From the IMG/VR virus record IMGVR_UViG_3300035501_000922: DNA of 64,000 nucleotides. One strand, given 5' to 3'. Position numbers and translations under genes: made by a program. This document shows positions 1-64,000 of the stretch, piece after piece. How positions within the stretch are numbered: position 1 is the stretch's first letter; each line of letters starts with the position of its first letter. Source of the stretch: a virus (taxonomy: Duplodnaviria > Caudoviricetes). Under the pieces are notes generated by a model. It did not search any database. It saw only the letters and a program-made list of their open reading frames with translations, and was not told the origin of the DNA.

Positions 1-64
1 GCTTTAGAATAGATTTGAAACAATTCCTTAATGGAGCTAATCTAATATGAGAGGAGGAAAAATC

Positions 65-3000
65 ATGGCTGAAGACACAAAAGAGCTTGCACAAAAGTAT
101 CTGCGTAAAGCATTTGTGAATAATAGCTACAATGAATTATCTACTCATTTAGCTTTGAGAAAAACATGGGAAAATTCATTTTCATACTTGTATGCACTGC
201 AACGGTCATACATAGGATATGAAGAATATCAAATTGATTTAAAGAAAGCTGATGAAGATTACAAAGAATTACATCGGCTTTATTTTAATAAATCATATAA
301 ACCATGTTTTGATATTGAACGAAAATTTATAAATATATGCAATGATGAAGAATATCGAAAAAGTTCGTTTTATAAACAAAATATATCATTAGTTGATATA
401 TGTAATAATCCTGATATTTTTGATAAAATGCCAGTCATTATAATAGATGACCATGTTATATGGGATTATGAAATCTATATAACGGATTCATATACTACGA
501 TAATACTGTCATTATCATCTAACTTTATTTTTGAATATGAAAGAAACGGTGATAATGATAAGCGTGTATATAAAGAGCATAAGTTGCAAGTTCTTTTAAT
601 AGATAATGCATATTATCAAAGAATTGCAATTAAAAAAGAAGCATTAGGATTTAATGGTAAAAGTATTACTATCTCTGATAGTATCATAAAAGACCATTTA
701 ATAACATCAAGAACTGCAACAACAAGTTCATGTAATTATAAACAAATTCCTGATGATGATGGTATTCTGTTTTGTAGTATTCACATTCCAGTTAATAAGA
801 AAGATTATGAACTTGGAACTGTAATGATTGACATGACCAAGAATGGTTCTAGTTATAAAGCTCAGCTGACAAATGATGTGATTGAACTATTATCTGAGAC
901 AACCGAGACTTTTTATGTGTCTTTTTTCTTTTTCAATCATTTACATCTCCATACATACTATAATGGTAACAGCTATGCTACAACTGATTATCCAATTAAT
1001 GAACCAGAATTAGCATGCTTAACTCGTGAAATAAATACTGCATATAATATGCCAATACCTATCGAAAACTGTATACTCATGAAAAAAGATGCAGATGAAA
1101 AAGGTTATAAATTAATTCATAACGTTGATAATCTTGAGTTGTTTTATCCTTGTTTTTATCACGTCGCTGATAGTAATCAAAAATCGGGCAATCAGTATAA
1201 ACTTTTTTATTTTTATCAAGAAGGTTATGATTTAAAGTATACATGTATTCATGATTTCTTTTTTTACTTTGTATCTTTATCTAATGGTCGTAAAGATAAA
1301 AATATTGAGTGCATAATGGATATGTACTATAGAAAAATAGTAGAAAAAACAAATTTATCTACTGATAATGAGCATGACCAATTTTATGATATTTTAATAG
1401 ATGTTTTGACCTATTATTCATATATCCATAAATATGGTGATATTGATTTTATTCATCGATATAATGATGATAAAACATATACCATGCTAAAAAATAAATC
1501 TATTGAGTATAAAAATGAAACCTTACGTGAATGGATTAAAAAAGAACCATTTGTATTACGTGATTATGTTTTAGAGCAAAAGAAAAAAGGTTGTTCATTC
1601 TATATATTTACGAATACTGTTGATTTATCATCAAGAAAGAGAAATGACATATCCACGGAATTTCCTGATATCGTTGACCCTCATACTTTTACTGAACCAC
1701 ATTATGTATTTAGCACACTCAATGACGAAGAACTTGACCATGATTTAAATATTCGTGTTTTTGTTGATGGTTTATTCGTTGAGGATTTATATCAAAAACG
1801 AAAAGAATACACACAGTATATCTACATTCCAGCATCTATGATAACTGAAGATAGTTTTATCGAAGTTGAATTTGTAAGAGATTTTCATGTAGTAGATAGA
1901 AACGTTACATTTGATTCTTTAGATAGCAAGAAATCATTCGTTATTGCGTCTAAAGATTTTAATGTCACACCAACTAATGCCGATTTAGTAGTTTATGATG
2001 ATAAAGAAACTGGTACTGTAAATCGTTATGATACAGGTTTTTTTGATATAGATATAACTAACGAATATGGAGAGTTTAAAACAGCACACGGTACTGCAAA
2101 GCATCCATTACGTTTTGTTAGCTTATCAAAATTTACACTTCAACCAAATGACGAAGAGGTGTTAAATAAACCGTTAAAAATTAGACTATCGAAATCTGCG
2201 GAAGGTATTAGGTACATTGTACCTAGAGATGGAGAGGTCTTTCTTGAATTTGTTGATAATAGTTTTGGATATAATAAAGATTTTATTCGTGTTTATCATA
2301 ACGGAAGAATCATGCCAAGACAAAAATATATGTTTTATCCAATGTATCATTATCCAAGAATACGTTTTCTTGATGAAATGAAGAAGGATGATGTATTATA
2401 TATTGATGTATCTCCTTACAGATACACACAGGTTTATTATCAAGAAGATATATCTCCCACTGAAGATATACTCGATTTAAAAACGATTTTAAATAAGCCA
2501 TTTGATATTCGTTATTATGACGTGTACTTGAATGGTAGAAAACTAAGTATAAATAATGCTATTACCATGGACCCATGGTCTATAAAATTTATTAACCTAC
2601 ATTCAAAATATAACTTACTTATTTTTGAAAAAGAACGAGACTACGAATACTATGGTGTTGATTATACACTTGAACAGTTCTATTTTACAATTGAAGAATT
2701 TTTCAAGAGAACATACATGACTGATTCAGAAAAAGAAAAAGTTATGAATTTCCTTATTGAAACTCGAAAAGAAGATGAACGTGTTAAAGTTGGAGATAAT
2801 GTCAACGACGAAGATAAAGAAGATTATCCTGATATAGGAGAGAAGTATATATACTACTTATTTGATTCATTCTATTATGATGAATTAATACCGAAAACGT
2901 TTATGAATCCAGATATTGGTCAGCTTTCGTTTTTAGTAATGTATGAGTGGTATAGAGAAATTTATGATTTATATTTGACATCACCATATTTAAGTTCGTG

Positions 3001-3238
3001 TGAAGATGAACCTAACGCAAAAAGACGCAGATCAGACTATATGGATTGTATATGCTTAAATCCAGATTTACAATATGATGGATTAGGTAAAAACGGTTCA
3101 CAGTTGGTATATAGCGTAGGTCATTTAAATGAAATATCTAAGGCAATAAGAGATATGGAAATTGAAATAAAGACACGAATTACCGTTGATAAATATGTAA
3201 AAGATGACTTAGATAAAGATGAAGAATTGGAGGTGTAA
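65..3238 (+). CDS. Large hypothetical protein, probably virion structural (jumbo phage)
   Basis: ~1057 aa ORF; GAGGAGG RBS favours ATG 65; late-type promoter AACA-N6-TA at 19-30. Confidence 0.6.
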   Translation: MAEDTKELAQKYLRKAFVNNSYNELSTHLALRKTWENSFSYLYALQRSYIGYEEYQIDLKKADEDYKELHRLYFNKSYKPCFDIERKFINICNDEEYRKSSFYKQNISLVDICNNPDIFDKMPVIIIDDHVIWDYEIYITDSYTTIILSLSSNFIFEYERNGDNDKRVYKEHKLQVLLIDNAYYQRIAIKKEALGFNGKSITISDSIIKDHLITSRTATTSSCNYKQIPDDDGILFCSIHIPVNKKDYELGTVMIDMTKNGSSYKAQLTNDVIELLSETTETFYVSFFFFNHLHLHTYYNGNSYATTDYPINEPELACLTREINTAYNMPIPIENCILMKKDADEKGYKLIHNVDNLELFYPCFYHVADSNQKSGNQYKLFYFYQEGYDLKYTCIHDFFFYFVSLSNGRKDKNIECIMDMYYRKIVEKTNLSTDNEHDQFYDILIDVLTYYSYIHKYGDIDFIHRYNDDKTYTMLKNKSIEYKNETLREWIKKEPFVLRDYVLEQKKKGCSFYIFTNTVDLSSRKRNDISTEFPDIVDPHTFTEPHYVFSTLNDEELDHDLNIRVFVDGLFVEDLYQKRKEYTQYIYIPASMITEDSFIEVEFVRDFHVVDRNVTFDSLDSKKSFVIASKDFNVTPTNADLVVYDDKETGTVNRYDTGFFDIDITNEYGEFKTAHGTAKHPLRFVSLSKFTLQPNDEEVLNKPLKIRLSKSAEGIRYIVPRDGEVFLEFVDNSFGYNKDFIRVYHNGRIMPRQKYMFYPMYHYPRIRFLDEMKKDDVLYIDVSPYRYTQVYYQEDISPTEDILDLKTILNKPFDIRYYDVYLNGRKLSINNAITMDPWSIKFINLHSKYNLLIFEKERDYEYYGVDYTLEQFYFTIEEFFKRTYMTDSEKEKVMNFLIETRKEDERVKVGDNVNDEDKEDYPDIGEKYIYYLFDSFYYDELIPKTFMNPDIGQLSFLVMYEWYREIYDLYLTSPYLSSCEDEPNAKRRRSDYMDCICLNPDLQYDGLGKNGSQLVYSVGHLNEISKAIRDMEIEIKTRITVDKYVKDDLDKDEELEV

Positions 3239-3243
3239 CTTAG

Positions 3244-4533
3244 ATGCCAGTAAGAATAATTGATTCATCTGATAGACCAACGTACGTGGAAAAACCAGAT
3301 ATACGTTTTGCTACAACATTTCTTAGTCATGAATATCGTGATTATTCAGTAGAGGGTGAAGCCCTCATGGATAAAATGACAGGTGAACTTTTTATAAAGA
3401 GACCTGAAGATGGTCGTGTATTAAGCTTTGAGCAAAATAAAAAATATGCATATGACCAAGTCTTAGAACTTCGTGTTCTATTAACTAACAATGAGGAATT
3501 TACATACCCTAAAAATAGTACTGATGCATTTTATGTATCTACAAATTATGACTTAGTTACTATCAATAAAGAAGTTGTAAATGATGTACTTAAAACAGAA
3601 AATACTGTAATAAGTGTCGAAGGAAGTAGTGATATTGATTTACGTAACACTCTTTCTTTTAATATATCAGGTTACTGTAATGGTTTCTTCTGTTGTCCTA
3701 TTACACGTGATTGTGATAAAATGGCTGTAGAGATTCTGAGTAGTATGTATAATAACATAGTTCAGAATTATGAAGGAAGCGATAACAAAATAAGAAGTGA
3801 ACAGTCAAAATTCACATCTATTCAGAAATGGGAAGACAGCGATATAATTCTAACATATACTGCAGATATTACAGAAAACGGAGTAACTAAATCATATACA
3901 TTAACAGATTACATCCGTTTCAATGAACAGATGGGTGTGCTAATTCCTACAGATGTATTAGCAAATTATCCTTATGGATACGATTCTATAAAAATTACAA
4001 TTAAAAAACTTGAATATTACAAGATGCATTTTGTAATGGGTCTATCAAAATCTATTACAGGTATTGATGACATGTATGAAAATATCAAAGAGTACCTCTG
4101 TCCTGATGGTAAAATTTATGTCAACTATCTTAACATAGTTAGCTTTGTTGATAGTTATAAGGATATAAGATTACTGGGAAATGAAACTAATGTAGGTTTT
4201 CTTGATATCCCATATGTTAGACGATACATGACAAAACTTGCTAAATTAAAGAAAAATTCTGATTTTATTCAGTCAACTGCAAGACCTTCAGAAGATGACT
4301 GGGGAGCTAATGCGGTTTGGGCTGAAATGCTTAGAGATGTAAAAAGCAGAGGAGAAGTTACATATAGAAATAGTGAGACTGATTTGAAAGAATTGGAAAT
4401 ACTGATTTCTAAGAATGACTTCGATATCGTTAATATTAATCCTGATTTCAATGCTGTTAATGATATATGGATTGAAAACCTTGGTGATGTTGAAGTTAAC
4501 ACAGAGGAGAGTGATACTAATGAAAGTTCTTGA
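3244..4533 (+). CDS. Hypothetical protein, probably virion structural
   Basis: 429 aa ORF, GGAGGTG RBS, same operon as upstream gene. Confidence 0.55.
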   Translation: MPVRIIDSSDRPTYVEKPDIRFATTFLSHEYRDYSVEGEALMDKMTGELFIKRPEDGRVLSFEQNKKYAYDQVLELRVLLTNNEEFTYPKNSTDAFYVSTNYDLVTINKEVVNDVLKTENTVISVEGSSDIDLRNTLSFNISGYCNGFFCCPITRDCDKMAVEILSSMYNNIVQNYEGSDNKIRSEQSKFTSIQKWEDSDIILTYTADITENGVTKSYTLTDYIRFNEQMGVLIPTDVLANYPYGYDSIKITIKKLEYYKMHFVMGLSKSITGIDDMYENIKEYLCPDGKIYVNYLNIVSFVDSYKDIRLLGNETNVGFLDIPYVRRYMTKLAKLKKNSDFIQSTARPSEDDWGANAVWAEMLRDVKSRGEVTYRNSETDLKELEILISKNDFDIVNINPDFNAVNDIWIENLGDVEVNTEESDTNESS

Positions 4534-5386
4534 AGTAAGTAATTTAACATTGGACCCTGATAATTCTGAAGAATATTTAGTTGTGCCTGATGAAAGTACA
4601 ATAACGAAAAATGTAAAGTATCCTCTTTTTTTGGGTAGATTGGATCTTCTGTGGATTATGAAAGACGTTGATATTTATAAAGCGAATATATTACCATATG
4701 TTGATCTCACTGAAGAAGAATATGAGTCACTTGATTGGGAGGCAAATACGATTTATCGTATTATCGACAATAGTCGAATTGTTAAATTATTCTTTAATGG
4801 AACCGAATATGGAACAACTACAGAAGTACAGCAAATGGTCGGTAACGCTACACTCTTCTTAAGTGAAGATGGTGTAATTTATACTGATTTAATTTCCGAT
4901 AATACTAAGTTGAAAGTTGATTCTGCCATCGAGAGTGATATGTTATCATCTAATACTAGATTGAAAGTGACTTCTGCTGCTGAGGGTGCTGTGGTAACAA
5001 CTGAAGTAGTACAAAGTGGTATAAACACTATAGATATTACAAATCTCGTGTGGGAGAGCGGTGGTGGTAACTTAAATACCGGTGTATTTGACATTTCTGT
5101 TTCAAGTCAGATAAGGTCACAGGAATACATTGAATTACCTAGTAATACGTTCGCTATTTCAGTTTCATCAAAGAGTACAAATAATAACTCAATGGGTTAT
5201 TATGCAGTATTTTATAATGAGAATAAGGAATTTGTATCATCAACTCCTTCAAAAGTTAACGGTGGTGTACAATTCTCTGTATCTGGCAATCCAGCATATG
5301 TAAGAATAATACTAGAAAATGGAAGCAATATAAGTCCAGATTCATTAGTATCATCAGTTTTAACTACATACAGTACATGGGAATAA
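4520..5386 (+). CDS. Hypothetical protein with C-terminal beta-sandwich/carbohydrate-binding-like region
   Basis: GAGGAG RBS before ATG 4520; C-terminus (IRSQEYI...YYAVFYNENKEFVS...AYVRI) resembles phage tail-associated sandwich modules. Confidence 0.5.
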   Translation: MKVLEVSNLTLDPDNSEEYLVVPDESTITKNVKYPLFLGRLDLLWIMKDVDIYKANILPYVDLTEEEYESLDWEANTIYRIIDNSRIVKLFFNGTEYGTTTEVQQMVGNATLFLSEDGVIYTDLISDNTKLKVDSAIESDMLSSNTRLKVTSAAEGAVVTTEVVQSGINTIDITNLVWESGGGNLNTGVFDISVSSQIRSQEYIELPSNTFAISVSSKSTNNNSMGYYAVFYNENKEFVSSTPSKVNGGVQFSVSGNPAYVRIILENGSNISPDSLVSSVLTTYSTWE

Positions 5387-5401
5387 TGGGAGGTAATACT
5401 T

Positions 5402-5641
5402 ATGAATAAACGAATTCGATATATACCAGACGGTGTTACAGATATTCTCATGCATGGTAAGGATTCTGATAGGACTGAGCGTGTCTTAATGCCTATAACA
5501 AGATATGATAATATTCTGAGTTCTCCGACTGTTGTTACAGAGGAGATTGAAACACACGGTGCTCCTTTCCACTTATTAGAAGTGGAAACAGTTGAAATGA
5601 CTGAAGAAGAAATCCGTAAATTATGTGGACATATAATTTAA
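5402..5641 (+). CDS. Hypothetical protein
   Basis: 79 aa, GGAGGT RBS. Confidence 0.6.
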   Translation: MNKRIRYIPDGVTDILMHGKDSDRTERVLMPITRYDNILSSPTVVTEEIETHGAPFHLLEVETVEMTEEEIRKLCGHII

Positions 5642-5659
5642 TTAAAGAGGTGATTATTT

Positions 5660-6115
5660 ATGGCAACAAAAATGAGAGCAAGACTACAAACACCTGTTGA
5701 TGAGAATGGTAATCGTAAAGACATAGCGCTTTTAACTGATGTCGATTCTGTAATGGTTGATAATGACACTACATTGCATACATATCTTGATGGTCTTAAA
5801 ACGAGTATATCTGATAATACCACAAGAATTGATAATGCTGGTGTTATGACAATATCAGTACTTGAACCTACTAACAATGGTATATGGGCAGAAATCAAAA
5901 ATCCAAGTAAAGATGATGTTGATTACACATACCTCGTGGCAGCAGGAGAAGTAAGCACTGAATGGGCTAAAAACTGGGGTGCTCGTATGATTGTCGCTGA
6001 TAATGCTGATGATTATAATTCTGCAACTATGATTAAAATTAGTGAATTAAATGCATATGACCCTGACATAGATTGGGAAATTGGCAAGTATGTATATAGA
6101 TGGCCTAAGCAATAA
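5660..6115 (+). CDS. Hypothetical protein
   Basis: 151 aa, GAGGTG RBS, followed by a terminator hairpin. Confidence 0.6.
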   Translation: MATKMRARLQTPVDENGNRKDIALLTDVDSVMVDNDTTLHTYLDGLKTSISDNTTRIDNAGVMTISVLEPTNNGIWAEIKNPSKDDVDYTYLVAAGEVSTEWAKNWGARMIVADNADDYNSATMIKISELNAYDPDIDWEIGKYVYRWPKQ

Positions 6116-6130
6116 ATATATTATTTATAT

Positions 6131-6168
6131 AAGTAATGATAACATCTTTCTTGATGTTATCATTACTT
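6131..6168. terminator. Intrinsic terminator hairpin
   Basis: Inverted repeat AAGTAATGATAACATC / GATGTTATCATTACTT. Confidence 0.75.
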
Positions 6169-6224
6169 TCTACCCTACAAATAACAAAAAGTTAACTTTT
6201 TTAATTTAGGAGGGGTAACTTTTT

Positions 6225-8264
6225 ATGGAACAACTAGAGAGGATACCTAAGAAAAAATTATTATCTGTAAAAGATATAAAAATGAAACCATTGAAAATTA
6301 AGTTTGATATAACCACATTGAATATGATTATATCATTTATTTATAAAGATAGTGTACTAAGAACAAGAAAAACACTATCTAATATTTATAAGCTTTTTAA
6401 TAATCTTGATGAAAGCATTTATGAAGACGACCCAACGTTGTTTGGAAGAGTCTGGATCATACAAAAAACACTATATGGAAAGCTAATTGATGGATTTGAG
6501 AATGATGATAACTTAAAACAATATTGTCTTGATGATATAGAGTGTGATGAATTCAGAGCAACAACGTTAAAAAATATCTTAGAAACAAAGAAAATCTCAC
6601 ATGATGAATCTAAGTATCTCATTAAAAAAATTGATGATACATTAGAATTTGGATATACTGTTACAGTTAAAGATATAATGAAACAGATTCTAAATTCTAT
6701 AGATGATGGGGATTTTAAATCATATAAAGCAGTAAGTGAAGATTTGTATAATATTGCGACTTCTGTTATTAATATCAAACGTAATACATCAAGTTTGGGT
6801 TCAGATCAAACATTCTCACTTAGTGATGAACAGTTTGATGCTGTTATTGAAGATGCAGTACAGAAGTTAAAAGATAGAAATAGAATATTCATCACAGGTA
6901 TACAAAGATGGAATACGATATTAGCACCGGGATATTTAAGCAAAAGATTATATACATATCTTGCATTTCCCGGAAAAGGTAAATCAACTATTTTACTTAA
7001 ATCTGCAATGGATATTCGTAAATATAATAAAGGGATTAAAACAAAAGATCCTGATAAAAGACCTGCTGTATTATTCTTAACCCTTGAAAATGATATCCCT
7101 GAAACTATTGAGCGTATTTATAATATGTGTGTCGATAGCGATGATATTCGTAATTATTCGCCTAAACAAATAAAGAAAAAGATGAGAGAAAAAGGTGGAT
7201 TAAAACTAAGTGATGATGATAACATCGACATTATCATTCAAGAATATAAAAACAGGGAATTAGATACAAATGATTTGTATACAATAATTAATGATTTAGC
7301 AGATGAAGGAATTGAAGTTATTACTTTAATTGTAGACTACATGAAAAGAATTAGACCAGCTGAAAGAGCTGATAGTGAAAAGACTGAGCTGAAGAATATT
7401 ACCAATGAATTAAAAGAAATAGCAAAGTATTTCGATATTTGTGTTATTTCAGCTCAACAGCTTAATCGTGTTGGTGCTAGTGTAGTAGATGCGGCTTTAC
7501 AGGCTAAAAAAGAAGATGTTACACGATTAGTTGGTAGAGATGCCATAAGTGGAGCATGGGAGATTAAAGTTTATCAATGGTCTCCCCATATAGTAATATA
7601 TGAAAAAAAAACTGTTTTAATTGCTGGAAACTCTTGTTAGGTCTTAGATACCAAAGTGTGATAATTCTAAGAATAGAGACAATCAGCAGCCAAGACTCTT
7701 TATAAGAGTAAGGTTCAACGACTATCGAAAGCATAACTTAAGAGAAATACTTAAGTGAAGAAGTGAGTAGAGTACATTATTTATATAGTGGAAACAAACA
7801 GCTCTTTATATTTGGTAATAGAATATAAAGATGAAGATATAGTCTAAACTTTGCTGAGAAGTAAAGATATACATAATAAATATAATTTATGCATTGAGAA
7901 CAGCGATTTTGTATGTATTATTAACCCTGAGGTTAAGTCTGATACAAATGAATTATTTTTAACTTTTAAAATGCTTAAAAGAAGATACAGGTCTTCGGAA
8001 GAAAATGAGAAACTTAGAAGACTTGAATATTTCAATCATCCGTTTGAACCTAATAATGAAATTAGATTATTAGATGACATAGATTTACCTAGACCTTTAT
8101 CATTGGAATCTCTTAGTACACAATTTGAAGCAATAGATGATAAGCGAGGAAAAGAGAATGCAATCAATAGAGAAGTTAAGGATAAGAAGAAAAAGAAAAC
8201 TTATGTAGAAAATGATTATGATGATTTTGAGCCTTTTGATTTTGAAAAGACATCTAATTATTAA
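6225..8264 (+). CDS. dnaB: DnaB-like replicative helicase, spliced (exons 6225-7564 and 7892-8264, 570 aa)
   Basis: Walker A AFPGKGKS, Walker B IVDY, SAQQLNR motif; removing the intron restores ...GAWEIIENSDF... in frame. Confidence 0.9.
7565..7891 (+). ncRNA. Group I self-splicing intron (IA-like, no ORF) in dnaB
   Basis: P AATTGCTGGAAA, Q AATCAGCAGC, R TCAACGACTA, S AAGATATAGTCT; P1 GGGAGAU/GUCUCCC with U.G; P10 UCAAUG/CAUUGA; terminal G at 7891. Confidence 0.93.
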
Positions 8265-8266
8265 AT

Positions 8267-8304
8267 AATAAAGACATGGAGATTTTTTTCTCCATGTCTT
8301 TATT
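8267..8304. terminator. Intrinsic terminator hairpin
   Basis: AATAAAGACATGGAGA / TCTCCATGTCTTTATT. Confidence 0.75.
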
Positions 8305-8481
8305 TATCCAGAAAATGGCTTAAGGAACATGAATTTTAATTAACTCACGGTTCCTCTTCAAAAGAGAGAGACTAAAGTCTCTTTCTTTTTTTTGTTTTTT
8401 ATATTGAAAAATACATATTGTTAACCCTTATGGTAGTTTATTAATATCTCCATGAGAGATAAATTGAAAGGACAGATTTAT

Positions 8482-9396
8482 ATGAAGAAAATTATTGTTA
8501 AGGTAAAAACAGTGGAGAAACCCAAAACTCATAATGATGAAGTGGATAGCTTAGTTGATAGCTTTGCTATGATACTATCACTTGCAGAGGGGTTGAACGC
8601 ACTCGATGAAAAATTAAAAGATCGCCCTAATAAAAAAAATAACGAATATAAGACCAATGAGTTAAAGAATGCTGTCGATAAAAATGTTGATGATGATTCT
8701 GATAATGAGCTTACTTGTATCATCAATGACTTAAATTATATAAAGATGTATAACGCCATGATTAACCTTTTTAATTGGGGTAAGCTTCATGTAGAATCCG
8801 ATAATATACATACGAAAACTATTAGTATACTCGACAGACTTATCAAGGTACTTGACTCAACTATGGAACCATCTACAACTATTGCAACGTACTATCCAAT
8901 AGCACAATTAGCAGAATGTATGTTCACTGAGGATAAGGAGATGGTTATAAATATATATACAAATATTACATCCAAGTTAATTATTGATTTATCACTTCAT
9001 AATGTTACTGTACTGGATGTAATAAACGAATTAAAAGTAATTCGTGATAATTATAAATATCAATATGACAATATACTGTCACAGTATATTAGCATCATAT
9101 CACCTACATATGGTGAGACTGCTCAGATTACATTATCTAAGTATTTAGCTATTTATCATAATGCACTGGAGAAAATCTGTAGTAAAACACCTGATAAAGA
9201 GATTACTATTACCGGTGTACTCAGCAATATTCCAAATATCGAAAACGTATACACGGATATCTATCATACTCTCCAGTTTATTGCAGAGATTATCGAAGAC
9301 GAACTTGAGTATAATTGGTTGATGGAGATTCCTGCAAAAGAACTTTTACGTATAATAAAAAAACTTGAATCACTTGTAAAGACTCAGAAAAAATGA
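8482..9396 (+). CDS. Hypothetical protein
   Basis: ~304 aa; AAAGGA RBS before ATG 8482. Confidence 0.6.
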   Translation: MKKIIVKVKTVEKPKTHNDEVDSLVDSFAMILSLAEGLNALDEKLKDRPNKKNNEYKTNELKNAVDKNVDDDSDNELTCIINDLNYIKMYNAMINLFNWGKLHVESDNIHTKTISILDRLIKVLDSTMEPSTTIATYYPIAQLAECMFTEDKEMVINIYTNITSKLIIDLSLHNVTVLDVINELKVIRDNYKYQYDNILSQYISIISPTYGETAQITLSKYLAIYHNALEKICSKTPDKEITITGVLSNIPNIENVYTDIYHTLQFIAEIIEDELEYNWLMEIPAKELLRIIKKLESLVKTQKK

Positions 9397-9430
9397 TTCA
9401 TTTAATATAAATAAAGGGGAGGTGTAAGTA

Positions 9431-9874
9431 ATGAGTGAGGTAAATACGACAGATAATGAGCAGTCATTATTTCAGTTATTTCTGGATGTAATGAATAAAA
9501 ACAAACAGAAAATACATGACGATGATATGGAAGAGCTCATAAAAAGATTAGGAAAAATATGTGCTCATTATGTCCAATATTTAGGAGATTTTGATGATAA
9601 TACGTACGTACCAATGATGATTAATTTCATCAGGTCTAATGTAATCATTGTTAGAGAACTCCGTCATCTTTATGATAATTATAGTAGCTTTATTTCATTT
9701 GAAATGATCGTACGAAGTATAATCGGATATCCATCACTACATATCAATATGATAAAAGAGATATCAGCTTTTTTATATAATAAACATCAGGACTTAATGT
9801 TTGTTACTGCATGTGATGAAATTATAAGCGCTTTAGACGAAGCATTAGAAAAGAGAACTACTTCGAATGAATAA
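9431..9874 (+). CDS. Hypothetical protein
   Basis: 147 aa, GGAGGTG RBS. Confidence 0.6.
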   Translation: MSEVNTTDNEQSLFQLFLDVMNKNKQKIHDDDMEELIKRLGKICAHYVQYLGDFDDNTYVPMMINFIRSNVIIVRELRHLYDNYSSFISFEMIVRSIIGYPSLHINMIKEISAFLYNKHQDLMFVTACDEIISALDEALEKRTTSNE

Positions 9875-9900
9875 CAATATAAAATAATTTAGTAATTTAA

Positions 9901-9932
9901 CGATTCCATTATATATTATTATAATGGAATCG
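9901..9932 (+). promoter_or_regulatory. Early-type promoter TATATATTAT embedded in a 13-bp inverted repeat
   Basis: Motif at 9910-9919; arms CGATTCCATTATA / TATAATGGAATCG; upstream of an RNAP gene. Confidence 0.55.
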
Positions 9933-9985
9933 TTGTTTATTATTAACTGAATTGATTCATAATTACATTGAAAGGAGTGTTTGTA

Positions 9986-11440
9986 ATGAGCAAGAAAAAC
10001 AAACACAAAAAGCAAAAGGTTCGTTTATCCCGTCTTAACTGGGATGTAGAATTTTGTCTGGATATCTTTAATAACAGAGGATTTGAAATTACAGAACCTG
10101 CTGAGGTGTCTTTAGATGGTTCTAAGGAAAAGAGCTTATATGGACCCCAGTCTCCACTATATGGAACAACATATTCAGACGAGCAAGCTTTTATTGAAAG
10201 ATACAGATGTAAATGTGGAGCGTTTACGTCACGTCAATTTGATGGCGAAGAATGCCCTATCTGTCATACTAAGGTAGAATTTAAAGACGCTGATGTTAAA
10301 ATGACAGGTTGGATTAACCTTGGTACTAACGTTGTTGTAAATCCTTGGTATTACAACAAACTTTGCCAAGTAATAGGAAGTAAGGTTTTCCCAGATATCG
10401 TATGTGCTAAGTACAAGATTACTACCGATGGTAAAAGAGAAAAACCTACAGAAAATGATGTGGAGGTTAAACCAAGTTCTCCGTTTGCCGGTATCGGCAT
10501 AGATGAGTTCTTTGATAACTATGAGAACATCATGATTTATTTCAAGTCAATTAAGAAGAGTAAAGCTAAATCTATTGATACTCTCATTAATGAGAAAAGG
10601 TCTGTGTTTACATCACATATACCTGTAATGTCAACTATGTTAAGACCTCAGTCGGTTACGTCTGATACTTTCTATTTTGGAAGTATGGACAAAGATGTAA
10701 ATACACTTTTTAATCTTTCTGAGAATCTTAAGAACTGTTTGGATGTAGAAAGAGACTATATCTTGTGGAGAATACAGACTAAGGTTAATGCGATGTGGCA
10801 GAAATGCTTTGCAATGCTTAATGGTAAAGAAGGTTTTATTCGTGACCAGATTTTGGGTGGTTCACTCAACTATACATCTCGTAACGTTATAGTACCTGAC
10901 CCATCATTAAAAGACGGAGAGGTTGACTTGTCATATCATACGTTTCGTGAGCTTTTTAAGCAACCAATTATTCATTATATTGCACGTCTTGATGATATCC
11001 CGTTATCTAAGGCATCTATGATATGGAGTAATTCGGTTGAGTTTGATGAAAAAGTTTATGATATTATGATGTATATAGTTGAGCATGATGATATTGCTCT
11101 TCTTATTAACCGTAATCCGACTTTGAATTACTACTCAATGCTTCTGATGAAAATCAGAAAAGTAAAGCCTGATGCAAATGACTTCTGTTTGTCAGTTCCG
11201 TTGTCAATCTTACCCGGACTGAATGCAGATTTTGACGGAGACATTTTAAATATTATCGGGCTTGTAAATAAAGCAATGGTACACATGTTTAGAAAGTTCA
11301 ATCCTGTACAACGTATGATGATTGACAGAGACAGTGGTCTGTTAAATAACTATTTCATGATCACAAAGGGTCAGCTTATTGACTTGTACCATTTCTGTAC
11401 AATTGGTGCTACGGAGAATGACCAACCTGAGACTGATTAA
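9986..11440 (+). CDS. Phage multisubunit RNA polymerase beta' N-terminal subunit (non-virion RNAP-like)
   Basis: Zn ribbon RYRCKCG...CPIC, NYTSRNVI, NRNPTL, catalytic NADFDGD; AAGGAG RBS before ATG 9986. Confidence 0.9.
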   Translation: MSKKNKHKKQKVRLSRLNWDVEFCLDIFNNRGFEITEPAEVSLDGSKEKSLYGPQSPLYGTTYSDEQAFIERYRCKCGAFTSRQFDGEECPICHTKVEFKDADVKMTGWINLGTNVVVNPWYYNKLCQVIGSKVFPDIVCAKYKITTDGKREKPTENDVEVKPSSPFAGIGIDEFFDNYENIMIYFKSIKKSKAKSIDTLINEKRSVFTSHIPVMSTMLRPQSVTSDTFYFGSMDKDVNTLFNLSENLKNCLDVERDYILWRIQTKVNAMWQKCFAMLNGKEGFIRDQILGGSLNYTSRNVIVPDPSLKDGEVDLSYHTFRELFKQPIIHYIARLDDIPLSKASMIWSNSVEFDEKVYDIMMYIVEHDDIALLINRNPTLNYYSMLLMKIRKVKPDANDFCLSVPLSILPGLNADFDGDILNIIGLVNKAMVHMFRKFNPVQRMMIDRDSGLLNNYFMITKGQLIDLYHFCTIGATENDQPETD

Positions 11441-11510
11441 AACACTATTAAATCCCAGTATATAATTCATTTATATACTGGGATATTTATTTTTGGAGGG
11501 GTGTAAAAAT

Positions 11511-11993
11511 ATGAGACAATTAATAAATAAATTAATAAATTTTGTAATAGCATTACAAAATCATAATTCGTTTGCAGTACTTAATTGCAATCATAATAAT
11601 TTAAGATATGTAACTAACGTAAATGTTCCGATGGCATATTTTAAAGGTGCATGTGATTTCTATGATAAATCGGTGACGCCGGGATATTTTAAACTTAATA
11701 GTACAAAGTCAGTCATGGTAAAAGATGATAGTAATATACTTGTTTTTAATATAAAAGGTGTGTATGACTTAATTGATGTACGTTTGTTAGTTAAATATTG
11801 TAAAGCTAATGACACGTCATATCTTAATCTTCAATTAATCGATTATTATAAATATGCACCAGATGGTAATCTTGTTAAGATTTCCTCGGTTACTAGAGTA
11901 GTACTTGATGAGATTGATAATATATGGAATCATAGTTATAACTTCAAATATCAACAAAAAGAAGCAATAGAAAATGTACTTAAACTGTTTTAA
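11511..11993 (+). CDS. Hypothetical protein
   Basis: GGAGG RBS before ATG 11511. Confidence 0.55.
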   Translation: MRQLINKLINFVIALQNHNSFAVLNCNHNNLRYVTNVNVPMAYFKGACDFYDKSVTPGYFKLNSTKSVMVKDDSNILVFNIKGVYDLIDVRLLVKYCKANDTSYLNLQLIDYYKYAPDGNLVKISSVTRVVLDEIDNIWNHSYNFKYQQKEAIENVLKLF

Positions 11994-12046
11994 CTTTAAA
12001 GTATAGTGTTAACAATTATATAGCTTATTTAAAAGGGGTTAACATT

Positions 12047-12469
12047 ATGCACATTGATACAGAAATACAGGAAAACGTTCTTACAGTACTGAAACTTCGA
12101 AAAGAACTTCATAGGTTATCGTTTCTGATACATACAATGAAGAAAGACAGTACTAAATATGACGACGTATATAACAGGCAACTTGAGATTAGATTAATAT
12201 TAGATAAGATGGGATTTAAAACTGGTGTATCTGATAATATGTCTAAACTAGCAATAATTGTCTATATGTACGAACACCCATTTGAAAAGATAACCCATAA
12301 GTTATTCACAACTGATGAATATCTTTATTACGATATTAATGAAGATTGCATTAAAGATGAAAATCAGAATGTTTTTGAAACGTGGGTAAAAGAACCTTGT
12401 TCCTATAATGGAATAATGGTACGAACAGAAAAACATTGGGAATATGGATGGAAATTGTATAATGAATAA
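12047..12469 (+). CDS. Hypothetical protein
   Basis: 140 aa; late-type promoter at 12011-12022. Confidence 0.6.
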   Translation: MHIDTEIQENVLTVLKLRKELHRLSFLIHTMKKDSTKYDDVYNRQLEIRLILDKMGFKTGVSDNMSKLAIIVYMYEHPFEKITHKLFTTDEYLYYDINEDCIKDENQNVFETWVKEPCSYNGIMVRTEKHWEYGWKLYNE

Positions 12470-12516
12470 GAAGGTAAGAGAATTTATCTCTTACCTTCTT
12501 ATTTATGTATGTAATA

Positions 12517-12550
12517 ATCCGTAAAGTCAACTTTTTCAATTATATATTAT
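12517..12550 (+). promoter_or_regulatory. Extended early-type promoter ATCCGTAAAGTCAACTTTTTCAATTATATATTAT
   Basis: 31/34 identical to the minus-strand copy at 57729-57762; ends in the TATATATTAT core. Confidence 0.7.
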
Positions 12551-12652
12551 TTTTGTGTAATCGGATAAGAATTTATTATTCGATATAATAAATTGAATGG
12601 GTTACGAATTACCTAGTCACAAAATTCGCAGAGTACGAAGGAGGTACTTATT

Positions 12653-12874
12653 ATGTTAAAGAAAGTTATAATTGTAATCGGCTCCGCTGTTGCAGGAGCA
12701 GTGGCCGCGGGCTCATTCTACATCAATGGTGAGATCGCTAAGAACACTGTCGATGAGGTCAAAGAGAATAAGGCGAAAGCCGCATTCCGTGAGACCAGAA
12801 AAGAGAAAGTTCCTGGCAAGTTCAGAAAGCAGTTCGTAACCAGAGATGGTTTCGGAAACATCGTTGACGATTAA
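12653..12874 (+). CDS. Small putative early membrane/secreted protein
   Basis: AAGGAGGT RBS, hydrophobic N-terminus, downstream of early-type promoter. Confidence 0.6.
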   Translation: MLKKVIIVIGSAVAGAVAAGSFYINGEIAKNTVDEVKENKAKAAFRETRKEKVPGKFRKQFVTRDGFGNIVDD

Positions 12875-12890
12875 TAAGGAGGTGAAAACA

Positions 12891-13067
12891 ATGTTCTCAG
12901 TTATTCTCGCTTCAGCAGCTATTGCATACGGCACAGGTGTGGGCGTAATAAGCTACAAGCTTGTGAACAACCTTCCCAAGAAAAAGGGAAAGAAGGTTAT
13001 TGACGTGGTCATCAACGACCCCGTCATGTACGATGTCGATGACGACGAGGTGAGGGATGCTGAATAA
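12891..13067 (+). CDS. Small putative early membrane protein
   Basis: AAGGAGGTG RBS before ATG 12891; N-terminal hydrophobic helix, basic then acidic tail. Confidence 0.6.
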   Translation: MFSVILASAAIAYGTGVGVISYKLVNNLPKKKGKKVIDVVINDPVMYDVDDDEVRDAE

Positions 13068-13206
13068 GCATCCCTCAATTTTGAAATACACTTGGGTGCA
13101 ATAGTGCCTGAGTAGTTATCAAGAAAAAAAATAAACATCATTGTGATGTTTATTTTTTTCTTTAAAAACGTTAATATAACATTATAATTATGAAAGGAGA
13201 ATAACC

Positions 13207-13473
13207 ATGAACTATTATTTTTGTTTACTCTCGGCTGAAGAAGCCAAGGATCCTACAAAATATGGATATAATTTTGCATTAACTAAAGAATCAGATTGGA
13301 TTCAATCTAATGATGCAGAGAACTATCTTACAGGTGTTATTAAAGGCGTTGATTTCTTCATTAAAGATGGTATCACGTATTCATTTCATAAACGTTTCCT
13401 TGACCTTGATAATAAGAGAATTGTTGTTCTTGCACTCGAAAGTACTTCAGGTTGTGACGTTAAGAAATTTTAA
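13207..13473 (+). CDS. Hypothetical protein
   Basis: 88 aa, AAAGGAG RBS. Confidence 0.6.
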   Translation: MNYYFCLLSAEEAKDPTKYGYNFALTKESDWIQSNDAENYLTGVIKGVDFFIKDGITYSFHKRFLDLDNKRIVVLALESTSGCDVKKF

Positions 13474-13495
13474 TATATATTTTCAACATAAGAAT

Positions 13496-13599
13496 AAGCT
13501 TAAGTTGAATGGAAAATCTGATTTAAGTTAGAGCTTATAAAACACCTCATGAGAATAAAGAATGATGGATACTAAGAAATTCTTAGTATCCATCATTTT
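13496..13599 (+). ncRNA. Candidate small RNA A (late-type promoter to terminator, no ORF)
   Basis: AACA-N6-TA at 13485-13496; terminator 13561-13599; 5' ~44 nt complementary to 23601-23642. Confidence 0.4.
13561..13599. terminator. Bidirectional terminator hairpin
   Basis: AATGATGGATACTAAGAA / TTCTTAGTATCCATCATT. Confidence 0.8.
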
Positions 13600-14903
13600 T
13601 AATTATTGTATGCTTGTATTGCAAGAATAAAGTAGAAGTATAATGCTTTTTTATAACATACACGACTTGCTTCTCTTTTGTATTTACTATGTATACCTAT
13701 TTCTTCAGACCACTTCTCTAAAGAATCTTTAATATTTTTTATATTAGCATCATTAGCATTCGTCTTTCTAAAAGTTGCTTCTGACCAGTGTAAAAAGTAT
13801 TTAGAATTTATATCTTCAGGTTTTTTATTTTCATCATATAGATATAGGAACAACACAGATTCAATAAACTTTTGAATATCATCTGAATATTTATCAGTAA
13901 TAACCTTGGTTATATAAAACCTAACTTCGGAAACACTAACATTACTAATCTTAGCTACTATAGATACAAACTTAAGATTTATATCTTGAGTAAGTAGTTT
14001 TAAAGTTATCTTTCTTCCTATATATTCTACAGTAGATGTTTTATTCTGTGAATCAACGTCTAACTGCATACCATCATAAGAATCTTTAGATAAAGTAACT
14101 CTAAGTCCTTTAGCATGATTACTCATATACTGGTCACAGATTTTTTTAATCATTGACTTTTGGTCATTTCTTATTCTTTGTATAAAACGAATTATTTCTT
14201 TATCAGAAGCATCATTTATAAATGGTTTTAAAAAGTCATATGAATGCTGAATAGAAAGAAATAATGCTCCAAAGATATGACCTTGTTGTTTAATCATAAA
14301 TTTATCAGTTAAATTATCAATGGTATATTGCATAACAGCTTCATCCGTACCGTATTTAAAAAATAAACTAAATACTGCAGGATAGTTAGAAAGAGCATAA
14401 ATTGCTAATGCGGTATTGATACCTTTCTGGTCTTTCTTTAATGTGTAAAATCTAATACAGCAATAGAATACCCAGAAAATGGGGTTACCTGTTAATAAGT
14501 TAAATTCACTCTTAGTTCCAAGTTGATTTACTACCTTCTTTATATTTTCATCAAGAAGAGAAATTTTAATCTTTTTATCTTTTGCTCCACCCGTAAGTGT
14601 ATATTCAAACCCGAATAACTCACAGTACTTAGCTTTCTCATCAGATGAAAATGGGATTAAATATACAGGACCTGTAGTATGAAGTTTATCACTATTTACA
14701 TCCATATAGTGTCCTACAAGTTGTTTAAACTTCCTATCACCTTGCGGTGTACTAAGTGTTTTTTCAATTATTGGATAAATATTCTCTATAATAATATGTG
14801 AATCAGTTGTGGCTTCTGTTATATAATCACGTAAATCTAACAGTTCACATTCTTGTTCTTTTTCATACATCTTTACTAAATAACTCATAAGAACGTATCT
14901 CAC
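13599..14903 (-). CDS. Hypothetical protein, probably virion-associated
   Basis: 434 aa; late-type promoter at 14921-14932; acidic N-terminus ending in an ITE-A-like protease site. Confidence 0.55.
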   Translation of the reverse strand: MRYVLMSYLVKMYEKEQECELLDLRDYITEATTDSHIIIENIYPIIEKTLSTPQGDRKFKQLVGHYMDVNSDKLHTTGPVYLIPFSSDEKAKYCELFGFEYTLTGGAKDKKIKISLLDENIKKVVNQLGTKSEFNLLTGNPIFWVFYCCIRFYTLKKDQKGINTALAIYALSNYPAVFSLFFKYGTDEAVMQYTIDNLTDKFMIKQQGHIFGALFLSIQHSYDFLKPFINDASDKEIIRFIQRIRNDQKSMIKKICDQYMSNHAKGLRVTLSKDSYDGMQLDVDSQNKTSTVEYIGRKITLKLLTQDINLKFVSIVAKISNVSVSEVRFYITKVITDKYSDDIQKFIESVLFLYLYDENKKPEDINSKYFLHWSEATFRKTNANDANIKNIKDSLEKWSEEIGIHSKYKREASRVCYKKALYFYFILAIQAYNN

Positions 14904-14983
14904 CTTTCTTATATAATAATTAAGTATTTGTTTTTTACTGGTTTTATTACAGTATAATAAAACATATGAAAGGAGTTAGTAAT

Positions 14984-15211
14984 ATGCTTAAAAAAATTAT
15001 TGAGATTATAGATTTTTTATCATTGATTTCTTTTCTAATAGGAATGGGTATTGCGTTTTATTATACTTTTAAGTATTTTATGGTTATACGTATTATTGCA
15101 ATAATAAACTACCCTATAAATCTGGTAGTGAAACCATTAATACCTTTAAGTATATCAATAATATTATCAATTATTAGTTTTAAACTAAAGAAAATAAATA
15201 AGAAGAGCTAG
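14984..15211 (+). CDS. Small two-TM membrane protein
   Basis: AAGGAG RBS, two hydrophobic segments. Confidence 0.55.
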   Translation: MLKKIIEIIDFLSLISFLIGMGIAFYYTFKYFMVIRIIAIINYPINLVVKPLIPLSISIILSIISFKLKKINKKS

Positions 15212-15238
15212 TTTATCTATCTCTTCTTATTTTTTAAT

Positions 15239-15248
15239 TATATATTAT
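15239..15248 (+). promoter_or_regulatory. Early-type promoter TATATATTAT
   Basis: Recurrent motif just after a terminator and upstream of a gene. Confidence 0.6.
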
Positions 15249-15297
15249 TTAGATGTAATAAGACAAGGAAAGTCTATAAAACCAGAAAGGAAAAGCC

Positions 15298-15759
15298 ATG
15301 AATATAATGGATGAGTTAGAAGTAATTGTAGCAAAGGTTCAAGAAGAAGACGGTGTATCGAAGGCTGCGGCTGCTCGTAAAGTTAGAAAAGCTGCAGAAG
15401 CATTTTCTCACATTGAGAATATGAATGAGAGACTGCGTAAAATTGAAAGACAGAGTGCTGAAGACCCTGTACTTGCATTTTTAAACAGTATTGAAACTGA
15501 GGACGGATTCTATGCTAGTATCAGTGTAGAAGACTATGAAAAACTGCTTGTTATAGTCGAGAAAACGGGTCACTCGATACACTACCCTAAGGGAAATTAT
15601 CGTAGTGGTGGTACTGCAGGTACCAGAGGTTCTGAGCACGAAGGGCTTGATAACGGTCGGGTGTATTTTACAAATCGAAGATTTGAAACTACCCATAAAG
15701 GGCACATGTATACATATTATCCTGAGCTTAAAAAATGGGATAGATATGGAAACAAATAA
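15298..15759 (+). CDS. Hypothetical (putative early) protein
   Basis: 153 aa, AAAGGA RBS. Confidence 0.6.
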   Translation: MNIMDELEVIVAKVQEEDGVSKAAAARKVRKAAEAFSHIENMNERLRKIERQSAEDPVLAFLNSIETEDGFYASISVEDYEKLLVIVEKTGHSIHYPKGNYRSGGTAGTRGSEHEGLDNGRVYFTNRRFETTHKGHMYTYYPELKKWDRYGNK

Positions 15760-15785
15760 TAAAAATTATAAAGGAGTATAAAAGC

Positions 15786-16664
15786 ATGAATAACAATGTT
15801 AAAGAGACAAATGAAGCAGAAGTAAGGGTGAACGAAATCAAGAATCTCTATGATACTTTAGATAAAAAGTACGAGGTACTATTGAGTATTATCGGAATCA
15901 CCACAGACAATGAGAAGCTGGATAGGCTTCGTCAGATGTACTTATTACAGTTACAATATGGACTGTATATCAATAACAAAGATATTGAATATGCTATTAC
16001 AGAAAAAATCGTTAAACCCTATGAAAAGGATAAGACGGTTGATTTAGAGGCATATGAAGATCTGCATGGTCAACTTACGTACTGGAATGAAGAGTTAGAT
16101 CGAAATTTATCAACAGCACAATATTATGCAAGAACTATAGAAGAATTTGATAGCTATTGCGAAGATGATAAAATATATATAATATTAGACCCTTCAACAG
16201 AACACGTATCTCGATCTTACTTTACTGAATCGAGTTTTATTTGTGAAAACGTGGGTCATGGAGGAAGATTCAATCCGTTGACAGTTCCATTACTTCCCAT
16301 AGACCCAGTGATGATTGAAGATGTTGAATTCAACTCTGGAAACTTAATACCCTATTTAACTAGATTCTATACTAACTATATAATAGGACAACTGACTGTA
16401 GACGGTGGTTTATGGATTCATGAACCGATGCTAACACCTCTATACAAATTTATCGTAAACTGGGTTCTGAAGACTTATATAGATAATGAGGATGATTCAT
16501 ATCATCAGTTTTTACTTGAGAAGTATGTATCATATTTATCTACAAGTGAATATAGGGACGAAGACTATGAGTTTATCAAGAAGTGGTTTACTGATAATGG
16601 ATATAAGAGTTTTGCCGATGAGATAGGGCAAGAACTCAATAAATTAAACAGTGATAACGAGTAA
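15786..16664 (+). CDS. Hypothetical (putative early) protein
   Basis: 292 aa, AAGGAG RBS. Confidence 0.6.
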   Translation: MNNNVKETNEAEVRVNEIKNLYDTLDKKYEVLLSIIGITTDNEKLDRLRQMYLLQLQYGLYINNKDIEYAITEKIVKPYEKDKTVDLEAYEDLHGQLTYWNEELDRNLSTAQYYARTIEEFDSYCEDDKIYIILDPSTEHVSRSYFTESSFICENVGHGGRFNPLTVPLLPIDPVMIEDVEFNSGNLIPYLTRFYTNYIIGQLTVDGGLWIHEPMLTPLYKFIVNWVLKTYIDNEDDSYHQFLLEKYVSYLSTSEYRDEDYEFIKKWFTDNGYKSFADEIGQELNKLNSDNE

Positions 16665-16705
16665 TAAAAAGGTAGGTATACGTTTGTATACCTACCTTTA
16701 TTTTT

Positions 16706-19700
16706 TTATAATAACATGTCATCGACATTAATTTGTTGTGTATGTACAGTAGCATCATGGAATTTTTTCATTCCAAGACGTTTAGTAGTTTCTGCAGGTT
16801 TGGAACATAATAATCCAATATTCCTCTTACCAAGTTTGTAATAGAAATCACCTGCACATTTATTGCAAAGATGTTTTTCTTTTCCAACTCCTATACAATA
16901 CATAGGACTTCTTAGTTTTACAACCTTACCAGCATATTTAGTTATTACATCGGGAGTTAAACAAATAAGTTTACCCTTTTCTATAATATATCTATATAAG
17001 AAATCGTCATATCCTTTATTAGGAATTGTTATAGATAGATATCCAGTTGTGCCACAATCAGAACCTTCATCAGCTAATGTTTCAGATTGCATTGCTGAAA
17101 TAAGTTCTTTAGATAAGTAACCGGATACTTGTGTACCGTAATATTATTCATATAGGTTAGTTACTCCTATATCTGTTTATACAGCTATATGTCTCCATAT
17201 AGATTGGACTATATCTTACTTATATATTCTATTACCAAATATATAAGCCCATGCACTTCCACTCTACTTAGAGTGTACTCTACTCACTTACTCACTTAGA
17301 TATTTCTTCTAAGCTATGTTTTCGATAGTCTCTGAACGTTCTTCCATAAAGAAGCTTCGCTGCGGATTGTCTCTATTCTTAACATTATTACTATACCTTG
17401 GACGTTACTCCTTGCCACTATTATATTACTATCTTAGTTTAGTAGTTAAGACTTTTTAAATTAAAGTTATAGTTATTAACTTTAATTTATGAGATATTCC
17501 CGCAATTCACATGGTCAGACAGCCGGGTTACACGTGACTGCCTTCGGATAGGCACCGGATAAGATGGCATTTGAATGTGGAGCTATATCTTTTTTCTCAA
17601 GACCATCAAGTAATGATGCCGTCAGAACATCAAACTCACCGGTCATATTATTTTTAATAGCACCTCTCATTAAGTACATATTCTTATAGTTATTACCAAT
17701 AGAACCACGAGCACCTGAAACGTATAAGTCCATACCTATATCGTCTTTAAGAACTTCTTTTGTTTTTGCAACAAGTTCTTTCTCCATTTGTTCTGATGCT
17801 TTAGGGTCATTATTGGCTAACTCATCTTTATATTTTACTAAAAGTTCTTTCTTAAGTTTTTTTACTTCAGGAGGAACTTTTAAAACTTTTGCAGTAAATG
17901 ATGTTGTTATAACTGAGTGAAGCTGTAATCCTAACCAGTCTCTCATATCAACATACTTATACATTTGCTCAACAGTCATTTTATCTTCATATAATGCTTT
18001 TGCTACAGTTTTTTCTACTTTACCAAATCCACCATCATCTAATACATAATTTACATATCCGATAATCTCCTGTAAGCCAATTTCTTCAACCATTAATCTA
18101 TTAAAAATAAATCGACCAAGAGTTGTTTTAGTTGGCTCTTTAACTAGAGGATATTCGGATGGTGTTAAAGTGAGTATATCAGTGGGATGGTGCTTAGCAG
18201 TTACCGCTTTAGTTGGTTTATTCTTTTCATCTTTTGACATATCTACAAGATTACCAAACCAATCAACTAACATTGAGAAAGTTATTTCTTCAGGTTTTAA
18301 AGATAAGAAATACTGTTTATCTTGAGAAGATAAAACTTTAGCATTAGGTTTAGGTTCTTTTGTAAGAGTATAAAAAGTCTGAATTACTTCGTTTTCTACC
18401 TTACGAATATTCTTACCTGATGCATTTATAAAATATGATTTTGAATTCATTGCTTTACGACATTCTTCATTTGCTTCCTGTGTAAATACAATTTTTACTG
18501 TTGTCTGATCTCCATCATAGTCACCGTCTAATCCTGGAAGATATGAGTTACTAAATTGAACTGAATCAATAAACTTAGTAGCCATCTTTGTGGGTGGAAC
18601 GGAAAAATCAATATGAGGATAGTTTTCATATACTTTACCGTTAAATGATACAACTTCAGTTTCTGTTGTTGAAGTAACCCTAATTTCAGCTAAGAAGATT
18701 CCAAATTCATCAAGCAGAGGATAACGAGTTACTAAACAGAATTTATCTTTGGTTACATCAACAGCAGCCATATATAAAAGGTCTGTCCATGTCATATATC
18801 TAGAAGCAATTGAAGAAATTTCAGAACGATTAGTTGGGTCTATACGTTTACCTGTAAAACCTAAATAGAACTTCCTATCAGAACCAACTACAGGAATTTC
18901 AATTTTATTGAAACGTGATTCTGGGTCTTTTACGTATGTATCAATCATTTTCTTAAAATACTTTTCAGTAAAATAAGATTCAGGGTCTGCTAGTCGTAAA
19001 TTATCTTTAGCAGTATCAGATACTGGATTATAAAGAATTTTAGATAGCTGAGAATCTATAACTTCTCTTTCAAAGAAAGTTCTAACCCAATGCATAATGA
19101 ATGGATAACATAAACTACAAATTTGAGAAATAGGTAAAGCTGCATGACGAAAATCTGTTACCATTTGGTCAGGTCTATCAGCATGGAAAGTCGGTGCTGT
19201 AATGACCGTTCTTGTACAATAGTCTACGTTTCGTCCTAAGAGATACTTACGAAGTAATCCCTGCTTTTTCTCAAGCTTTGTTTTAAAATAATCGTATATT
19301 TCAACCAGAGTATTCTGAATATTATAATTAGTGGCACTAAACTGAAAATCAAACATATCTCTATCTTTTATTAATCCAGCATTGCGAATTAATCTACTAT
19401 ACAATTGGTTTATACTTCCGGTTTCACCACTACCACTCTTAGAATAAGTTACATCACGATAAAACGCTGGAATAACTAAGCAGTAATGAATAAAAATTTC
19501 ATTCTTCTTAGTTTTTGTAATAAGGTCAATACGCTCATTACGCATTCCTGTTTCGTCAGCATATTCCCACTTAATCTTTTCCCAGTTATTATAGATAAAT
19601 TCTAGTCCAGTCTCACCGTTTTCATCAGGAACTAACTTTCCAGTTTTATCAATAGAGTAATACTCTTCACCATTGACAATCTTCTCGATGTTACGATAAA

Positions 19701-19923
19701 GACGTTTAAGAACTTTATATATATGAGGATGAATAAAATACGAATGAAGATCAATATATGCAAAAGTTTCTTTTCTTGATTTAGTAGTTATTCCAAATAT
19801 TTCATTTGATATTAAGCCATTTGGATGGGGTATTCCACCTCTTTGAAATAGAATACCTGAAGTGACTTCTTGAAGATGGTTTAATTCAATAAACTCTTTA
19901 ATATCAAATAAATCTATTTTCAT
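16706..19923 (-). CDS. Phage RNA polymerase beta' subunit (virion RNAP-like), spliced (exons 19923-17537 and 17138-16706, 939 aa)
   Basis: GRNVDYCTRTVI, TRYP, catalytic DGDYDGD, SGARG; splicing gives bridge-helix AYPKAVGTQVSGYLSK, then DCGT, LRSPMYC, CNKCAG, MKKFH; late-type promoter at 19946-19957. Confidence 0.88.
17139..17536 (-). ncRNA. Group I intron (IA-like, no ORF) in RNAP beta', apparent 3'-terminal A
   Basis: P AATTGCGGGAA, Q AATCCGCAGC, R TCAGAGACTA, S AAGATATAGTCC; P1 AGGCAGU/GCUGUCU; 3' boundary inferred from frame, P10 and P9.0. Confidence 0.88.
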
Positions 19924-20024
19924 AAAATACCACTCCTTTCTTCATTAAAAGAATGTTTTTTGGCACATATTCTAGACAATAAAAAAATGAGTAGACAGAA
20001 TCATATTCTAGTCTACTCATATTA

Positions 20025-20696
20025 CTAATCATCTGTTGTTTCACTTTGTGCTTTTTTGCTACGTGTAGTTTTTTTCTTTTGGGGTTTCGGGGGTTCATGA
20101 GGTAATTTTCTCAGTTCTTCCATTAAATTTGCTATAAATGAGTCACCATTTTCTTGAAGGTAACGTTCATATCTGCGTTCAACTGCTTGTAGTACATATA
20201 CCTCAATATATCCCCGATATATCGCATTATAGTATTCAATTGTTATAAAAGAACAATTGCTTTCCTTGTCAGATTCAATCATCATAATAACATTGTCTCT
20301 GACAGCGTCAATCTTTAAATCGATTTGATCATTCTTTGATTCATAGCTTTCGAGTCTTTTAGACAATGCCCTATCATTTTCTTCGCTTGTTTGACGTATT
20401 TCCTGGACCGAGGATGAGACAGACTCAATTTTATTATTCAGTTCTGAAATATCTGAACGAATTTCGTCTTTCATATTTTTCACATCATCAGCTAAATTGA
20501 GCATTTGCGTTCTAAACTCAGCATCAGTTTCATCTGTCTGTGTTTTCTTAACAATCTCTAAATCGTGTTCTTCAATTTTTTTTCTTAACTTTTTATAACA
20601 CACAAGTATTGCACCGCCACAAACACAAATAACCGATACTGCTATTCCGAGTCCAGGAAGGATTGAATTTAAAAAGTTAACAAATGTACTTTCCAT
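20025..20696 (-). CDS. Membrane-anchored coiled-coil protein (holin-like)
   Basis: N-terminal TM helix, coiled coil, C-terminal YERYLQENGDSFI..LMEEL motif; late-type promoter at 20739-20750. Confidence 0.45.
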   Translation of the reverse strand: MESTFVNFLNSILPGLGIAVSVICVCGGAILVCYKKLRKKIEEHDLEIVKKTQTDETDAEFRTQMLNLADDVKNMKDEIRSDISELNNKIESVSSSVQEIRQTSEENDRALSKRLESYESKNDQIDLKIDAVRDNVIMMIESDKESNCSFITIEYYNAIYRGYIEVYVLQAVERRYERYLQENGDSFIANLMEELRKLPHEPPKPQKKKTTRSKKAQSETTDD

Positions 20697-20773
20697 AGTG
20701 GTTTAACCCCTTTCTCATTAAAAAAAAGATAATAGTATTATTAAATTGTTTTTAAGAGCTATAACAAATACAT

Positions 20774-20856
20774 AAGAATTTTAGGTAATTTTCAACATTT
20801 TTGTCCTTCGTTTTAAAAATAGGATGCATTGACATAACTCAATGCATCCTATTTTT
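20774..20856 (+). ncRNA. Candidate small RNA C (late-type promoter to terminator)
   Basis: AACA-N6-TA at 20763-20774; terminator ~20816-20856; no ORF; pyrimidine-rich 5' part. Confidence 0.25.
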
Positions 20857-23488
20857 AATTTCTTTCAACATGAATAAAATTAGCTAATTCATATTTATGG
20901 TCTTTTTCATCATGGGAAAAATCTAAGTCAATAATATCAACTGGATATGATGAAAACATATCATTGTGAGTAATTAGAAAACTCTGTTCAGAGCCAATTC
21001 TCTCAATCTGGTTTTCAAGTATCTTAATAAACTTCTCTCTATTTTTTGTATCAAGTGGTCCATCTATTTCATCCAATAACATGATGTTATATTTGGATAA
21101 TGTTTGTGACGCAAGTCCAAATGACAATGCAATAGATAAAAAGCTGATTTCACCTTGAGATGCATACTTTACATCTCTAATTAATTTTCCTCTATTATAA
21201 AAAGGAATAGTAAATTCAGTTGGTGTGATTTTAAAGTTATCTATATAGATTTGACCATCATATGCTATGTCTAATAATTCATTTGTTATTTCTTCAGTAT
21301 TTCCAAGATAGCTTTTGATATAATAAAGAGACATACCTTTTTTAGATGATAAAGCTTCTTTTGTTAGTGTCATCTCATCAAATTTAACATAATAATTTTC
21401 AAGCTCTTTGTTTATCATATCATATTGAGTTAGTTTTGATGACAGCTCAGTAATCTTTTGATTAAGATTATCTATGGTCATTTTTGATTTATGAATTTCT
21501 AACTCTGTATTTTTAATAAGTTCACGATTTCGTCTGTATAACTCATACTCATCACTTAAAGTCTCAACTTCTTTTTCTATCTTATCATGAAGTTCAAATG
21601 TTTCCTTAAGCTCAGTATATGTTTCAAGACTATTTTCATATTCTTTATTTTTTTCAGTTAATGATGAAATTAACATCTTGAGTGATGATATCTTAGATTG
21701 GAACTCTTCAATTTGTTCTTTAGTATTTTCTATCTGCTCAGTTAAATATGACATATTTGAAATTCTTGAATATCTTTCAATATCCTTTTCAATAAAACTA
21801 CTGTTATCTTTAAGAGTAAGATAGTCATTATATTCTGTTACTAATGACATTAAATAGTTCATATCTTTTTCGTTATAAATTCTTTGCAGATTACCTATTG
21901 CATCATAAAGAGTATTAACAGAAAAAGAATTCTTTATATTATCAGGTAGTTTTTCGATTAATGATTTATATGGTGCAAAAGATAAAAGAACATCTCTTAT
22001 ATTCTTATATGCATATTCCATGTCTTTATAAAAAGAAAGGTCTTTCTTCTTTTCTTTTTCAACCTGATTAGTTTCTAGCAGATTTCCTACTTGTTTCCAT
22101 AATTGTCTAGCTTCACAGGTATCATTTGTACAACCATTAAAAACTGATGAAGATGAGAAATCAAAACGTTGGGAAACTGTTCTTAAAAATAACATTTGTG
22201 TATCTTCGCTTTCATCCATATTCATAATGTGTGTATTGATATACTGCATAGCATTACGATTTTCTTTTAATAAAGATATAATTTTCTTTATGGGTGATTT
22301 GCCAAATTCATAAGTTTTATCTAAAATCTGCTGTGTATTTTTTATAAAAACATAGAAATCATCAAATTCTGATTTAGTATAATCAGGGCTAAATCCACCA
22401 AGATTATCTTCAGCTTCACCAATCTTAACCGATAGCTTCCTGTGTTCTTCAAGCATATCATGAAGTTCTTTTTCACTTTTCTCTTCTTTATCATATTGGA
22501 CTTCAAAACTTCGTAATTGTTCTTGAAGCTGATTTAACATAGTTAAATGATTCTGAATAAGTATCTCAGATGATTCAATCTGAGTCTGTGCTTGGATGGA
22601 TAGCTTTTCTAGCTCTTGTATTTTTTCAGCGTAATACTCACTATCTGTAGATTCTAGCGACTCAGTATTTTCTAGTATCTTATTCATCTTATTCAGTTTC
22701 TTAACCGATGTTGAAAGTCTTTCTTTAAGAGTATCACAGTTCTCGATTTTAGAGATTTCAAATTCATATACTGAAATCAGTTTAGATAATTCACTATACT
22801 GCTCTTGCTGAAACTCTCTTTCAGATTCTAATAAATTAAGTTCATGAGTCACATCTTTTCTTTCAGTAATTCCTAATCTCTTGAGCTTATCTATATCATG
22901 AGAAATCATCTCTTTTAACTGATGTAGGTCATTATTTACTTTTTTATAGTAAGTTAAAAATATACCAATCTCATCAAGTAATTTACTCATGAATGTTTTT
23001 CTTTCAGTTTCTGATAAATCTATCATAGACGTTACATTACTGCCAATTCTAATAAGTTTCAAGTAATCAGGTTCTATACCCAATTCCTCTTTAATATATT
23101 CCTTGAACGACGTGACATTACCATTTACATTCAATTCATTATCATTTTTCATAATGTATGATTTAACACTATGGTTCTTATCTTTATGAGGAGTATAAAA
23201 ATGCTTAATGATATAATAATCATTATCATTTCGTATATGTATTTCTTTATATCCATCTTTATTTTCTAGTATCAGGTTTAAATTATCTCTCACATCGAGA
23301 TTTCCTAATCCTGCAAATGGATTTAATAAACTTAACAAACTGGTTTTGCCCGACCCGTTAGGTCCTATAAGCAAACATATTTTATTCATAGCTGTAGTAA
23401 AGTCAATTGTAATTTCATGAGAATTCATTGCATTACTTACAGCTGCAAAATTTCTTAGAATAATCTTTTCTATTTTCATTTTTATCAA
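20855..23488 (-). CDS. SbcC/Rad50-like SMC ATPase (T4 gp46-like recombination nuclease subunit)
   Basis: GPNGSGKT Walker A, long coiled coil with central C-x4-C, ASQGE signature, LLDEIDGPLD, LITH. Confidence 0.9.
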   Translation of the reverse strand: MIKMKIEKIILRNFAAVSNAMNSHEITIDFTTAMNKICLLIGPNGSGKTSLLSLLNPFAGLGNLDVRDNLNLILENKDGYKEIHIRNDNDYYIIKHFYTPHKDKNHSVKSYIMKNDNELNVNGNVTSFKEYIKEELGIEPDYLKLIRIGSNVTSMIDLSETERKTFMSKLLDEIGIFLTYYKKVNNDLHQLKEMISHDIDKLKRLGITERKDVTHELNLLESEREFQQEQYSELSKLISVYEFEISKIENCDTLKERLSTSVKKLNKMNKILENTESLESTDSEYYAEKIQELEKLSIQAQTQIESSEILIQNHLTMLNQLQEQLRSFEVQYDKEEKSEKELHDMLEEHRKLSVKIGEAEDNLGGFSPDYTKSEFDDFYVFIKNTQQILDKTYEFGKSPIKKIISLLKENRNAMQYINTHIMNMDESEDTQMLFLRTVSQRFDFSSSSVFNGCTNDTCEARQLWKQVGNLLETNQVEKEKKKDLSFYKDMEYAYKNIRDVLLSFAPYKSLIEKLPDNIKNSFSVNTLYDAIGNLQRIYNEKDMNYLMSLVTEYNDYLTLKDNSSFIEKDIERYSRISNMSYLTEQIENTKEQIEEFQSKISSLKMLISSLTEKNKEYENSLETYTELKETFELHDKIEKEVETLSDEYELYRRNRELIKNTELEIHKSKMTIDNLNQKITELSSKLTQYDMINKELENYYVKFDEMTLTKEALSSKKGMSLYYIKSYLGNTEEITNELLDIAYDGQIYIDNFKITPTEFTIPFYNRGKLIRDVKYASQGEISFLSIALSFGLASQTLSKYNIMLLDEIDGPLDTKNREKFIKILENQIERIGSEQSFLITHNDMFSSYPVDIIDLDFSHDEKDHKYELANFIHVERN

Positions 23489-23539
23489 AACCTTTCTTGA
23501 GGGTTATTTTTACGTTATTACAAATATAAACATATAGAT

Positions 23540-23866
23540 AACTATTCAATGAACGTAAACAATAAAAACTCCAAGTATAATGCTAGATTTCGCACTTGAA
23601 TTATAAGCTTAACTTAACAGATTTCCATTCTAGCTTTTGCTTGTTTACATAAATTAGCGTTTTTCATAACAATTCATATTACGCTTTTTACGCTTTGCTT
23701 TTTATTCAATGCCTGCCCTGAGAATAATTTTCGTCGTTAAATGCTATTTTAGCATCCTCCTAATCAACAAACAAATTTACAAAACGAATTGTTATGATTT
23801 TTCTATTAAGGCGTACCTCCGAATGAAATGTGCATATACCATTTTGGTATATGCACATTTCTTTTT
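23540..23866 (+). ncRNA. Candidate ~325-nt non-coding RNA B
   Basis: AACA-N6-TA at 23529-23540; terminator 23825-23862; only tiny ORFs; internal inverted repeat CATAACAATTC/GAATTGTTATG; segment complementary to candidate RNA A. Confidence 0.4.
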
Positions 23867-25190
23867 ATTTCAAGTTATAAATTGATTTAACCATATCATT
23901 TATGTACTCTACATTTACACATACAAGAATTCTATATGTATAAAATGGTGATTTATTATTAAAGTATATTGTCATTGTATTATAGTCAATTTTATAATCA
24001 GTACCCTCATGTATTAATTCACCTTGTCTACGAACTTTTATATCTAAAAATTCCAGTAATGGTAAGCCGTTATCAAGATGGTACTTAATATTTGCTCTAA
24101 TAGAATTATTAAGTAATTCATCAATGCAGATTGAATCGAATTCTTTTTCAAGTCTACATGATGCTTTGTTAAATAAATGCCAACCCGGACGTAGATTCAA
24201 ATCATCACGTGTTAAAACATCTGTAAATACAGGTATAACTTTACTTGATTCAGCATCAATCTTAGGAAGATTTAAATCATAGATATTATCAGAAAATACA
24301 TAATAAAAACCAGTACTGTAGAACTCAAGTTTTATTGAAAATGTAACTTGATATTGGTTCATTATATGCCCAACTTTTTCACCATCATCCCAGTTTAAAT
24401 CTGTAAATGTAGTATCAATATGTGTTGGATAATATCTATAAAACTCCCTAGTTCCTGTACTTCCCTGTAGTTTATATGTAACAGGTGTTTGGCAATTCTG
24501 CTCTAAATACTGTAGAAATTCTCTTGTGGAGTTTTCCTTATCAAATAAAGGTTTACCGGTAATATCTGATATAATCTTCAGCATTTCTTGCGGAATATAA
24601 CTTTCAAGGAATGTAGGAACAAACTTTGAGCTATTCCACGGAAGTGCATTTTGTAAGTAATGGACGTAATCAATCTGGTTCATTAATGTAGCAAATATCA
24701 TTATAACATCAACGTACATTACTGAACGATTCTGTTGATACTTAATCATTAAATCATTTTGAGGGTCTTCAAAAAATGGTTGTAAATTAGTTGTACCCCA
24801 TGTATTATAAATATCATATTGTCTTTCAATAAGTGAAGTTCCTTTTAAAAATCTATCTTCATCCATACCTGCAATTCTTGGACGAAAAATAATCATCGGT
24901 TTACTTTTCTTCAAAAACTCATGGTCAGTACTTCTAATCTGTCTATGTGCAATCTTTGAATTAACATGAACCGTTTTAAAAAGGTCATCAGGCATTAAGT
25001 CCAAAACATACTTTTGTATCCATGCTAATACGTTGCCATATGTATGTGACATACTTGTCATCATTGTAACATACCTTTTATCTTTTTGCTTTCTATTTTG
25101 AATAGTAGATGCATCTACCATTTGTGAATATTTTTTAGCACGTTCTTTTTCTAATTGGTCTCTTTGGTATCTATACATATAATTATTCAC
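23865..25190 (-). CDS. Hypothetical protein, probably virion structural
   Basis: 441 aa; GAGGTG RBS; late-type promoter at 25207-25218. Confidence 0.55.
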   Translation of the reverse strand: MNNYMYRYQRDQLEKERAKKYSQMVDASTIQNRKQKDKRYVTMMTSMSHTYGNVLAWIQKYVLDLMPDDLFKTVHVNSKIAHRQIRSTDHEFLKKSKPMIIFRPRIAGMDEDRFLKGTSLIERQYDIYNTWGTTNLQPFFEDPQNDLMIKYQQNRSVMYVDVIMIFATLMNQIDYVHYLQNALPWNSSKFVPTFLESYIPQEMLKIISDITGKPLFDKENSTREFLQYLEQNCQTPVTYKLQGSTGTREFYRYYPTHIDTTFTDLNWDDGEKVGHIMNQYQVTFSIKLEFYSTGFYYVFSDNIYDLNLPKIDAESSKVIPVFTDVLTRDDLNLRPGWHLFNKASCRLEKEFDSICIDELLNNSIRANIKYHLDNGLPLLEFLDIKVRRQGELIHEGTDYKIDYNTMTIYFNNKSPFYTYRILVCVNVEYINDMVKSIYNLK

Positions 25191-25268
25191 CTCATCATCT
25201 GTATGTTAGTACTTTGTTTTTTATTAAAAATAACACAATTTATTAAATATTAAAAGGAGTGAAAAGTA

Positions 25269-25901
25269 ATGAAAAAGAAAATTATTTGTGTGGTGGGAGA
25301 ATCTGGTGCTGGGAAAGACACTATAGTAAATAATGCAATACAACTATCAAAAAAAGAGTATAAGAATATGAGGTTAAAACCGATTGTTTCTTATACGACA
25401 CGCCCAAAGAGAGAACGTGAAACTGATGGTGTTGAGCATTATTTTATAAGTACTGAAAAAGCACATGAACTTCTCACTACTCAACAGATTATAGCATATA
25501 CCAAAATACACGATAAAACATCAGGTGTGGAGGGTTTTGAATATTTTGCTACAATTGAAAATATTGGTGACTCTAATATCTACATTATAGACCCAAATGG
25601 TATAGCTTATTTAATGAAGTATGTACGGTCTGGAGATATAGATATATCTATTATCTATATACACGTACCATCATTTATTAGAAAGCTTAGGTCAATGAAA
25701 AGACATGATGACCCTGTAGCATATAAAAACAGAGTTATGAACGAAAAGAGGCAATTCAAAACATTCAGAAAAGCAATCCGTTGTGGAGCATACAAAAATG
25801 CGCATGTTTTACTGAATATTTCTGGAATGCAGAATAAAGTTACTAGACGTTTTTGTGCAATAGCAAAAAAATTCTTAGAGGAGGATACAGAAAATGTATG
25901 A
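25269..25901 (+). CDS. gmk: Guanylate kinase
   Basis: GESGAGKDT P-loop; SYTTRPKRERETDGVEHYF signature. Confidence 0.85.
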   Translation: MKKKIICVVGESGAGKDTIVNNAIQLSKKEYKNMRLKPIVSYTTRPKRERETDGVEHYFISTEKAHELLTTQQIIAYTKIHDKTSGVEGFEYFATIENIGDSNIYIIDPNGIAYLMKYVRSGDIDISIIYIHVPSFIRKLRSMKRHDDPVAYKNRVMNEKRQFKTFRKAIRCGAYKNAHVLLNISGMQNKVTRRFCAIAKKFLEEDTENV

Positions 25902-26346
25902 CAGCTACGACGACACTATGAAACATATCAGAATCGTTCGGGATGTATTTGATAATACAATCATTCCTGAATTAGAAACCCGAAAAAGAGACCATGACAT
26001 TTCAAAACTTCAACCCCCTGAAAAGGAAACGTATGATAAATACATTCCTTTATTGCAGGAAGTGAAGTATGGTACACCTGAGTATAATGAAATCAAAGAT
26101 AAGATGGCTGCAGAAGGAACTGCACATCACTATGAGGTAAACAGACATCATCCTGAACATTTTGAAAACGGAATTAGAGATATGACGTTAATAGATGTAA
26201 TTGAGATGTTTGTAGATTGGTACTCTGCCAGTAAACGTTCTGATACTGGATTTGAAGAAGGTCTTAACAATAATAAAACTAGATTTGATATGCCCGATGA
26301 ACTATATCAAATTATGGTAAATACTTATAACGAGTATTTTAAATAA
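25894..26346 (+). CDS. HD-like metal-dependent hydrolase (DUF5662-like)
   Basis: HDISKL, HHYEVNRHHPEHF and EMFVDW motifs. Confidence 0.65.
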   Translation: MYDSYDDTMKHIRIVRDVFDNTIIPELETRKRDHDISKLQPPEKETYDKYIPLLQEVKYGTPEYNEIKDKMAAEGTAHHYEVNRHHPEHFENGIRDMTLIDVIEMFVDWYSASKRSDTGFEEGLNNNKTRFDMPDELYQIMVNTYNEYFK

Positions 26347-26384
26347 AAAAATAAGGTGAGTGATTAATTTCACTCACCTTATTT

Positions 26385-27470
26385 TTAATCATACTTTCCT
26401 TTATTAATCATCTTCATCACGAACTTGTGAATTTTCTTATCGTTGATAATAAAATCAGCATACACAAGTGCACGAATTCCGATGGAGAGATAAAGGTCGT
26501 CGTTTACATTACTGTAGTTTGTCATTATTAGAGGTTCTGCAGTATTAAATGCTTTATACATACTTGGTCTCTTTTTATACTTATGCTCGATAAGAATTGA
26601 ACTACCAAGCTCCTCTATAAGTCGTATCAAATCATGTTCTCTTGTTGCTCCCTCGATATATTCAAACGATGGGATATTCTCTAAGTCTAAATCATTTGTT
26701 GATAGCATATATGCAATTCGTAGTAACGAATATATCACCATGTCATCAGACATAAAGTCCTCTGTTAGAATATTAGCAGGATGAACACCTGTGCGCAATT
26801 CTGTGATTGCTGCATATATGGTTTTATTAAGTTTCTTCGAATTAACCTTCTTTTTCAGATACGATGAATGCATGAGATTTTTCATTAATATATTACTATA
26901 GTCATTTCCGTTAATCATGCATAAACAAAGTCTCTGAATGTCAGCGAGTAAATCTTTTAGATAAAAATAACTATGCTCGTATGGACCAAACTTATTATGA
27001 CTTTTATAATATCGGTTCATACTTATCTTTTCAAGACTACACATTATATCCTGAAGATATGCCGTCAGAAAACGACATTTAAAAATCAATGTGTTCATTT
27101 CATACTTGTTATTCTTCTCCCATTCCAAATCACTAAGTTCTGTGAATTCGATATTTTTGGGTCCTATTGGTCCTGACACAGTACCATACGTTTCAGATGT
27201 TGAGAAATATGCATCTGGGTCAATACCATTAATAACGGTAATTAACTTTGCAATATACGACTGCGCCTCAGCACAAGCAACACCAAATACTTGCTCAGGT
27301 TCAGAATAAGCATCATGTTTCTTAACCTTTACACCTAAGTATTTGTCACACTTGTTAACTTCTTTCGTTAAACTCTCTTCATCAAAACTAAATTTTAGTC
27401 TTCTCATTTTTACATCAGTCCTTTCTATTTTAGAAACGAGTTTATTCAAAGGAATGATGTATAAGTTCAA
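26385..27470 (-). CDS. Hypothetical protein
   Basis: 361 aa ORF; start uncertain (ATG 27407 has an RBS). Confidence 0.55.
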   Translation of the reverse strand: MNLYIIPLNKLVSKIERTDVKMRRLKFSFDEESLTKEVNKCDKYLGVKVKKHDAYSEPEQVFGVACAEAQSYIAKLITVINGIDPDAYFSTSETYGTVSGPIGPKNIEFTELSDLEWEKNNKYEMNTLIFKCRFLTAYLQDIMCSLEKISMNRYYKSHNKFGPYEHSYFYLKDLLADIQRLCLCMINGNDYSNILMKNLMHSSYLKKKVNSKKLNKTIYAAITELRTGVHPANILTEDFMSDDMVIYSLLRIAYMLSTNDLDLENIPSFEYIEGATREHDLIRLIEELGSSILIEHKYKKRPSMYKAFNTAEPLIMTNYSNVNDDLYLSIGIRALVYADFIINDKKIHKFVMKMINKGKYD

Positions 27471-27522
27471 TAAAAGAATGTATTGGTAACTAATTAGTTA
27501 CCAATACATTCATATATGTTTA

Positions 27523-29172
27523 TTAGCTAACATCTACACTCGAATCCATCCAAAGACATGAATAACCCGGATTAGATTCACTTATAACGATAGCATCAAG
27601 ACCATCGAGTTTAGTCTTATCAGCAGCCGACATTAAGCCCGCTTTTGAAGTTGTAGCATTTGAATAAGTTGTATTCTGATAGTATACTACTCCATCAATA
27701 ATGGGTGATGCAGTATAACCACTTGTAGTACTTACAGTTGATGTTGTCTTAACACCACCAAGTGTAGTAGACGCAGTTGGTAATACGTAGTTATTAGCAC
27801 CTTCTGCTATACTATCTAATTTCTTTTTATCTGCAGCTGACATTAAACCATCAGCTGATGTTGTTGCATCTGTATATGTAGTATCTGTAAATACTGCATT
27901 TGCAGGTACACTTGTAGCAATGGTATAACCACTATCTTTTACAGTGTAACCATCTGAACCCCATGTAACAACATGGTCTGCTGTAGTGCCAGATGCGAGA
28001 CCTTTTACCTGTTTGTTATTAGTTACATTTCCGAGTCCAATATTAGCAGGAGTAATGTTTACATTACCAGTTCTGTACGACGATTCGGAATTACCCTTAA
28101 CGCCTGTAACGGCATCAGTATTGTCAATCTTCTGCCAACCAACACCTGTAGAAATAACCCAGTCACCCGTGTTAATATCTAAACTAGCGAATGTACTAGA
28201 TGCAGTAGCAATATAGTAAATTCCTTCATTAGCTGTATAGCCGGTAGTATCTGCAGTATTATTCGTAAGTGTGATTGTCGATGATGTTGTATTTAATTTT
28301 GATTTCGCATTATTTGTTAATGTTGCGGTTGTTCCAGATAATGTACCACCATATACCATTTGACCAAGCATATAGTCAGGTAAATAAGCAGTATTAATCT
28401 TATTATTGGCAATAAGACTATTTGTACCATCCGGTGATTTATTAACGTAAGTACTTGATGCTGTTCCGGGTGTGAGATAATCAGTATCTGCTGTTAACGC
28501 ATCCTGTTTTGCATTCCACTTAGTTCTTTCATCTGCAGTAATGTGTATAGTTGTGTTTCCAGTATGTGTAGTTAAATCTGAGCTAGATGCTTTAGCATTT
28601 AACTGGGTTTGTACATTAACCGTTACACCAGATAAGTAATTAATTTCTGTTGCTGTAGCAGTAATATCTGTTAAATCCGAAACTGTATGAGTATGAGTTT
28701 TTGCAGCTTTACCATTTAATAAATCAGTTAACTCTTTCTGTCTGATAGTACCATCTGTATTTGTTCCAGTACCAGTATAAAGTTTAACAATTCCTGCAGT
28801 GGTATCAGTTGCTGCTGATGTAGTTGGTAATGTTAATGTTTTAGTAGTTCCATCACCATAAGTGTATGTAATAACATTACTATTATTACTTAAACCTTTA
28901 ATATACGTTGTTGCAATAGTCTGATTTTTACTGTCTTTTGTTGCAGCTTCTGCTAACGTATCATGGTCTTTAAATGCTAACGCACCAAGATTATTTAAAA
29001 TTCCTGATAATTTACTAACCCCAGTAGGTAATTTATTACTGGTTACATTATCAGAAAAAATGATATCATCACTCGTACTTGTTGGATATAATATGTTAAC
29101 AACCTCGTTGTTGGATGAATCAACAACAAGTTTTTTCATTAGAACATGATATTCATTCGTTGTAGTTGCCAT
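27523..29172 (-). CDS. Tail fibre / head-fibre-like protein
   Basis: Thr-rich; GIVKLY, HTH and repeated GLMSAADKxKLD fibre motifs. Confidence 0.75.
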   Translation of the reverse strand: MATTTNEYHVLMKKLVVDSSNNEVVNILYPTSTSDDIIFSDNVTSNKLPTGVSKLSGILNNLGALAFKDHDTLAEAATKDSKNQTIATTYIKGLSNNSNVITYTYGDGTTKTLTLPTTSAATDTTAGIVKLYTGTGTNTDGTIRQKELTDLLNGKAAKTHTHTVSDLTDITATATEINYLSGVTVNVQTQLNAKASSSDLTTHTGNTTIHITADERTKWNAKQDALTADTDYLTPGTASSTYVNKSPDGTNSLIANNKINTAYLPDYMLGQMVYGGTLSGTTATLTNNAKSKLNTTSSTITLTNNTADTTGYTANEGIYYIATASSTFASLDINTGDWVISTGVGWQKIDNTDAVTGVKGNSESSYRTGNVNITPANIGLGNVTNNKQVKGLASGTTADHVVTWGSDGYTVKDSGYTIATSVPANAVFTDTTYTDATTSADGLMSAADKKKLDSIAEGANNYVLPTASTTLGGVKTTSTVSTTSGYTASPIIDGVVYYQNTTYSNATTSKAGLMSAADKTKLDGLDAIVISESNPGYSCLWMDSSVDVS

Positions 29173-29229
29173 ATATCTTACCTTCTTTCTTATAGGCTTT
29201 TTTAAATAACTGTACTCTGAAAATCAACA

Positions 29230-29691
29230 CTAAAAAAGTTTATAGTCTTTATACTCTTCATTAAAGAATATATATCGTAGTTCATCATCGACTATAATTG
29301 CAATAAAGGAAATAAAAAACCATAATACTGAAAAGTAAAGACAAATTTGACCGTTAAGATTAAAAGGTAAATCTGAATAGTCCCAAACATTCCAACCCAA
29401 TCTTATGTTTACAATATAACCAGTTATATATTCTAATACAGTAATTATTACTGCACTTATGGACATTTGCTTTACTAATGACAAATCCCATGAATACCAG
29501 TTATTTAAACCACCGACAAGAACACCACTTAAGCCGCCTAATATAAACATAGATATATTTGAGTATCCCCTATATGTGAGTTCTATCAAAATATAAATCG
29601 AACCATCTATAATAAACAACGTTAAGTATTTTACAATGGTCAATAATATAAAACGAATTATTCTTGAAGTTTTACTTTCATCTTTTAGCAT
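29230..29691 (-). CDS. Membrane protein (CmpB/DUF1113-like) next to tail fibres
   Basis: IELTYRGYS, LEYITG, VWDYSDLPFNLNGQICL motifs; 4 TM segments. Confidence 0.7.
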   Translation of the reverse strand: MLKDESKTSRIIRFILLTIVKYLTLFIIDGSIYILIELTYRGYSNISMFILGGLSGVLVGGLNNWYSWDLSLVKQMSISAVIITVLEYITGYIVNIRLGWNVWDYSDLPFNLNGQICLYFSVLWFFISFIAIIVDDELRYIFFNEEYKDYKLF

Positions 29692-29762
29692 AACTTATCA
29701 CCCTTTCGAAAAGAAAAAAGATGATATGATGAAATTAATCATCATATCATCTTACATAATTC

Positions 29763-29951
29763 TTACTCTACAGGCTCAACGATTTCGGGCGTAACAGTGT
29801 TTTCTGCAGACGCCTGCGGATCCTCAGGACTCTGAAGAATCTTAACAGCATCCACTATCATGTTAGCGTTCGAAACACCAACGATAGTCACCTGATCGAG
29901 TAATCTCAGTACCTGATTGATACTTTCAATCTTGTATTCTACGGTATCCAT
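29763..29951 (-). CDS. Small hypothetical protein
   Basis: AAAGGGG RBS before ATG 29951. Confidence 0.55.
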   Translation of the reverse strand: MDTVEYKIESINQVLRLLDQVTIVGVSNANMIVDAVKILQSPEDPQASAENTVTPEIVEPVE

Positions 29952-30000
29952 TTTTAAAACCCCTTTCAGATTTTTATGTAAGTGTATATGCAATTAATTT

Positions 30001-30966
30001 TTATTCAGTAGTTGCATCAACACTATCTTCTACATCTGATAAATCCTCAGATTCACTAGGTGTGGTAACTGGCTCTTCAGAAGATTCCTCTGTAGTTTCA
30101 GTTTCAGTAGTTTCTTCTACTGAATCAGTATTTTCCTCTGTGGAAGATTCATTGTTATCACTCGTATCAGGTGTACTAACTTCATCTGTTGTTTCAGTCT
30201 GATTATCAGAAGTCTCACCAGACTCACTATTACCAGTTTCTTCAACAGTTTCCTCAGATTCCTCTACACCATACTTCTTGAAGTCAATATCAATAGCCTG
30301 AGCTTCTTCAGCAGTAGTTGCAGTTCTGATAAGAATCTCATTATGCTGCTGATAGGTAACAATCGGCTTAACATAATTAAGCATCTGAAGATACAATGCC
30401 ACAAGCTCCTCAAATGTGTAAGGAGTACATTCTTCGCCAGTTTCATTCCACGATAAAGGAACCGTAACTCCTATAGCCTGTGCATATGTATATGCATTAA
30501 GCATACCAGTTAACTGATTCTGTTTATCTGATGTAACAGTGTATGTTTTGCCATCAATAACCATGGGGTTATTAAATAAATAATCTTCAAGGTTCTTCTT
30601 ATTCTTTCTAATAAGATAATCCTTAAGCTCATCAAGAGTAAGCTGAGATTCATCAACGTCATACGTTAATTCAGCAATCTCATTCTTAAGTCTCTTAATT
30701 TCTTCTTCCGAAGAAAGGGGAGGATAAACTCTCTCACCGGTTGTATTATCGCAGATAATACCTTTATCGGGGTCGTATACCATAAAGAGCTTAACATCAT
30801 CACTTACAGGAAGTGCATATGCACAGCCTGTGTTCTTTCTAAAATCTTCAAGAGAATATTCACTGGAGACATCAACGATCTGCGTAACTTCAAGTTGATA
30901 GTATGACTCCTTATCGGGAACATTACTCATATCATAAAAAATTGATTTAATTAAAGCACCTTTCAT
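30001..30966 (-). CDS. Tail fibre assembly-like protein (DUF4376-like) with long acidic tail
   Basis: YTVTSDKQNQL...WNETGEEC...YQQ motif; E/T/S-rich C-terminus; directly after a fibre gene. Confidence 0.55.
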   Translation of the reverse strand: MKGALIKSIFYDMSNVPDKESYYQLEVTQIVDVSSEYSLEDFRKNTGCAYALPVSDDVKLFMVYDPDKGIICDNTTGERVYPPLSSEEEIKRLKNEIAELTYDVDESQLTLDELKDYLIRKNKKNLEDYLFNNPMVIDGKTYTVTSDKQNQLTGMLNAYTYAQAIGVTVPLSWNETGEECTPYTFEELVALYLQMLNYVKPIVTYQQHNEILIRTATTAEEAQAIDIDFKKYGVEESEETVEETGNSESGETSDNQTETTDEVSTPDTSDNNESSTEENTDSVEETTETETTEESSEEPVTTPSESEDLSDVEDSVDATTE

Positions 30967-31026
30967 TATATAAACCTTCTTTCTCAAAATTAAATTGTGT
31001 TTAAGTTATTGATTTAAAATATTGTC

Positions 31027-34000
31027 TTATTTTTCTTTATCAAGCAATTTATTCACAAGTTCTTTTAATTGCTCAACTTCATTTTTCAATGATTCAATTT
31101 CTTTATCTTTGCGTTGTGATTCCATTACAAGCATTTGTGTAATGGCACGGTCTTTATAGTTATCAACTCGACCTGTTGGTTTTTCACCAATAGCTTGGTT
31201 ATTATCATCGTATATTGGTTCATACTCATAGTATGTTGCAATGGGTGATAGTTCTTCCACATCTTCAGCTATCATACCAAGTTCAGTAACACCTAGATTA
31301 TTTTTATATTCAAATTCTACGGTTTTAAGATTCATTAAAACTGAGTGATACTGCTCTTTATCTACATTATAATTTATATTGGTTTTAGTTCGACGTGATG
31401 AAGAAGATTTACCAATTTGACCAGCAGACGATACATACAAAGGAGAACCAGATACACTGTTACTGTATGCATATGCATTAATTACTTTGCCACTTAATGT
31501 TATGGAAGTTGGAGCAGTAAGTGTCATAGTAGTAGAGGTCATTGCTATAGATGTACTAGCACATGTCAATGTTAGTGAAGTACTATTTGATGCACCTGTT
31601 ATTGAAACTCCTGATGAATAGGAATCAAAATATATACTACCCTGTATCGATTTACTAATACTTACATATCCCCCTGCAGGATATATTGTTAATACAGGTG
31701 GAGCACCAGTGTTAAATTGAATATATGCCTCTTGTTCAGCATTACCACTACCGTATACACCTCTAATACTTATCTTTTTACTTGTAAGGGTCGTATTATT
31801 ATAATCATCAGAATCAAAACTTAGAGATAGTCCATCATAAGAATGAGTTATTTCTAATTGGCCATCATTATCATTCGATGCCGATGTTATTTGATATACT
31901 TTCGATTTTATATTACTATATGTTGAAGTTATGTTACTATATCGTGTTGCACCAGATCCAGAATACGTACTTCCTAAGCATATTGTAGATACTGAATCTG
32001 GTCCTGTAAGAATATTACCGGTAATTGGCATATAGTCACTATGTGTATGATTTGTCGTATAGTCTTTTAAATTTGTTCCGTCATAATAATAGCATGGGTG
32101 GTCAGCACTTAAAGATAACTGATATACTGTACTATACGTTTGTCCTAGATATATATAATAGTAACCAGCGGTTAATGTCTGCGTTATACAATTGGTAGTT
32201 GGGCTAAAGTAATTATTTGAATCCAACGTTCCTTCTAAGTAAATAGGAGAATTTCCTGTAAAAGCAGTCGTTGTGCAGTTAGTTGAATATCTTAAATCGA
32301 GAGACGCAACTTTACTGTATATGGCATATGTACTGCTAACAAGATTACCTACAGTCGCACTATTATTACCTCCGTAATAATATATAACTGCGGGTATTTT
32401 AAATTTTGCAGTTGTGTTTATTCCCTTACTAGTTCCAGTTCCGCTTGATGTGACAAACGATTGGAACTGTCCATTGCTGTCTAATGCAATTAGTGTATAA
32501 TTCCAAATTCCATTAGTACCTGCATACACTCGTCCATTTTCGTTTCTTAACATATGTACTGTATCAGCATAATAGGCTTTGTTTAACCACCAACCAGTGT
32601 ATGACGTACCACTGATTGTTACAGTTTGGTATGTAAGCACCATTGTATTATTTGCACCGACATGTGTAGTAAGTCTCGATGTACTACTATAGTAGCAATT
32701 AATTGCTCCTGTAGTACTTCCATCTTTAAGGGTAAGATTTAATGTGGCATTACCGCTTCCAGCATAAGGTAACCAATATATGATAGTCAACCCATTATAC
32801 AATTTACTTATTTCACTACTGGTTCCTGTCCATGCACCTGTTGATGATGTTTGTGTACCTGCAACAAAAGGTAACAAGTAATTATGTGTGTGGTCAACTG
32901 TAGCTGCATAAGTTTTATAGTTACCTGAATGTAATGCCCAGTAGTTTGTATTGCTCCACGTAGATGTGTCAGAATTATATGATGGTACTGAAATGAGTAT
33001 ACTGCTATTTCCAGCTTTCGTGGTTGAATTGTATCCAGTAGATATATATGTTTCACCAGTATGATGTGTACTAGCTCCTGAAGCTGCGCCTATCCACAAA
33101 TTAGTAGTATTGTCATGAATACCAGCATACACAGCCCCAGTTTTATCTTTTAACCAATAACCTAAACCAGACGAATTCATAGCTAGATTACCGGTAATAG
33201 CAGTTGAACCAGATAAAGGTATATAGCTATGGGTATGAGATGCTGCAGCAGCACCTATATCATCCAATGTCCATGATACATTAGCACTGCCATCAAATGA
33301 TTTAGCATATTTACCAATCGTTAACGTACGTGCTGTTTCTAACTTTGTTGAGGTATCTGCATTACCTACCAATGCACCATAGAATTTATTAGAAACCATC
33401 CCATTATACTTACTATCTAATGTATGCCAAACCGTGGGAGAAGAAACCGTAGCAGTATAATCAGTATATTTTGTAACAGTAAGATTAGCAGTGCCAATAC
33501 TTATTAAATGACAATTTATTTTTACAGTAGTTGCAGAATTATAGCTAAATTTACTGTATACTTCGACATAACAACTTGTATCGTTATTTTTAACTAATCT
33601 AATTGAAAAATCGGAGTTACTTACATATCCGCATGCACCCACTTGTGTTATTAATCCACTATTATAACCTACACCTATTAAAAATGTATTTTCAACAACC
33701 TGATATGCCTGGGAAAATTGACATGTGAGTAAGTAGTTAGCGTATCCTCCTGAAAGAAAGCATATTCTTGACCATTCACCAATAGTTGTTGTTACCGTCC
33801 ATGATGTTCCTGCTTTAGTTGCAGTAGCAGCATTTCCGGTAATACTTATTCCCCATGTACCACTTGCACCTGTTCCAGTTAAAGGTGTATAATCAGAAAA
33901 TTTCTTACCTGTCGTAGTAATGGTTCCATCATTTAAATAAACTGGTGTATCTGTGCTGCCAACGGTTGTATCAGATGCCTTAGCAACACCGCTTGAAATA

Positions 34001-35121
34001 TAAGTGAGCTTTGTTGCTGACCCAGCTGAACCTATTTTATCAGCCATATATGACCATAATGAGCTCACAGGTCTTCTAACATATGATGTAGTAGTTGTTC
34101 CACCATTCACAGACTGTGAAATGAAATAATCAGCATCAACAGGTGCAGCAGTACCCGTTGTTAATGAATTTATAAATGAATTAGCTGCTGCATTTAATGT
34201 CGTTTGTCCAGTTCCGCCGTACGAAACACCTAGTGTTCCAGCGTCTATGGCAGAAGAGCCGTCATACGTTTTACCATTGATTGACAATGAATTTGAAACT
34301 TTTGTTGCTGTACCTGATAAATCGCCACTAAAAGTACTACTTATTGTGCCTGATACAGTTAATATACTTCCATCACTTCTTAATGTTTGACCAGTCGTAT
34401 TGCTGCTTGAACCTTTAGGTATTAATAATAAACCTGTTACACCAGTTATACCTTTAATACCAAGAAGACCTGCAGAATTTACATCACCGATCGCAACATC
34501 ATCACCCACAGTATTAAGTGTACCATTTGCAAATGTCAATGCTCCAGTTAACTTACCACCTGCGAGCGGTAAGTATGTACTGTGAGTGTGGTCAGTGGTA
34601 GCCGCTCCAATATTGCTGGGGGTACAATATGTTGTGTAGTTTTCATTATGAAGAACAGTTTTCCAGTCTTGCCATGTACCTGAACTCTGACCTCTATAAT
34701 ATAATCCTCCTCTACCAACAGCTAATTGCACATCCCATCCCCCATTATTATCCCAGTCAAAATGTAATATATTAGAATCTACTGGGGGTTTACCTTCTGT
34801 CATTGAAGATGTAGCTAAGAAATGGAACATTGTACCAAGTCCATTAGCACTTGTAGTGAGGTTAGCGGATGTAGGTCTACTACTGCTATATGCTAAAGCT
34901 AAATAAGTATGTGTATGATTTCCTAATGATACAGTAGTTGATGTTGTACCTGTTGGTAGTCTTCCTATAGCTACTGTTCCTGATGATAGATTACTAGCGT
35001 TTAATGAAGTTAAACTGGCTCCTGACCCACTAAATTCTGTTGCGGTTACAGCGCCATTTATATTTATGCCGTTTAAAAAACATGATGAACCTTTTACAAA
35101 TAAATCATTTAATTGTGCCAT
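31027..35121 (-). CDS. Tail fibre protein with C-terminal intramolecular chaperone (peptidase S74-like)
   Basis: HTH/YLPL fibre repeats; SSRRTKTNI...GMIAEDVEE...coiled coil. Confidence 0.85.
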   Translation of the reverse strand: MAQLNDLFVKGSSCFLNGININGAVTATEFSGSGASLTSLNASNLSSGTVAIGRLPTGTTSTTVSLGNHTHTYLALAYSSSRPTSANLTTSANGLGTMFHFLATSSMTEGKPPVDSNILHFDWDNNGGWDVQLAVGRGGLYYRGQSSGTWQDWKTVLHNENYTTYCTPSNIGAATTDHTHSTYLPLAGGKLTGALTFANGTLNTVGDDVAIGDVNSAGLLGIKGITGVTGLLLIPKGSSSNTTGQTLRSDGSILTVSGTISSTFSGDLSGTATKVSNSLSINGKTYDGSSAIDAGTLGVSYGGTGQTTLNAAANSFINSLTTGTAAPVDADYFISQSVNGGTTTTSYVRRPVSSLWSYMADKIGSAGSATKLTYISSGVAKASDTTVGSTDTPVYLNDGTITTTGKKFSDYTPLTGTGASGTWGISITGNAATATKAGTSWTVTTTIGEWSRICFLSGGYANYLLTCQFSQAYQVVENTFLIGVGYNSGLITQVGACGYVSNSDFSIRLVKNNDTSCYVEVYSKFSYNSATTVKINCHLISIGTANLTVTKYTDYTATVSSPTVWHTLDSKYNGMVSNKFYGALVGNADTSTKLETARTLTIGKYAKSFDGSANVSWTLDDIGAAAASHTHSYIPLSGSTAITGNLAMNSSGLGYWLKDKTGAVYAGIHDNTTNLWIGAASGASTHHTGETYISTGYNSTTKAGNSSILISVPSYNSDTSTWSNTNYWALHSGNYKTYAATVDHTHNYLLPFVAGTQTSSTGAWTGTSSEISKLYNGLTIIYWLPYAGSGNATLNLTLKDGSTTGAINCYYSSTSRLTTHVGANNTMVLTYQTVTISGTSYTGWWLNKAYYADTVHMLRNENGRVYAGTNGIWNYTLIALDSNGQFQSFVTSSGTGTSKGINTTAKFKIPAVIYYYGGNNSATVGNLVSSTYAIYSKVASLDLRYSTNCTTTAFTGNSPIYLEGTLDSNNYFSPTTNCITQTLTAGYYYIYLGQTYSTVYQLSLSADHPCYYYDGTNLKDYTTNHTHSDYMPITGNILTGPDSVSTICLGSTYSGSGATRYSNITSTYSNIKSKVYQITSASNDNDGQLEITHSYDGLSLSFDSDDYNNTTLTSKKISIRGVYGSGNAEQEAYIQFNTGAPPVLTIYPAGGYVSISKSIQGSIYFDSYSSGVSITGASNSTSLTLTCASTSIAMTSTTMTLTAPTSITLSGKVINAYAYSNSVSGSPLYVSSAGQIGKSSSSRRTKTNINYNVDKEQYHSVLMNLKTVEFEYKNNLGVTELGMIAEDVEELSPIATYYEYEPIYDDNNQAIGEKPTGRVDNYKDRAITQMLVMESQRKDKEIESLKNEVEQLKELVNKLLDKEK

Positions 35122-35140
35122 TATATCACCTTCTTATTTC

Positions 35141-35740
35141 TTAAGTTTCATATATGTCAGTAGACACAATAATGTTTTTAAATATTTTACATATTCTTTT
35201 TTCAGATAAATTATCTATTCTTACGTAGAAGTCTAGTATAGTAGTTACTGTTTTACTACCGAATCCCGGTATACCATTACTAAATTTACTATATGAACCA
35301 ACAGCACACCACCAGTTTCCGGTAGATGTTGATACAGCACATAGTGTATTACCACTACATTTAACAAGACCACCTTGACCGTTAGTGATGTTAGTGTAGT
35401 CGGTAACTGATGTAGTATTTGTTGGATTATTACTTTGTGACCACCTGTATACAGTATCCTCACTTATATCAGGTTGTATTGCCATAAATTCAAATAAGTT
35501 ATCACTATTTCTGAAGTTTTCAAGTAGATTCAATCTTGAATATAAATCATCAGTTTGTATATTCATTACATTAGAAGATGTAAAAAGGACAGTACCGGAA
35601 TGATTATTGTGATGTAAAATTCTTGCCCATATAGAGTTATCAGTCTCTAGTGTATAAATTGGTATGTCTATAGCATTAGTAATATTATTAAACATATCTG
35701 ATACTTTTACAACACCATTTTTATAGTAATTAACGCTCAT
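35141..35740 (-). CDS. Tail-associated protein (lectin/fibrinogen-like)
   Basis: WARILHHN, WWCAVG motifs; inside the fibre operon. Confidence 0.45.
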   Translation of the reverse strand: MSVNYYKNGVVKVSDMFNNITNAIDIPIYTLETDNSIWARILHHNNHSGTVLFTSSNVMNIQTDDLYSRLNLLENFRNSDNLFEFMAIQPDISEDTVYRWSQSNNPTNTTSVTDYTNITNGQGGLVKCSGNTLCAVSTSTGNWWCAVGSYSKFSNGIPGFGSKTVTTILDFYVRIDNLSEKRICKIFKNIIVSTDIYET

Positions 35741-35741
35741 A

Positions 35742-37526
35742 CTAATCCTCCACTATTTCTTTTGCATAAAGATTACCACTGCTATCAATAGAAATAGATG
35801 ATTGATATAATTTCATTACATCATCATCAGAGAGTGCAGTAGCATATAAACGAAAATCAGACAGATTATAATCAGACGCTGTGTAATTTTTATTACCTAT
35901 AAAATAAGTATTATGCTTTGATAAATACGTCGTATTTATTTTACTATCAACAGCAGTGTATTTAAGAGTACCATTTACATAATATTTGGCCGTGGTTGTA
36001 TCAATATCCCATACTATTGTATATAAATACCATTCACCTAGATTAGGAGTAAAAGCAAATGTGTTACTGCAACAGTCCATTATTACAGCGGTACTGCCAG
36101 TTGAACCTATTATTATAGCATCACTTTCTTTTCCCGTCCAGTTATAAGCACTTGCGAAAAATATATAATTTCTCCATGTACTATCTGATGAATTTCTTTT
36201 AATCCATATAGATACTGTACCTTGTGGTATGTTTTCGAATGCAATATTCTTAGTTGTAATATACCTTTTTGCTGTAGTATCAAAGTAATAACTACCACTG
36301 TATACTGGACTATCACTTGTCCATGCTGGCCTATCACTACTTATCGTACCATTATTTTTTAATCCAGATGTATCATATTCCGTAGTATCATTTAAACCGA
36401 GTGTTGTATATAAGTCATCAGTAGGTGCAGGACACCATCGGGTTGCTTTGTCTCCTTTTTCAAGTTTAAAATTCCATATTTCAACTCCAATAGGGGTTTC
36501 TGATGTGGTACTTACACTGTGACGTAAAGGTCTAAAAGCAAAATACCTAGTATCTGAGAAGGTTTTAGCTGCTAAATAATAAACGAAATGACCTTCTGTA
36601 GAACTTCCACCATAGGTTTCGTATGGTGCTTGAGTACTCCACATATCTGCAGTATAATTAGTACCTGCCCCAGTGCCAATTCCACAACCAGCTTTAGCAG
36701 GAGCATCAGTTAATTTGTAATCAAAACTTAATGTATAATCTTGCCCTGATTCTACAGGAATACTTTTTAACCATGTATATTGTGTACCACTAGCCCATGT
36801 ATCAGTGCCATATGCACTGGTAGATGATTTTGTATATTTTTGTATTGTATTTAACGCTAAGTTTTCATTACCAAATCCGTAGTGATTTAATGGGTAATGC
36901 ATAATTAGCGCTTTACTAATATCGGATAATTCTTTTTGTGATAAACAGTGGTCATATATTCTTACGTCATTAATAAGACCATTAAAATAACCATAATGCC
37001 CTCCTTGGGTATTATGTCCGATTAAAAACTTTGTCGTTCCGGGTAACCAATCAAATGATAATGTATATGTTGTATTTAGTACTCCATCTAAGTATCCTTT
37101 ATATTCCTTCGTTTCATTATCATATGTTAATGTCACATGATGCCATTCATTAAGAGGAAGAGCTTCGGTCAACATCTGTTTTTCTGAACTATAACCATTA
37201 GCCATTAGATTTGCATATATGAGTCCCGTAGTTCTATACCCTATACCTATTCCAAATAATTGATATCCATTAGAACATAATAGTCCCGTATGTGATGATG
37301 GAAGTTCTCTACTATATACCCATAAGCACAAAGAAAATGATGAGTCTTCTTCAAAAATATCAGCTGAAGTTGCATTCAGCGTCATATACTTACTACCAGT
37401 AAAATCATAACATTTTCCTATTTTTCCACTTTCAGATACTGCAGTAGAACCTTGATTTACAGTATATGTAGTTAATCCATAATTATCTAAAGTTCCATCT
37501 AAAGGAAGCCATACTTGTAATGACAT
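35742..37526 (-). CDS. LamG/concanavalin-A-like domain protein (two LamG plus central CBM-like domain), probable receptor-binding
   Basis: EWHHVTLTYD...INDVRIYDHCLS; FKLEKGDKATRWCPAP; second LamG SDFRLYATALS; AGGAGG RBS before ATG 37526. Confidence 0.8.
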   Translation of the reverse strand: MSLQVWLPLDGTLDNYGLTTYTVNQGSTAVSESGKIGKCYDFTGSKYMTLNATSADIFEEDSSFSLCLWVYSRELPSSHTGLLCSNGYQLFGIGIGYRTTGLIYANLMANGYSSEKQMLTEALPLNEWHHVTLTYDNETKEYKGYLDGVLNTTYTLSFDWLPGTTKFLIGHNTQGGHYGYFNGLINDVRIYDHCLSQKELSDISKALIMHYPLNHYGFGNENLALNTIQKYTKSSTSAYGTDTWASGTQYTWLKSIPVESGQDYTLSFDYKLTDAPAKAGCGIGTGAGTNYTADMWSTQAPYETYGGSSTEGHFVYYLAAKTFSDTRYFAFRPLRHSVSTTSETPIGVEIWNFKLEKGDKATRWCPAPTDDLYTTLGLNDTTEYDTSGLKNNGTISSDRPAWTSDSPVYSGSYYFDTTAKRYITTKNIAFENIPQGTVSIWIKRNSSDSTWRNYIFFASAYNWTGKESDAIIIGSTGSTAVIMDCCSNTFAFTPNLGEWYLYTIVWDIDTTTAKYYVNGTLKYTAVDSKINTTYLSKHNTYFIGNKNYTASDYNLSDFRLYATALSDDDVMKLYQSSISIDSSGNLYAKEIVED

Positions 37527-37669
37527 ATTTTCAACCTCCTTATAATAAAAACTAAGTAGATGATACACATCTACTTATTTTGTGATTTTAATACATTGTT
37601 TTTTTGGGGTTATTTTAGACGCCTCAATAAATAAAAGAGAGAACGGTAAATAAACCGTTCTCTCTATTC

Positions 37670-40600
37670 TTATGCAAAAATAAAGTTTAAACATCCTTCA
37701 TCAGAGTCATATTCTAATGATACTGAATCTGCAATATTTACTTTTCCTCCAGTACTAATACTACCGGTAGCACCAATACCACCAGATGTTGTTATAGCAC
37801 CTGTAGTAGATGATGTTGAATCAGTACCGTTAGTACTTTTAATTTCTTTGCTAGTTGTATTTCCTCTTGTTGTTACTGTTTCTAGTGTATCACTCTCTGT
37901 AATAGTTGCAGTAGATGTTGTACCGTCACCTTTAGTAACTGTAATAGTTTTTCCAGAGGCTGAAATAGATTTTATATATGTAGTATTAATTTGTTGTCCT
38001 GCGGAATCCTTAGTAGCATTAGTAGCAGTACCAGATAGATTGCCATAAAAATATGAAGTTGCCTTTATATTAGGAGCAATAAAGTATACTGCTTCTTCTC
38101 CTGCTTGTCCAACTAATGTTAACGAGGCAGGTGCTTGTATTGCATCATAATCTGTAAATACCAACTGGCAACCTTGGTCACCGTTAGCATTCATAAATTG
38201 AATTTTTGGGTTTGTGCTATCAAAAGCATTTGACGAAGACGTTCCACCTTTAATTGATATGCCACCGTTAGCATTTAATAAACCTGTTAGAGTACCACCC
38301 GATAGAGGCAAATAGCTGTGTGTATGTCCTTCAACAGATACTTTCGTATTTCCACTATAAAGTATACCGTTAGTATCAAGAACTTTATAATTAGTACCGG
38401 TACTTCCTAGTGTTCTGTTAGGAGTCCAATAGAACGTTCCGTTGTTATCCCACATACTATCTACAGTATCAGAACCTCTATACCATTGCAAACCTTCCCC
38501 TGCGCTATCACAATTATCTGAGAATAGGATACTGTTAACACCAAAGATATCACTATTGTTTAAATTCAGTGCACCATCACGAGCGTCAGTATACATACTT
38601 CCTTTAAGATTAAGAACACCAGTCATTGTTCCACCTGAGAGAGGCAGGTAACTATGAGTATGAGATGATGCTGCAGCACCCAATGAACTAACAGTTATTA
38701 CATTACTCCAGTTAGTACCAGTTAAAATTCTTGTCCAAGGAGCTACCCATGCGGTATCATTATCTACTGAACCACCTTTTCTAGAACGTATCCACAAATC
38801 TGTAGTTCCAGCCTTATTAGCAATTTGGGTTTGCCACATATTAGATGATGACACAGTGAATGACATATTAATGAAATGGTGCCAGTCAGTTTGACCATTA
38901 GGGTTAACGTACGCAGGTGTTGTAATGTCTGTATTATTCAACTGAGCCATTCCGATAGAATTACCGAATGTTGCTACAGTATTCATATTAGTACTACCGA
39001 CACTACTTTTATCATAAACATACCTTCCATCAGTACCCATCTCAGCAAAAGTCCATGACACGTTTGAACTACCGTCAAACGTTTTACCAGTATTACCGAT
39101 AGTTAATGTACGTGCTGTTTGCAGTTTCGTTGCTGTGTCAGCATTACCTACTAATGCACCAGTGAACGTCGTAGAGTAAACATTTTTCCATTTAATTGAA
39201 CTAGAGCCTAAGCTCTTAGAATTATTACCCCTAGGAACTATATCTCCCCACATAGCCCCTGAGCTAATACCATAATCAAGAACTTCTGTATATGCATATG
39301 CAGATACTGTTGCGTAATCATCACTATCACTTGTAACTTCTTCAATGCTTGTTATTCCAATTGTACTATATACTGTTACGGTACCTTGTGTGCTTAATAA
39401 TGTACCACCACTGTTAGTTGATGCTCGGTATCCATGTAGTTTTAAATAAAAAATCTGTGTCGATGCGTTTGGTTGATAAACACCAAGAAGATTGTTATAA
39501 TTATAAGAAGTAGACCTTATATATAATTTCTGAGCTCTATCATAAATATCAATAAACGTTGTACCTGCAATATTATCATAATTCGCTTTTACAAAAAGTC
39601 TTATCATACCAGTAAAGTATGTTGCACTGCCGCTCAATGTTAACTTAACATATACATTATCGGTTGTTGTAAAATTGCATGTTTTATAATCTGCATATAA
39701 AAATGTATTATTAAGTGAATGGAACCCATCAACAGTATCACTATCGGATGGTAGTGTTACTGTTTTAAGATTAACAGCAGTTACTCTACCGTACGAATCA
39801 GTTGTTACAGTGTCTATAGCATTAAACGTTCCTGAAGCTTTGGGGCTTACAGTAGAAGTATTGTTAGTTCTTGTAACAGTTGCTAAACTAAAAGTTGTAC
39901 TAGATAAACTCAAACCAGTACCTGCAGAATAGGTAGTATCAGAATAGAGTCTCTTCATCCAGCTTCCCCATGTACTTGTACTTGTGGCGTATGTGCGTTT
40001 ATAGCTGATATTGGCATTATCAGGTTCCCATATTTGAAAAGGTGTACCAACGGTAAAATCTACATACAATGTACCATGATTTGTAGTTGCTTGATTAGTA
40101 CCACTCGTAAATTTTATATGATATACACCTGTAGTAGTAATTGTGTTGAAATCCGTAGCAGTACTAATAGTTTTTTCAAGTAAGTAGGGATGCTCTGATG
40201 TAGCATGGGTGTATGCAGTATTCCAGTTACTAAGTTGAGTAGATGATAAAGAAATGCCATCATCACTATATTCTCTTATTGCACCGTTTTTATACCAATA
40301 AGTTGGTTTATCTGTCGAAAGATATATACAATAAGTGTTATACGAATCACCGATGTAAATGTATACATACCCATCATCTTCTATAGGGAGTGTTTGAGTA
40401 TACCATGTATCATCAAGATAAAAAAGACCATCTGTTCCTATAGTTCCCTTTAGATAAACTGAGCTATAAGCTGTTAATGTTGTACCACAGTTTGACGAAT
40501 ACCTAAAATCTATGGGTAAATTTGAATAAATTGCACTAGAGGCTGTTCTATTACCAGATGTAATATTACTACCGCCACTATAAAATAAAACCTTGTCGTA

Positions 40601-43549
40601 TCTGAATCCTACTGTATTTTTAGTTTTGCTAGTACCGGTACCTGATGTAGTTGTTAATGATTGCCAAGTACCACTACTATCTTGCATAATTAATGATGAT
40701 TGCATTATACCATTAGTGCCTGCAGGAGCTTGGAAACTAGCCCATATGAGTCTATCAATTGTATTATCATCACCAGATTCTCTAAGACCATTGTTACAAC
40801 CATCGTATTCAGCATAACCGGAATAATTCGTAGAACCTGTACCACTTATTGCAGAGTAGAGCTGCAGTGTATCAGTCATAGATACAGTGCAGTTATTAGC
40901 CTCAATAATCTGTATTTTAAAAGTTCTTGGATAAGACGATGAAGTTGGATTTGTGGAGTTTCTTAAACCCACACCTAATGCGTGACCATATCCATTTGTA
41001 AAACCTGTGTTTGTTAATGTATACAATACATGATAGTACAAGGTTCTATATGACGTGCTATAATGTGCATTAGTACATTTATAAATGGTTCTTCCCGCTT
41101 GTGAGCCCCATAACTCAACTTCAAAATGACCATTGTAATTACCTTGGTCTGGTACATATGCGGTTATCTGATATTTAATATGCCATTCCTTATACCAATC
41201 ATCAGGAACTATAGATGCAAAATAAAATGTAGCACTAGCAAAGTTATTTGCAGATGCATAAATTCCTGTATAGGTTTTTTCTGCAATTATATGGTTATGG
41301 TCGTTTTTAGATGCACCAATATCATCTAAAGTAAAACTGATTCCAGTACCTGCTCCGCCTAGCGATTTAGAGGTATTGCCTATTGTAATTGTAGAAGGAA
41401 TCATATTTTTACAAACTGCTATCGACCCATCATCGGAACCACCGAGATAAACTTTACGTGCGTATGAGCCACCATCATAGTTTAAATATAGGTCACCAAT
41501 AGAATTACTGGTGGTAAGACCGTCGATGTGTCTTGTAAGTAGTCTGCTCTCAGCAGTACTACCATTATAAGATATGGTTACATAGTTTTTGAATGTCTTA
41601 TGACCTGATATATTCTGGTTAGAATGAATATAAACTAAATCTTCAGGAGCAGGTGTCCATTGTGTAGCTCTGGTTCCTTTCTCAACCTTTATGTCCTTAA
41701 TATATATTAACGGATTGCTTGAACTAGGTAAAAAATCTACAAACTGGTAACTAGTATTGTCGTAGTACTTAGTGGGTGTCCATGTTAATACGAAATAAGC
41801 GTATGTCGTAGTTAAATTGCATTTTAAATTAGTACCATCACATATATCAACGGTTAGAGTTGCTGTATCCGATCCTGTTTTGGCATAGAAACTAACAGTA
41901 TATGGAACCGCCTCTGTAATAATGTTATATAGTCTTAACTGGTCAGTGGCATTTGCTGCTATTTGAAAGCCATTTATGGTTAAATCTCTAGTCGCAGCAG
42001 CATTAGCATAATACTTGGTAGTTGTGCTATACAGATTTCGTCCACCAATTGTTAGCCCTTCAATTTTATCATTTAAGATTTTACCTTGATTTGCAGAAAG
42101 TGAATCTGTTGTGCTTGTGCTTGTAAGAACATCTTGTATACCTCTCCATGTATCAGTGAATTTTGCATTGGACGGAACAGATGCTTCTAGCGTATAAGTA
42201 CATGCTTTAGCAACACCACTTGAAATATAAACAGGGTTAGTTTCTGAACCGGCTGAACCTATTTTACCAGCCATGTATGCCCATAGTGAGCTCACGGGTC
42301 TTCTGTGGTATGTTGTAGTAGTCGTTCCACCACCAGCATACTGCGAAATGTAATAGTCAGCATCATTGGGTGTGGCAGTACCCGTTGTTAATGAATTTAT
42401 AAATGAAATAGCGGCAGCATTCAGTGATGTTTGACCAGTACCACCATATGCAGCACCGAGTGTTCCAACATCTACAACAGAAGAGCCATTATACGTTTTA
42501 CCGTTAATTGACAACGAATTAGAAACTTTAGTTGCAGTAGCAGCATTTCCGGTAATACTTATTCCCCATGTGCCATTTGCTCCAGTTCCTGTTTTGGTTA
42601 CAGTATAATCAGTGTAGTTGCCTGTATGAAGTGCCAAGTATGATGTCTGACTCCATGTAGAAGAGTCAGAATCATACGACGGTATAGCAATGTAGATACT
42701 ACCATTTCCAGCCTTGCTGCCTGAATCATATCCTGTAGATATATACGTGCTTCCTGTATGATGCGTACCAGCAGAATAAGATGCACCTATCCATAAATTA
42801 GTGCCATTGTCAATAATACCCGCATATAAAGCTCCAGTTTTATCGGTTAAGCAGTAACCTCTATTAGTGGTATTTATACCTAAACCACCAGTAATACTAT
42901 TTGAACCCGTCATAGGAATATAATTATGAGTATGTGATGTTGCAGCAGCGCCTATTTCAGCTAACGTCCATGATACATCAGCACTACCATCAAATGTTTT
43001 CCCTGTACTACCAATTGTTAACTTACGAGCGGTTTTTAATTTAGTAGCAGTATTTATATTACCAATTATATCATTTACAAATCTTGATGAACCTGTTACA
43101 ACTAAATCACCAACATTTTCGCTGTCTGCATATAATTCACTATTTATAGTTGTAATACCGGTTACTGTTCCTCCACTTAATGGAAGATAGTTGTTTAATG
43201 ACGTTTGCAAATCTGTTATATTACTAGTAGTAAGTGACGTCCATGTACCGTCACCTTTTAAAAACTTCGTATTACTACCTGCAGATGGAGCAGGAACAAG
43301 ACCGCTTGTTCCTGCTCCGCTACTTGTAGCTCCAGTCATTGTATTTATACTATTTTTAAAGGCAAGCGAGCCTAATTTATTTAATACGTCTTTTACTGTT
43401 GTTAAAGAAGATATATTACTATTAGTATTTCCAGTAAGTGTAACATCGCTACTTGTCGTTACTGGGAATACCGTAATTATTTTTTGATCACTACCGTTCA
43501 CTTCAATCTTTTTCAATTGGGCATGAACTTCTTGTGATGTTGTTGCCAT
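37670..43549 (-). CDS. Long tail fibre protein (1959 aa)
   Basis: GLVPAP, YLPLSGGT, TARxLTIG..FDGS repeats, SANQGKIL, CBM-like GRNL...KVEKGTRATQWTPAPED; late-type promoter at 43579-43590. Confidence 0.85.
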   Translation of the reverse strand: MATTSQEVHAQLKKIEVNGSDQKIITVFPVTTSSDVTLTGNTNSNISSLTTVKDVLNKLGSLAFKNSINTMTGATSSGAGTSGLVPAPSAGSNTKFLKGDGTWTSLTTSNITDLQTSLNNYLPLSGGTVTGITTINSELYADSENVGDLVVTGSSRFVNDIIGNINTATKLKTARKLTIGSTGKTFDGSADVSWTLAEIGAAATSHTHNYIPMTGSNSITGGLGINTTNRGYCLTDKTGALYAGIIDNGTNLWIGASYSAGTHHTGSTYISTGYDSGSKAGNGSIYIAIPSYDSDSSTWSQTSYLALHTGNYTDYTVTKTGTGANGTWGISITGNAATATKVSNSLSINGKTYNGSSVVDVGTLGAAYGGTGQTSLNAAAISFINSLTTGTATPNDADYYISQYAGGGTTTTTYHRRPVSSLWAYMAGKIGSAGSETNPVYISSGVAKACTYTLEASVPSNAKFTDTWRGIQDVLTSTSTTDSLSANQGKILNDKIEGLTIGGRNLYSTTTKYYANAAATRDLTINGFQIAANATDQLRLYNIITEAVPYTVSFYAKTGSDTATLTVDICDGTNLKCNLTTTYAYFVLTWTPTKYYDNTSYQFVDFLPSSSNPLIYIKDIKVEKGTRATQWTPAPEDLVYIHSNQNISGHKTFKNYVTISYNGSTAESRLLTRHIDGLTTSNSIGDLYLNYDGGSYARKVYLGGSDDGSIAVCKNMIPSTITIGNTSKSLGGAGTGISFTLDDIGASKNDHNHIIAEKTYTGIYASANNFASATFYFASIVPDDWYKEWHIKYQITAYVPDQGNYNGHFEVELWGSQAGRTIYKCTNAHYSTSYRTLYYHVLYTLTNTGFTNGYGHALGVGLRNSTNPTSSSYPRTFKIQIIEANNCTVSMTDTLQLYSAISGTGSTNYSGYAEYDGCNNGLRESGDDNTIDRLIWASFQAPAGTNGIMQSSLIMQDSSGTWQSLTTTSGTGTSKTKNTVGFRYDKVLFYSGGSNITSGNRTASSAIYSNLPIDFRYSSNCGTTLTAYSSVYLKGTIGTDGLFYLDDTWYTQTLPIEDDGYVYIYIGDSYNTYCIYLSTDKPTYWYKNGAIREYSDDGISLSSTQLSNWNTAYTHATSEHPYLLEKTISTATDFNTITTTGVYHIKFTSGTNQATTNHGTLYVDFTVGTPFQIWEPDNANISYKRTYATSTSTWGSWMKRLYSDTTYSAGTGLSLSSTTFSLATVTRTNNTSTVSPKASGTFNAIDTVTTDSYGRVTAVNLKTVTLPSDSDTVDGFHSLNNTFLYADYKTCNFTTTDNVYVKLTLSGSATYFTGMIRLFVKANYDNIAGTTFIDIYDRAQKLYIRSTSYNYNNLLGVYQPNASTQIFYLKLHGYRASTNSGGTLLSTQGTVTVYSTIGITSIEEVTSDSDDYATVSAYAYTEVLDYGISSGAMWGDIVPRGNNSKSLGSSSIKWKNVYSTTFTGALVGNADTATKLQTARTLTIGNTGKTFDGSSNVSWTFAEMGTDGRYVYDKSSVGSTNMNTVATFGNSIGMAQLNNTDITTPAYVNPNGQTDWHHFINMSFTVSSSNMWQTQIANKAGTTDLWIRSRKGGSVDNDTAWVAPWTRILTGTNWSNVITVSSLGAAASSHTHSYLPLSGGTMTGVLNLKGSMYTDARDGALNLNNSDIFGVNSILFSDNCDSAGEGLQWYRGSDTVDSMWDNNGTFYWTPNRTLGSTGTNYKVLDTNGILYSGNTKVSVEGHTHSYLPLSGGTLTGLLNANGGISIKGGTSSSNAFDSTNPKIQFMNANGDQGCQLVFTDYDAIQAPASLTLVGQAGEEAVYFIAPNIKATSYFYGNLSGTATNATKDSAGQQINTTYIKSISASGKTITVTKGDGTTSTATITESDTLETVTTRGNTTSKEIKSTNGTDSTSSTTGAITTSGGIGATGSISTGGKVNIADSVSLEYDSDEGCLNFIFA

Positions 43550-43653
43550 TATACTTACCTTCTTTCATATAAGATATTTAAATCATTGTTTTTTGTATAT
43601 ATTAATGCAAAACATAAAAGACAAGTCATGAAAAACATGACTTGTCTTTTTAT

Positions 43654-44520
43654 TTAAATATTAAATGAACTAAAGAAATCATCAACTTTGTGTTTAGTCT
43701 CAGGGCTGATATTAGCATAAATCATATTATCTTTATCTTTAATGATAGCATGTCTATGTGAATTATCAACACCAATTAATGACTCCATAGGTAAATCAAA
43801 TGATTCCATAATCATCTGTGTATTAACATCAGTCTTACCGATTGATTCAAGAATTTCTTTTAACGGAATCATAACTCCATTAATAGTTTCTTTTATATCA
43901 TTAACAGATTCAGTTACTGTCTTAATAGCTTTACTTACAGGTTTAATACTACTAATTGCATGAGCTTCTTTATGTGAAGGATACCATACAGCATCATATG
44001 TAATTAAGCGTCTTACAACAACAGTAGGTTTATTATTAATAAGCTTTAATGTTGCTATTGCTCTACAGCTAAATGACGGTTTCCATCCTGCTAAAATCTC
44101 TTTAGCAAAACCAATTCCAATATCTGTTTGAGCTGACTGAATCTTTCCTTGTAAAAGATTTCCAGTAAGTTTAGGGTTCATAATCTTAAATGTTCTTTTA
44201 ACAGGAGGAACATTCTGGATTCTTTCAGGACTAAGTTGTTCATCTTTTCTTTCAGGTGTGGGGTGGTCAAATTCACCAAACCAACAACCATCACGAAGTA
44301 AACATTGAATTTTTTCTTGCTGTATACATTCCCAGATGTTATCAGCTTTATACATTCTCTGGTTTCTGTTAATAACATCAAAAGACTGTAAGTTAGTATC
44401 AAACGTTACATAAAAAATCTTATTCTTATCGTAAACATCCATGTTACTAACAAGCTTGTCTCCTGTAACAGATTCTGATATATACATAAGACCAGCATCT
44501 TCATTAAGTTTTGTATTCAT
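43654..44520 (-). CDS. Prohead core protease (T4 gp21-like)
   Basis: NRNQRMY, GEFDHP (His), PSFSCRA (Ser), ITYDAV..PSH motifs; several xxE-S self-cleavage-like sites. Confidence 0.8.
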   Translation of the reverse strand: MNTKLNEDAGLMYISESVTGDKLVSNMDVYDKNKIFYVTFDTNLQSFDVINRNQRMYKADNIWECIQQEKIQCLLRDGCWFGEFDHPTPERKDEQLSPERIQNVPPVKRTFKIMNPKLTGNLLQGKIQSAQTDIGIGFAKEILAGWKPSFSCRAIATLKLINNKPTVVVRRLITYDAVWYPSHKEAHAISSIKPVSKAIKTVTESVNDIKETINGVMIPLKEILESIGKTDVNTQMIMESFDLPMESLIGVDNSHRHAIIKDKDNMIYANISPETKHKVDDFFSSFNI

Positions 44521-44537
44521 AAAATCACTACCTTTCT

Positions 44538-45323
44538 TTATAGTTTCAAAGCAATAAAACCATTATAGTAATATTGCTCAAGATTATATTCAAAAACACA
44601 ATCTGAATATGCATTCATTGGGATATTTGTTAAAGGTGTATAAAAAGCATACGGGCAATAATCATTATCACCCATTACAGGTACAGGTACTAACTCCATT
44701 TTTGAACCAACGATTGCAGAAAAATACTGTATATTCATATTATATAAACCCGTCGTTTTATTAGTAGTACACCGCAAATAATTTGTTGTAGTGGGTCCAC
44801 TGGCATATAAATTACGAGATGAACTATTATATGTAAATTCACTAGGTCGTATAATAGCGATGTTATCATTAATAGTCTTGGTTAAAATAATAGTAGATAC
44901 CGTCTTGTATGTTAAACCACAATCTGTGTAGTTAAATGTGAAACCGATACCATGGGTCGTTCTTATAATATCAGTAATGATACATTCACGTGCTGATGTA
45001 CCCGTATAACATAGATCAAGTCTGTTCGTATACCCTATTATTGCGTTGTTGAGTTCATGTATGACATAACCATTACCATCATATGACGCTGTATAAAGAA
45101 GATTACCATTAGCAGGTCTATAAACAAACCTAATTATTTCATTATTACCATTAAAGCAACGTAGATATAGTTTATCATCTGAAAATATTTTGTTATCTGT
45201 GGGCTCTTCAATTTTTATTTCCGTAAAATAATCCTGAGCATTTTCTTCCAACCACGCTTTTATTTCAGCAAACATGTTGTCATAACTGCTTAAGTTTTTA
45301 AGTTTATATCTCACAAGTCCCAT
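44538..45323 (-). CDS. Hypothetical protein, paralog of 45330-46163
   Basis: Shared RYK.KN N-terminus, TKT.N.NIA.I.PS and GD.DYCP..FYT...YY.NGFIAL. Confidence 0.6.
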   Translation of the reverse strand: MGLVRYKLKNLSSYDNMFAEIKAWLEENAQDYFTEIKIEEPTDNKIFSDDKLYLRCFNGNNEIIRFVYRPANGNLLYTASYDGNGYVIHELNNAIIGYTNRLDLCYTGTSARECIITDIIRTTHGIGFTFNYTDCGLTYKTVSTIILTKTINDNIAIIRPSEFTYNSSSRNLYASGPTTTNYLRCTTNKTTGLYNMNIQYFSAIVGSKMELVPVPVMGDNDYCPYAFYTPLTNIPMNAYSDCVFEYNLEQYYYNGFIALKL

Positions 45324-45329
45324 AAGTAT

Positions 45330-46163
45330 TTATTCACTTCCTATCTCTAATGCAATAAACCCATTAAAATAATAAAGTTTACCCTCAAAATTCATTATAC
45401 TATCAGCTCTACTATCAATTAAAGAAAATGGTGATGTTAATGTATAAAATACATGAGGACAATAATCATCATCACCACACACTAATACGGGTGCTAGAGA
45501 TGTCAACTCATGATATGTTGTACTCCACGTAATGCTAGTATCATAATAGGTTCCTCTACTTTTATTTGTTACAGCTTGAAGATAGTTTGTTTTGTTTTCG
45601 CCACCGGTTGTAGTACCGGTACCATTATATAAATAGTAGCTAGGCATGATAACCGCTATGTTATTATTATAAGTTTTTGTAATTGTTACACACCCATAAC
45701 TAAATACCGAAGGATATAAAGATTCACCTATGCAGAAAGATATACCATAGTCTGTTTTTATTATCTCAAAAATACGATTCATTATATAATGATTTGCATA
45801 CCAGCCACTATTTGGAAAACCGTTATTTTTATTATATGTATCGCTTGGAAGTTCTAAATATTTATCGTCATAAATATATCTATAAATATTTAAACCATGA
45901 CTTTTATTTTCTCCACCGTCATTTGTATAATTCGTGAATTTAAAAATATTTTTATTATCTTTTTTAAACACAACACTTACCGTATCTTTTATTGCAGTAC
46001 CATTTGATACAGCAGTATTATAATCGTCGTTATTATCATAATCGCAAACAAAATTGATTTCATCAAAATAATCTGTAGCTATCTCATCCATGACCTGTTT
46101 AACTTCAGCCAAATTTTCATACTGATAAGTTACATTCTTTATTTTATATCTTGTAAAATTCAT
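45330..46163 (-). CDS. Hypothetical protein, paralog of 44538-45323
   Basis: Same shared motifs. Confidence 0.6.
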   Translation of the reverse strand: MNFTRYKIKNVTYQYENLAEVKQVMDEIATDYFDEINFVCDYDNNDDYNTAVSNGTAIKDTVSVVFKKDNKNIFKFTNYTNDGGENKSHGLNIYRYIYDDKYLELPSDTYNKNNGFPNSGWYANHYIMNRIFEIIKTDYGISFCIGESLYPSVFSYGCVTITKTYNNNIAVIMPSYYLYNGTGTTTGGENKTNYLQAVTNKSRGTYYDTSITWSTTYHELTSLAPVLVCGDDDYCPHVFYTLTSPFSLIDSRADSIMNFEGKLYYFNGFIALEIGSE

Positions 46164-46175
46164 GTAATCACCTTC

Positions 46176-46898
46176 TTAAATATAATACATGGGTTGCATA
46201 TCAATATGATATGAATCATCCCATTTATTGATTAATTCATCTCTTGCTGATTCAGCATTTGCCCAATCATCAAGTTTAAGATTTATATTTCCTATTGCAG
46301 TATTTAATTCTGTATACATTTTTAATGTAGGATAAAGATTTGCTTTTACATCAAGTGATGCTAACTGCATAAATGATTCTCTTGCAGTTTCAGGTATTGA
46401 TGCTAATGATTTGTCATGCTCAAATCCTAATTCTAAAACTATTTTAGAACTGGAATAAAGATTATATAGATATAATTTCCTTGGTGGTTCATATTTAAAT
46501 GTCATCTTAGGCATCATCTGGTTAATCATATTAGCACCGGCATTAGCAAGTAATGTTTGGCTTATTATGTTTCCTGTCATAAGAGGCATACCACCACCGT
46601 AATATCCAAGTCCTGAAAGACAAGAGTCATCATACCTAACGTCAAATACGTACAGTAAATTCCTACTCTTAAATTCAGGAAGCAAATATACTTTATACTG
46701 TTCAGTCTTATCAATTCTTGTTAAATCATTTGTATTTAATGTAAGAAATTCTTTACATGGTTGATACAATGAAAAAACAGGAAGAGTAATATCTTTAATA
46801 ATAGTTTCCATAGTTTCATCAAGATTTTCAAATGGCGTTGATATTGCCATTAATCCTAATGATAACTTAATTCTTGTTATTACATTAGACATATTCAC
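46176..46898 (-). CDS. Putative neck/head-completion protein
   Basis: IKLSLG N-terminus and NINLKLDDWANAESARDEL C-terminus resemble myovirus neck proteins; late-type promoter. Confidence 0.45.
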   Translation of the reverse strand: MNMSNVITRIKLSLGLMAISTPFENLDETMETIIKDITLPVFSLYQPCKEFLTLNTNDLTRIDKTEQYKVYLLPEFKSRNLLYVFDVRYDDSCLSGLGYYGGGMPLMTGNIISQTLLANAGANMINQMMPKMTFKYEPPRKLYLYNLYSSSKIVLELGFEHDKSLASIPETARESFMQLASLDVKANLYPTLKMYTELNTAIGNINLKLDDWANAESARDELINKWDDSYHIDMQPMYYI

Positions 46899-46931
46899 GG
46901 ATAATCACCTCGGTTTAAGTTAAGATATATC

Positions 46932-46948
46932 TTAAAACATTGTTTTAA
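46932..46948. promoter_or_regulatory. Palindromic bidirectional late-type promoter TTAAAACATTGTTTTAA
   Basis: AACA-N6-TA on both strands (46936-46947 +, 46933-46944 -) between divergent genes. Confidence 0.65.
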
Positions 46949-46976
46949 CTACATAAAAAAGAGGGGTGACATATTA

Positions 46977-47402
46977 ATGTTATTTAAGAATAAGTATGTT
47001 GTTGCATACGAAAAGAAGATAAAAATTATAGTTGCTTCCAATATTACATATATTAAAAAGCGTTTAAATATATTTCCGAAGAATACATTAAGAAAACTAA
47101 ATAAAATGAAATTAGATAAAACCATAGAAGTTAGTGGTAAATCATATACAAGTGGTGAACTAACAAAACTGGTTTTATCTAAACAAAAAGAATTAACAAA
47201 AGAAACAAGTGTTTCTTCATACAGTGAAGTGTTAAAATCTTTTTCTAGAGAATGCAGTGGTAAGAATATGAATCAAGAGCAGTATAATGAAATATACGAA
47301 AAATATCAAGGTTTATTAAGAGATAGATTAAAGACAAATAAAGATGATTTATATTTTTGCTTAGATGCTTTAAAAGCAATAGAAAAAAGTTTTAAGGAAT
47401 AA
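46977..47402 (+). CDS. Hypothetical basic protein
   Basis: 141 aa ORF with RBS. Confidence 0.55.
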   Translation: MLFKNKYVVAYEKKIKIIVASNITYIKKRLNIFPKNTLRKLNKMKLDKTIEVSGKSYTSGELTKLVLSKQKELTKETSVSSYSEVLKSFSRECSGKNMNQEQYNEIYEKYQGLLRDRLKTNKDDLYFCLDALKAIEKSFKE

Positions 47403-47421
47403 AATAAGAGAGGTAATAATA

Positions 47422-47748
47422 ATGGATAATTCTATTATATATGACACATTATTAGAAAAATATTCAAGTAATGAACTTAATGAAAATGAGTTCATTGAAC
47501 TGGTAGAAGCAGTATCACGAAAATCCGGTAATAAATCTTCTAATAATAGTCAAGACATTGCTAAAGCTAGAAAATTCGTAAAAGACGTTATAGATATGGC
47601 TAAAGAAAGGAATTTAAACTGCTTTGTGGTTACAGACGGGGCATCTGGAATTACAAACAATGGTAATGAAGCGGTTCGTAATGCTAGAAAAGCACAAGAA
47701 GAATGGGAAAGAAAACATGGATTTGATCCCGATGAGGATTGGGGTTAA
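47422..47748 (+). CDS. Putative internal head protein with acidic leader module
   Basis: IYDTLLEKYSSNELNENEFIELVE-A leader shared with neighbouring genes. Confidence 0.5.
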   Translation: MDNSIIYDTLLEKYSSNELNENEFIELVEAVSRKSGNKSSNNSQDIAKARKFVKDVIDMAKERNLNCFVVTDGASGITNNGNEAVRNARKAQEEWERKHGFDPDEDWG

Positions 47749-47796
47749 ATAAAAGGAATTAGTATACGAATACTAATTCCTTTTATGTCTACAATT

Positions 47797-47868
47797 AAAA
47801 AACAAAAATATAAATTAATTATTATGAAAGAAGGTACTTATAATGGATATTGAAAATGAATTATATGA
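47797..47868 (+). repeat. Promoter+RBS+leader cassette, copy 1
   Basis: 72 bp identical to 51297-51368. Confidence 0.9.
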
Positions 47869-48550
47869 TTTATTAATTGATGCTATATGTGAAAAGTATA
47901 ATGATGGTATTATTAATGAACAAGATAGTATACTGTTGTTAGAAGGCGTAACAAATGTACTAAGAGCAGGGGTACTTGAAAATATTGACACGTTAGCAGA
48001 AGATAATAACGATTATAAACGTGAATATAAGAAAGCTATGGCTGAGTATAAAGAGAATATGAGATGTATTAAAAAATTAGTGCGAGAAAAGGATTTTAAA
48101 AATGCACGGTTACATTTAAAAAAGGCTCAAGATTCTCTTAAAAAAGCTAAGGGTATTATTACTGATATGGATAGCAGCATGACAGCTACTGCACTTTCAT
48201 GGATTACTCCATCACTTGAAGAAGCAATGAAAATATGTTTGACAGAGTTTACGGCTGTTATTATGTACGAGGTATCAGCACGTATGGTCGGATCTGCTGC
48301 GACTAAAAAAGAACATGATGAAAATGTTAAAGTGGCACGAGCTGTCGGTAAAACTTTATCACACTCTATATTATTTATACGAAAACTTAGAGTTACTTTA
48401 AAGAATCCTTCTGATAATGCTACAACCAATCTTAATGCAACTAGAGCAAGAATCTTATTAGAATTCGAAAAACTTGAAGACAAATTAGAAGACTATGAAG
48501 ATGTCATTGATGACAAAGAAGATAAATATAATACAACTAAAGTTGAATAA
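47843..48550 (+). CDS. Putative internal head protein (MDIENELY leader)
   Basis: Cassette leader; paralog of 48596-49405. Confidence 0.55.
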   Translation: MDIENELYDLLIDAICEKYNDGIINEQDSILLLEGVTNVLRAGVLENIDTLAEDNNDYKREYKKAMAEYKENMRCIKKLVREKDFKNARLHLKKAQDSLKKAKGIITDMDSSMTATALSWITPSLEEAMKICLTEFTAVIMYEVSARMVGSAATKKEHDENVKVARAVGKTLSHSILFIRKLRVTLKNPSDNATTNLNATRARILLEFEKLEDKLEDYEDVIDDKEDKYNTTKVE

Positions 48551-48595
48551 ATAAAATAAGAGTTACTATAATTATAGTAACTCTTATTTTATTTA

Positions 48596-49405
48596 TTAAA
48601 GATACTTGTCAGCGGCTCTTTCCATCAGCATAATTGCATCATTTGCAGAAATCTCATCATTAGAGAACTTCTCACAAATTGCGTCAACTAAAGCATCATA
48701 CATATATTCAGCAGATTCATTAGTACTCTGTCCCTGCTTTTTATTAAGCTTAAGTTCTTTTTTATTAATCTTCTTTTCAAAGCTAAGAAGATGCTTCTTA
48801 CATTGTTGTAAGGAAAGGACGATTCTTGCACGAGCAGGGTTTAATGCTTTGGCAGGATCAAGACTAGGATCGTATGCTTTATAAATACTAACTGCATTAT
48901 TAAATGTGGTAGTAAATGCAACAGACGCCTGCGCCACCATCGTTTCCTGTTTACTTTTTTTTACAGTATCAGAACTTACTTTTCCTGCAATGTTTCCAAT
49001 CCCAAGTAATGTATTCAATGTGCCCATTGTTAATGTTATGGCAATATAACCCTGGGTATAATCGATCATCCAGCTCATGCAGGTATCTAATGCTGAAGAG
49101 TCAATGCTATTAATGAGCTTTATACCATCATTAATTTTATCAGTCGCTTTAGAAAGTTCCGTGCGTGCTTTGTCAAATTCACCTGACTTAATACTAGCCT
49201 TAAGCTGAGTTACTATCGTCTTATAATCAGAAACTATCTTCTTATATTCAGCCTTATACTTATCAGAAACCGCTTTTGATTTCTTTAAGGAATCATCAGG
49301 ATCTACAATACTGTCTGATTCCAGCATCAAATCCATACAAGATTCAATAAATTCAGCATCATCCGAATCATTAATTAATTCGAGAAAATCATTATAATCA
49401 TTCAT
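48596..49405 (-). CDS. Putative internal head protein with the leader-like module at its C-terminus
   Basis: Core similar to 47843-48550; FIE-S/MLE-S/TNE-S sites; C-terminal YDALVDAICEKF; late-type promoter at 49443-49454. Confidence 0.55.
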   Translation of the reverse strand: MNDYNDFLELINDSDDAEFIESCMDLMLESDSIVDPDDSLKKSKAVSDKYKAEYKKIVSDYKTIVTQLKASIKSGEFDKARTELSKATDKINDGIKLINSIDSSALDTCMSWMIDYTQGYIAITLTMGTLNTLLGIGNIAGKVSSDTVKKSKQETMVAQASVAFTTTFNNAVSIYKAYDPSLDPAKALNPARARIVLSLQQCKKHLLSFEKKINKKELKLNKKQGQSTNESAEYMYDALVDAICEKFSNDEISANDAIMLMERAADKYL

Positions 49406-49457
49406 TAATAAAACCTTCTTTCATAAAAATAAAAAATTTTTTTATTTTATTGTTGGT

Positions 49458-49938
49458 TTACGGATATCTTAATTTTTTTAGCAGTTCATTGGTTTCATCA
49501 TTGTACTTTCTTAGGTCATCCATAGTCAAACCATTATTATCATTTTTTCCATTTATGATTCTATTATTGGCAAGTATATCAGATCTACACTTGTATATGT
49601 CTCCTTTTATTTTTATTGCTTCAAGAAATTCATCAGTATTAATAATATCTTTATCTAAATACGGCTGTAAATCTTTAGCTAGCTTTTTCATTTCTTCTTT
49701 CTTCTTTTCATTGTCTTCAGAAGCTTTCTTTTTTCGAATATCACCAACACCTTTTAGAATAACTGTAGCAGCTATTGTTGCTGAAGCTATAATCAAAATC
49801 ATTTTTATCTTTTTCTTTCTTTTATCACTCTCTTTTTTTATTTTTTTTTTGTTCTTCTTCCTGCTTCTTCTTTTGTGCATCATCAGTGGCAATATCTGTT
49901 TCACACATTAATTCATATAATTCATTTTCAATATTCAT
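49458..49938 (-). pseudogene. Leader-cassette gene (MNIENELYELM) frameshifted at an A10 tract
   Basis: AAGGAGG RBS and ATG 49938; frame closes after 37 codons; A9 instead of A10 at 49841-49850 would join the downstream frame. Confidence 0.65.
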
Positions 49939-49967
49939 TAGTAAAACCTCCTTAAATATAAATCGAT

Positions 49968-50747
49968 TTATATGTTTGTCTTTTTCACATTTTTAATACC
50001 ATCTACAATAGCACCTATTCTGTCTCCGCCACTATCAATAAGTCTATCATATGCTTCTAATATTTTAGGACCATTTTTTTTATTGCTAGATGTATTGGTA
50101 CGATTTGTTTTTTTACTATCATTACCTATTGTTGTTGCTTTACTCACTGCTCCTGCGGCTTTATCAATGTTTTGTTTCGTTTTTTGAACAGCCTCGTTTA
50201 TTGTTTTTACTTTGTCTATTGTTTCTGTAGTACGTTTGCTAATAGATTCATACATATCGGTTCCAGCATTAACTATTTTTTCAAGTCCATCTTTACTTTG
50301 TTTTTTTATAGTATCCGACCGTTTATTCATTTTCGTATCTCTTTTTTTAAGTTCGGACAAATCACTGTTTAGTGATTTCATCGATTTTTTAAGTGTATTA
50401 GCGGCACCATTTAACTTACTAATATTTTGTTCTTGTTTATCCAATCGTTGTTTCAGTTCCTCCATTTCAAGTCTTTGTTTTATATATGTTATCGTTGCAA
50501 GTGCCGCAAAACATATTAATATTCCATTACGTATTTTTTTTTCTAATTTTGTCTTTTTATCGTTACCAGAATTACTACTATTATCTATATGTATTTCAAC
50601 CGCAGGTGAAGTTTTTTCTTCATTAATTGTTTTATGGTTATTTATACTAGCAGTTTTTTGTACAGCTTCCGTTAACAATATACTCATATCTTCACTGGTA
50701 TTATCATACTCACACATTAATTCATATAATTCATTTTCAATATCCAT
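49968..50747 (-). CDS. Putative internal head protein (MDIENELYELM leader, TM plus coiled coil)
   Basis: Cassette leader, LTE-A site, hydrophobic helix. Confidence 0.55.
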   Translation of the reverse strand: MDIENELYELMCEYDNTSEDMSILLTEAVQKTASINNHKTINEEKTSPAVEIHIDNSSNSGNDKKTKLEKKIRNGILICFAALATITYIKQRLEMEELKQRLDKQEQNISKLNGAANTLKKSMKSLNSDLSELKKRDTKMNKRSDTIKKQSKDGLEKIVNAGTDMYESISKRTTETIDKVKTINEAVQKTKQNIDKAAGAVSKATTIGNDSKKTNRTNTSSNKKNGPKILEAYDRLIDSGGDRIGAIVDGIKNVKKTNI

Positions 50748-50786
50748 TATAAGTACCTTCTTTCATAATAATTAATTTATATTTTT
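50715..50786 (-). repeat. Leader cassette, inverted copy
   Basis: 72 bp reverse-complement match to 51304-51375; AACA promoter element altered. Confidence 0.9.
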
Positions 50787-50795
50787 TGCATACAG

Positions 50796-51248
50796 TTATG
50801 ATTCGTCATCATGTACTTCATCATCAATATCTTCATCACTTGCATCTGATTGACATTCGTAGTTAAATTTATCAACTTCTAACGAGTGTTCTCTTTCAGT
50901 TTTGGTTTCAAAATAAGACTTAAGACAATACGCCATAAATGACACGGTTTCTGCAACTACTGCAGAGACTAAAGCATCTAGTGTTGTTAAATCCTGAAAT
51001 TTATACATTACAACCATTGCATATAATTCAACTACTGTACAGTTAATAACTATAAAAGCCATAATTTGTTTTGTTGTAGTTGATAAATCAATGGCACGTT
51101 TTTCAGGTTTAGCTGGCCCATAATCAGTCATAATATCTTTTATCTCTTGTTTTTCTTTTTTCTTCTTAGCTTTTTTAATAGCTTTTTCACGCTTTTTATC
51201 ATATTTTTTTGTATGTTCATTATTACTATCTATACCCATATGTAACAC
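50796..51248 (-). CDS. Two-TM membrane protein (holin-like)
   Basis: Basic N-terminus, 2 TM segments, YCLKSYFE motif, acidic tail. Confidence 0.5.
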   Translation of the reverse strand: MLHMGIDSNNEHTKKYDKKREKAIKKAKKKKEKQEIKDIMTDYGPAKPEKRAIDLSTTTKQIMAFIVINCTVVELYAMVVMYKFQDLTTLDALVSAVVAETVSFMAYCLKSYFETKTEREHSLEVDKFNYECQSDASDEDIDDEVHDDES

Positions 51249-51296
51249 CTTCTTTATTTTTTTGTTTTATTCAAATAAAATGGTGTTTATATGTAA

Positions 51297-51375
51297 AAAA
51301 AACAAAAATATAAATTAATTATTATGAAAGAAGGTACTTATAATGGATATTGAAAATGAATTATATGAATTAATG
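51297..51375 (+). repeat. Promoter+RBS+leader cassette, copy 2
   Basis: Matches 47797-47868 and, inverted, 50715-50786. Confidence 0.9.
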
Positions 51376-51939
51376 ATTGAAGCTGGAGTTCCCAGTAAAG
51401 AATTTACTATAAGTGGTAATAAATTAAAAACTTTAAGCAAAAAACTCGAGGATACAGACGGATTAATTCGTGAAAAAATAAAAGATTTAAAACGAATTGA
51501 AAAACAGATACAATCTAATTTTAAAGCAGATACTATCATGCATGTCGGTAAAAAAGAGTTAGTAAATGGAAAAGGAGCTGCTAAAAATGCAGAATATATT
51601 TATCGTTATTTAACAGAAACTTTCGTTAAAGCCTCAGGGGATGTAAAACTTTATAAAATTAAAGCTAAGAAAAAATATATCAGTAAAACTGAATATGATG
51701 AGATTGTAAGTTTTATTCATGATATTTATCATGTAGAAAAATACGTAACACGATTGGATAAAGCGACAAATGATAGCTCAGCTAATAAACAATTTAAATT
51801 TAAAAGTGATATTAATGATATTAGAACAAGTAAAGAAATAGATGATATAATGGACATACCAAATTTAGTAAAATCAAAACAAACAGGTATTAATCATGCT
51901 GATCTTAATGTGCGTAGTAGATTCAAAAAGGTGTTATAA
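51343..51939 (+). CDS. Putative internal head protein (MDIENELYELMIE-A leader, basic cargo)
   Basis: Cassette leader followed by a Lys-rich unrelated body. Confidence 0.55.
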   Translation: MDIENELYELMIEAGVPSKEFTISGNKLKTLSKKLEDTDGLIREKIKDLKRIEKQIQSNFKADTIMHVGKKELVNGKGAAKNAEYIYRYLTETFVKASGDVKLYKIKAKKKYISKTEYDEIVSFIHDIYHVEKYVTRLDKATNDSSANKQFKFKSDINDIRTSKEIDDIMDIPNLVKSKQTGINHADLNVRSRFKKVL

Positions 51940-51979
51940 ATATAAAGATATGAGAGAGGTTTTTCCTCTCTCATATCTT

Positions 51980-52714
51980 TTATAATTCTTTCTTAAGTTC
52001 AGAAGGTAGCATAAGACCTTTAGTAACTAAGTCGGTATTTAGTCCCATTCCTAAGAAGTATACTGAAGTAGTATTCAGTGTCGTTTTATTTAATACGTCA
52101 TCCTCAAGGTCTTCCATAGTAGCATAACCATTAAGGGATATATTTCTAAGCATCTGTTCTTTCATGTGCATATCATCAGCTCTAGGACCGTTTAACTCTC
52201 TTAAAGTGTTATTTAATCCCAATGATATAAGCATAGTATTTTCAAGGTCTGATTCACGACCGTTCTTATCTCCACCAGTTACCTGACCTGTTATAGACGA
52301 ACGAGAATCGATATTAGTTGAAATACCATTCTTTTTGCTAACAGTCTGTTGTGTTCTCTTTATGTTAATATATCCAACAGGAACAGGTTCTGTTGTTCCT
52401 ATAACTTTGGATTTATCCATTGTTAAATGAGGCATAAACACATCTTCGAATAAAGGAACATTGATAACTTTAGCAGCTCTTTCAATATCCTCCATATCAA
52501 TTGTATGTTCATAATCAACTATATCAAGGATTAAGTATGCATCTTCGTTTGCAAAGAGAGCTTTAAAATAAGATTCAAATTGTTGATTAGACATAGGTTG
52601 GAATAGCTCTTTATACTTTTTTGTATTCGTTCCTGATTTATCAAATGCATCAAAAAAATCATATATTAGTTTTTCCATTTTACCACGTTTGTTGTCCGTA
52701 ATCAAACTCATCAC
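51980..52714 (-). CDS. Phage RNA polymerase beta subunit, C-terminal fragment
   Basis: VPVGYINIKRTQQTVSKKN...TGQVTGGDKNGRESDLE aligns with the beta C-terminal GY..KL.H...Q..GG...R.GEME region. Confidence 0.75.
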   Translation of the reverse strand: MMSLITDNKRGKMEKLIYDFFDAFDKSGTNTKKYKELFQPMSNQQFESYFKALFANEDAYLILDIVDYEHTIDMEDIERAAKVINVPLFEDVFMPHLTMDKSKVIGTTEPVPVGYINIKRTQQTVSKKNGISTNIDSRSSITGQVTGGDKNGRESDLENTMLISLGLNNTLRELNGPRADDMHMKEQMLRNISLNGYATMEDLEDDVLNKTTLNTTSVYFLGMGLNTDLVTKGLMLPSELKKEL

Positions 52715-53828
52715 CCACTTTCAATTTATAATCAGCATCATCTATATTTATTTCCATAAGGTTTCTATATTCACCTTGGTCGTCTTTATTAGTCCATAAT
52801 GATATACCTCGTATTTTATTAGGCTCACCATTAATAGCAAATAACAAATACACATTTTCATCATCATATTTAACCAAATGACTCATACTTACAGTATCAA
52901 AACATACTACTGCATGTTCATTTATCATTGCTGTCTTAACAAATGCTAGTTGCTTTTCCGTAAGTTTAGTTGTAAACTGTGTATTACCAATATATGATAC
53001 AATATCACCATCTAAAAGATCTCTAAGACGATACATCATTGTCTCTACGCTTTCATTAACTGGTATTATGTTATCTCCAAAAACAGCATAGTTTGATTTA
53101 GATTCAGTCAATTCTCTTTTAAGGTTTGTATCTAGTACTTTAGAACAATGACTACAGAAATCCCTATCAGATATAACATTTGATAATATTCCTATTACAT
53201 CATTATCGTACCTAAATAACCGATTAATTATATTTGACATCATATTCTCCGTACCATTGTACTTTGAATATATCTCTGCATAAATAGTAGGAGATAAACC
53301 AAGTTGCGTAAAGAATAAGAATATTAACGACGCTAATTCTTCTATATCTCCATGATTAGCAATGTTATTATTTATATACTTCAGTATTGTAGTATAAAAT
53401 TTCTGGTCTAATACCCAATCTATTTCTTTACTTCCTTCTTCAAATGAATAATTTATATATAACTCATATCCTTCAAGTTTCCAAGGTATAAGATTAAATA
53501 ATATAAATGAATAGGTTCTTTTATCAGATATACTGTCAATAATAAATCTTATAGACCTGAAAACATTTTTTATTTCATCTAATGTTGATACCTGAGAATT
53601 CAGTATTTCCAATAAACCATTACATACAGCTTGTTTTTCATAAGCACTAAATTTATTAATTGTGTGTACCATATGACTATACTGTGTACATTCTTTTTCA
53701 AGTGGGTCATTAGCATTAACACGAATAAATGTTTTCATTGGTAAATTAAAGTCATTACGATGACTAAATATTTTTACTTTATTTTCCCACGTACCATTTA
53801 AAAATGTATCTCTAAAATAATCCGTCAT
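52680..53828 (-). CDS. Hypothetical protein
   Basis: 382 aa, GAGGTG RBS. Confidence 0.6.
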   Translation of the reverse strand: MTDYFRDTFLNGTWENKVKIFSHRNDFNLPMKTFIRVNANDPLEKECTQYSHMVHTINKFSAYEKQAVCNGLLEILNSQVSTLDEIKNVFRSIRFIIDSISDKRTYSFILFNLIPWKLEGYELYINYSFEEGSKEIDWVLDQKFYTTILKYINNNIANHGDIEELASLIFLFFTQLGLSPTIYAEIYSKYNGTENMMSNIINRLFRYDNDVIGILSNVISDRDFCSHCSKVLDTNLKRELTESKSNYAVFGDNIIPVNESVETMMYRLRDLLDGDIVSYIGNTQFTTKLTEKQLAFVKTAMINEHAVVCFDTVSMSHLVKYDDENVYLLFAINGEPNKIRGISLWTNKDDQGEYRNLMEINIDDADYKLKVGDEFDYGQQTW

Positions 53829-53839
53829 TATATATCACC

Positions 53840-54622
53840 TCACAACATAACAATATTTTCATTTATTCCTTCATAGTAATTTTCTTTTGCTTTGTCAAGA
53901 AACTCTAGTAATCTCATATTCTGTTTATCAACGATTTTGATATAGTTAAAAGTACTTCTGTTTGATGACATTATCTCATCTTTAAGTTTTTCTTTTACTT
54001 TATCAACTTCAACAATTTTTTGCATTTTGTTTGGATTACTTCCACCATCTTTAATCTCAACTTCAAGATTTAAAGATGCTATGAAAAAATCAGGAATATA
54101 GAAGTGTTTTTCATTATTATAGATATAAAAATATGTATGAGGAGAAGGAGATATAACATCCTCGGGATTAAAATTTAGAGTCTTATCTAAGAACTCTAAA
54201 AAACTTTTTTCATATGAGCCAACATAAGTTGATTCATGAGCATGATCTCTCCAAAGATATCTACCACTTATTTTTCTTTTAGCAAGCATTAATCTTTGTT
54301 GTTCGGGGTCATTAAGTAAATTAGTCTTTCCATATTTACCAATCATTCTTTTTTGAAAAGTTTGAATATATTTTTCTTTACACTTAGGATTATTACAAAA
54401 ACGATTATATTTATGAGTCTTATCATTCCATGTGGTAGGCTTTTTACACATCACGCAACTACCTTCTTTTTTACCAGTACGTAAGAAATATGTAAAATGC
54501 CACGCATCCATATCTTCAGGAATTAATTCTCCATGTTCTTTTTCCATATGAGCAACTAAGTCAGCAACATCATAAAAATAATTATTACAGAATTTACAAT
54601 AAACTCTTCTTTTTGTAGCCAT
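53840..54622 (-). CDS. Zn-finger plus PD-(D/E)xK nuclease (TnsA/T4 gp4-like)
   Basis: C2H2 CKFC..H...H; CVMC..C....C; SYE, YIPDF, EVEIK; late-type promoter at 54656-54667. Confidence 0.7.
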   Translation of the reverse strand: MATKRRVYCKFCNNYFYDVADLVAHMEKEHGELIPEDMDAWHFTYFLRTGKKEGSCVMCKKPTTWNDKTHKYNRFCNNPKCKEKYIQTFQKRMIGKYGKTNLLNDPEQQRLMLAKRKISGRYLWRDHAHESTYVGSYEKSFLEFLDKTLNFNPEDVISPSPHTYFYIYNNEKHFYIPDFFIASLNLEVEIKDGGSNPNKMQKIVEVDKVKEKLKDEIMSSNRSTFNYIKIVDKQNMRLLEFLDKAKENYYEGINENIVML

Positions 54623-54816
54623 TTTTATTCACCAACTTTCATATAGTTTTAGGCTTATTCTAATGTTTTTTATGCTTCTTTTTATTGCAAAAAAAAATAT
54701 GAAAAAATTCATATCTTCTTCTTTTCTTTATTTTGACATTACTATAATCGTAAATATGAAATTTAATACGAATTACAATGTGTTAAATCACAGTAATTCA
54801 AGAAAGGATTGATTTT

Positions 54817-55236
54817 ATGGCAGTGGATCCAACCTATGGTGTTAATAACTTTAACAAGGCGAAAGTTCTTACAGAAGCTGAGACCTATGTAAATAACATC
54901 TTAGCAATTTTGTTTGGTAAACCTGGTTTCTATCCGTCAATTCCAAATCTTGGAATGGATATACAACAGGAACTTTATAAATTTGAAGATGAGATCAATA
55001 CTGATCAAATAAAAGCTCAACTAGCTTCACAATGTCAGGACTTTTTACCTATTATTAAAGATGGTACCATGGACGTACTTACAACTACATACAATAATAA
55101 CACAATGTTACTTTTTGTATTACCTGTGATTATAGATAAGAATAATACTGCTTTAGCATTAGGTGTAACAGTTAATGAAAAAGGCGAAATGGTTTATAAC
55201 TTTACAGCTAACCCAGAAAATACGCAGATAATTTAA
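54817..55236 (+). CDS. Baseplate wedge subunit (gp25-like)
   Basis: ILFGKPGFYPSIPNLGMDI motif, 139 aa. Confidence 0.65.
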   Translation: MAVDPTYGVNNFNKAKVLTEAETYVNNILAILFGKPGFYPSIPNLGMDIQQELYKFEDEINTDQIKAQLASQCQDFLPIIKDGTMDVLTTTYNNNTMLLFVLPVIIDKNNTALALGVTVNEKGEMVYNFTANPENTQII

Positions 55237-55263
55237 AATCTTAGAAGGAGGTACGAATTAAAA

Positions 55264-56967
55264 ATGAGTACTAATATTAACGAAATTAACAATAACGATT
55301 TTTTTACCGAAGGTAATAATCGAGATGAGAGTATTGATATAAACTCTCTAATTAAGACAAAAACAAGTGATACTGTCACGACTACAGCTCCTAAGCAACT
55401 TTCTCCTTTGGAGCAGATGCAACAAGACAAACAAGAGCGTAATCTTGGAACGGTAGTTGCTAATGACTCATTGAAGGAAAAAGAACTTCGTGACCCTATA
55501 ATGGATGATCAGAGACTTAATGAATTCGATCAGAGACTCAAAGACTTGGATGACACTATGGAAAAAAGAAAAGCCATCGTAGTTACCCGTGAACCTGTAA
55601 ACCAAGTACAGTATATGCAGTTAATGATGGAACTTGATTCCGTAAAAATTGATGACAATGGTGAAGCATCAATTAATTACACTGATAAGAATGGAAATCC
55701 CCTTATTCCTCAGTTTATTCGTTTACGTGAAGATGGTGACCCTGCTTTTGATATAGAAGCTGATAACCAGAAGATGGAAGAATATAAGAATCTTAAGGAT
55801 TCACCGGCAAATGCAGGTGAAACAACTGACGCAGATTCTGAACAGAGCGATGATGTATCGGGTATTGTAAAGGTTATTATTGATAAGACTGGTCTTGGTA
55901 CTGATTTTATCTTTAATGAAGAGGAAAAGAAAAAGCTGTATGAAGCATCCGAAATTCATTTAACAGAGGTTTCTTTCCTTGACCTTAAGACTATCAATTC
56001 AAAGAGAAGTGATAAGTCATTCCAAGAATCAATTAATGAATACCAGTTAGCTAATTCAAAGACCACTATTTGTTTCCCTGCGTCTGGATTTAGAGCACAA
56101 ATGAAGGGCATGACATATGGTGAAATGGGTGATGTAGCCCTGTCAATGGATTCTGTAACCGTTGACCAGTATTATAAGAGACTTAGCATTATTTATAACA
56201 AGATGTGCAATATCTCAACTGGTCCTTTTGATTCATTTGAAGATTTCTTAAAGGGATTTGCATATGTTGATATCCCCATGGCACTTTATGGTTTATATAT
56301 TTCAACCCAGCCTGAAATTCAGCAGATTCAGCTTCGTTGTGGTAAGTCTAGCTGTGAAAAGACATTTAACTGGGAATTTAGCACACGCAGTGTACTTCGT
56401 CTTGAAAAGTGCAGTCCTACATTCTTAGAGAAGATGAAGGAAATTGCAACTTCTCCTGCAATTGAATATGACAATATTCGTAACAAGTCCGCTGTACTTA
56501 ATTCTAAATATATTGAATTACCGTATAGTAAGTTTGTTATTGAGATGGGTGTCATTTCTGCTTATGAATTCTTGTATAATTTTATTCCTGTACTTGATGA
56601 GAATACATTCAAACAGGCATTTGGTGATGACCTTAATCAGATTTATGTAAATAACGTACTTCTTCTCACCACAGTACGTTCCGTTAGAATTCCTAACTCG
56701 GATGGTACATATACCGTTTGTGAAGGATATAAGGATATTCTTGATGCTATCTATAACATCAGACCTGAGGAAATTAAGCTTGTTGCTGCTATTGCAAATA
56801 AGCTTACTTCTGAATATCAGACACATTTCTCGTTTGGTGATGTTGTTTGCCCACATTGCGGAAATGTAACACATGATCTCGACTTAACAATGGATGATCT
56901 GGTTTTTCAGACATATCAACGGTTGCTGAGTACCGAGATCAATGTAGAGAACATTCGAGGTTTCTAG
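55264..56967 (+). CDS. Baseplate hub/tail assembly protein (T4 gp26-like C-terminal half)
   Basis: LRCGKSSC and C-terminal CPHCG...DLVF; follows the gp25-like gene. Confidence 0.55.
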   Translation: MSTNINEINNNDFFTEGNNRDESIDINSLIKTKTSDTVTTTAPKQLSPLEQMQQDKQERNLGTVVANDSLKEKELRDPIMDDQRLNEFDQRLKDLDDTMEKRKAIVVTREPVNQVQYMQLMMELDSVKIDDNGEASINYTDKNGNPLIPQFIRLREDGDPAFDIEADNQKMEEYKNLKDSPANAGETTDADSEQSDDVSGIVKVIIDKTGLGTDFIFNEEEKKKLYEASEIHLTEVSFLDLKTINSKRSDKSFQESINEYQLANSKTTICFPASGFRAQMKGMTYGEMGDVALSMDSVTVDQYYKRLSIIYNKMCNISTGPFDSFEDFLKGFAYVDIPMALYGLYISTQPEIQQIQLRCGKSSCEKTFNWEFSTRSVLRLEKCSPTFLEKMKEIATSPAIEYDNIRNKSAVLNSKYIELPYSKFVIEMGVISAYEFLYNFIPVLDENTFKQAFGDDLNQIYVNNVLLLTTVRSVRIPNSDGTYTVCEGYKDILDAIYNIRPEEIKLVAAIANKLTSEYQTHFSFGDVVCPHCGNVTHDLDLTMDDLVFQTYQRLLSTEINVENIRGF

Positions 56968-57155
56968 ACGCAACTTTAGCCTTATTTAAAGGTGAACTAA
57001 GTCTTACAGATATTTTGGATGTACTCACATTTCGAAGGTTACTGGAGCTTCGGTCTGCTCGTGTTGATCGATTGATGGAAGACGCTAAGGATATAGAAAA
57101 GGAACAAAAAGACCGTCAGAGTGAGGAAATTAGGAATCGGATTATAAGCAAATAA
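56898..57155 (+). CDS. Unlisted -1-frame ORF (85 codons), probable frameshift extension of 55264-56967
   Basis: Open from TGA 56895-56897 to TAA 57153-57155; GGTTTTT at 56901-56907; no well-placed start codon. Confidence 0.55.
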   Translation, partial: SGFSDISTVAEYRDQCREHSRFLDATLALFKGELSLTDILDVLTFRRLLELRSARVDRLMEDAKDIEKEQKDRQSEEIRNRIISK

Positions 57156-57203
57156 GTGATAAGTTTCTTTCTTTGACACTTTTGAAGAAAGGAATTCGCA
57201 ATT

Positions 57204-57521
57204 ATGAAGAAGACGATGACTGAATATATATCAGCATTATCTGAAAATAATTTTGAAATACTGGAGAAGATTATTCAAAAAAAGTATCGAAAATTTACAG
57301 CAATGTATTGGATGCTTAAAGAATACAGTAATCATGTTGCTGCGTTAAAATATAAAGATACTGATAACGATGTGCTTGAAATAGAAGTAACTTTATCAGG
57401 TGTTAATATTGACACTGTAATGGAGAATCTACAATCTAGTATGCCAGATGATTTTTCAATACTGATATGGAATGAAAAGAAAAAAATTCATATTGAAATC
57501 ACAAAAGAAGAAAATGATTAA
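57204..57521 (+). CDS. Hypothetical protein
   Basis: 105 aa, AAAGGA RBS. Confidence 0.6.
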   Translation: MKKTMTEYISALSENNFEILEKIIQKKYRKFTAMYWMLKEYSNHVAALKYKDTDNDVLEIEVTLSGVNIDTVMENLQSSMPDDFSILIWNEKKKIHIEITKEEND

Positions 57522-57540
57522 AAAAAAATAGCTGTGCGAA

Positions 57541-57681
57541 TTAACGCACAGCTATTTTTGTACCATCTTCATCATAAACGAAGAGAGTTGGCTCGTTGTT
57601 ATCGAGTTTGTCAATAAGTTTGACAAACTTATTGAATCCTCTACGCATTTTAACAATGACCTTAACAATATTTTTTTCCAT
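57541..57681 (-). CDS. Small putative early protein (46 aa)
   Basis: GGAGG RBS before ATG 57681; own extended early-type promoter and terminator. Confidence 0.55.
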   Translation of the reverse strand: MEKNIVKVIVKMRRGFNKFVKLIDKLDNNEPTLFVYDEDGTKIAVR

Positions 57682-57728
57682 AATTTTAACCTCCATAATA
57701 TTGTAATATTTATGTATTTTACACGGAG

Positions 57729-57762
57729 ATAATATATAAATCAAAAAGCTGACTTTACGGAT
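57729..57762 (-). promoter_or_regulatory. Extended early-type promoter
   Basis: 31/34 match to 12517-12550. Confidence 0.7.
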
Positions 57763-57847
57763 AGAGATATGTATTCATTTGTATTGCATCTTATTATACA
57801 AAAAAATAAAGGTGATATGTATATTTGTTACATATCACCTTTATTTA

Positions 57848-59293
57848 TTAAACATCATCCATAGTCATAATAATAATCTCTTTACATTTCTTTTTCATTA
57901 CAGGCATAATCCTTTTTAGAAATTCATAACTTTCTTTAATTGCAGTGTCTACAGGATAAAACATAAATGTATCATCATCATCTGAATATTCTCTCAGTCT
58001 GCCTCTCAATTGATCTGCCAATGCTTTTGAACCTATAGGTTCAAGATTAATTACAACACGTAAACCTTTTATATCATCACCTTCACCTATTGATTTAATA
58101 GTTGATGATATTATATCAGAATCATATCCTCGTTCATTCTGTGCTACAGTATTTCTACTATGAACAGTTCCAACTGATTTAGTGGTATACTTTTTTATCT
58201 GTTCAGCAATACAATTAACAGAATCAACCTTAGGAGATATTACAAGTGTCTTACCCTCTAATCTGTCAGTTTGGTCAATAAGACGATGAAGTACTTTCAT
58301 CATAGTATTTCCATCTTCATTTAAGGCATAATCAATATATCTATAAGATGAAAATCCATATGATGTAGAAATCTTATTTCGTTCTTCAATAGTCGGATTA
58401 CTATGATAATAAACAACGACAAAAACAATATGCTTACGTTTTTCTTCATAATTCATTGTTTCTTCTCCGAATCTATATACCGAAGAATATGCTGTTTTAA
58501 ATATTCTTACTTCTTTTGGGTCACTTCGTGTAAATGTAGCTGTTAAATAGTATGAACGTTTAACATTAGAGAAGTAATCAATCATTAAAGAATTTTCAAA
58601 GAATTTATGGGCTTCATCTACAACTTTAACACCAACTTTTATTTTCTTAAAGAAATCTCTTATTGATGTCCATCCATGAATACGTGCATAAGCATTAATA
58701 GTTTGATGATTTACGTAATAAATATCAGCATTAATTTTTCCTTTCATAATCTCATCAATTACTTCTGAACCCGAAATATCGCAAATCTGTGTTTCATCAA
58801 CTGACGTCATTTCGAGGATAGTTTTAATCCACTGCTCTTTTATTCTTTGTTTATGTGTAATAACAATTGCTTTCATTTTCATTTTCAATATAGCATTTGT
58901 CATACAGAAAGTTTTTCCATCACCAGTATCTAAGTTTAGTCCAAACTGTGATTGATAATTTCCTTTTATGAATCGTCCCTCTGAAATTAAGAAATCTATT
59001 GATTCTTCCTGTATCCTATTTTTAGGTTTAAATTTCATAGTTCCTTTTTTGATTTTTGTGAAATCATCATATTGAGAAACAACCACAGGTGTTGCATTGA
59101 ATATATTCTGTAAAAGAGAAAGATTTACTCCTCTTGGTAAATACAGAATACCATTTTGAATATAGTACCCAATTGGAATGTACTTATGCGTAACATTATC
59201 ATACTTTGATAGTACCTTTTCAATATGAGGTGCATCACCTAGTTCATACGGATATACTTCAATATGACTATGAAAAACTCTTATTTCAGCCAT
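57848..59293 (-). CDS. Superfamily 2 helicase (UvsW/Rad25-like)
   Basis: LDTGDGKT, VVDEAH, LTAT, GEGDDI, QLRGRLR motifs. Confidence 0.85.
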   Translation of the reverse strand: MAEIRVFHSHIEVYPYELGDAPHIEKVLSKYDNVTHKYIPIGYYIQNGILYLPRGVNLSLLQNIFNATPVVVSQYDDFTKIKKGTMKFKPKNRIQEESIDFLISEGRFIKGNYQSQFGLNLDTGDGKTFCMTNAILKMKMKAIVITHKQRIKEQWIKTILEMTSVDETQICDISGSEVIDEIMKGKINADIYYVNHQTINAYARIHGWTSIRDFFKKIKVGVKVVDEAHKFFENSLMIDYFSNVKRSYYLTATFTRSDPKEVRIFKTAYSSVYRFGEETMNYEEKRKHIVFVVVYYHSNPTIEERNKISTSYGFSSYRYIDYALNEDGNTMMKVLHRLIDQTDRLEGKTLVISPKVDSVNCIAEQIKKYTTKSVGTVHSRNTVAQNERGYDSDIISSTIKSIGEGDDIKGLRVVINLEPIGSKALADQLRGRLREYSDDDDTFMFYPVDTAIKESYEFLKRIMPVMKKKCKEIIIMTMDDV

Positions 59294-59351
59294 TTAATTC
59301 ACCTTCTAATAAAAAATAAAGGCTATGAAATGAATCATAGCCTTTATACAA

Positions 59352-59684
59352 TTAAAACTTGTTACCGAACATATTGGAACGACGATTAGAGAATAAATCA
59401 TCATAATCATCATCGTTGCTGTTATTCTGAGTCTTTCCAAACTTTCCGTTAGCAGCGATTATGATAACCGTCTTTGTCAATATTTCTTCACGTTCTTCTG
59501 ATGAGAACGGACGAATAAGATTAGCTATGTCAGTAACAGTGTTATTCTTATTACTGCCATTCAGTCCTTTCGTCTTAGCACGGTCAATCAATGCTTCAGC
59601 TATAATATTAGCTGTCTTCTCAATGATAGCGTTCCGCTTGCTTACCAAATCCTCGATTTGGGTTTTTGCTGTCATCATGTTCAT
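59352..59684 (-). CDS. Hypothetical protein
   Basis: 110 aa, AAGGAG RBS, acidic/aromatic tail. Confidence 0.6.
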   Translation of the reverse strand: MNMMTAKTQIEDLVSKRNAIIEKTANIIAEALIDRAKTKGLNGSNKNNTVTDIANLIRPFSSEEREEILTKTVIIIAANGKFGKTQNNSNDDDYDDLFSNRRSNMFGNKF

Positions 59685-59942
59685 AATACCATTCTCCTTT
59701 TAAAGTATTTTATTTAATTACAGGTATAAAACCTATTAATTACATTGTAACTGTAATAATTGAATTACAAGATTTTTATTAGTGATATACTAATTATCAT
59801 ACTTATCATAATTATAAATACTGCTGCATACTGAGTACCCAGTTCTGTCTTTATTACATATAACAAATATGATATAAGTAAAGCGGCTAAAGCCGCAAGT
59901 ATAATAATAAATATTACAGTAACTGCAACAAGCATTTGTCAT

Positions 59943-61958
59943 TCACCCTTTCTTTATTTTCGTCCTATCATCACTGTGTTTTATAAACCAATCATGACAA
60001 GAGAAATCACCTTTTTGCTTATGCCATATGCCCTTTTTATCCATGACAAATGAGTTTCTTTTATCCTCTTTATATACATCAATCATCCATTGCAGTTGCT
60101 CAACTACAGAAGAATCTTTTAATGATATTAAAGTCTCAACTCGTTTATCAAGATTACGGGTTAATAAATCTGCGGAAGATATATAGTATTCATGGTTATT
60201 ACCATTCTTAAAATAATAGATTCTACTATGCTCAAGAAATCTTCCTACAATAGATTTTATAAATAGATTTTTTCTCGGTACTATACTGCAAACTCCTCTG
60301 CATACAATATATACCTTTACTCCTTTATCGGCAGCTTCATAAATTTTATTAGCCATAATCTTATCTGACAATGAATTTATCTTCATAAAGATTTCAGCCT
60401 TTTTACCATTCTTTGCAAAAGTTATTTCTCTATCTATGCAATTAATGAGTCTTTTACGAAGCGTTACAGGTGAATAATAAATTTTCTGCAGTTTCTCATC
60501 AGGATTTGAATGTCCTGACAAGATATTGAAAATATGCAATAAATCAATACCAATCTTTTGCTTACTGGTAAAGTAAGATAAATCGGTATAAAGTCTTGCA
60601 GTCTTTTCATTATAGTTTCCTGTTGCTACATGTGAGTAAACGCAAAGCTTATTATTTTCATTTCGAATGATAACACATAATTTACAATGTGTTTTTAAAT
60701 ACTCCATACCTAAAATAACAGTAACGCCAGCATTCTGTAATTTAGATATCAATCGAATATTATTTTCTTCATCAAAACGAGCTTTAATTTCAACCAACAC
60801 TGAAACTTTCTTACCATTTTTAGATGCTTTACAAAGTGCATCAACTATTGGTGAATCAATAGATGATACTCTATAAAGTGTTTGTTTAATAGCAACGACA
60901 TCTTTATCATTTGCTGCATGTTGAATAAACTTAACGACTGTATCATAACTATCGTATGGATGTTGTAGAAGTATATCTTCGTTGCGTATAGCTTCAAACA
61001 TATTATAATAGTTTTCGTTATTTTCGTAAATGAATGGTTCAAAAGATTTATATGATTCACTAGAATCAAGTATTGGTTGACTAAACCGTTTGTAATATAG
61101 AATTTTTGAATCCGTATACACATGTCCATTTGGTATCTTAAAAATACTCATAAGAATATTCTTCAATCTTTCAGGGCTGCTACTGGATATTTCTATAAAT
61201 AATGGATTACTGTGTTCACGTTTGCGGATAGTTTCAGACATTCTGTCCACAATAAAACGACTTGTATCATGAGACAGAATGATAGAGGCATCTCTAATTA
61301 TACGAAATACACCTTTAGAGACAATGTCTTTATTGATAAAAAGCGTATCGTTCATATAGTACGTTATAATGTCCTCTATCATAATTACTTTATCACCAAT
61401 TTGATAAAGCTTATCTATCTCATTTTCAATTGGTATGATTACAACTTCTTCAATCCCATTATTCATAATCGTAACAACGATACAAAGTTCCCCAGAAGAT
61501 ATAGGAGGTATGCTGTTACAGTTACTTATATGGAGCGGAGTTAATAATGGAAATATATTTGTCATATATTCATTATAAAGATTTTCTTTTTCTTTTTTAT
61601 TAAGGTCGGATATTTTAACAAATTTTATTCCATTTTTACCAAGTTCATCTTTAAGAATTTTATATGCTTCATTTTGCATTTTCTTAAAAGATTTTATCCT
61701 CTTTAGAATATCTGAATATGGCTCATCATCTTGGTTATGATATGCATTAGCAAATCTTACAGATATAACCTCATCAAAGTTACTATCTGTTATGGCTAAG
61801 AAATTCAAACGTTCATTGAGAGGGGTATTTTTTGAGAGAGCACATGATAGAACTCTCTCATTGAAATCAATTAGTGAAAGTTCACGGTTAATAAATTTAC
61901 CGTGTACTTTTGTTTTCTTTTTGATTTCCATTTCATATGTGTTTAAGTTTAATTTCAT
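59943..61958 (-). CDS. ppk1: Polyphosphate kinase 1
   Basis: FINRELS..FNERVL, LLQHPYDSY, AIKQTLYR, EIKARFDEENN, KTHCK, HVATGNYN, GRFLEHSR, SSADL..RNLDKRVE. Confidence 0.93.
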   Translation of the reverse strand: MKLNLNTYEMEIKKKTKVHGKFINRELSLIDFNERVLSCALSKNTPLNERLNFLAITDSNFDEVISVRFANAYHNQDDEPYSDILKRIKSFKKMQNEAYKILKDELGKNGIKFVKISDLNKKEKENLYNEYMTNIFPLLTPLHISNCNSIPPISSGELCIVVTIMNNGIEEVVIIPIENEIDKLYQIGDKVIMIEDIITYYMNDTLFINKDIVSKGVFRIIRDASIILSHDTSRFIVDRMSETIRKREHSNPLFIEISSSSPERLKNILMSIFKIPNGHVYTDSKILYYKRFSQPILDSSESYKSFEPFIYENNENYYNMFEAIRNEDILLQHPYDSYDTVVKFIQHAANDKDVVAIKQTLYRVSSIDSPIVDALCKASKNGKKVSVLVEIKARFDEENNIRLISKLQNAGVTVILGMEYLKTHCKLCVIIRNENNKLCVYSHVATGNYNEKTARLYTDLSYFTSKQKIGIDLLHIFNILSGHSNPDEKLQKIYYSPVTLRKRLINCIDREITFAKNGKKAEIFMKINSLSDKIMANKIYEAADKGVKVYIVCRGVCSIVPRKNLFIKSIVGRFLEHSRIYYFKNGNNHEYYISSADLLTRNLDKRVETLISLKDSSVVEQLQWMIDVYKEDKRNSFVMDKKGIWHKQKGDFSCHDWFIKHSDDRTKIKKG

Positions 61959-62649
61959 TTATTAATACCTCTATTAAATCTTCTACATCTATAAATTGGT
62001 CTTTACGACTTGAATAAACTACAGGTTTCTTAAGCGGTGTAAGTTGATCACTACCATTGTCTTTAGCAATAACATAAAAATCAACACCGAGTAATTCTGA
62101 CCAACTTAGAAAATATGGAAGACCTGTTTTGGTTGTACCATGTAAAGCTGACCGCATATTAGAAAGAGCATATTTTTCACCCAGTTTATATTTTAATCTG
62201 TTAGTGTTAATATTCTTATTATTGATAACAGTCTTAAGCGTCTTCTTAAGAAAATCGTCATAATCGTGTATTGTTTCTACACATATGTCTGCACCATTAT
62301 TCATGGCATCTATAGCCTGTTCGTCATAAAGCACATCATCTTCGTTTGTATTTTTAACCATCACTTTCAGAGATAGATTTTTAAGATTATCTCCGTGATA
62401 TGTCTCCAATACTTTTTCATCTGGATGGGAGAACTCTTTTTCTCCTTTTTCATTCAACCAAAAATAGGGATATTCATTACTATTAATTGGTTTTCCTGAA
62501 CCTGAATAAATCCAGACTTGTTCGTTCTCGTCAATGTACCCTTTTTTATCAATGAGTACACCACTTTCTTTACTTGTTTTGCTTCGGTCTATCATACCTA
62601 CGACCGCAACAGTTTTCTCCTTGTCAACTATATATAATGGAAATTCCAT
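61933..62649 (-). CDS. Hypothetical protein (possible DNA-binding C-terminus)
   Basis: 238 aa; AAGGAG RBS; overlaps the ppk1 start. Confidence 0.6.
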   Translation of the reverse strand: MEFPLYIVDKEKTVAVVGMIDRSKTSKESGVLIDKKGYIDENEQVWIYSGSGKPINSNEYPYFWLNEKGEKEFSHPDEKVLETYHGDNLKNLSLKVMVKNTNEDDVLYDEQAIDAMNNGADICVETIHDYDDFLKKTLKTVINNKNINTNRLKYKLGEKYALSNMRSALHGTTKTGLPYFLSWSELLGVDFYVIAKDNGSDQLTPLKKPVVYSSRKDQFIDVEDLIEVLINEIKLKHI

Positions 62650-62693
62650 ATAGCATGACTCCTTTCAATATAAATTATAATAAATACACAAAA

Positions 62694-62703
62694 ATAATAT
62701 ATA
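62694..62703 (-). promoter_or_regulatory. Early-type promoter TATATATTAT upstream of the 62649/ppk1 operon
   Basis: TATATATTATTTTTGTGTA identical to the site at 12541. Confidence 0.65.
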
Positions 62704-62782
62704 ACTATTTATTGTAAAGTGGAATGAAAAATAATAAGATACTATTCAAACAAAAAAGAAGAAGAAAGAATGACTCTTGTTG

Positions 62783-63004
62783 TCATTCTTTCTTATTACC
62801 GATAACGTAACCTAACTTTCTAAGTTTGTATCTAGCTATTTCATCTGAAATATATTTTCCAATTGTAATAATCATCGATATAATTGTGAGAACAAAATAA
62901 AGTCCTACAAGTAATACAACTGACGCTAATAGAAATGGAATAATACATATTAAAATCATAGCAAATAACACACCGACTAAAAAGTTTTTAATACGTTTAA
63001 GCAT
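62783..63004 (-). CDS. Small membrane protein
   Basis: Long hydrophobic stretch, GAGGTG RBS. Confidence 0.55.
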   Translation of the reverse strand: MLKRIKNFLVGVLFAMILICIIPFLLASVVLLVGLYFVLTIISMIITIGKYISDEIARYKLRKLGYVIGNKKE

Positions 63005-63013
63005 CTTATCACC

Positions 63014-63760
63014 TCAAATATCAGGAATAGTATTAGCTTCTTCAATTTTTACATATGGACTATTTTCTATTATATCTTCATAGTCTTCTTCTTTCTTGAC
63101 GGGTTTTGGTTTTATTATTTCTTCTTCAGCATTTCGAAAAAGATTTACTGTATTAATTACTGATAATGATAACTCCATCATATCTATATGTGAAAGTTCA
63201 TAATATAAGTACTCCATTTCTTCATATGTTATATAACAAAAGTTATCATACGAATTAATACAAAACACGCAGCCTTCATAAAATTTGTTATTTATTTCAT
63301 CATCAGAAACAACACATGGTTGTAACCGTATATGTTTATTACAGGATACGAAGTCCATTGTTATTTCTTTAGATATACGATTATTTACTGTCAGTTTATC
63401 ATTCTGATAGTAGAATAATTCCTTAATTGATTTAAACTGTTTTATCATTCTTTCAAGAATTCGTATAAATAAAAATAAACTTTGTTTATTTAAGTTAACA
63501 GATTGGTTGCTACTCCAACCATCTTCAGTTGATTTAGAAATATCAATTGTAACAAATGGTCTTGGATTTATTTTTATATAATCATTTCCTAAATAATTAA
63601 ACTTGTTTACAAGTTTATTATAATTTTTTGTATCATCATTTGAATTAATTATGAGACTAAACTTTAGTTTCATAATCTTATTAATACGACCTAATTCAAT
63701 TGTCGCTTTATACATTTTTATCACCATGCTTTCTAATTTAAATATTTGTCCTAAAAACAA
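63014..63760 (-). CDS. Hypothetical protein
   Basis: ~233-248 aa; start may be ATG 63715. Confidence 0.6.
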   Translation of the reverse strand: MFLGQIFKLESMVIKMYKATIELGRINKIMKLKFSLIINSNDDTKNYNKLVNKFNYLGNDYIKINPRPFVTIDISKSTEDGWSSNQSVNLNKQSLFLFIRILERMIKQFKSIKELFYYQNDKLTVNNRISKEITMDFVSCNKHIRLQPCVVSDDEINNKFYEGCVFCINSYDNFCYITYEEMEYLYYELSHIDMMELSLSVINTVNLFRNAEEEIIKPKPVKKEEDYEDIIENSPYVKIEEANTIPDI

Positions 63761-63831
63761 TTCATATCAATTTTAATATCTATTTTTAACAAAGTAATAA
63801 CGTAAATTACTAAAGGAGATGATTAAATCAA

Positions 63832-64000
63832 ATGAAAGTAATTGTAAAATCTAAAGATTCAAAATTTAATACAGATATAGGTGAAGCATTCATAGAAGTA
63901 TCTCCCGACGGTTCCAAAGCCTGTCTCCAAGCAGTAATGAATAAAACCGGCAAAGTAATTAAATACTGTTCATTTGACACAGAAAATCCATTTGATTTAA
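63832..64000 (+). CDS. Hypothetical protein, truncated by window end
   Basis: AAGGAG RBS; late-type promoter at 63788-63799. Confidence 0.5.
   Translation, partial: MKVIVKSKDSKFNTDIGEAFIEVSPDGSKACLQAVMNKTGKVIKYCSFDTENPFDL

Follow-up and report, generated by a model that had tools for sequence, protein, structure and literature searches.

The stretch of DNA analyzed here (the window; 64,000 nucleotides) is part of the genome of an uncultivated phage, a relative of Bacillus phage AR9 from gut or rumen. Like AR9, the source phage is an AT-rich jumbo phage with split multisubunit RNA polymerase (RNAP) genes and a group I intron. Its proteins are only distantly related to those of AR9, PBS1, phiR1-37, and S6-like phages (20–27% identity), and Megablast of the sequence against phage records returned no match. 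Two intergenic units are the subject of this analysis. Unit A follows a conserved gene of 88 aa, in convergent orientation to a 434-aa gene. Unit B is flanked by a 441-aa gene and an sbcC-like gene, both of them encoded on the other strand. Both positions are kept in relatives. The proposal that the 434-aa and 441-aa neighbors are paralogues of one duplicated module was rejected; the two are neither paralogues nor recombinases. Cumulative GC skew tracked gene orientation and gave no hint of an origin near unit B. The regions containing the A and B segments are AT-rich and of low complexity. The features are as follows.

13485–13496, + strand: unit A promoter, AR9-type late AACA-N6-TA, predicted +1 at 13496
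13496–13540, + strand: 5′ segment of predicted RNA A complementary to RNA B (alignment, whole-record scan, RNAduplex)
13496–13605, + strand: predicted RNA A, ~105–110 nt, comprising the pairing segment, a short unconserved linker, and the terminator
13558–13600, both strands scored: unit A terminator hairpin between convergent genes, with the better T-run on the + strand
23504–23516, − strand: conserved AAC(G/T/C)-N6-TAA word, ~25–40 nt before the sbcC-like start
23529–23540, + strand: AACA-N6-TA promoter of unit B (predicted +1 at 23540), reading antisense to both flanking genes (sbcC-like and 441-aa)
23540–23866, + strand: predicted RNA B, ~325 nt (135–440 nt in relatives)
23572–23643, + strand: predicted RNA B closing hairpin, with outer helix 23572–23577/23638–23643 and inner helix 23582–23587/23629–23634
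23601–23642, + strand: RNA B segment complementary to RNA A, spanning the 3′ arms and the 3′ portion of the hairpin loop
23756–23760 and 23816–23820, + strand: two CCUCC (anti-Shine-Dalgarno-like) tracts in the 3′ extension of RNA B
23825–23861, + strand: unit B terminator, scored by the scan on the + strand only

The late promoters of the AR9 non-virion RNAP have the consensus AACA-N6-TA/G (PMC5312081, PMC5449584), and their essential positions include a purine at +1 (PMC5449584). An initial reading of the window, made from the sequence alone, had proposed late-type promoters for both units, and AACA-N6-TA words were confirmed at 13485–13496 and 23529–23540. Nine A units from six lineages and eight B units were then aligned. 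AACA occupies −11 to −8 in all of these units and also in lineages 9–11, and six bases after it stand a T at −1 and a purine at +1, which read TA in every A and B unit. The mean column identity of the two alignments was only 58–60%, and the promoter word was the chief invariant feature in both. The sole invariant columns in the A alignment were AACA and T-A-A at −1/+1/+2, with a variable N6; in the B alignment, the promoter word, an A-rich upstream part, and the TAA were all invariant, and the antisense AACA-N6-TAA was unchanged in all nine B lineages. The columns of the AAC(G/T/C)-N6-TAA word were also invariant in the eight-unit B alignment, and this word may be the sbcC-like gene's own promoter, placed back to back with that of unit B. 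Most intergenic AACA-N6-T(A/G) sites in the record fall 15–93 nt upstream of a same-strand ORF, which argues that the word acts as a promoter in this phage; the short word occurs at 31 intergenic sites, compared with ~20 expected by chance in a hand estimate from base composition. Terminator-like hairpins, also part of the initial proposal, were found on the + strand at 13558–13600 and 23825–23861. Both are common to the units and neighboring genes, and in none of the eight B units was the post-stem T-run count lower on the B(+) side.

The view that neither unit holds a credible ORF was borne out. Only two ORFs of at least 40 aa touch the units, one (13310–13531) lying out of frame inside the 88-aa gene and the other (23709–23885) crossing the unit B terminator, and neither is kept in relatives. 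By eye, short ORFs in A and B varied between lineages in presence, length, and sequence; the conserved small (hydrophobic) ORF of a type I toxin-antitoxin system was not found among them, and a candidate sense-strand small ORF behind GGAGG words was dropped because it was not conserved. Searches of Rfam 15 at A and B, using the gathering score or E values up to 5, identified no family and gave only chance hits to terminator hairpins. With no conserved small ORF and no Rfam match, the "antitoxin-like" and "guide/scaffold" functions suggested initially are without support. A and B are probably small noncoding RNA genes, transcribed late by the phage non-virion RNAP from AACA-N6-TA.

The sequences and coordinates first given for the complementary segments, 13496–13540 in A and 23601–23642 in B, proved accurate. 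Local alignment of the A segment with the reverse complement of the B segment gave identity in 38 of 46 columns, and the core contains, as originally described, 30 Watson-Crick positions (6 + 7 + 8 + 9) separated by three bulges of 1, 2, and 1 nt. In a scan of the entire 85.7-kb record, on both strands, with the A intergenic stretch as query, B scored 50 and the next best site 30, against a background of tiles with a mean of 19.9 (SD 3.1). RNAduplex gave an A:B energy of −42.7 kcal/mol (z = −6.6 relative to dinucleotide shuffles). The window contains exactly two instances of a gapped pattern of the motif, where none was expected from 100 shuffles, and this pattern matches only contigs of this clade, with only two copies per genome. 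The A–B match is far beyond chance. It was not reported by blastn-short searches of either intergenic region against the record, because of its gaps, and a general repeat search of the sequence did not list it either.

To compare cognate and noncognate pairs, seven lineages with both units (1, 2, 3, 5, 6, 9, and 11) were used; lineage 7, represented on record only by short contigs, was left out. The initial reading had made its proposal depend on conserved complementarity in relatives, and complementarity was kept in six of the seven lineages, which span 62–72% protein identity of a neighboring gene. Cognate duplex energies in lineages 1, 2, 3, 5, 6, and 11 were −42.7, −40.5, −31.3, −28.6, −46.8, and −31.4 kcal/mol, respectively, versus −12 to −34 kcal/mol for noncognate A–B pairs. 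Values of z relative to shuffles ranged from −3.8 to −8.4 in these six lineages, and the cognate assignment ranked 1 of 5040 permutations. In the five lineages tested by cofolding, the heterodimer was better than two folded monomers by 12–24 kcal/mol. Although the complementary segment itself differs greatly between lineages, coordinated changes preserve the match in six of the seven. Pairing was originally said to extend to the predicted +1 of A; the duplex indeed starts at RNA A position 1 or 2 in the six complementary lineages, and A–B similarity fades upstream of the predicted RNA A 5′ end. In lineage 9, both units are present and their promoter words intact, but complementarity is absent (ΔG −17.4, z −0.4, alignment score equal to background).

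The predicted RNA B fold is also found in relatives. MFE folds gave a two-helix closure, formed from different sequences, in lineages 1, 2, 3, 6, and 8, and one long closing helix instead in lineages 4, 5, and 11. MAFFT followed by RNAalifold recovered the outer helix only, with double changes in four of seven pairs; the inner helix comes from single-sequence folds, its arms being misaligned by MAFFT because loop lengths differ. The CCUCC tracts recall the C-rich loops of Firmicute sRNAs. They are predicted to be unpaired (probability 0.98 and 0.83), and one or two are present in every long-form B (lineages 1, 2, 4, 5, 6, 9, and 11). RNA A has a predicted length of about 75–125 nt across lineages. 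At least four lineages (L028, L047, L051, and L053) lack its unit at the corresponding place. One of these (L028) has B, and a search of 21 kb of L028 for another copy of the B motif found none. Since A is missing in several lineages and L028 still carries B, any A–B circuit is dispensable. In the reading proposed below, RNA B is the older and more widespread of the two elements.

The interpretation we propose, and consider to have an even chance of being correct, is that A is a trans-encoded antisense or sponge RNA for the structured RNA B. The 5′ part of RNA B is predicted to fold into a hairpin with covarying closing helices and a large loop. RNA A would consist of a single-stranded or weakly folded 5′ segment, a linker, and a terminator, and its predicted sequence is complementary, from the first nucleotide on, to the 3′ half of the B loop and the 3′ arm. 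Pairing would start within the loop and extend into the arm, opening the hairpin and thereby remodeling or inactivating RNA B; in an alternative outcome, a bulged A:B duplex of ~45 bp would be exposed to RNase III. We infer that both + strands are transcribed and that the two RNAs meet; for the role of B itself, the leading guess is control of the neighboring sbcC-like gene or of mRNAs via the CCUCC tracts.

Evidence on the transcribed strand was sought in the signs expected of an RNA duplex, which tolerates G.U pairs and avoids A.C pairs. Eight transition differences between A and B are compatible with the proposed strands and three are incompatible. The proposed strands were favored by 3.8, 7.0, 5.2, and 14.7 kcal/mol in four lineages and disfavored by 0.6 and 3.2 kcal/mol in two, giving p ~0.08 in a sign-flip test done by hand, a weak result from six values only. 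G.U pairs in the B hairpin showed no consistent strand preference. The G.U evidence for the transcribed strand is only suggestive. In a possible but rather unlikely explanation, the motif acts in the same sense at both places. The B locus would then yield, from the sbcC-like strand, a structured RNA (intergenic or leader) made by read-through from the 441-aa gene or from an AACAAGC word, and RNA A would be a free copy of its hairpin loop. The two would bind one common factor, either a protein or the antisense RNA B, with A serving as a decoy or mimic and not as the direct partner of a stand-alone RNA B. One shared factor predicts A–B covariation equally well, and the B hairpin forms on either strand, with the sbcC-like strand more stable in lineages 3, 6, and 11. 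Read-through is plausible given the poor T-run on that strand in the terminator after the 441-aa gene, and an AACA word stands just before the motif on the sbcC-like strand in five of six lineages inspected. However, at the predicted +1, a position where the purine matters in AR9, this word carries C or T in lineages 2 and 3, and lineage 5 lacks the word altogether; the register between AACA word and motif differs between A and B. A same-sense motif also leaves unexplained why an antisense AACA-N6-TAA should be invariant in nine B lineages and why the unit B terminator is + oriented.

The arrangement of the motif copies bears on whether the match acts in RNA or in DNA. The copies are inverted and 10–12 kb apart in lineages 1, 5, and 6 and lineages 2 and 3 have direct copies at a distance of 26–43 kb; the local orientation of each promoter to its motif copy is unchanged in both arrangements. 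Promoter orientation and conserved complementarity partly support the sequence-only reading, in its proposal of two pairing RNAs but not in its antitoxin-like or guide/scaffold variants. A DNA-level element involving no RNA–RNA contact, either a shared protein binding site (an operator or roadblock past two late promoters) or a gene-conversion repeat, is doubtful. A double-stranded site could function in either orientation, two copies per genome confined to contigs of this clade would suit such an element, and the G.U asymmetry is not significant. On the other hand, the shared A–B blocks vary by lineage, and in a single genome their spacing in A departs by 1–4 nt from that in B, which does not resemble a rigid protein site; this variable bulge spacing is better accommodated by an RNA duplex. 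Recent conversion would be expected to leave near-identical copies, which were seen in no lineage (A and B share ~80–85% identity within lineages, with indels everywhere), and similarity ends at the predicted RNA A 5′ end. The copies were also considered as end points of an inversion or mobile segment, and this was rejected because the same genes flank each copy in the inverted and direct arrangements. The plain diverged DNA repeat offered as the initial alternative is weakened. Although the loss of similarity in lineage 9, the loss of A in several lineages with no obvious consequence, and the AT-rich, low-complexity region would all suit a neutral relic of an old duplication, this is very improbable, because A units are unrecognizable between lineages outside the promoter word and yet resemble B of the same genome in six lineages, a match that drift would have erased.

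The proposed antisense pairing of A with the B hairpin has partial precedents. Bacteria and temperate phages are well known to use base-pairing RNA control after transcription, which is, to our knowledge, almost unexplored in virulent phages; no report of it was found for jumbo phages with their own RNA polymerases. In the ColE1 RNA I/RNA II and R1 CopA/CopT pairs, pairing starts from a hairpin loop and refolds the target, as would be the case for A and B. However, the two RNAs of each such pair are encoded in cis, by opposite strands of a single locus, whereas A and B are 10–43 kb apart and imperfectly complementary. Phage immunity antisense RNAs act at a distance, including P1/P7 c4 RNA on ant mRNA and P4 CI RNA on seqA/seqC, and resemble the proposed pair in that a phage RNA pairs with complementary sites elsewhere in its own genome. 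Unlike A and B, they belong to temperate phages, where they control immunity, and they are processed out of the very operon on which they act. None of the Rfam antisense families matches A or B. Prophage sponges or anti-sRNAs include AgvB and AsxR from EHEC prophages and SprY, which binds an RNAIII stem-loop in Staphylococcus aureus (PMC12197685). These share with the A/B model a larger regulatory RNA with a functional stem-loop to which a short RNA is complementary, with titration or remodeling as the result, but they act on host sRNAs in lysogeny, whereas A and B are both phage genes with phage-polymerase late promoters in what is probably a virulent jumbo phage. The same review (PMC12197685) mentions none of jumbo, phiKZ, lytic phage, or virulent phage. 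In AR9, seven late promoters drive antisense RNAs (PMC5312081), and these late antisense or orphan transcripts share with A and B the promoter word, the invariant AACA, and the purine at +1. The reported AR9 RNAs are cis-antisense to genes, and no trans-complementary pair such as A and B has been described. The AR9 homologue of the 434-aa gene has neither a convergent neighbor nor an A-like unit, so the published AR9 transcriptome is uninformative on A.

Comparison of the sequences points to a phage-internal RNA–RNA control circuit that has not previously been described for such phages. In a more speculative version, which we regard as a long shot, the pair would form a self-contained timer or switch made of RNA in a virulent jumbo phage, transcribed wholly by the phage polymerase, with B as a regulatory RNA beside sbcC and A as its trans-encoded antidote. 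B might then repress mRNAs of phage or host in anti-Shine-Dalgarno fashion or, as another option, be an RNA II-like primer or R-loop RNA at a replication or recombination site; the 5′ end of A would invade the B hairpin, and the A:B ratio would set when B is active. Were the timer reading true, it would represent a new class of phage-internal RNA–RNA regulation. If the antisense or sponge interpretation is correct, B would be a new structured RNA adjoining sbcCD-type nuclease genes, and A and B would form a conserved, coevolving phage small-RNA pair offering a testable case of RNA–RNA regulation within the late program. The complementary segment, which drifts fast yet stays complementary, would provide a natural data set on the evolution of an RNA–RNA interface.

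The first 45 nt of the predicted RNA from unit A (13496-13540) were aligned with the reverse complement of 23601-23642 in unit B, and 38 of the 46 columns were identical. Local alignment reproduced exactly the pairing core described in the sequence-only reading, with 30 matched positions and three bulges. When A was compared with the whole record, the match at B scored 50 and the runner-up 30. A pattern derived from the motif occurred twice in the window, where no occurrence was expected; across all of IMG/VR it matched six stretches on four contigs, all from this clade, and each of the two contigs spanning both loci carried exactly two matches. The units are flanked by the following genes, and B occupies the 376-nt gap separating its two minus-strand neighbors:

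13207-13473, plus strand, 88-aa ORF flanking A
13599-14903, minus strand, 434-aa ORF flanking A, convergent with the 88-aa ORF
23865-25190, minus strand, 441-aa ORF flanking B
likely ATG at 23479, minus strand, sbcC-like gene flanking B

Among the genes of the virus record around the window (85.7 kb, 32% G+C) are those for a split multisubunit RNA polymerase (subunits in PHROG beta-subunit families), an SbcC-like ATPase, and a guanylate kinase. Its proteins share 20-27% identity with those of Bacillus phages AR9 and PBS1, Yersinia phage phiR1-37, and Staphylococcus S6-like jumbo phages. The nearer relatives (47-81% protein identity) are known exclusively as contigs of uncultivated phages from the rumen, the gut, and comparable sample types, several reaching 200-290 kb. 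A group I intron (17185-17625, minus strand; Rfam RF00028, 63.5 bits) splits a gene named by PHROG as RNA polymerase beta-subunit-like (16706-19923, minus strand), and the flanking exons, ORFs 17515-19923 and 16706-17092, match the same PHROG families in register. A 38-nt repeat is present twice (12531-12569 and 15229-15267, plus strand); both copies carry the AR9 early-promoter word ATTATATATTAT, followed by G six bases on, and are probable virion-RNAP early promoters; the AR9 early-promoter consensus is given in PMC5312081.

Homologous loci in related phages were fetched via the neighboring proteins. An A unit follows the 88-aa gene homolog in lineages 1 (the window), 2, 3, 5, 6, 7, 9, 10, and 11, and a B unit lies upstream of the sbcC-like gene in lineages 1, 2, 3, 4, 5, 6, 8, 9, and 11. 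Locus L028 (lineage 8) has a short B unit and no A, and a further three lineages (L047, L051, and L053) lack A where it would normally lie. The slots lacking A are:

L028, 11285-11400
L047, 11294-11331
L051, 11288-11328
L053, 10757-10791

At these positions, the 434-aa homolog and the next, convergent gene are separated by a terminator alone (35-41 nt in three of the four), so unit A was either lost or never gained; the convergent gene is the 88-aa partner in L047, L051, and L053. The presence of B without A in lineage 8, together with the missing A in three more lineages, indicates that B is the more widespread unit and A is accessory. Precomputed Pfam matches also place candidate anti-defense genes a few kb from the 434-aa gene homolog in related phages: PF26125 (AcrVA2-like) at L037 7936-8979 and L050 7073-8203, and PF25189 (Tad8) at L047 6411-6710 and L051 7844-8140.

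The word AACA-N6-T(A/G) occurs at 31 intergenic sites in the record, and because most lie 15-93 nt upstream of a same-strand ORF, it behaves like the AR9 late promoter, in which AACA and a purine at +1 are essential (PMC5449584). When nine A units from six lineages (1, 2, 3, 5, 6, and 7) were aligned (mean column identity 58%), only AACA and T-A-A at -1, +1, and +2 were invariant outside the terminator; this pattern is what a selected promoter would leave in a unit that otherwise drifts fast. The same promoter word is found in the A units of lineages 9, 10, and 11. In all B units, the strand opposite the sbcC-like gene carries AACA-N6-TAA behind an A-rich stretch, with N6 in six forms. A second conserved word, AAC(G/T/C)-N6-TAA, lies on the sbcC strand (23504-23516, minus) thirteen bases from the B promoter word and is found in all lineages, ~25-40 nt upstream of the start of the sbcC-like gene. 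This second word may be that gene's own promoter, back-to-back with that of B, and may represent a variant promoter class without the A at -8 that AR9 requires. The terminator-like hairpins that the sequence-only reading had placed after A and B were found at those positions, the one after B being scored on the plus strand only. In all eight units measured, the B(+) side had a T-run after the terminator stem at least as rich as that of the opposite side. Short ORFs in A and B vary in presence, length, and sequence among lineages and none is conserved; by this comparison, A and B are conserved candidate genes without ORFs. A 16-codon ORF right after the predicted +1 of RNA B (23540-23600, plus strand) has no counterpart in other lineages.

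The pairing segment is barely recognizable from one lineage to the next, and A and B are alike within one genome. With RNAduplex, predicted RNA B was paired with the 5' portion of predicted RNA A, and z scores were calculated against dinucleotide shuffles.

Cognate pairing energies, z scores, and stability gain of the proposed strands (A sense with B antisense to sbcC) over the opposite strands
Lineage 1: dG -42.7 kcal/mol; z -6.6; gain 3.8 kcal/mol
Lineage 2: dG -40.5 kcal/mol; z -8.4 (from variant 2b, dG -42.3); gain 7.0 kcal/mol
Lineage 3: dG -31.3 kcal/mol; z -3.8; gain -0.6 kcal/mol
Lineage 5: dG -28.6 kcal/mol; z -3.9; gain 5.2 kcal/mol
Lineage 6: dG -46.8 kcal/mol; z -6.2; gain 14.7 kcal/mol
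Lineage 11: dG -31.4 kcal/mol; z -4.2; gain -3.2 kcal/mol
Lineage 9: dG -17.4 kcal/mol; z -0.4

Non-cognate values over the 7 x 7 matrix ranged from -12 to -34 kcal/mol, and the cognate assignment gave the lowest energy sum among 5040 permutations. The covariation in relatives that would be expected of the proposed RNA pair was thus seen in six lineages, where cognate complementarity was kept, and was absent from lineage 9. In the latter (L048 11267-11360 and 1121-1428), the alignment score between A and B equaled background and both promoter words were intact, making it a true exception. The predicted A RNA of lineage 9 forms its own hairpin, and nested helices occupy the B hairpin; the A slot may have acquired another target. 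In all six positive lineages, the duplex started at the first or second nucleotide of predicted RNA A, and DNA similarity upstream of this start fades, as judged by eye. Cofolding of full-length predicted RNA A with the 5' part of B favored the heterodimer over separate folds by 12-24 kcal/mol in the five lineages tested.

The complementary segment in predicted RNA B comprises the 3' half of a large loop and the 3' arms of a conserved predicted hairpin. In lineages 1, 2, 3, 6, and 8, an outer closing helix (CAAG-type with CUUG-type) is combined with an inner helix of 6-10 bp whose arms differ strongly, taking the forms GCUAGA with UCUAGC, a 9-bp ACGUUAGA-type helix, UUAGGAU with AUCCUAA, and GUGUGGU with ACCACAC. 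Lineages 4, 5, and 11 have a single long closing helix of 13-16 bp in place of the two. RNAalifold recovered the outer helix, with double changes in four of seven pairs; the inner helix was taken from single-sequence folds, the inner arms having been misaligned by MAFFT. The long form of RNA B also contains one or two anti-Shine-Dalgarno-like CCUCC tracts (23756-23760 and 23816-23820, plus strand, in the window), predicted to be unpaired in lineages 1 and 6. Every long-form B (besides the window, loci L001/L002, L004, L021, L041, L048, and L052) retains these tracts in its 3' extension, often as UCCUCCGA, and the short forms (L005 and L028) lack them. Their opposite strand reads GGAGG, with no conserved ORF downstream. 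If transcription reads through into the sbcC-like gene, predicted RNA B is by necessity antisense to the resulting transcript.

All conserved features are most simply explained if A yields a trans-encoded RNA that works as an antisense or sponge against structured RNA B, a proposal on which our own judgment is evenly balanced; the 5' end of predicted RNA A would invade the hairpin of RNA B. Since perfect Watson-Crick pairs are equivalent for both strand choices, these can be distinguished only by G.U versus A.C. A sign-flip test performed by hand on the strand gains gave p ~0.08, underpowered with only six lineages; of the transition differences between A and B, 8 were compatible and 3 incompatible with the proposed strands. 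The B hairpin was more stable on the B(+) strand in lineages 1, 2, 4, 5, and 8 and on the other strand in lineages 3, 6, and 11. Wobble pairs are split among lineages, and the strands were therefore assigned chiefly from the promoter words and terminator orientation. The main rival takes the motif in the same sense at both loci: the sbcC strand would give rise to a structured RNA, either a leader or an intergenic one, and A would supply a free mimic. This reading leaves the invariant antisense promoter word at B unexplained, and we consider it rather unlikely.

The two units share a strand in the window and in lineages 5 and 6, 10-12 kb apart, which makes the motif copies inverted; lineages 2 and 3 have the units on opposite strands, 26-43 kb apart, where the copies are direct. 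A DNA-level site or gene conversion fits poorly with the variable spacing inside the motif and with the sharp boundary at the +1 of A, and seems less likely still. A recombination site was rejected, as each copy keeps its flanking genes and own promoter orientation in both arrangements; the 434-aa and 441-aa neighbors are unrelated to one another and to recombinases. Comparison of the IMG/VR contigs of L002/L009 and L005/L008 with the window, G001, and the contig of L037/L041 revealed a large rearrangement between lineages, in which the block containing the 434-aa gene has changed both position and orientation (A to B, 26-43 kb versus 10-12 kb). Neutral decay is highly improbable and cannot account for coordinated change in six lineages.

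Neither A nor B matched an Rfam family, and a 2025 review of small RNAs derived from phages (PMC12197685) nowhere mentions "jumbo," "phiKZ," "lytic phage," or "virulent phage" in its text. The following known kinds come closest. The late antisense transcripts of AR9 resemble A and B in promoter type but are cis-antisense. P1 c4 and P4 CI are phage RNAs that act at distant sites, as proposed for A and B, although theirs is a role within temperate immunity operons. ColE1 RNA I and RNA II initiate pairing through loops, as A and B would, but are a cis-encoded antisense pair. Although aimed at host RNAs, prophage anti-sRNAs and the SprY-RNAIII sponge follow a logic like that of A acting on B.

Follow-up and report, generated by a model that had tools for sequence, protein, structure and literature searches.

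Background

The last nucleotide of a group I intron, omega-G, is described as universally conserved; when splicing reaches its second step, it enters the P7 pocket, which it shares with the guanosine cofactor. The phage introns of the IA2 type, namely those of T4 td and nrdB, of Staphylococcus phages (Twort/K-like), of Enterococcus phages and of Vibrio phage ICP1, end in omega-G. To our knowledge, natural exceptions are very few and none has been found in a phage. One of them, the bacterial-type intron Cbu.L1917 in the 23S rRNA of Coxiella burnetii, reportedly still splices with a terminal base that is not omega-G. Cbu.L1917 is the subject of Raghavan et al. (2007, J Bacteriol 189:6572), cited in PMC5423948. 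Another, the ND5-717 intron of hexacoral mitochondria, had been named as a precedent in a preliminary description of the present locus, and PMC8146996 bears this out: ND5-717 ends in omega-A, RNA-seq data are consistent with accurate ligation of its exons, and the authors propose that omega-A limits 3′ splice site hydrolysis and circularisation. For ND5-717, a suggestion has been made that retention of the intron plays a regulatory role (PMC6545197).

The window analysed here, a stretch of 64,000 nt, comes from an 85.7-kb IMG/VR fragment of an uncultured jumbo phage that is approximately 36% complete, the expected phage size being approximately 240 kb. On its minus strand, a 398-nt group I intron splits a valine codon in the bridge helix of the β′ subunit of a jumbo-phage multisubunit RNA polymerase, and with its terminal A it adds to the rare known set of omega-A introns (Cbu.L1917 and ND5-717). 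Like ND5-717, it ends in omega-A within a protein-coding gene; unlike ND5-717, which is organellar, strictly vertically inherited and giant, has host genes lodged in P8 and is probably dependent on host factors, it is a compact phage intron whose family includes ORF-bearing members. Cbu.L1917 differs in its location in an rRNA gene and in being a single case, not part of a series in which some same-site introns have omega-A and others omega-G. The RNA polymerase genes of AR9/PBS1 also carry introns, with homing endonucleases. In jumbo phage PhiPA3, the gp210 intron of the vRNAP β gene is a group I intron with an HNH endonuclease (PMC11620839). Like the PhiPA3 intron, the window's is a group I intron inserted in a jumbo-phage gene for a subunit of a multisubunit RNA polymerase, at a catalytic-site codon that is highly conserved, but it interrupts the bridge helix of β′ rather than the β gene, has no endonuclease ORF and ends in A. 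It shares the R and S core elements and the P3-P8 architecture with the phage IA2-type introns listed above, whereas the P5 extension and the P9 domain are its family's own.

The interrupted RNA polymerase gene

Exon 1 (17537..19923, minus strand) comprises 795 codons and the first two bases of the split valine codon; the tail of its reading frame is ...HSNAILSGAYPKA followed by GU, and its translation ends in ...GAYPKA. Two RNA polymerase families of jumbo phages, phrog_2986 (3.3e-100) and phrog_2962 (9.1e-40), match it, and the translation contains the catalytic motif DGDYDGDQ; the match to Pfam RNA_pol_Rpb1_2 is weak and below the cut-off (17.6 versus 25.3 bits). In tblastn searches, annotated β′ genes of jumbo phages of Fusobacterium, Bacillus (AR9/PBS1), Listeria and Staphylococcus match with 29-38% identity. 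The DxDGD-type catalytic motif, the bridge-helix segment and the matches to phage β′ families identify the gene as encoding RNA polymerase β′. Exon 2 (16706..17138, minus strand) supplies the third base of the valine codon and 143 further codons (GTQVSGYLSKEL...DDMLL) before the stop codon. It corresponds to positions 297-431 of phrog_2962; exon 1 ends at profile position 291, and the five profile positions in between correspond exactly to P, K, A, V and G. Both exons are intact and carry no further lesion.

The intron (17139..17536, minus strand) contains no ORF and was matched by the Rfam family RF00028 at 17185-17625 on the minus strand (63.5 bits, E 8.9e-14, gathering score 50); a search of the phage's own genome recovered the same intron with 58.3 bits. 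It is inserted in phase 2 of the valine codon in ...GAYPKA-V-GTQVSGY.... Its IA2-like core resembles introns of Staphylococcus, Enterococcus and Vibrio phages (70-81% identity by blastn), and in a DNA-level search of phage records only the intron core gave matches, the exons having no close relative there. The intron has lost, or never had, a homing-endonuclease ORF. It is a genuine group I intron and probably functional. The whole-window Rfam scan at the gathering threshold did not pick up a second intron, at 7563-7866, which came to light in the own-genome search and on local rescanning.

The exon junction and the terminal nucleotide

The 5′ splice site is defined by P1, a helix of 7 bp found by script, in which the exon strand AGGCAGU (17537..17543, minus strand) pairs with the internal guide sequence GCUGUCU (17517..17523, minus strand). 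U17537, the 5′ splice site base, forms a wobble pair with G17523, as the preliminary description had proposed in placing the splice site after GCAGU. P1 covaries with the exon in introns that occupy the same site in related phages (GGCUGU/GCAGCC, GGCGGU/GCCGCC, AGCCGU/GCGGCU, GUCCGU/GCGGAC and GGGCGU/GCGUCC), and in 18 of the 21 relatives tested a P1 of 5 bp or more was identified.

The 3′ splice site can be placed by homology. A search with the tail of exon 1 returned 120 homologs, 86 of which span the junction and conform to the pattern G-x-[YLF]-[PA]-[KE]-x-x-x-T-x-x-[ST]-G; several, such as P0004, P0016 and P0029, are identical to GAYPKAVGTQVSGY at the junction. The spacing from K/E to T is three residues in every one of the 86 proteins and two residues in none. 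At the DNA level, where the exon-1 tail alone yielded 5 loci and the exon-2 alignment 80 and 64, a total of 163 loci were fetched, all of the sequences compared being metagenome assemblies. Among the 107 loci without an intron (86 distinct contexts), exactly one codon separates ..PKA from GT.. in 107, and none is shorter. Because this spacing is invariant, the mature mRNA must read ...AAG GCA GUN GGU ACA..., and with a 5′ splice site after U17537 the 3′ exon therefore starts at C17138. Read from C17138, exon 2 gives V-GTQVSGYLSKEL... in frame up to the stop codon; the frame that begins at 17137 reads GTQVSGYLSKELISAMQ... for 143 codons and stops at 16706-16708.

Alternative junctions were considered. 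Splicing after G17137, the first nearby G, shifts the frame and meets a stop codon after nine codons, and splicing after the second, G17136, yields KAVTQVSGY, which is in frame but lacks the glycine and is one residue short. If both splice sites are shifted by -2 to +1 nt, no terminal G coincides with an in-frame, full-length product: shifted pairs end in U or C and give, for example, KAYGT or KADGT, while the +1 shift leaves the mRNA the same but would need the 5′ splice site to follow C17536 and the intron to end in C. An intron ending at the upstream G17149 runs into a stop codon. With exon 2 starting at C17138 and no in-frame, full-length alternative ending in G, the last intron nucleotide (the omega position, 17139..17139, minus strand) is therefore A17139. 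The intron thus departs from the omega-G rule, its junction being fixed independently by the 86 proteins, by the 107 intron-less loci and by P1 and P10. Over 4688 nt, A17139 included, the window is 100% identical to a second contig, whose sample may be the window's own or linked to it. The extent of the intron, its splice sites and the consequences of using either nearby G had all been given correctly in the preliminary description, as judged by RF00028, the translations and the homolog spacing, and the alignment with intron-less homologs that it had put forward as a check agrees at every locus with the spacing of a junction before C17138. Its core reading, an omega-A intron with an intact G-binding pair, is strongly supported, now also by the intron-less homologs, by homologous introns at the site and by the covariation of P1 and P10. 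Intron and gene callers that assume a terminal G would misjoin this β′ gene, introducing either the frameshift or the one-residue deletion.

Two helices lie at the 3′ splice site in the places where they had been described. The P10 guide GUGUA(AC)CCG (17524..17533, minus strand), directly 5′ of the P1 guide, pairs with exon 2 at 17138-17131 (CGGUACAC) in two parts: CCG (17526-17524) with CGG (17138-17136), 3 bp that abut P1, and, past a 2-nt bulge, GUGUA (17533-17529) with UACAC (17135-17131), 5 bp. P10 covaries across the family, as P1 does. In 13 of the 18 relatives with such a P1, among them L013 (6 bp) and L111 (4 bp), both omega-A, no other site gives a longer P10 (contiguous, 4-7 bp, abutting P1) than the 3′ splice site set by homology; the same is true of the window's P10 of 3 bp plus 5 bp. 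P9.0 is formed by AAU in J7/9 (17203..17205, minus strand, read from the sequence) and AUU (17142-17140), which directly precedes A17139; relatives have counterparts, such as AAAC/GUUU in L100.

Introns at the same site in related phages

Many homologous ORFs end in ...PKAV followed by unrelated residues, and their DNA contains group I introns inserted in the same codon phase. There are 21 complete, distinct introns at this site, the window's included, with lengths of 231-1289 nt. The omega base is G in 16 of them, with tails such as ...AAUAUUG, ...AAAAUUG, ...AUAAUG, ...GAGUUUG and the like, and A in five: the window intron (...AUUA), L013, L111, L027 and L028. Four introns known from their 3′ parts only (L102, L109, L132 and L135) all end in G, as does the intron of L116, which lies 2 nt upstream of the shared site; L054 and L148 were left out of the counts for their uncertain junctions. 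The four other omega-A introns occupy the same exon context as the window's, but they come from different samples and interrupt proteins with only about 44-60% identity to the window's. The 3′ exons of all family members begin with NGG. Several of the long introns carry an ORF of approximately 260-290 amino acids, mostly in P6, one of which has a weak match to Pfam HNH_3; the omega-A intron L013 has an internal ORF of 261 amino acids. The window intron is an exception lying in an essential phage gene, and numerous close relatives of it keep G at the identical insertion site. This same-site set amounts to a natural comparison series for ligation after A with an unchanged G-binding pair, and it allows the effects of omega-A on splicing rate, 3′ splice site hydrolysis and circularisation to be tested.

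When P7, the S element, P10 and P9.0 were compared with those of the omega-G relatives, no compensating change common to all omega-A introns was found, and the P10 and P9.0 of omega-A introns are no longer than their counterparts. The one trait in common, found in the window intron, L013 and L111, is a tail of 11 nt beyond P9b, shorter than the 14-24 nt measured in those G-ending relatives with a P9b. Because of these short tails, the loss of G by a small terminal deletion is as plausible as its loss by a point substitution.

The guanosine-binding site was described earlier as canonical, a statement that holds for the G-binding pair itself and needs qualifying for the adjacent layer. The 5′ strand of P7 is GAGACUA (17326..17332, minus strand) within the R element GUUCAGAGACUAUCG, A17331 being the bulge and G17332 part of the closing pair; the 3′ strand is UAGUCC (17206..17211, minus strand), with C17207 paired to G17330 and C17206 to G17332. 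The G-binding pair G17330-C17207 is intact, as are the R and S elements of P7 (GUUCAGAGACUAUCG and GAUAUAGUCC). No family member differs in the S element GAUAUAGUC or in the G-C pair, but the base that follows the S element is C in the window intron only and U in all others, and the R element of the relatives is GUUCAACGACUAUCG or a near variant. Among 25 introns, the window's is the only one with GUUCAGAGACUA...UAGUCC; the 24 others have GUUCAACGACUA...UAGUCU. The layer is therefore GAGACUA/UAGUCC in the window intron versus ACGACUA/UAGUCU in the 24 relatives, the closing pair having changed from A-U to G-C, which is compensated, and the bulge from C to A. In ribozyme structures, the layer of the closing pair and bulge stacks directly under the bound guanosine. 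The change may have re-tuned the nucleotide pocket in compensation, although it is unnecessary for omega-A because the other A-ending introns lack it. A sister intron in a helicase gene of the same phage has family-typical P7 elements.

Proposed splicing after adenosine

We prefer, with a probability of roughly three in four, to see here a real omega-A group I intron whose exons are ligated after A17139, the 3′ splice site being positioned by P10 and P9.0. The first step would be standard, with exogenous guanosine attacking after U17537 inside the U.G pair of P1. For the second step, the 3′ splice site would be placed by P10 (17524-17533 with 17138-17131, abutting P1) together with P9.0 (AAU/AUU), and ligation after A17139, with the G-C binding pair of P7 unchanged, would produce KAVGT. 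We infer that ligation at A17139 is accurate because the gene is essential, the homolog spacing is invariant and several diverged introns inserted here retain omega-A. Against such ligation stands the Tetrahymena ribozyme, in which a change of omega-G to A severely impairs exon ligation. By analogy with what has been published for other introns, the omega-G relatives probably ligate faster than this intron, in which 3′ splice site hydrolysis and circularisation may be reduced.

Another indication that counts against A17139 is that the strongest run of P10, GUGUA/UACAC, begins at U17135, where the exon would start if G17136 were omega. G17136 might then dock in P7 and GCAGU be ligated to UACAC, giving, alone or mixed with the full-length protein, a β′ without the glycine (KAVTQVSGY). 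This product is in frame, and with NGG at the start of every 3′ exon the same downstream option is in frame for every omega-A relative; moreover, model ribozymes mutated at omega-G turn to cryptic G sites nearby. Nevertheless, use of G17136 appears improbable. The shorter spacing that it would create is found in 0 of 86 homologous proteins and 0 of 107 intron-less loci, and one residue fewer in the alpha-helical bridge helix would shift the register of the conserved T..SGY. It would also leave 5 nt between P10 and P1, P9.0 is impossible with CG before G17136, and the contiguous P10 of L013 and L111 takes in the CGG.

As a rival reading, and as the preliminary description inferred, omega-A could have been selected as a regulator, with a slow or condition-dependent second step that limits or times the production of RNA polymerase β′. 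Such a role has the precedent of intron retention proposed for ND5-717 (PMC6545197), and both the recurrence of omega-A in the family and the P7 layer beside the G-binding pair, remodelled in the window intron only, would suit it, but recurrence fits neutral tolerance equally well, the other omega-A introns do without the P7 change, about three quarters of the same-site introns keep G in the same gene organisation, and the helicase-gene sister intron has the P7 typical of the family. An adaptive regulator is accordingly judged unlikely. The recurrence of omega-A in other lineages, at least one of them with an internal ORF (L013), points to simple tolerance over a dedicated regulatory device, and omega-A seems to be tolerated at this intron site.

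That A17139 is instead an artefact of sequencing or assembly, a minority allele or a deleterious mutation of recent date that has left a splicing-defective intron in a decaying or non-viable genome is conceivable for so incomplete a metagenome assembly and for an intron that, having no homing endonuclease, could not restore itself by homing, but it is very improbable given the identical 4.7 kb of the second contig with its A, the same A in four other diverged introns from other samples, the intact exons and the intact core, P1, P10 and P9.0.

Origins of omega-A

Trees were computed from the R element to the end of the intron with the last three bases excluded (approximately 210 columns). A single origin of omega-A was considered and set aside: the first tree did not resolve the question, but after L102 and L109 were added the window intron became sister to the G-ending L102 (support 98/95), and the AU test rejected a single omega-A clade marginally (p = 0.043). 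Well-supported branches force at least two switches between G and A, and the best tree needs three; the count of two to three omega-A origins is rough because the tree is short and mostly unresolved. It is possible, though we put it somewhat below even odds, that the choice of terminal nucleotide is labile in evolution at this site, with at least two to three G/A switches among approximately 25 introns, that ligation here is not strictly dependent on omega-G and that in the window intron the switch was accompanied by the P7 change. In that case, near-isogenic natural pairs of the window intron with L102, L100 or L109 would make the requirement for a particular omega nucleotide directly testable.

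The P7 helix of the omega-A intron

The group I intron of the RNAP beta′ gene differs from its relatives next to the guanosine-binding pair. Its P7 strands (17326-17332 and 17206-17211, minus strand) have G-C in place of A-U as the closing pair and A in place of C as the bulged base, both adjoining the G-binding pair, and among 25 family members these changes are found in this intron only. They may be a compensation tied to the terminal A.

Architecture and insertion point in related phages

One A-ending lineage, represented by the related-phage loci L027, L028 and L114, has an intron of about 1288 nt with its large insert on the 5′ side of P4 (P4 anchor at approximately nt 944), whereas the other long introns carry their insert in P6. 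No P1 was detected close to the intron's 5′ end in these three loci; a candidate P1 guide, GCGGCU, is located at approximately nt 925. The insertion point within the beta′ codon differs between relatives, since the intron of locus L116, which has a terminal G and a 3′ end at approximately 1288, sits 2 nt upstream of the usual site, so that exon 2 starts with GUU GGU ACA. The open reading frames of some homologs stop earlier, at ...GAYP or ...GA.

Other introns of the phage record

A second group I intron of the window, without an orf (7563-7866, plus strand; RF00028, 74.2 bits), interrupts a DnaB-like helicase gene (phrog_19, 2e-30), the exons of which are contained in orfs at 6225-7640 and 7851-8264 (plus strand). 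It was overlooked by the whole-window Rfam scan at the gathering threshold and was detected by a search of the phage's own genome and a local rescan. The elements GGUUCAACGACUAUCG / GAUAUAGUCUAAAC place it in the same family as the beta′ intron, and its terminal base is probably G (...UUUAUG). Outside the window, the record (G000:C1) contains four more group I introns on the minus strand (74654-74924, 76909-77176, 77263-77599 and 83789-84057) with scores of 84-96 bits, two of them separated by only ~90 nt. The 85.7-kb record thus contains six group I introns within ~36% of one jumbo-phage genome.

The beta′ protein and its gene neighbourhood

Seven homologous beta′ proteins (P0023, P0027, P0039, P0041, P0066, P0074 and P0105) form a subgroup of about 1163-1168 aa, exceeding the usual 930-945 aa by ~225 residues. 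These additional residues are positioned past the junction region and may represent a C-terminal extension, a fusion or an insert resembling an intein. An orf of 877 aa (20855-23488, minus strand), located two genes upstream from beta′ with an orf of 223 aa (20025-20696) in between, matches an SbcC-like nuclease subunit (phrog_77, 3.8e-59); the SbcC-like neighbour is also found in the related-phage loci L008, L009, L011 and L099.

What the first reader, a model, noticed from the sequence alone, without database searches (positions are those of the whole stretch)
47422..51939. Portable promoter+RBS+acidic leader cassette fused to different cargos next to the prohead protease: candidate capsid-targeting system
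Seen: a ~72 bp block (late-type promoter AACAAAAATATA, RBS, start of MDIENELY) is identical at 47797 (+) and 51297 (+), inverted at 50715-50786, and present as coding part only at 49938 (-). The bodies after the leader differ (helical bundle, TM plus coiled coil, Lys-rich). Leaders end in hydrophobic-x-E sites (LVE-A, LLE-G, LTE-A, MIE-A), and similar sites occur in the protease at 43654-44520. Known: T4 gp21 and phiKZ gp175 cut after xxE, and T4 internal proteins share a short capsid-targeting leader on variable cargo; IPI is an anti-restriction factor. Inference: the cassette recruits new proteins into the head for injection, so the cargos may be anti-defence or host-takeover effectors.
Basis: partly seen in the sequence, partly recalled or inferred. 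Interest (0 to 1): 0.8.

Follow-up and report, generated by a model that had tools for sequence, protein, structure and literature searches.

The report
Shuffled leader cassette in jumbo phage
In a fragment of an uncultivated giant phage, four neighbouring late genes share the same start block (promoter, ribosome site, acidic leader peptide) on unrelated basic proteins, as the injected internal proteins of phage T4 do; whether the leader addresses them to the capsid is plausible but unproven.

Summary
The repeat is real. A 72-nt block is identical at 47797 and 51297. A 69-nt inverted copy is 99% identical at 50718-50786. A fourth copy, 80% identical, lies at 49909-49984. All four begin genes with unrelated bodies.

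The window is part of an AR9/PBS1-like jumbo phage. It has split multisubunit RNA polymerase genes and a T4 gp21/phiKZ gp175-type prohead protease. The promoter (AACA-N6-TA) and the ribosome site are the phage's ordinary late signals and also drive the tail-fibre gene. Only the peptide-coding part is special to the cassette.

I also found a second portable element, a roughly 34-aa two-helix module that is a divergent SHOCT domain. In this phage clade it sits at the N- or C-terminus of many unrelated proteins: YezG-like immunity, GNAT, P-loop NTPase, membrane/coiled-coil proteins and a helical family.

The leaders are the most acidic N-termini of the contig, end in hydrophobic-x-Glu followed by a small residue, and precede basic bodies. 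T4 ipII and ipIII, checked here, show the same layout.

Against capsid targeting:
- the MDIENELY leader is absent from relatives;
- the module also occurs C-terminally and elsewhere in relatives' genomes;
- some cargos look membrane-anchored;
- no virion data exist.

The capsid-targeting reading is partly supported, at about 0.4. Other readers of this scan had already noted this stretch.

The parts
43654..44520 (-). Prohead maturation protease (288 aa), T4 gp21 / phiKZ gp175 type
   Evidence: Pfam Peptidase_S77 1.5e-8 and S80 4.8e-7; PHROG head maturation protease 1.6e-15. Best tblastn hits are Staphylococcus, Listeria, Yersinia and Bacillus AR9-like jumbo phages. It carries ISE|S at residue 14, a site conserved in form in all 8 relatives, and VTE|S, ILE|S and IME|S in the C-terminal part.
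46176..46898 (-). Conserved virion structural protein (240 aa) that bounds the variable slot on the protease side
   Evidence: phrog_18911 'virion structural protein' 1.9e-24. Syntenic in L001-L004. AACA-N6-TA lies upstream.
46977..47402 (+). Conserved 141-aa gene with a late promoter. Its homologue in L005 carries C-terminal SHOCT-like modules.
47422..47748 (+). g108: N-terminal SHOCT-like module (residues 2-34, ending LVE|A) followed by a 79-aa basic body
   Evidence: Module profile hit 3e-17. Leader charge -7, body pI 8.1.
47797..47884 (+). Cassette copy A: late promoter AACAAAAATATA (47801-47812), 31-nt leader RNA with ribosome site GAAGG, ATG at 47843, first 14 codons
47843..48550 (+). 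g235: MDIENELYD leader running into a SHOCT-like module (residues 10-36, ending LLE|G), then a helical body; paralogue of g269
   Evidence: The module profile built without g235 still finds it at 25 bits. BLASTP against g269 gives 2e-16.
48543..48600 (.). Palindrome (29-nt arms, 97% complementary) between the convergent genes g235 and g269; probable two-way terminator
   Evidence: Inverted repeat I10.
48596..49405 (-). g269: acidic N-terminal two-helix leader (ending MLE|S), helical body with a hydrophobic stretch, C-terminal SHOCT-like module (234-267); own late promoter at 49443-49454
   Evidence: AlphaFold2 model is all-helical, pLDDT 62, with the C-terminal module as a helix-turn-helix at pLDDT 82-88.
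49458..49990 (-). Cassette copy D and a broken gene: GACA-N6-TA promoter, own ribosome site, leader MNIENELYELMCE. The frame ends after 37 codons; the downstream frame, which encodes a Lys-rich stretch and a clear membrane helix, follows after an A10 run at 49841-49850.
49968..50786 (-). Cassette copy C (50679-50786, without AACA) and g259: MDIENELYELMCE leader, acidic region ending LTE|A, short hydrophobic helix, basic coiled coil
   Evidence: Only weak coiled-coil-type PHROG hits.
50796..51248 (-). g150: conserved slot gene with a Lys-rich N-terminus, a membrane helix and an acidic tail (holin-like in form only); late promoter AACAAAAAAATA, divergent from copy B
   Evidence: Homologues in L001-L004.
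51297..51939 (+). Cassette copy B (51297-51384) and g198: leader MDIENELYELMIE|A and a 185-aa basic body (pI 9.6) with no homologue
51944..51980 (.). Hairpin terminator between g198 and the convergent RNA polymerase subunit gene

Best explanation
This is a hypervariable late-gene slot of an uncultivated AR9/PBS1-like jumbo phage.

Shown here:
- Homologous recombination or gene conversion has spread one 5' block (late promoter, ribosome site, first 9-20 codons) over four neighbouring genes with unrelated bodies.
- The block encodes a short acidic helical leader.
- Next to it the clade uses a second portable tag, a SHOCT-like two-helix module.

Inferred: both tags give unrelated proteins a common address. 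The most likely address is the assembling prohead core. There the gp21-type protease encoded about 3 kb from the nearest leader gene would cut after hydrophobic-x-Glu (MIE|A, LLE|G, LVE|A, MLE|S). That would free basic proteins that stay in the head with the DNA and enter the next host, as the T4 internal proteins and Alt do.
For: - The repeat and its sharp boundaries.
- Synonymous sites and the untranslated leader are identical in three copies. In the older fourth copy the coding part (2 differences in 39 nt) is better kept than the untranslated part.
- A T4-type protease and a virion protein flank the slot.
- The late promoter matches the AR9 consensus and lies upstream of 21 of 91 genes, against 5.9 +/- 2.3 in shuffles.
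- The four most acidic N-termini of the contig are g269, g259, g235 and g108. All five intact leader genes (g108, g235, g269, g259, g198) carry [LIMV]-x-E-[ASG] within 45 residues, against 10 of the other 85 genes.
- The bodies are basic, pI 8.1-9.8, like T4 IPI-III at 9.0-9.65.
- T4 ipII and ipIII share an identical ribosome site and 11 codons (MKTYQEFIAE|A) on unrelated bodies. Their capsid targeting and L/I-x-E cleavage are documented in PMC9026906.
- The same site type occurs at the protease N-terminus and at the expected maturation position of the capsid protein in relatives.
- After the invariant Glu of the module, 12 of 15 N-terminal modules that precede a cargo have A, G or S. About 33 of 40 C-terminal or internal modules have K or R.
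- Cargos in relatives include a YezG-like immunity domain, a GNAT and a P-loop NTPase.
- In relative L001 two neighbouring genes again share only their N-terminal 72 residues.
Against: - No virion, cleavage or expression data exist for this phage or any close relative.
- The MDIENELY leader is absent from relatives, and their leaders are not detectably similar.
- The module is a SHOCT relative. That domain is widespread in bacteria and is predicted by others to act next to the membrane.
- The module is often C-terminal, tandem or internal. In the complete 250-kb relative it sits in genes scattered over the genome.
- The broken gene has a clear membrane helix and g259 a borderline one. In L001 the shared part includes the membrane helix.
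- The motif is short, and the leaders are related to one another, so the counts are not independent.
- Cultured AR9-like phages lack the module, and their head-module proteins show no significant similarity.
Confidence: 0.4

Rival explanations
1. Membrane-proximal docking, unrelated to the capsid. The SHOCT-like module and the acidic leaders recruit late accessory proteins to the inner face of the membrane, or to a complex built by the membrane-anchored paralogues. Possible roles are lysis timing, exclusion of other phages, and interception of incoming toxins by the YezG-like protein. The hydrophobic-x-Glu ending is then simply the end of helix 2.
For: The module is linked to Pfam SHOCT through P0014: the A2 profile finds P0014 at 2e-12, and P0014 hits SHOCT at 4.8e-14. 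A published comparative analysis predicts that SHOCT-like domains at either terminus anchor diverse proteins at the inner leaflet (PMC11237479). Many module proteins in the clade have the order module, Lys-rich stretch, membrane helix, coiled coil. The module occurs at C-termini and in tandem. Slot neighbours g150 and the broken gene are membrane proteins. The L001 pair shares leader plus membrane helix.
Against: The role of SHOCT is itself only predicted, and the one experiment on it was negative for oligomerisation (PMC3581485). This reading does not explain why N-terminal modules before a cargo switch to a small residue after the Glu. It does not explain why the bodies are basic and the leaders acidic, or why the slot lies next to the protease and a virion gene. 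g198, g235 and g108 have no membrane segment.
Confidence: 0.27
2. Expression-signal capture only. Recombination in a plastic region copied a strong late promoter, ribosome site and start region onto neighbouring genes, like the regulatory cassettes of T4-type phages. The first codons came along as passengers and have no addressing role.
For: Promoter and ribosome site are generic and shared with the fibre gene. The exact leader is found only in this phage. Cassette-mediated shuffling of orphan genes is documented in T4-type phages (PMC2839356). g198 has no homologue anywhere. The inverted copies could simply mark an inversion.
Against: In the older copy the coding part is better conserved than the untranslated part. 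Homology among g198, g259 and the broken gene extends to about 20 codons. Neighbours without the cassette, and slot proteins of relatives, also start with acidic helical leaders ending in hydrophobic-x-Glu.
Confidence: 0.2
3. Prohead core or scaffold components. The helical proteins g235, g269 and g259 build or size the core and are degraded by the protease, like T4 gp22, gp67 and gp68. They would not be delivered as effectors.
For: g235 and g269 are all-helical paralogues. g235 has the highest [LI]-x-E density of the contig. Beyond its leader, g259 has the highest [LIMV]-x-E-[ASG] density. Cultured relatives have small acidic and membrane proteins between protease and capsid gene.
Against: Relatives carry a separate highly acidic scaffold-like gene next to the capsid gene. 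g198, g269 and g108 have no internal sites. The slot content is not conserved among relatives, which is unlike essential core proteins.
Confidence: 0.08

Closest known systems
T4 internal proteins IPI, IPII, IPIII (and Alt) with the capsid targeting sequence
   Same: A short N-terminal leader is shared by unrelated small basic proteins and ends in hydrophobic-x-Glu|Ala. A gp21-type protease is present. Ribosome site and leader codons are identical at the DNA level between paralogous loci: T4 ipII/ipIII checked, roles from PMC9026906. The loci are variable among related phages (PMC2839356).
   Different: There is no sequence similarity to MKTYQEFIAE. The leaders here are longer and much more acidic (-5 to -10). 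The phage lineage is different (AR9-like, with its own RNA polymerases), and the promoters are late rather than T4-type. Some cargos carry a membrane helix. A second, SHOCT-like tag is involved. Packaging and cleavage are untested.
Mobile regulatory cassettes (PeSL) and the analogous elements at T-even IP loci
   Same: A block of about 70-100 nt holding promoter and ribosome site, near stem-loops, is repeated before orphan genes in plastic regions and is thought to mediate recombinational shuffling.
   Different: PeSLs are sigma-70-like early promoters with G/C stem-loops and end at the ATG. Here the promoter is the AR9-type AACA-N6-TA and the shared block runs 9-20 codons into the gene. No mini-circles or recombinants have been observed.
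Propeptide-bearing head and ejection proteins of phiKZ-like phages (phiKZ, 201phi2-1, SPN3US)
   Same: These are jumbo phages with a gp21-related protease that removes N-terminal propeptides of 20-254 residues after x-x-Glu from many head proteins that are later ejected (PMC10052503).
   Different: The motif there is A/S/G-x-E. No shared short leader or repeated DNA cassette has been described there, and I detected no homology of the cargos.
SHOCT domain (Pfam PF09851) and SHOCT-like two-helix domains
   Same: It is a two-helix module of about 30 residues, mostly C-terminal and sometimes N-terminal or tandem, found on many unrelated proteins. P0014 gives a transitive profile link.
   Different: The window's own copies do not reach Pfam SHOCT at E 0.01. 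This phage subfamily has its own signature (ICEKY...LLLE). Its use as an N-terminal tag with a protease-like site on phage proteins is not described in the papers I read.
P22 scaffolding protein C-terminal helix-turn-helix and encapsulin cargo-loading peptides (from my own knowledge, not tested here)
   Same: Short terminal helical tags that bind the inside of an HK97-fold shell and load cargo, and that work at either terminus.
   Different: The P22 tag is basic whereas these tags are acidic. No similarity was tested or found.

Membership tests
T4-type capsid targeting sequence / internal proteins | Short N-terminal propeptide shared by otherwise unrelated proteins | tested here: met
   MDIENELYELM is shared by four genes with unrelated bodies.
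T4-type capsid targeting sequence / internal proteins | Sequence relationship to the T4 leader MKTYQEFIAE | tested here: not met
   T4 ipI, ipII and ipIII were read. Only the pattern is alike (aromatic residue, hydrophobic-x-E|A); there is no alignable similarity.
T4-type capsid targeting sequence / internal proteins | Cleavage after L/I-x-E by a gp21-family prohead protease | tested here: inconclusive
   A protease of the family is present, and the motif is present in all leaders and in the protease and capsid protein of relatives. Cleavage itself cannot be tested with these tools.
T4-type capsid targeting sequence / internal proteins | Encapsidation and ejection of the mature protein | not testable with these tools
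   The phage is uncultivated and has no proteome. The module is absent from cultured relatives that have proteomes.
T4-type capsid targeting sequence / internal proteins | Small basic mature proteins | tested here: met
   Bodies have pI 8.1-9.8, against 9.0-9.65 for T4 IPs.
AR9-type late promoter | AACA-N6-T(A/G) about 20-45 nt upstream of the start codon, enriched before genes | tested here: met
   Consensus from PMC5312081. Exact in copies A and B, one mismatch in copy D, absent in copy C. Found before 21 of 91 genes, against 5.9 +/- 2.3 in shuffles.
SHOCT domain (PF09851) | Match to the Pfam model | tested here: inconclusive
   The window proteins give no hit at E 0.01. The link is transitive: profile A2 finds P0014 at 2e-12 in 1.84 billion proteins, and P0014 hits SHOCT at 4.8e-14 and DUF1707 at 8.4e-8.
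SHOCT domain (PF09851) | Two short helices, terminal position, many unrelated partner domains | tested here: met
   AlphaFold2 gives helix-turn-helix at 230-268 of g269.
PeSL mobile regulatory cassettes | Sigma-70-like early promoter with a G/C stem-loop, ending at the start codon | tested here: not met
   Sigma-70-like sites are not enriched (30 found, 33 expected). The promoter is of the AR9 late type, and the block extends into the coding region.
Peptidase S77/S80 prohead proteases | Profile match above the Pfam cut-off | tested here: met
   S77 scores 34.8 bits (cut-off 27) and S80 scores 29.6 bits (cut-off 23.4).

The most novel reading that the evidence does not exclude
An uncultivated clade of AR9-like jumbo phages uses acidic helical leaders and a SHOCT-like two-helix module as a general address label for the prohead. 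The label would load enzymes and immunity proteins (YezG-like, GNAT, NTPase, orphan basic proteins) for injection. Membrane-anchored bearers of the same label would tether the prohead to the membrane until the gp21-type protease cuts the label off. That would give the SHOCT domain family its first concrete function and provide a sequence-based way to list injected effectors of giant phages.
Probability: 0.25. Interest if true: 0.8.

Novelty: new variant of a known kind. Interest (0 to 1): 0.55.

Why it matters
If the leaders and the module are capsid addresses, injected proteins of a whole group of giant phages could be read from sequence alone. The variable slot would then be a catalogue of counter-defence candidates. 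The tags could be used to load foreign proteins into phage heads, as the T4 leader has been. It would also assign a role to the widespread but uncharacterised SHOCT domain.

Even if the address is the membrane, the finding shows a phage clade reusing one small module on many unrelated accessory proteins. It also shows late-promoter cassettes that shuffle gene heads in a lineage far from T4.

Tried and rejected
- Megablast of 43000-53000 and tblastn of g235 against 50,697 phage records gave no match.
- An exact degenerate DNA pattern for the leader gave no match in IMG/VR.
- Word-index homologue searches found only self-hits for g198 and g269.
I therefore could not check the A10 run or the inversion state in the other assemblies that hold g198.
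- The protein atlas gave no usable neighbours for g198 or g235.
- The AlphaFold2 model of g269 (pLDDT 62) had no Foldseek match in the PDB at E 0.001. ClyA/Hbl-type toxins appeared only at E 0.1-0.4 with TM below 0.25, so I do not claim a pore-former fold.
- The idea that the MDIENELY leader is a truncated SHOCT module is not supported for g198 or the broken gene, and is only faint for g259 at 6.6 bits.
- The idea that relatives' leaders (MDIDMIFEELVLES) are homologous to the window's leader is not supported.
- Similarity of the slot proteins to head-module proteins of Goe21 and LPJP1 is not significant.
- The spanin reading of g259 rests only on coiled-coil-type PHROG hits, and I reject it as a family assignment.
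- The capsid gene is not on this 85.7-kb fragment, so relatives were used for it.

Full report
**What the window is.** The window is bases 925-64924 of a single 85.7-kb viral contig with 32% G+C. It encodes several split subunits of multisubunit RNA polymerases. It also encodes a prohead protease that passes the Pfam cut-offs of both Peptidase_S77 (T4 gp21) and S80 (phiKZ gp175). The nearest proteases in cultured phages belong to Staphylococcus jumbo phages, Listeria LPJP1, Yersinia phiR1-37 and the PBS1-like Bacillus phage Goe21, at 24-29% identity. IMG/VR holds closer uncultivated relatives with contigs of 203 and 250 kb, the latter rated complete. The window is therefore about a third of an AR9-like jumbo phage.

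**The observation.** The repeat is as described, and too long and exact to be chance.
- 47797-47868 equals 51297-51368 over 72 nt.
- 50718-50786 is the reverse complement of 47804-47872 at 99%.
- A fourth copy at 49909-49984 is 80% alike.
- The peptide M(D/N)IENELY occurs four times in the contig and nowhere else.

The copy before g259 begins just after the stop of the upstream gene and has TGCA in place of AACA, so it has no consensus promoter. The copy at 49938 keeps a near-consensus promoter and its own ribosome site. That gene is interrupted after 37 codons. The frame that continues, and that encodes a Lys-rich stretch and a clear membrane helix, is reached only by skipping one base at an A10 run (49841-49850).

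**Which parts of the block are special.** AACA-N6-T(A/G) is the published late promoter of AR9, with the last base as the transcription start (PMC5312081). In this contig it lies 15-70 nt before 21 of 91 genes. Shuffled upstream regions give 5.9 +/- 2.3, and random placement of the same number of sites gives 3.7 +/- 1.9. The ribosome-site context TATGAAAGAAGGT also precedes the 1959-aa fibre gene and g269. Promoter and ribosome site are thus the phage's standard late signals, and only the coding part is particular to the cassette. Synonymous sites and the 31-nt untranslated leader are identical in three copies, which points to recent recombination or gene conversion rather than selection on the peptide alone. 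In the older fourth copy the coding part (2 differences in 39 nt) is better kept than the untranslated part, which hints that the peptide matters. Weaker similarity among g198, g259 and the broken gene runs to about codon 20 (inverted repeat I1 and direct repeat D1).

**A second portable element.** In g235 the leader runs into a roughly 34-residue two-helix module with the consensus ..IVDAICEKYNNGEI......LLLE.A. The same module starts g108 and ends g269. g235 and g269 are paralogues over their bodies (2e-16).

A profile of the module finds 43 proteins at E of 1e-3 or better among 1.84 billion. One of them, P0014, has tandem copies and matches Pfam SHOCT at 4.8e-14 and the SHOCT-like DUF1707. 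The module is therefore a divergent SHOCT domain, although the window's own copies do not reach the Pfam model.

In relatives the module precedes several kinds of cargo:
- a YezG-like immunity domain (8.8e-8);
- a GNAT acetyltransferase (8e-10);
- a P-loop NTPase;
- many proteins built as module, Lys-rich stretch, membrane helix, coiled coil.

It also ends other proteins, in one to three copies. In the complete 250-kb relative it sits in five genes spread over the genome, some next to replication genes. A module profile built without g235 still finds g235 (residues 10-36, 25 bits). It does not find the leaders of g198 or the broken gene, and finds g259 only faintly. Leader and module are therefore separate elements that abut in g235.

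**The slot in relatives.** The content between the RNA polymerase subunit gene (51980-52714 here) and the conserved 141-aa and 240-aa genes differs in every relative. L003 and L004 have four genes there. L002 has three more, including the YezG and NTPase fusions. L001 has three others.

The exact MDIENELY leader is missing from all relatives, and their leaders are not detectably similar to it. Even so, their slot proteins also start with acidic helical segments ending in hydrophobic-x-Glu. In L001 two neighbouring genes share only their first 72 residues, made of leader, Lys-rich stretch and membrane helix (8e-17), and have unrelated remainders. A shared head with a variable body is thus a recurrent design in the clade.

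**Evidence on cleavage and packaging.**
- The four most acidic N-termini of the contig are g269, g259, g235 and g108.
- All five intact leader genes (g108, g235, g269, g259, g198), and the protease, have [LIMV]-x-E-[ASG] within the first 45 residues, against 10 of the other 85 genes. The leaders are related to each other, so these are not independent events.
- The bodies left after such cuts are basic (pI 8.1-9.8). g198 would give 185 residues at pI 9.6, much like T4 IPIII at 183 residues and pI 9.65.
- In T4, read here from NC_000866, ipII and ipIII share an identical ribosome site and eleven codons (MKTYQEFIAE|A) before unrelated bodies. [quoted passage not shown]
- The protease N-terminus carries Y-I-[SA]-E in all eight relatives.
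- The capsid proteins of relatives start with F-[LI]-S-E-S. They also have hydrophobic-x-E|S about 20 residues before the conserved PIL(I/V)K, as do SA1, LPJP1 and Goe21.
- After the invariant Glu of the module, 12 of 15 N-terminal modules that precede a cargo have A, G or S, whereas about 33 of 40 C-terminal or internal ones have K or R. Shared ancestry confounds this count.
- Beyond the leader, only g259 and the protease are rich in the motif. g198, g269 and g108 have none. That fits cargo that survives, not scaffold that is degraded.

**Evidence against.** Nothing shows that these proteins are in virions or are cut. SHOCT-like domains have been predicted, from their contexts, to hold diverse proteins at the inner face of the membrane (PMC11237479). 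The original SHOCT paper found no oligomerisation and left the function open. Many module proteins of the clade are membrane-anchored, which suits that reading and sits less easily with packaging. Here the broken gene has a clear membrane helix, g259 has a borderline one, and g150 is also a membrane protein. Cultured AR9-like phages lack the module. Their small head-module proteins resemble the slot proteins only in being acidic at the N-terminus. The fold of g269 is all-helical, modelled with moderate confidence, and has no informative structural match.

**Verdict.** The formal parallel with the T4 internal-protein loci is close and is now documented side by side, and the protease family and site type fit. 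On the other side, the promoter and ribosome site are generic, the leader is lineage-specific, and the newly recognised SHOCT-like module opens a serious membrane-docking alternative.

| Reading | Weight |
|---|---|
| Capsid addressing with proteolytic release | about 0.4 |
| Membrane-proximal docking | about 0.27 |
| Mere capture of expression signals | about 0.2 |
| Core or scaffold role | about 0.08 |

Other first-stage readers of this scan had flagged this same stretch: the cassette, the module at opposite ends of the convergent paralogues, and the A10 frameshift. An earlier follow-up had already called the phage AR9-like. I re-tested those points here.

Noticed in passing
window 49825-49938, A10 run at 49841-49850 (minus strand): The fourth cassette gene stops after 37 codons. 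The downstream frame (to 49458) encodes a Lys-rich stretch and a clear membrane helix and is reached by skipping one base in an A10 run. This could be a sequencing error, transcriptional slippage, phase variation or a dead gene.
   Followed up: partly
window 44538-46163 (minus strand); L001-L004 about 6500-9950: Tandem paralogues of 261 and 277 aa (four copies in relatives) lie between the protease and the virion protein gene. They share conserved ends (...YYFNGFIALE) and have no family match.
   Followed up: no
window 50796-51248 (minus strand): g150 is conserved in the slot of all close relatives. It has a Lys-rich N-terminus, membrane helices and a very acidic tail, which is holin-like in form. 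No family match.
   Followed up: partly
L002:1999-2484 and L024:1459-2082: In relatives, a YezG-like immunity domain and a GNAT acetyltransferase are each fused behind the N-terminal SHOCT-like module that ends in LLLE|AS or LLLE|KV.
   Followed up: partly
window 47804-47872 and 50718-50786: The two 99%-identical cassette copies are inverted repeats around a 2.8-kb segment. Recombination between them would flip the segment and swap the bodies of g235 and g259 behind equivalent heads. Slot genes are all co-oriented in relatives but not here.
   Followed up: no
window 51250-51320: Divergent late promoters sit back to back, for g150 on the minus strand and g198 on the plus strand, within an imperfect 28-nt inverted repeat (51253-51280 and 51287-51314).
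   Followed up: no
L031:3398-4441 and L031:1438-3249: In the 250-kb relative the capsid gene (603 aa) lies far from the protease. It is preceded by a 347-aa extremely acidic repeat protein (IEPLEDD...), probably the scaffold. The window's contig lacks both genes.
   Followed up: partly
window 37670-43549 (minus strand): A 1959-aa fibre-like protein with repeated segments uses the same late promoter type and nearly the same ribosome-site block as the cassette.
   Followed up: no
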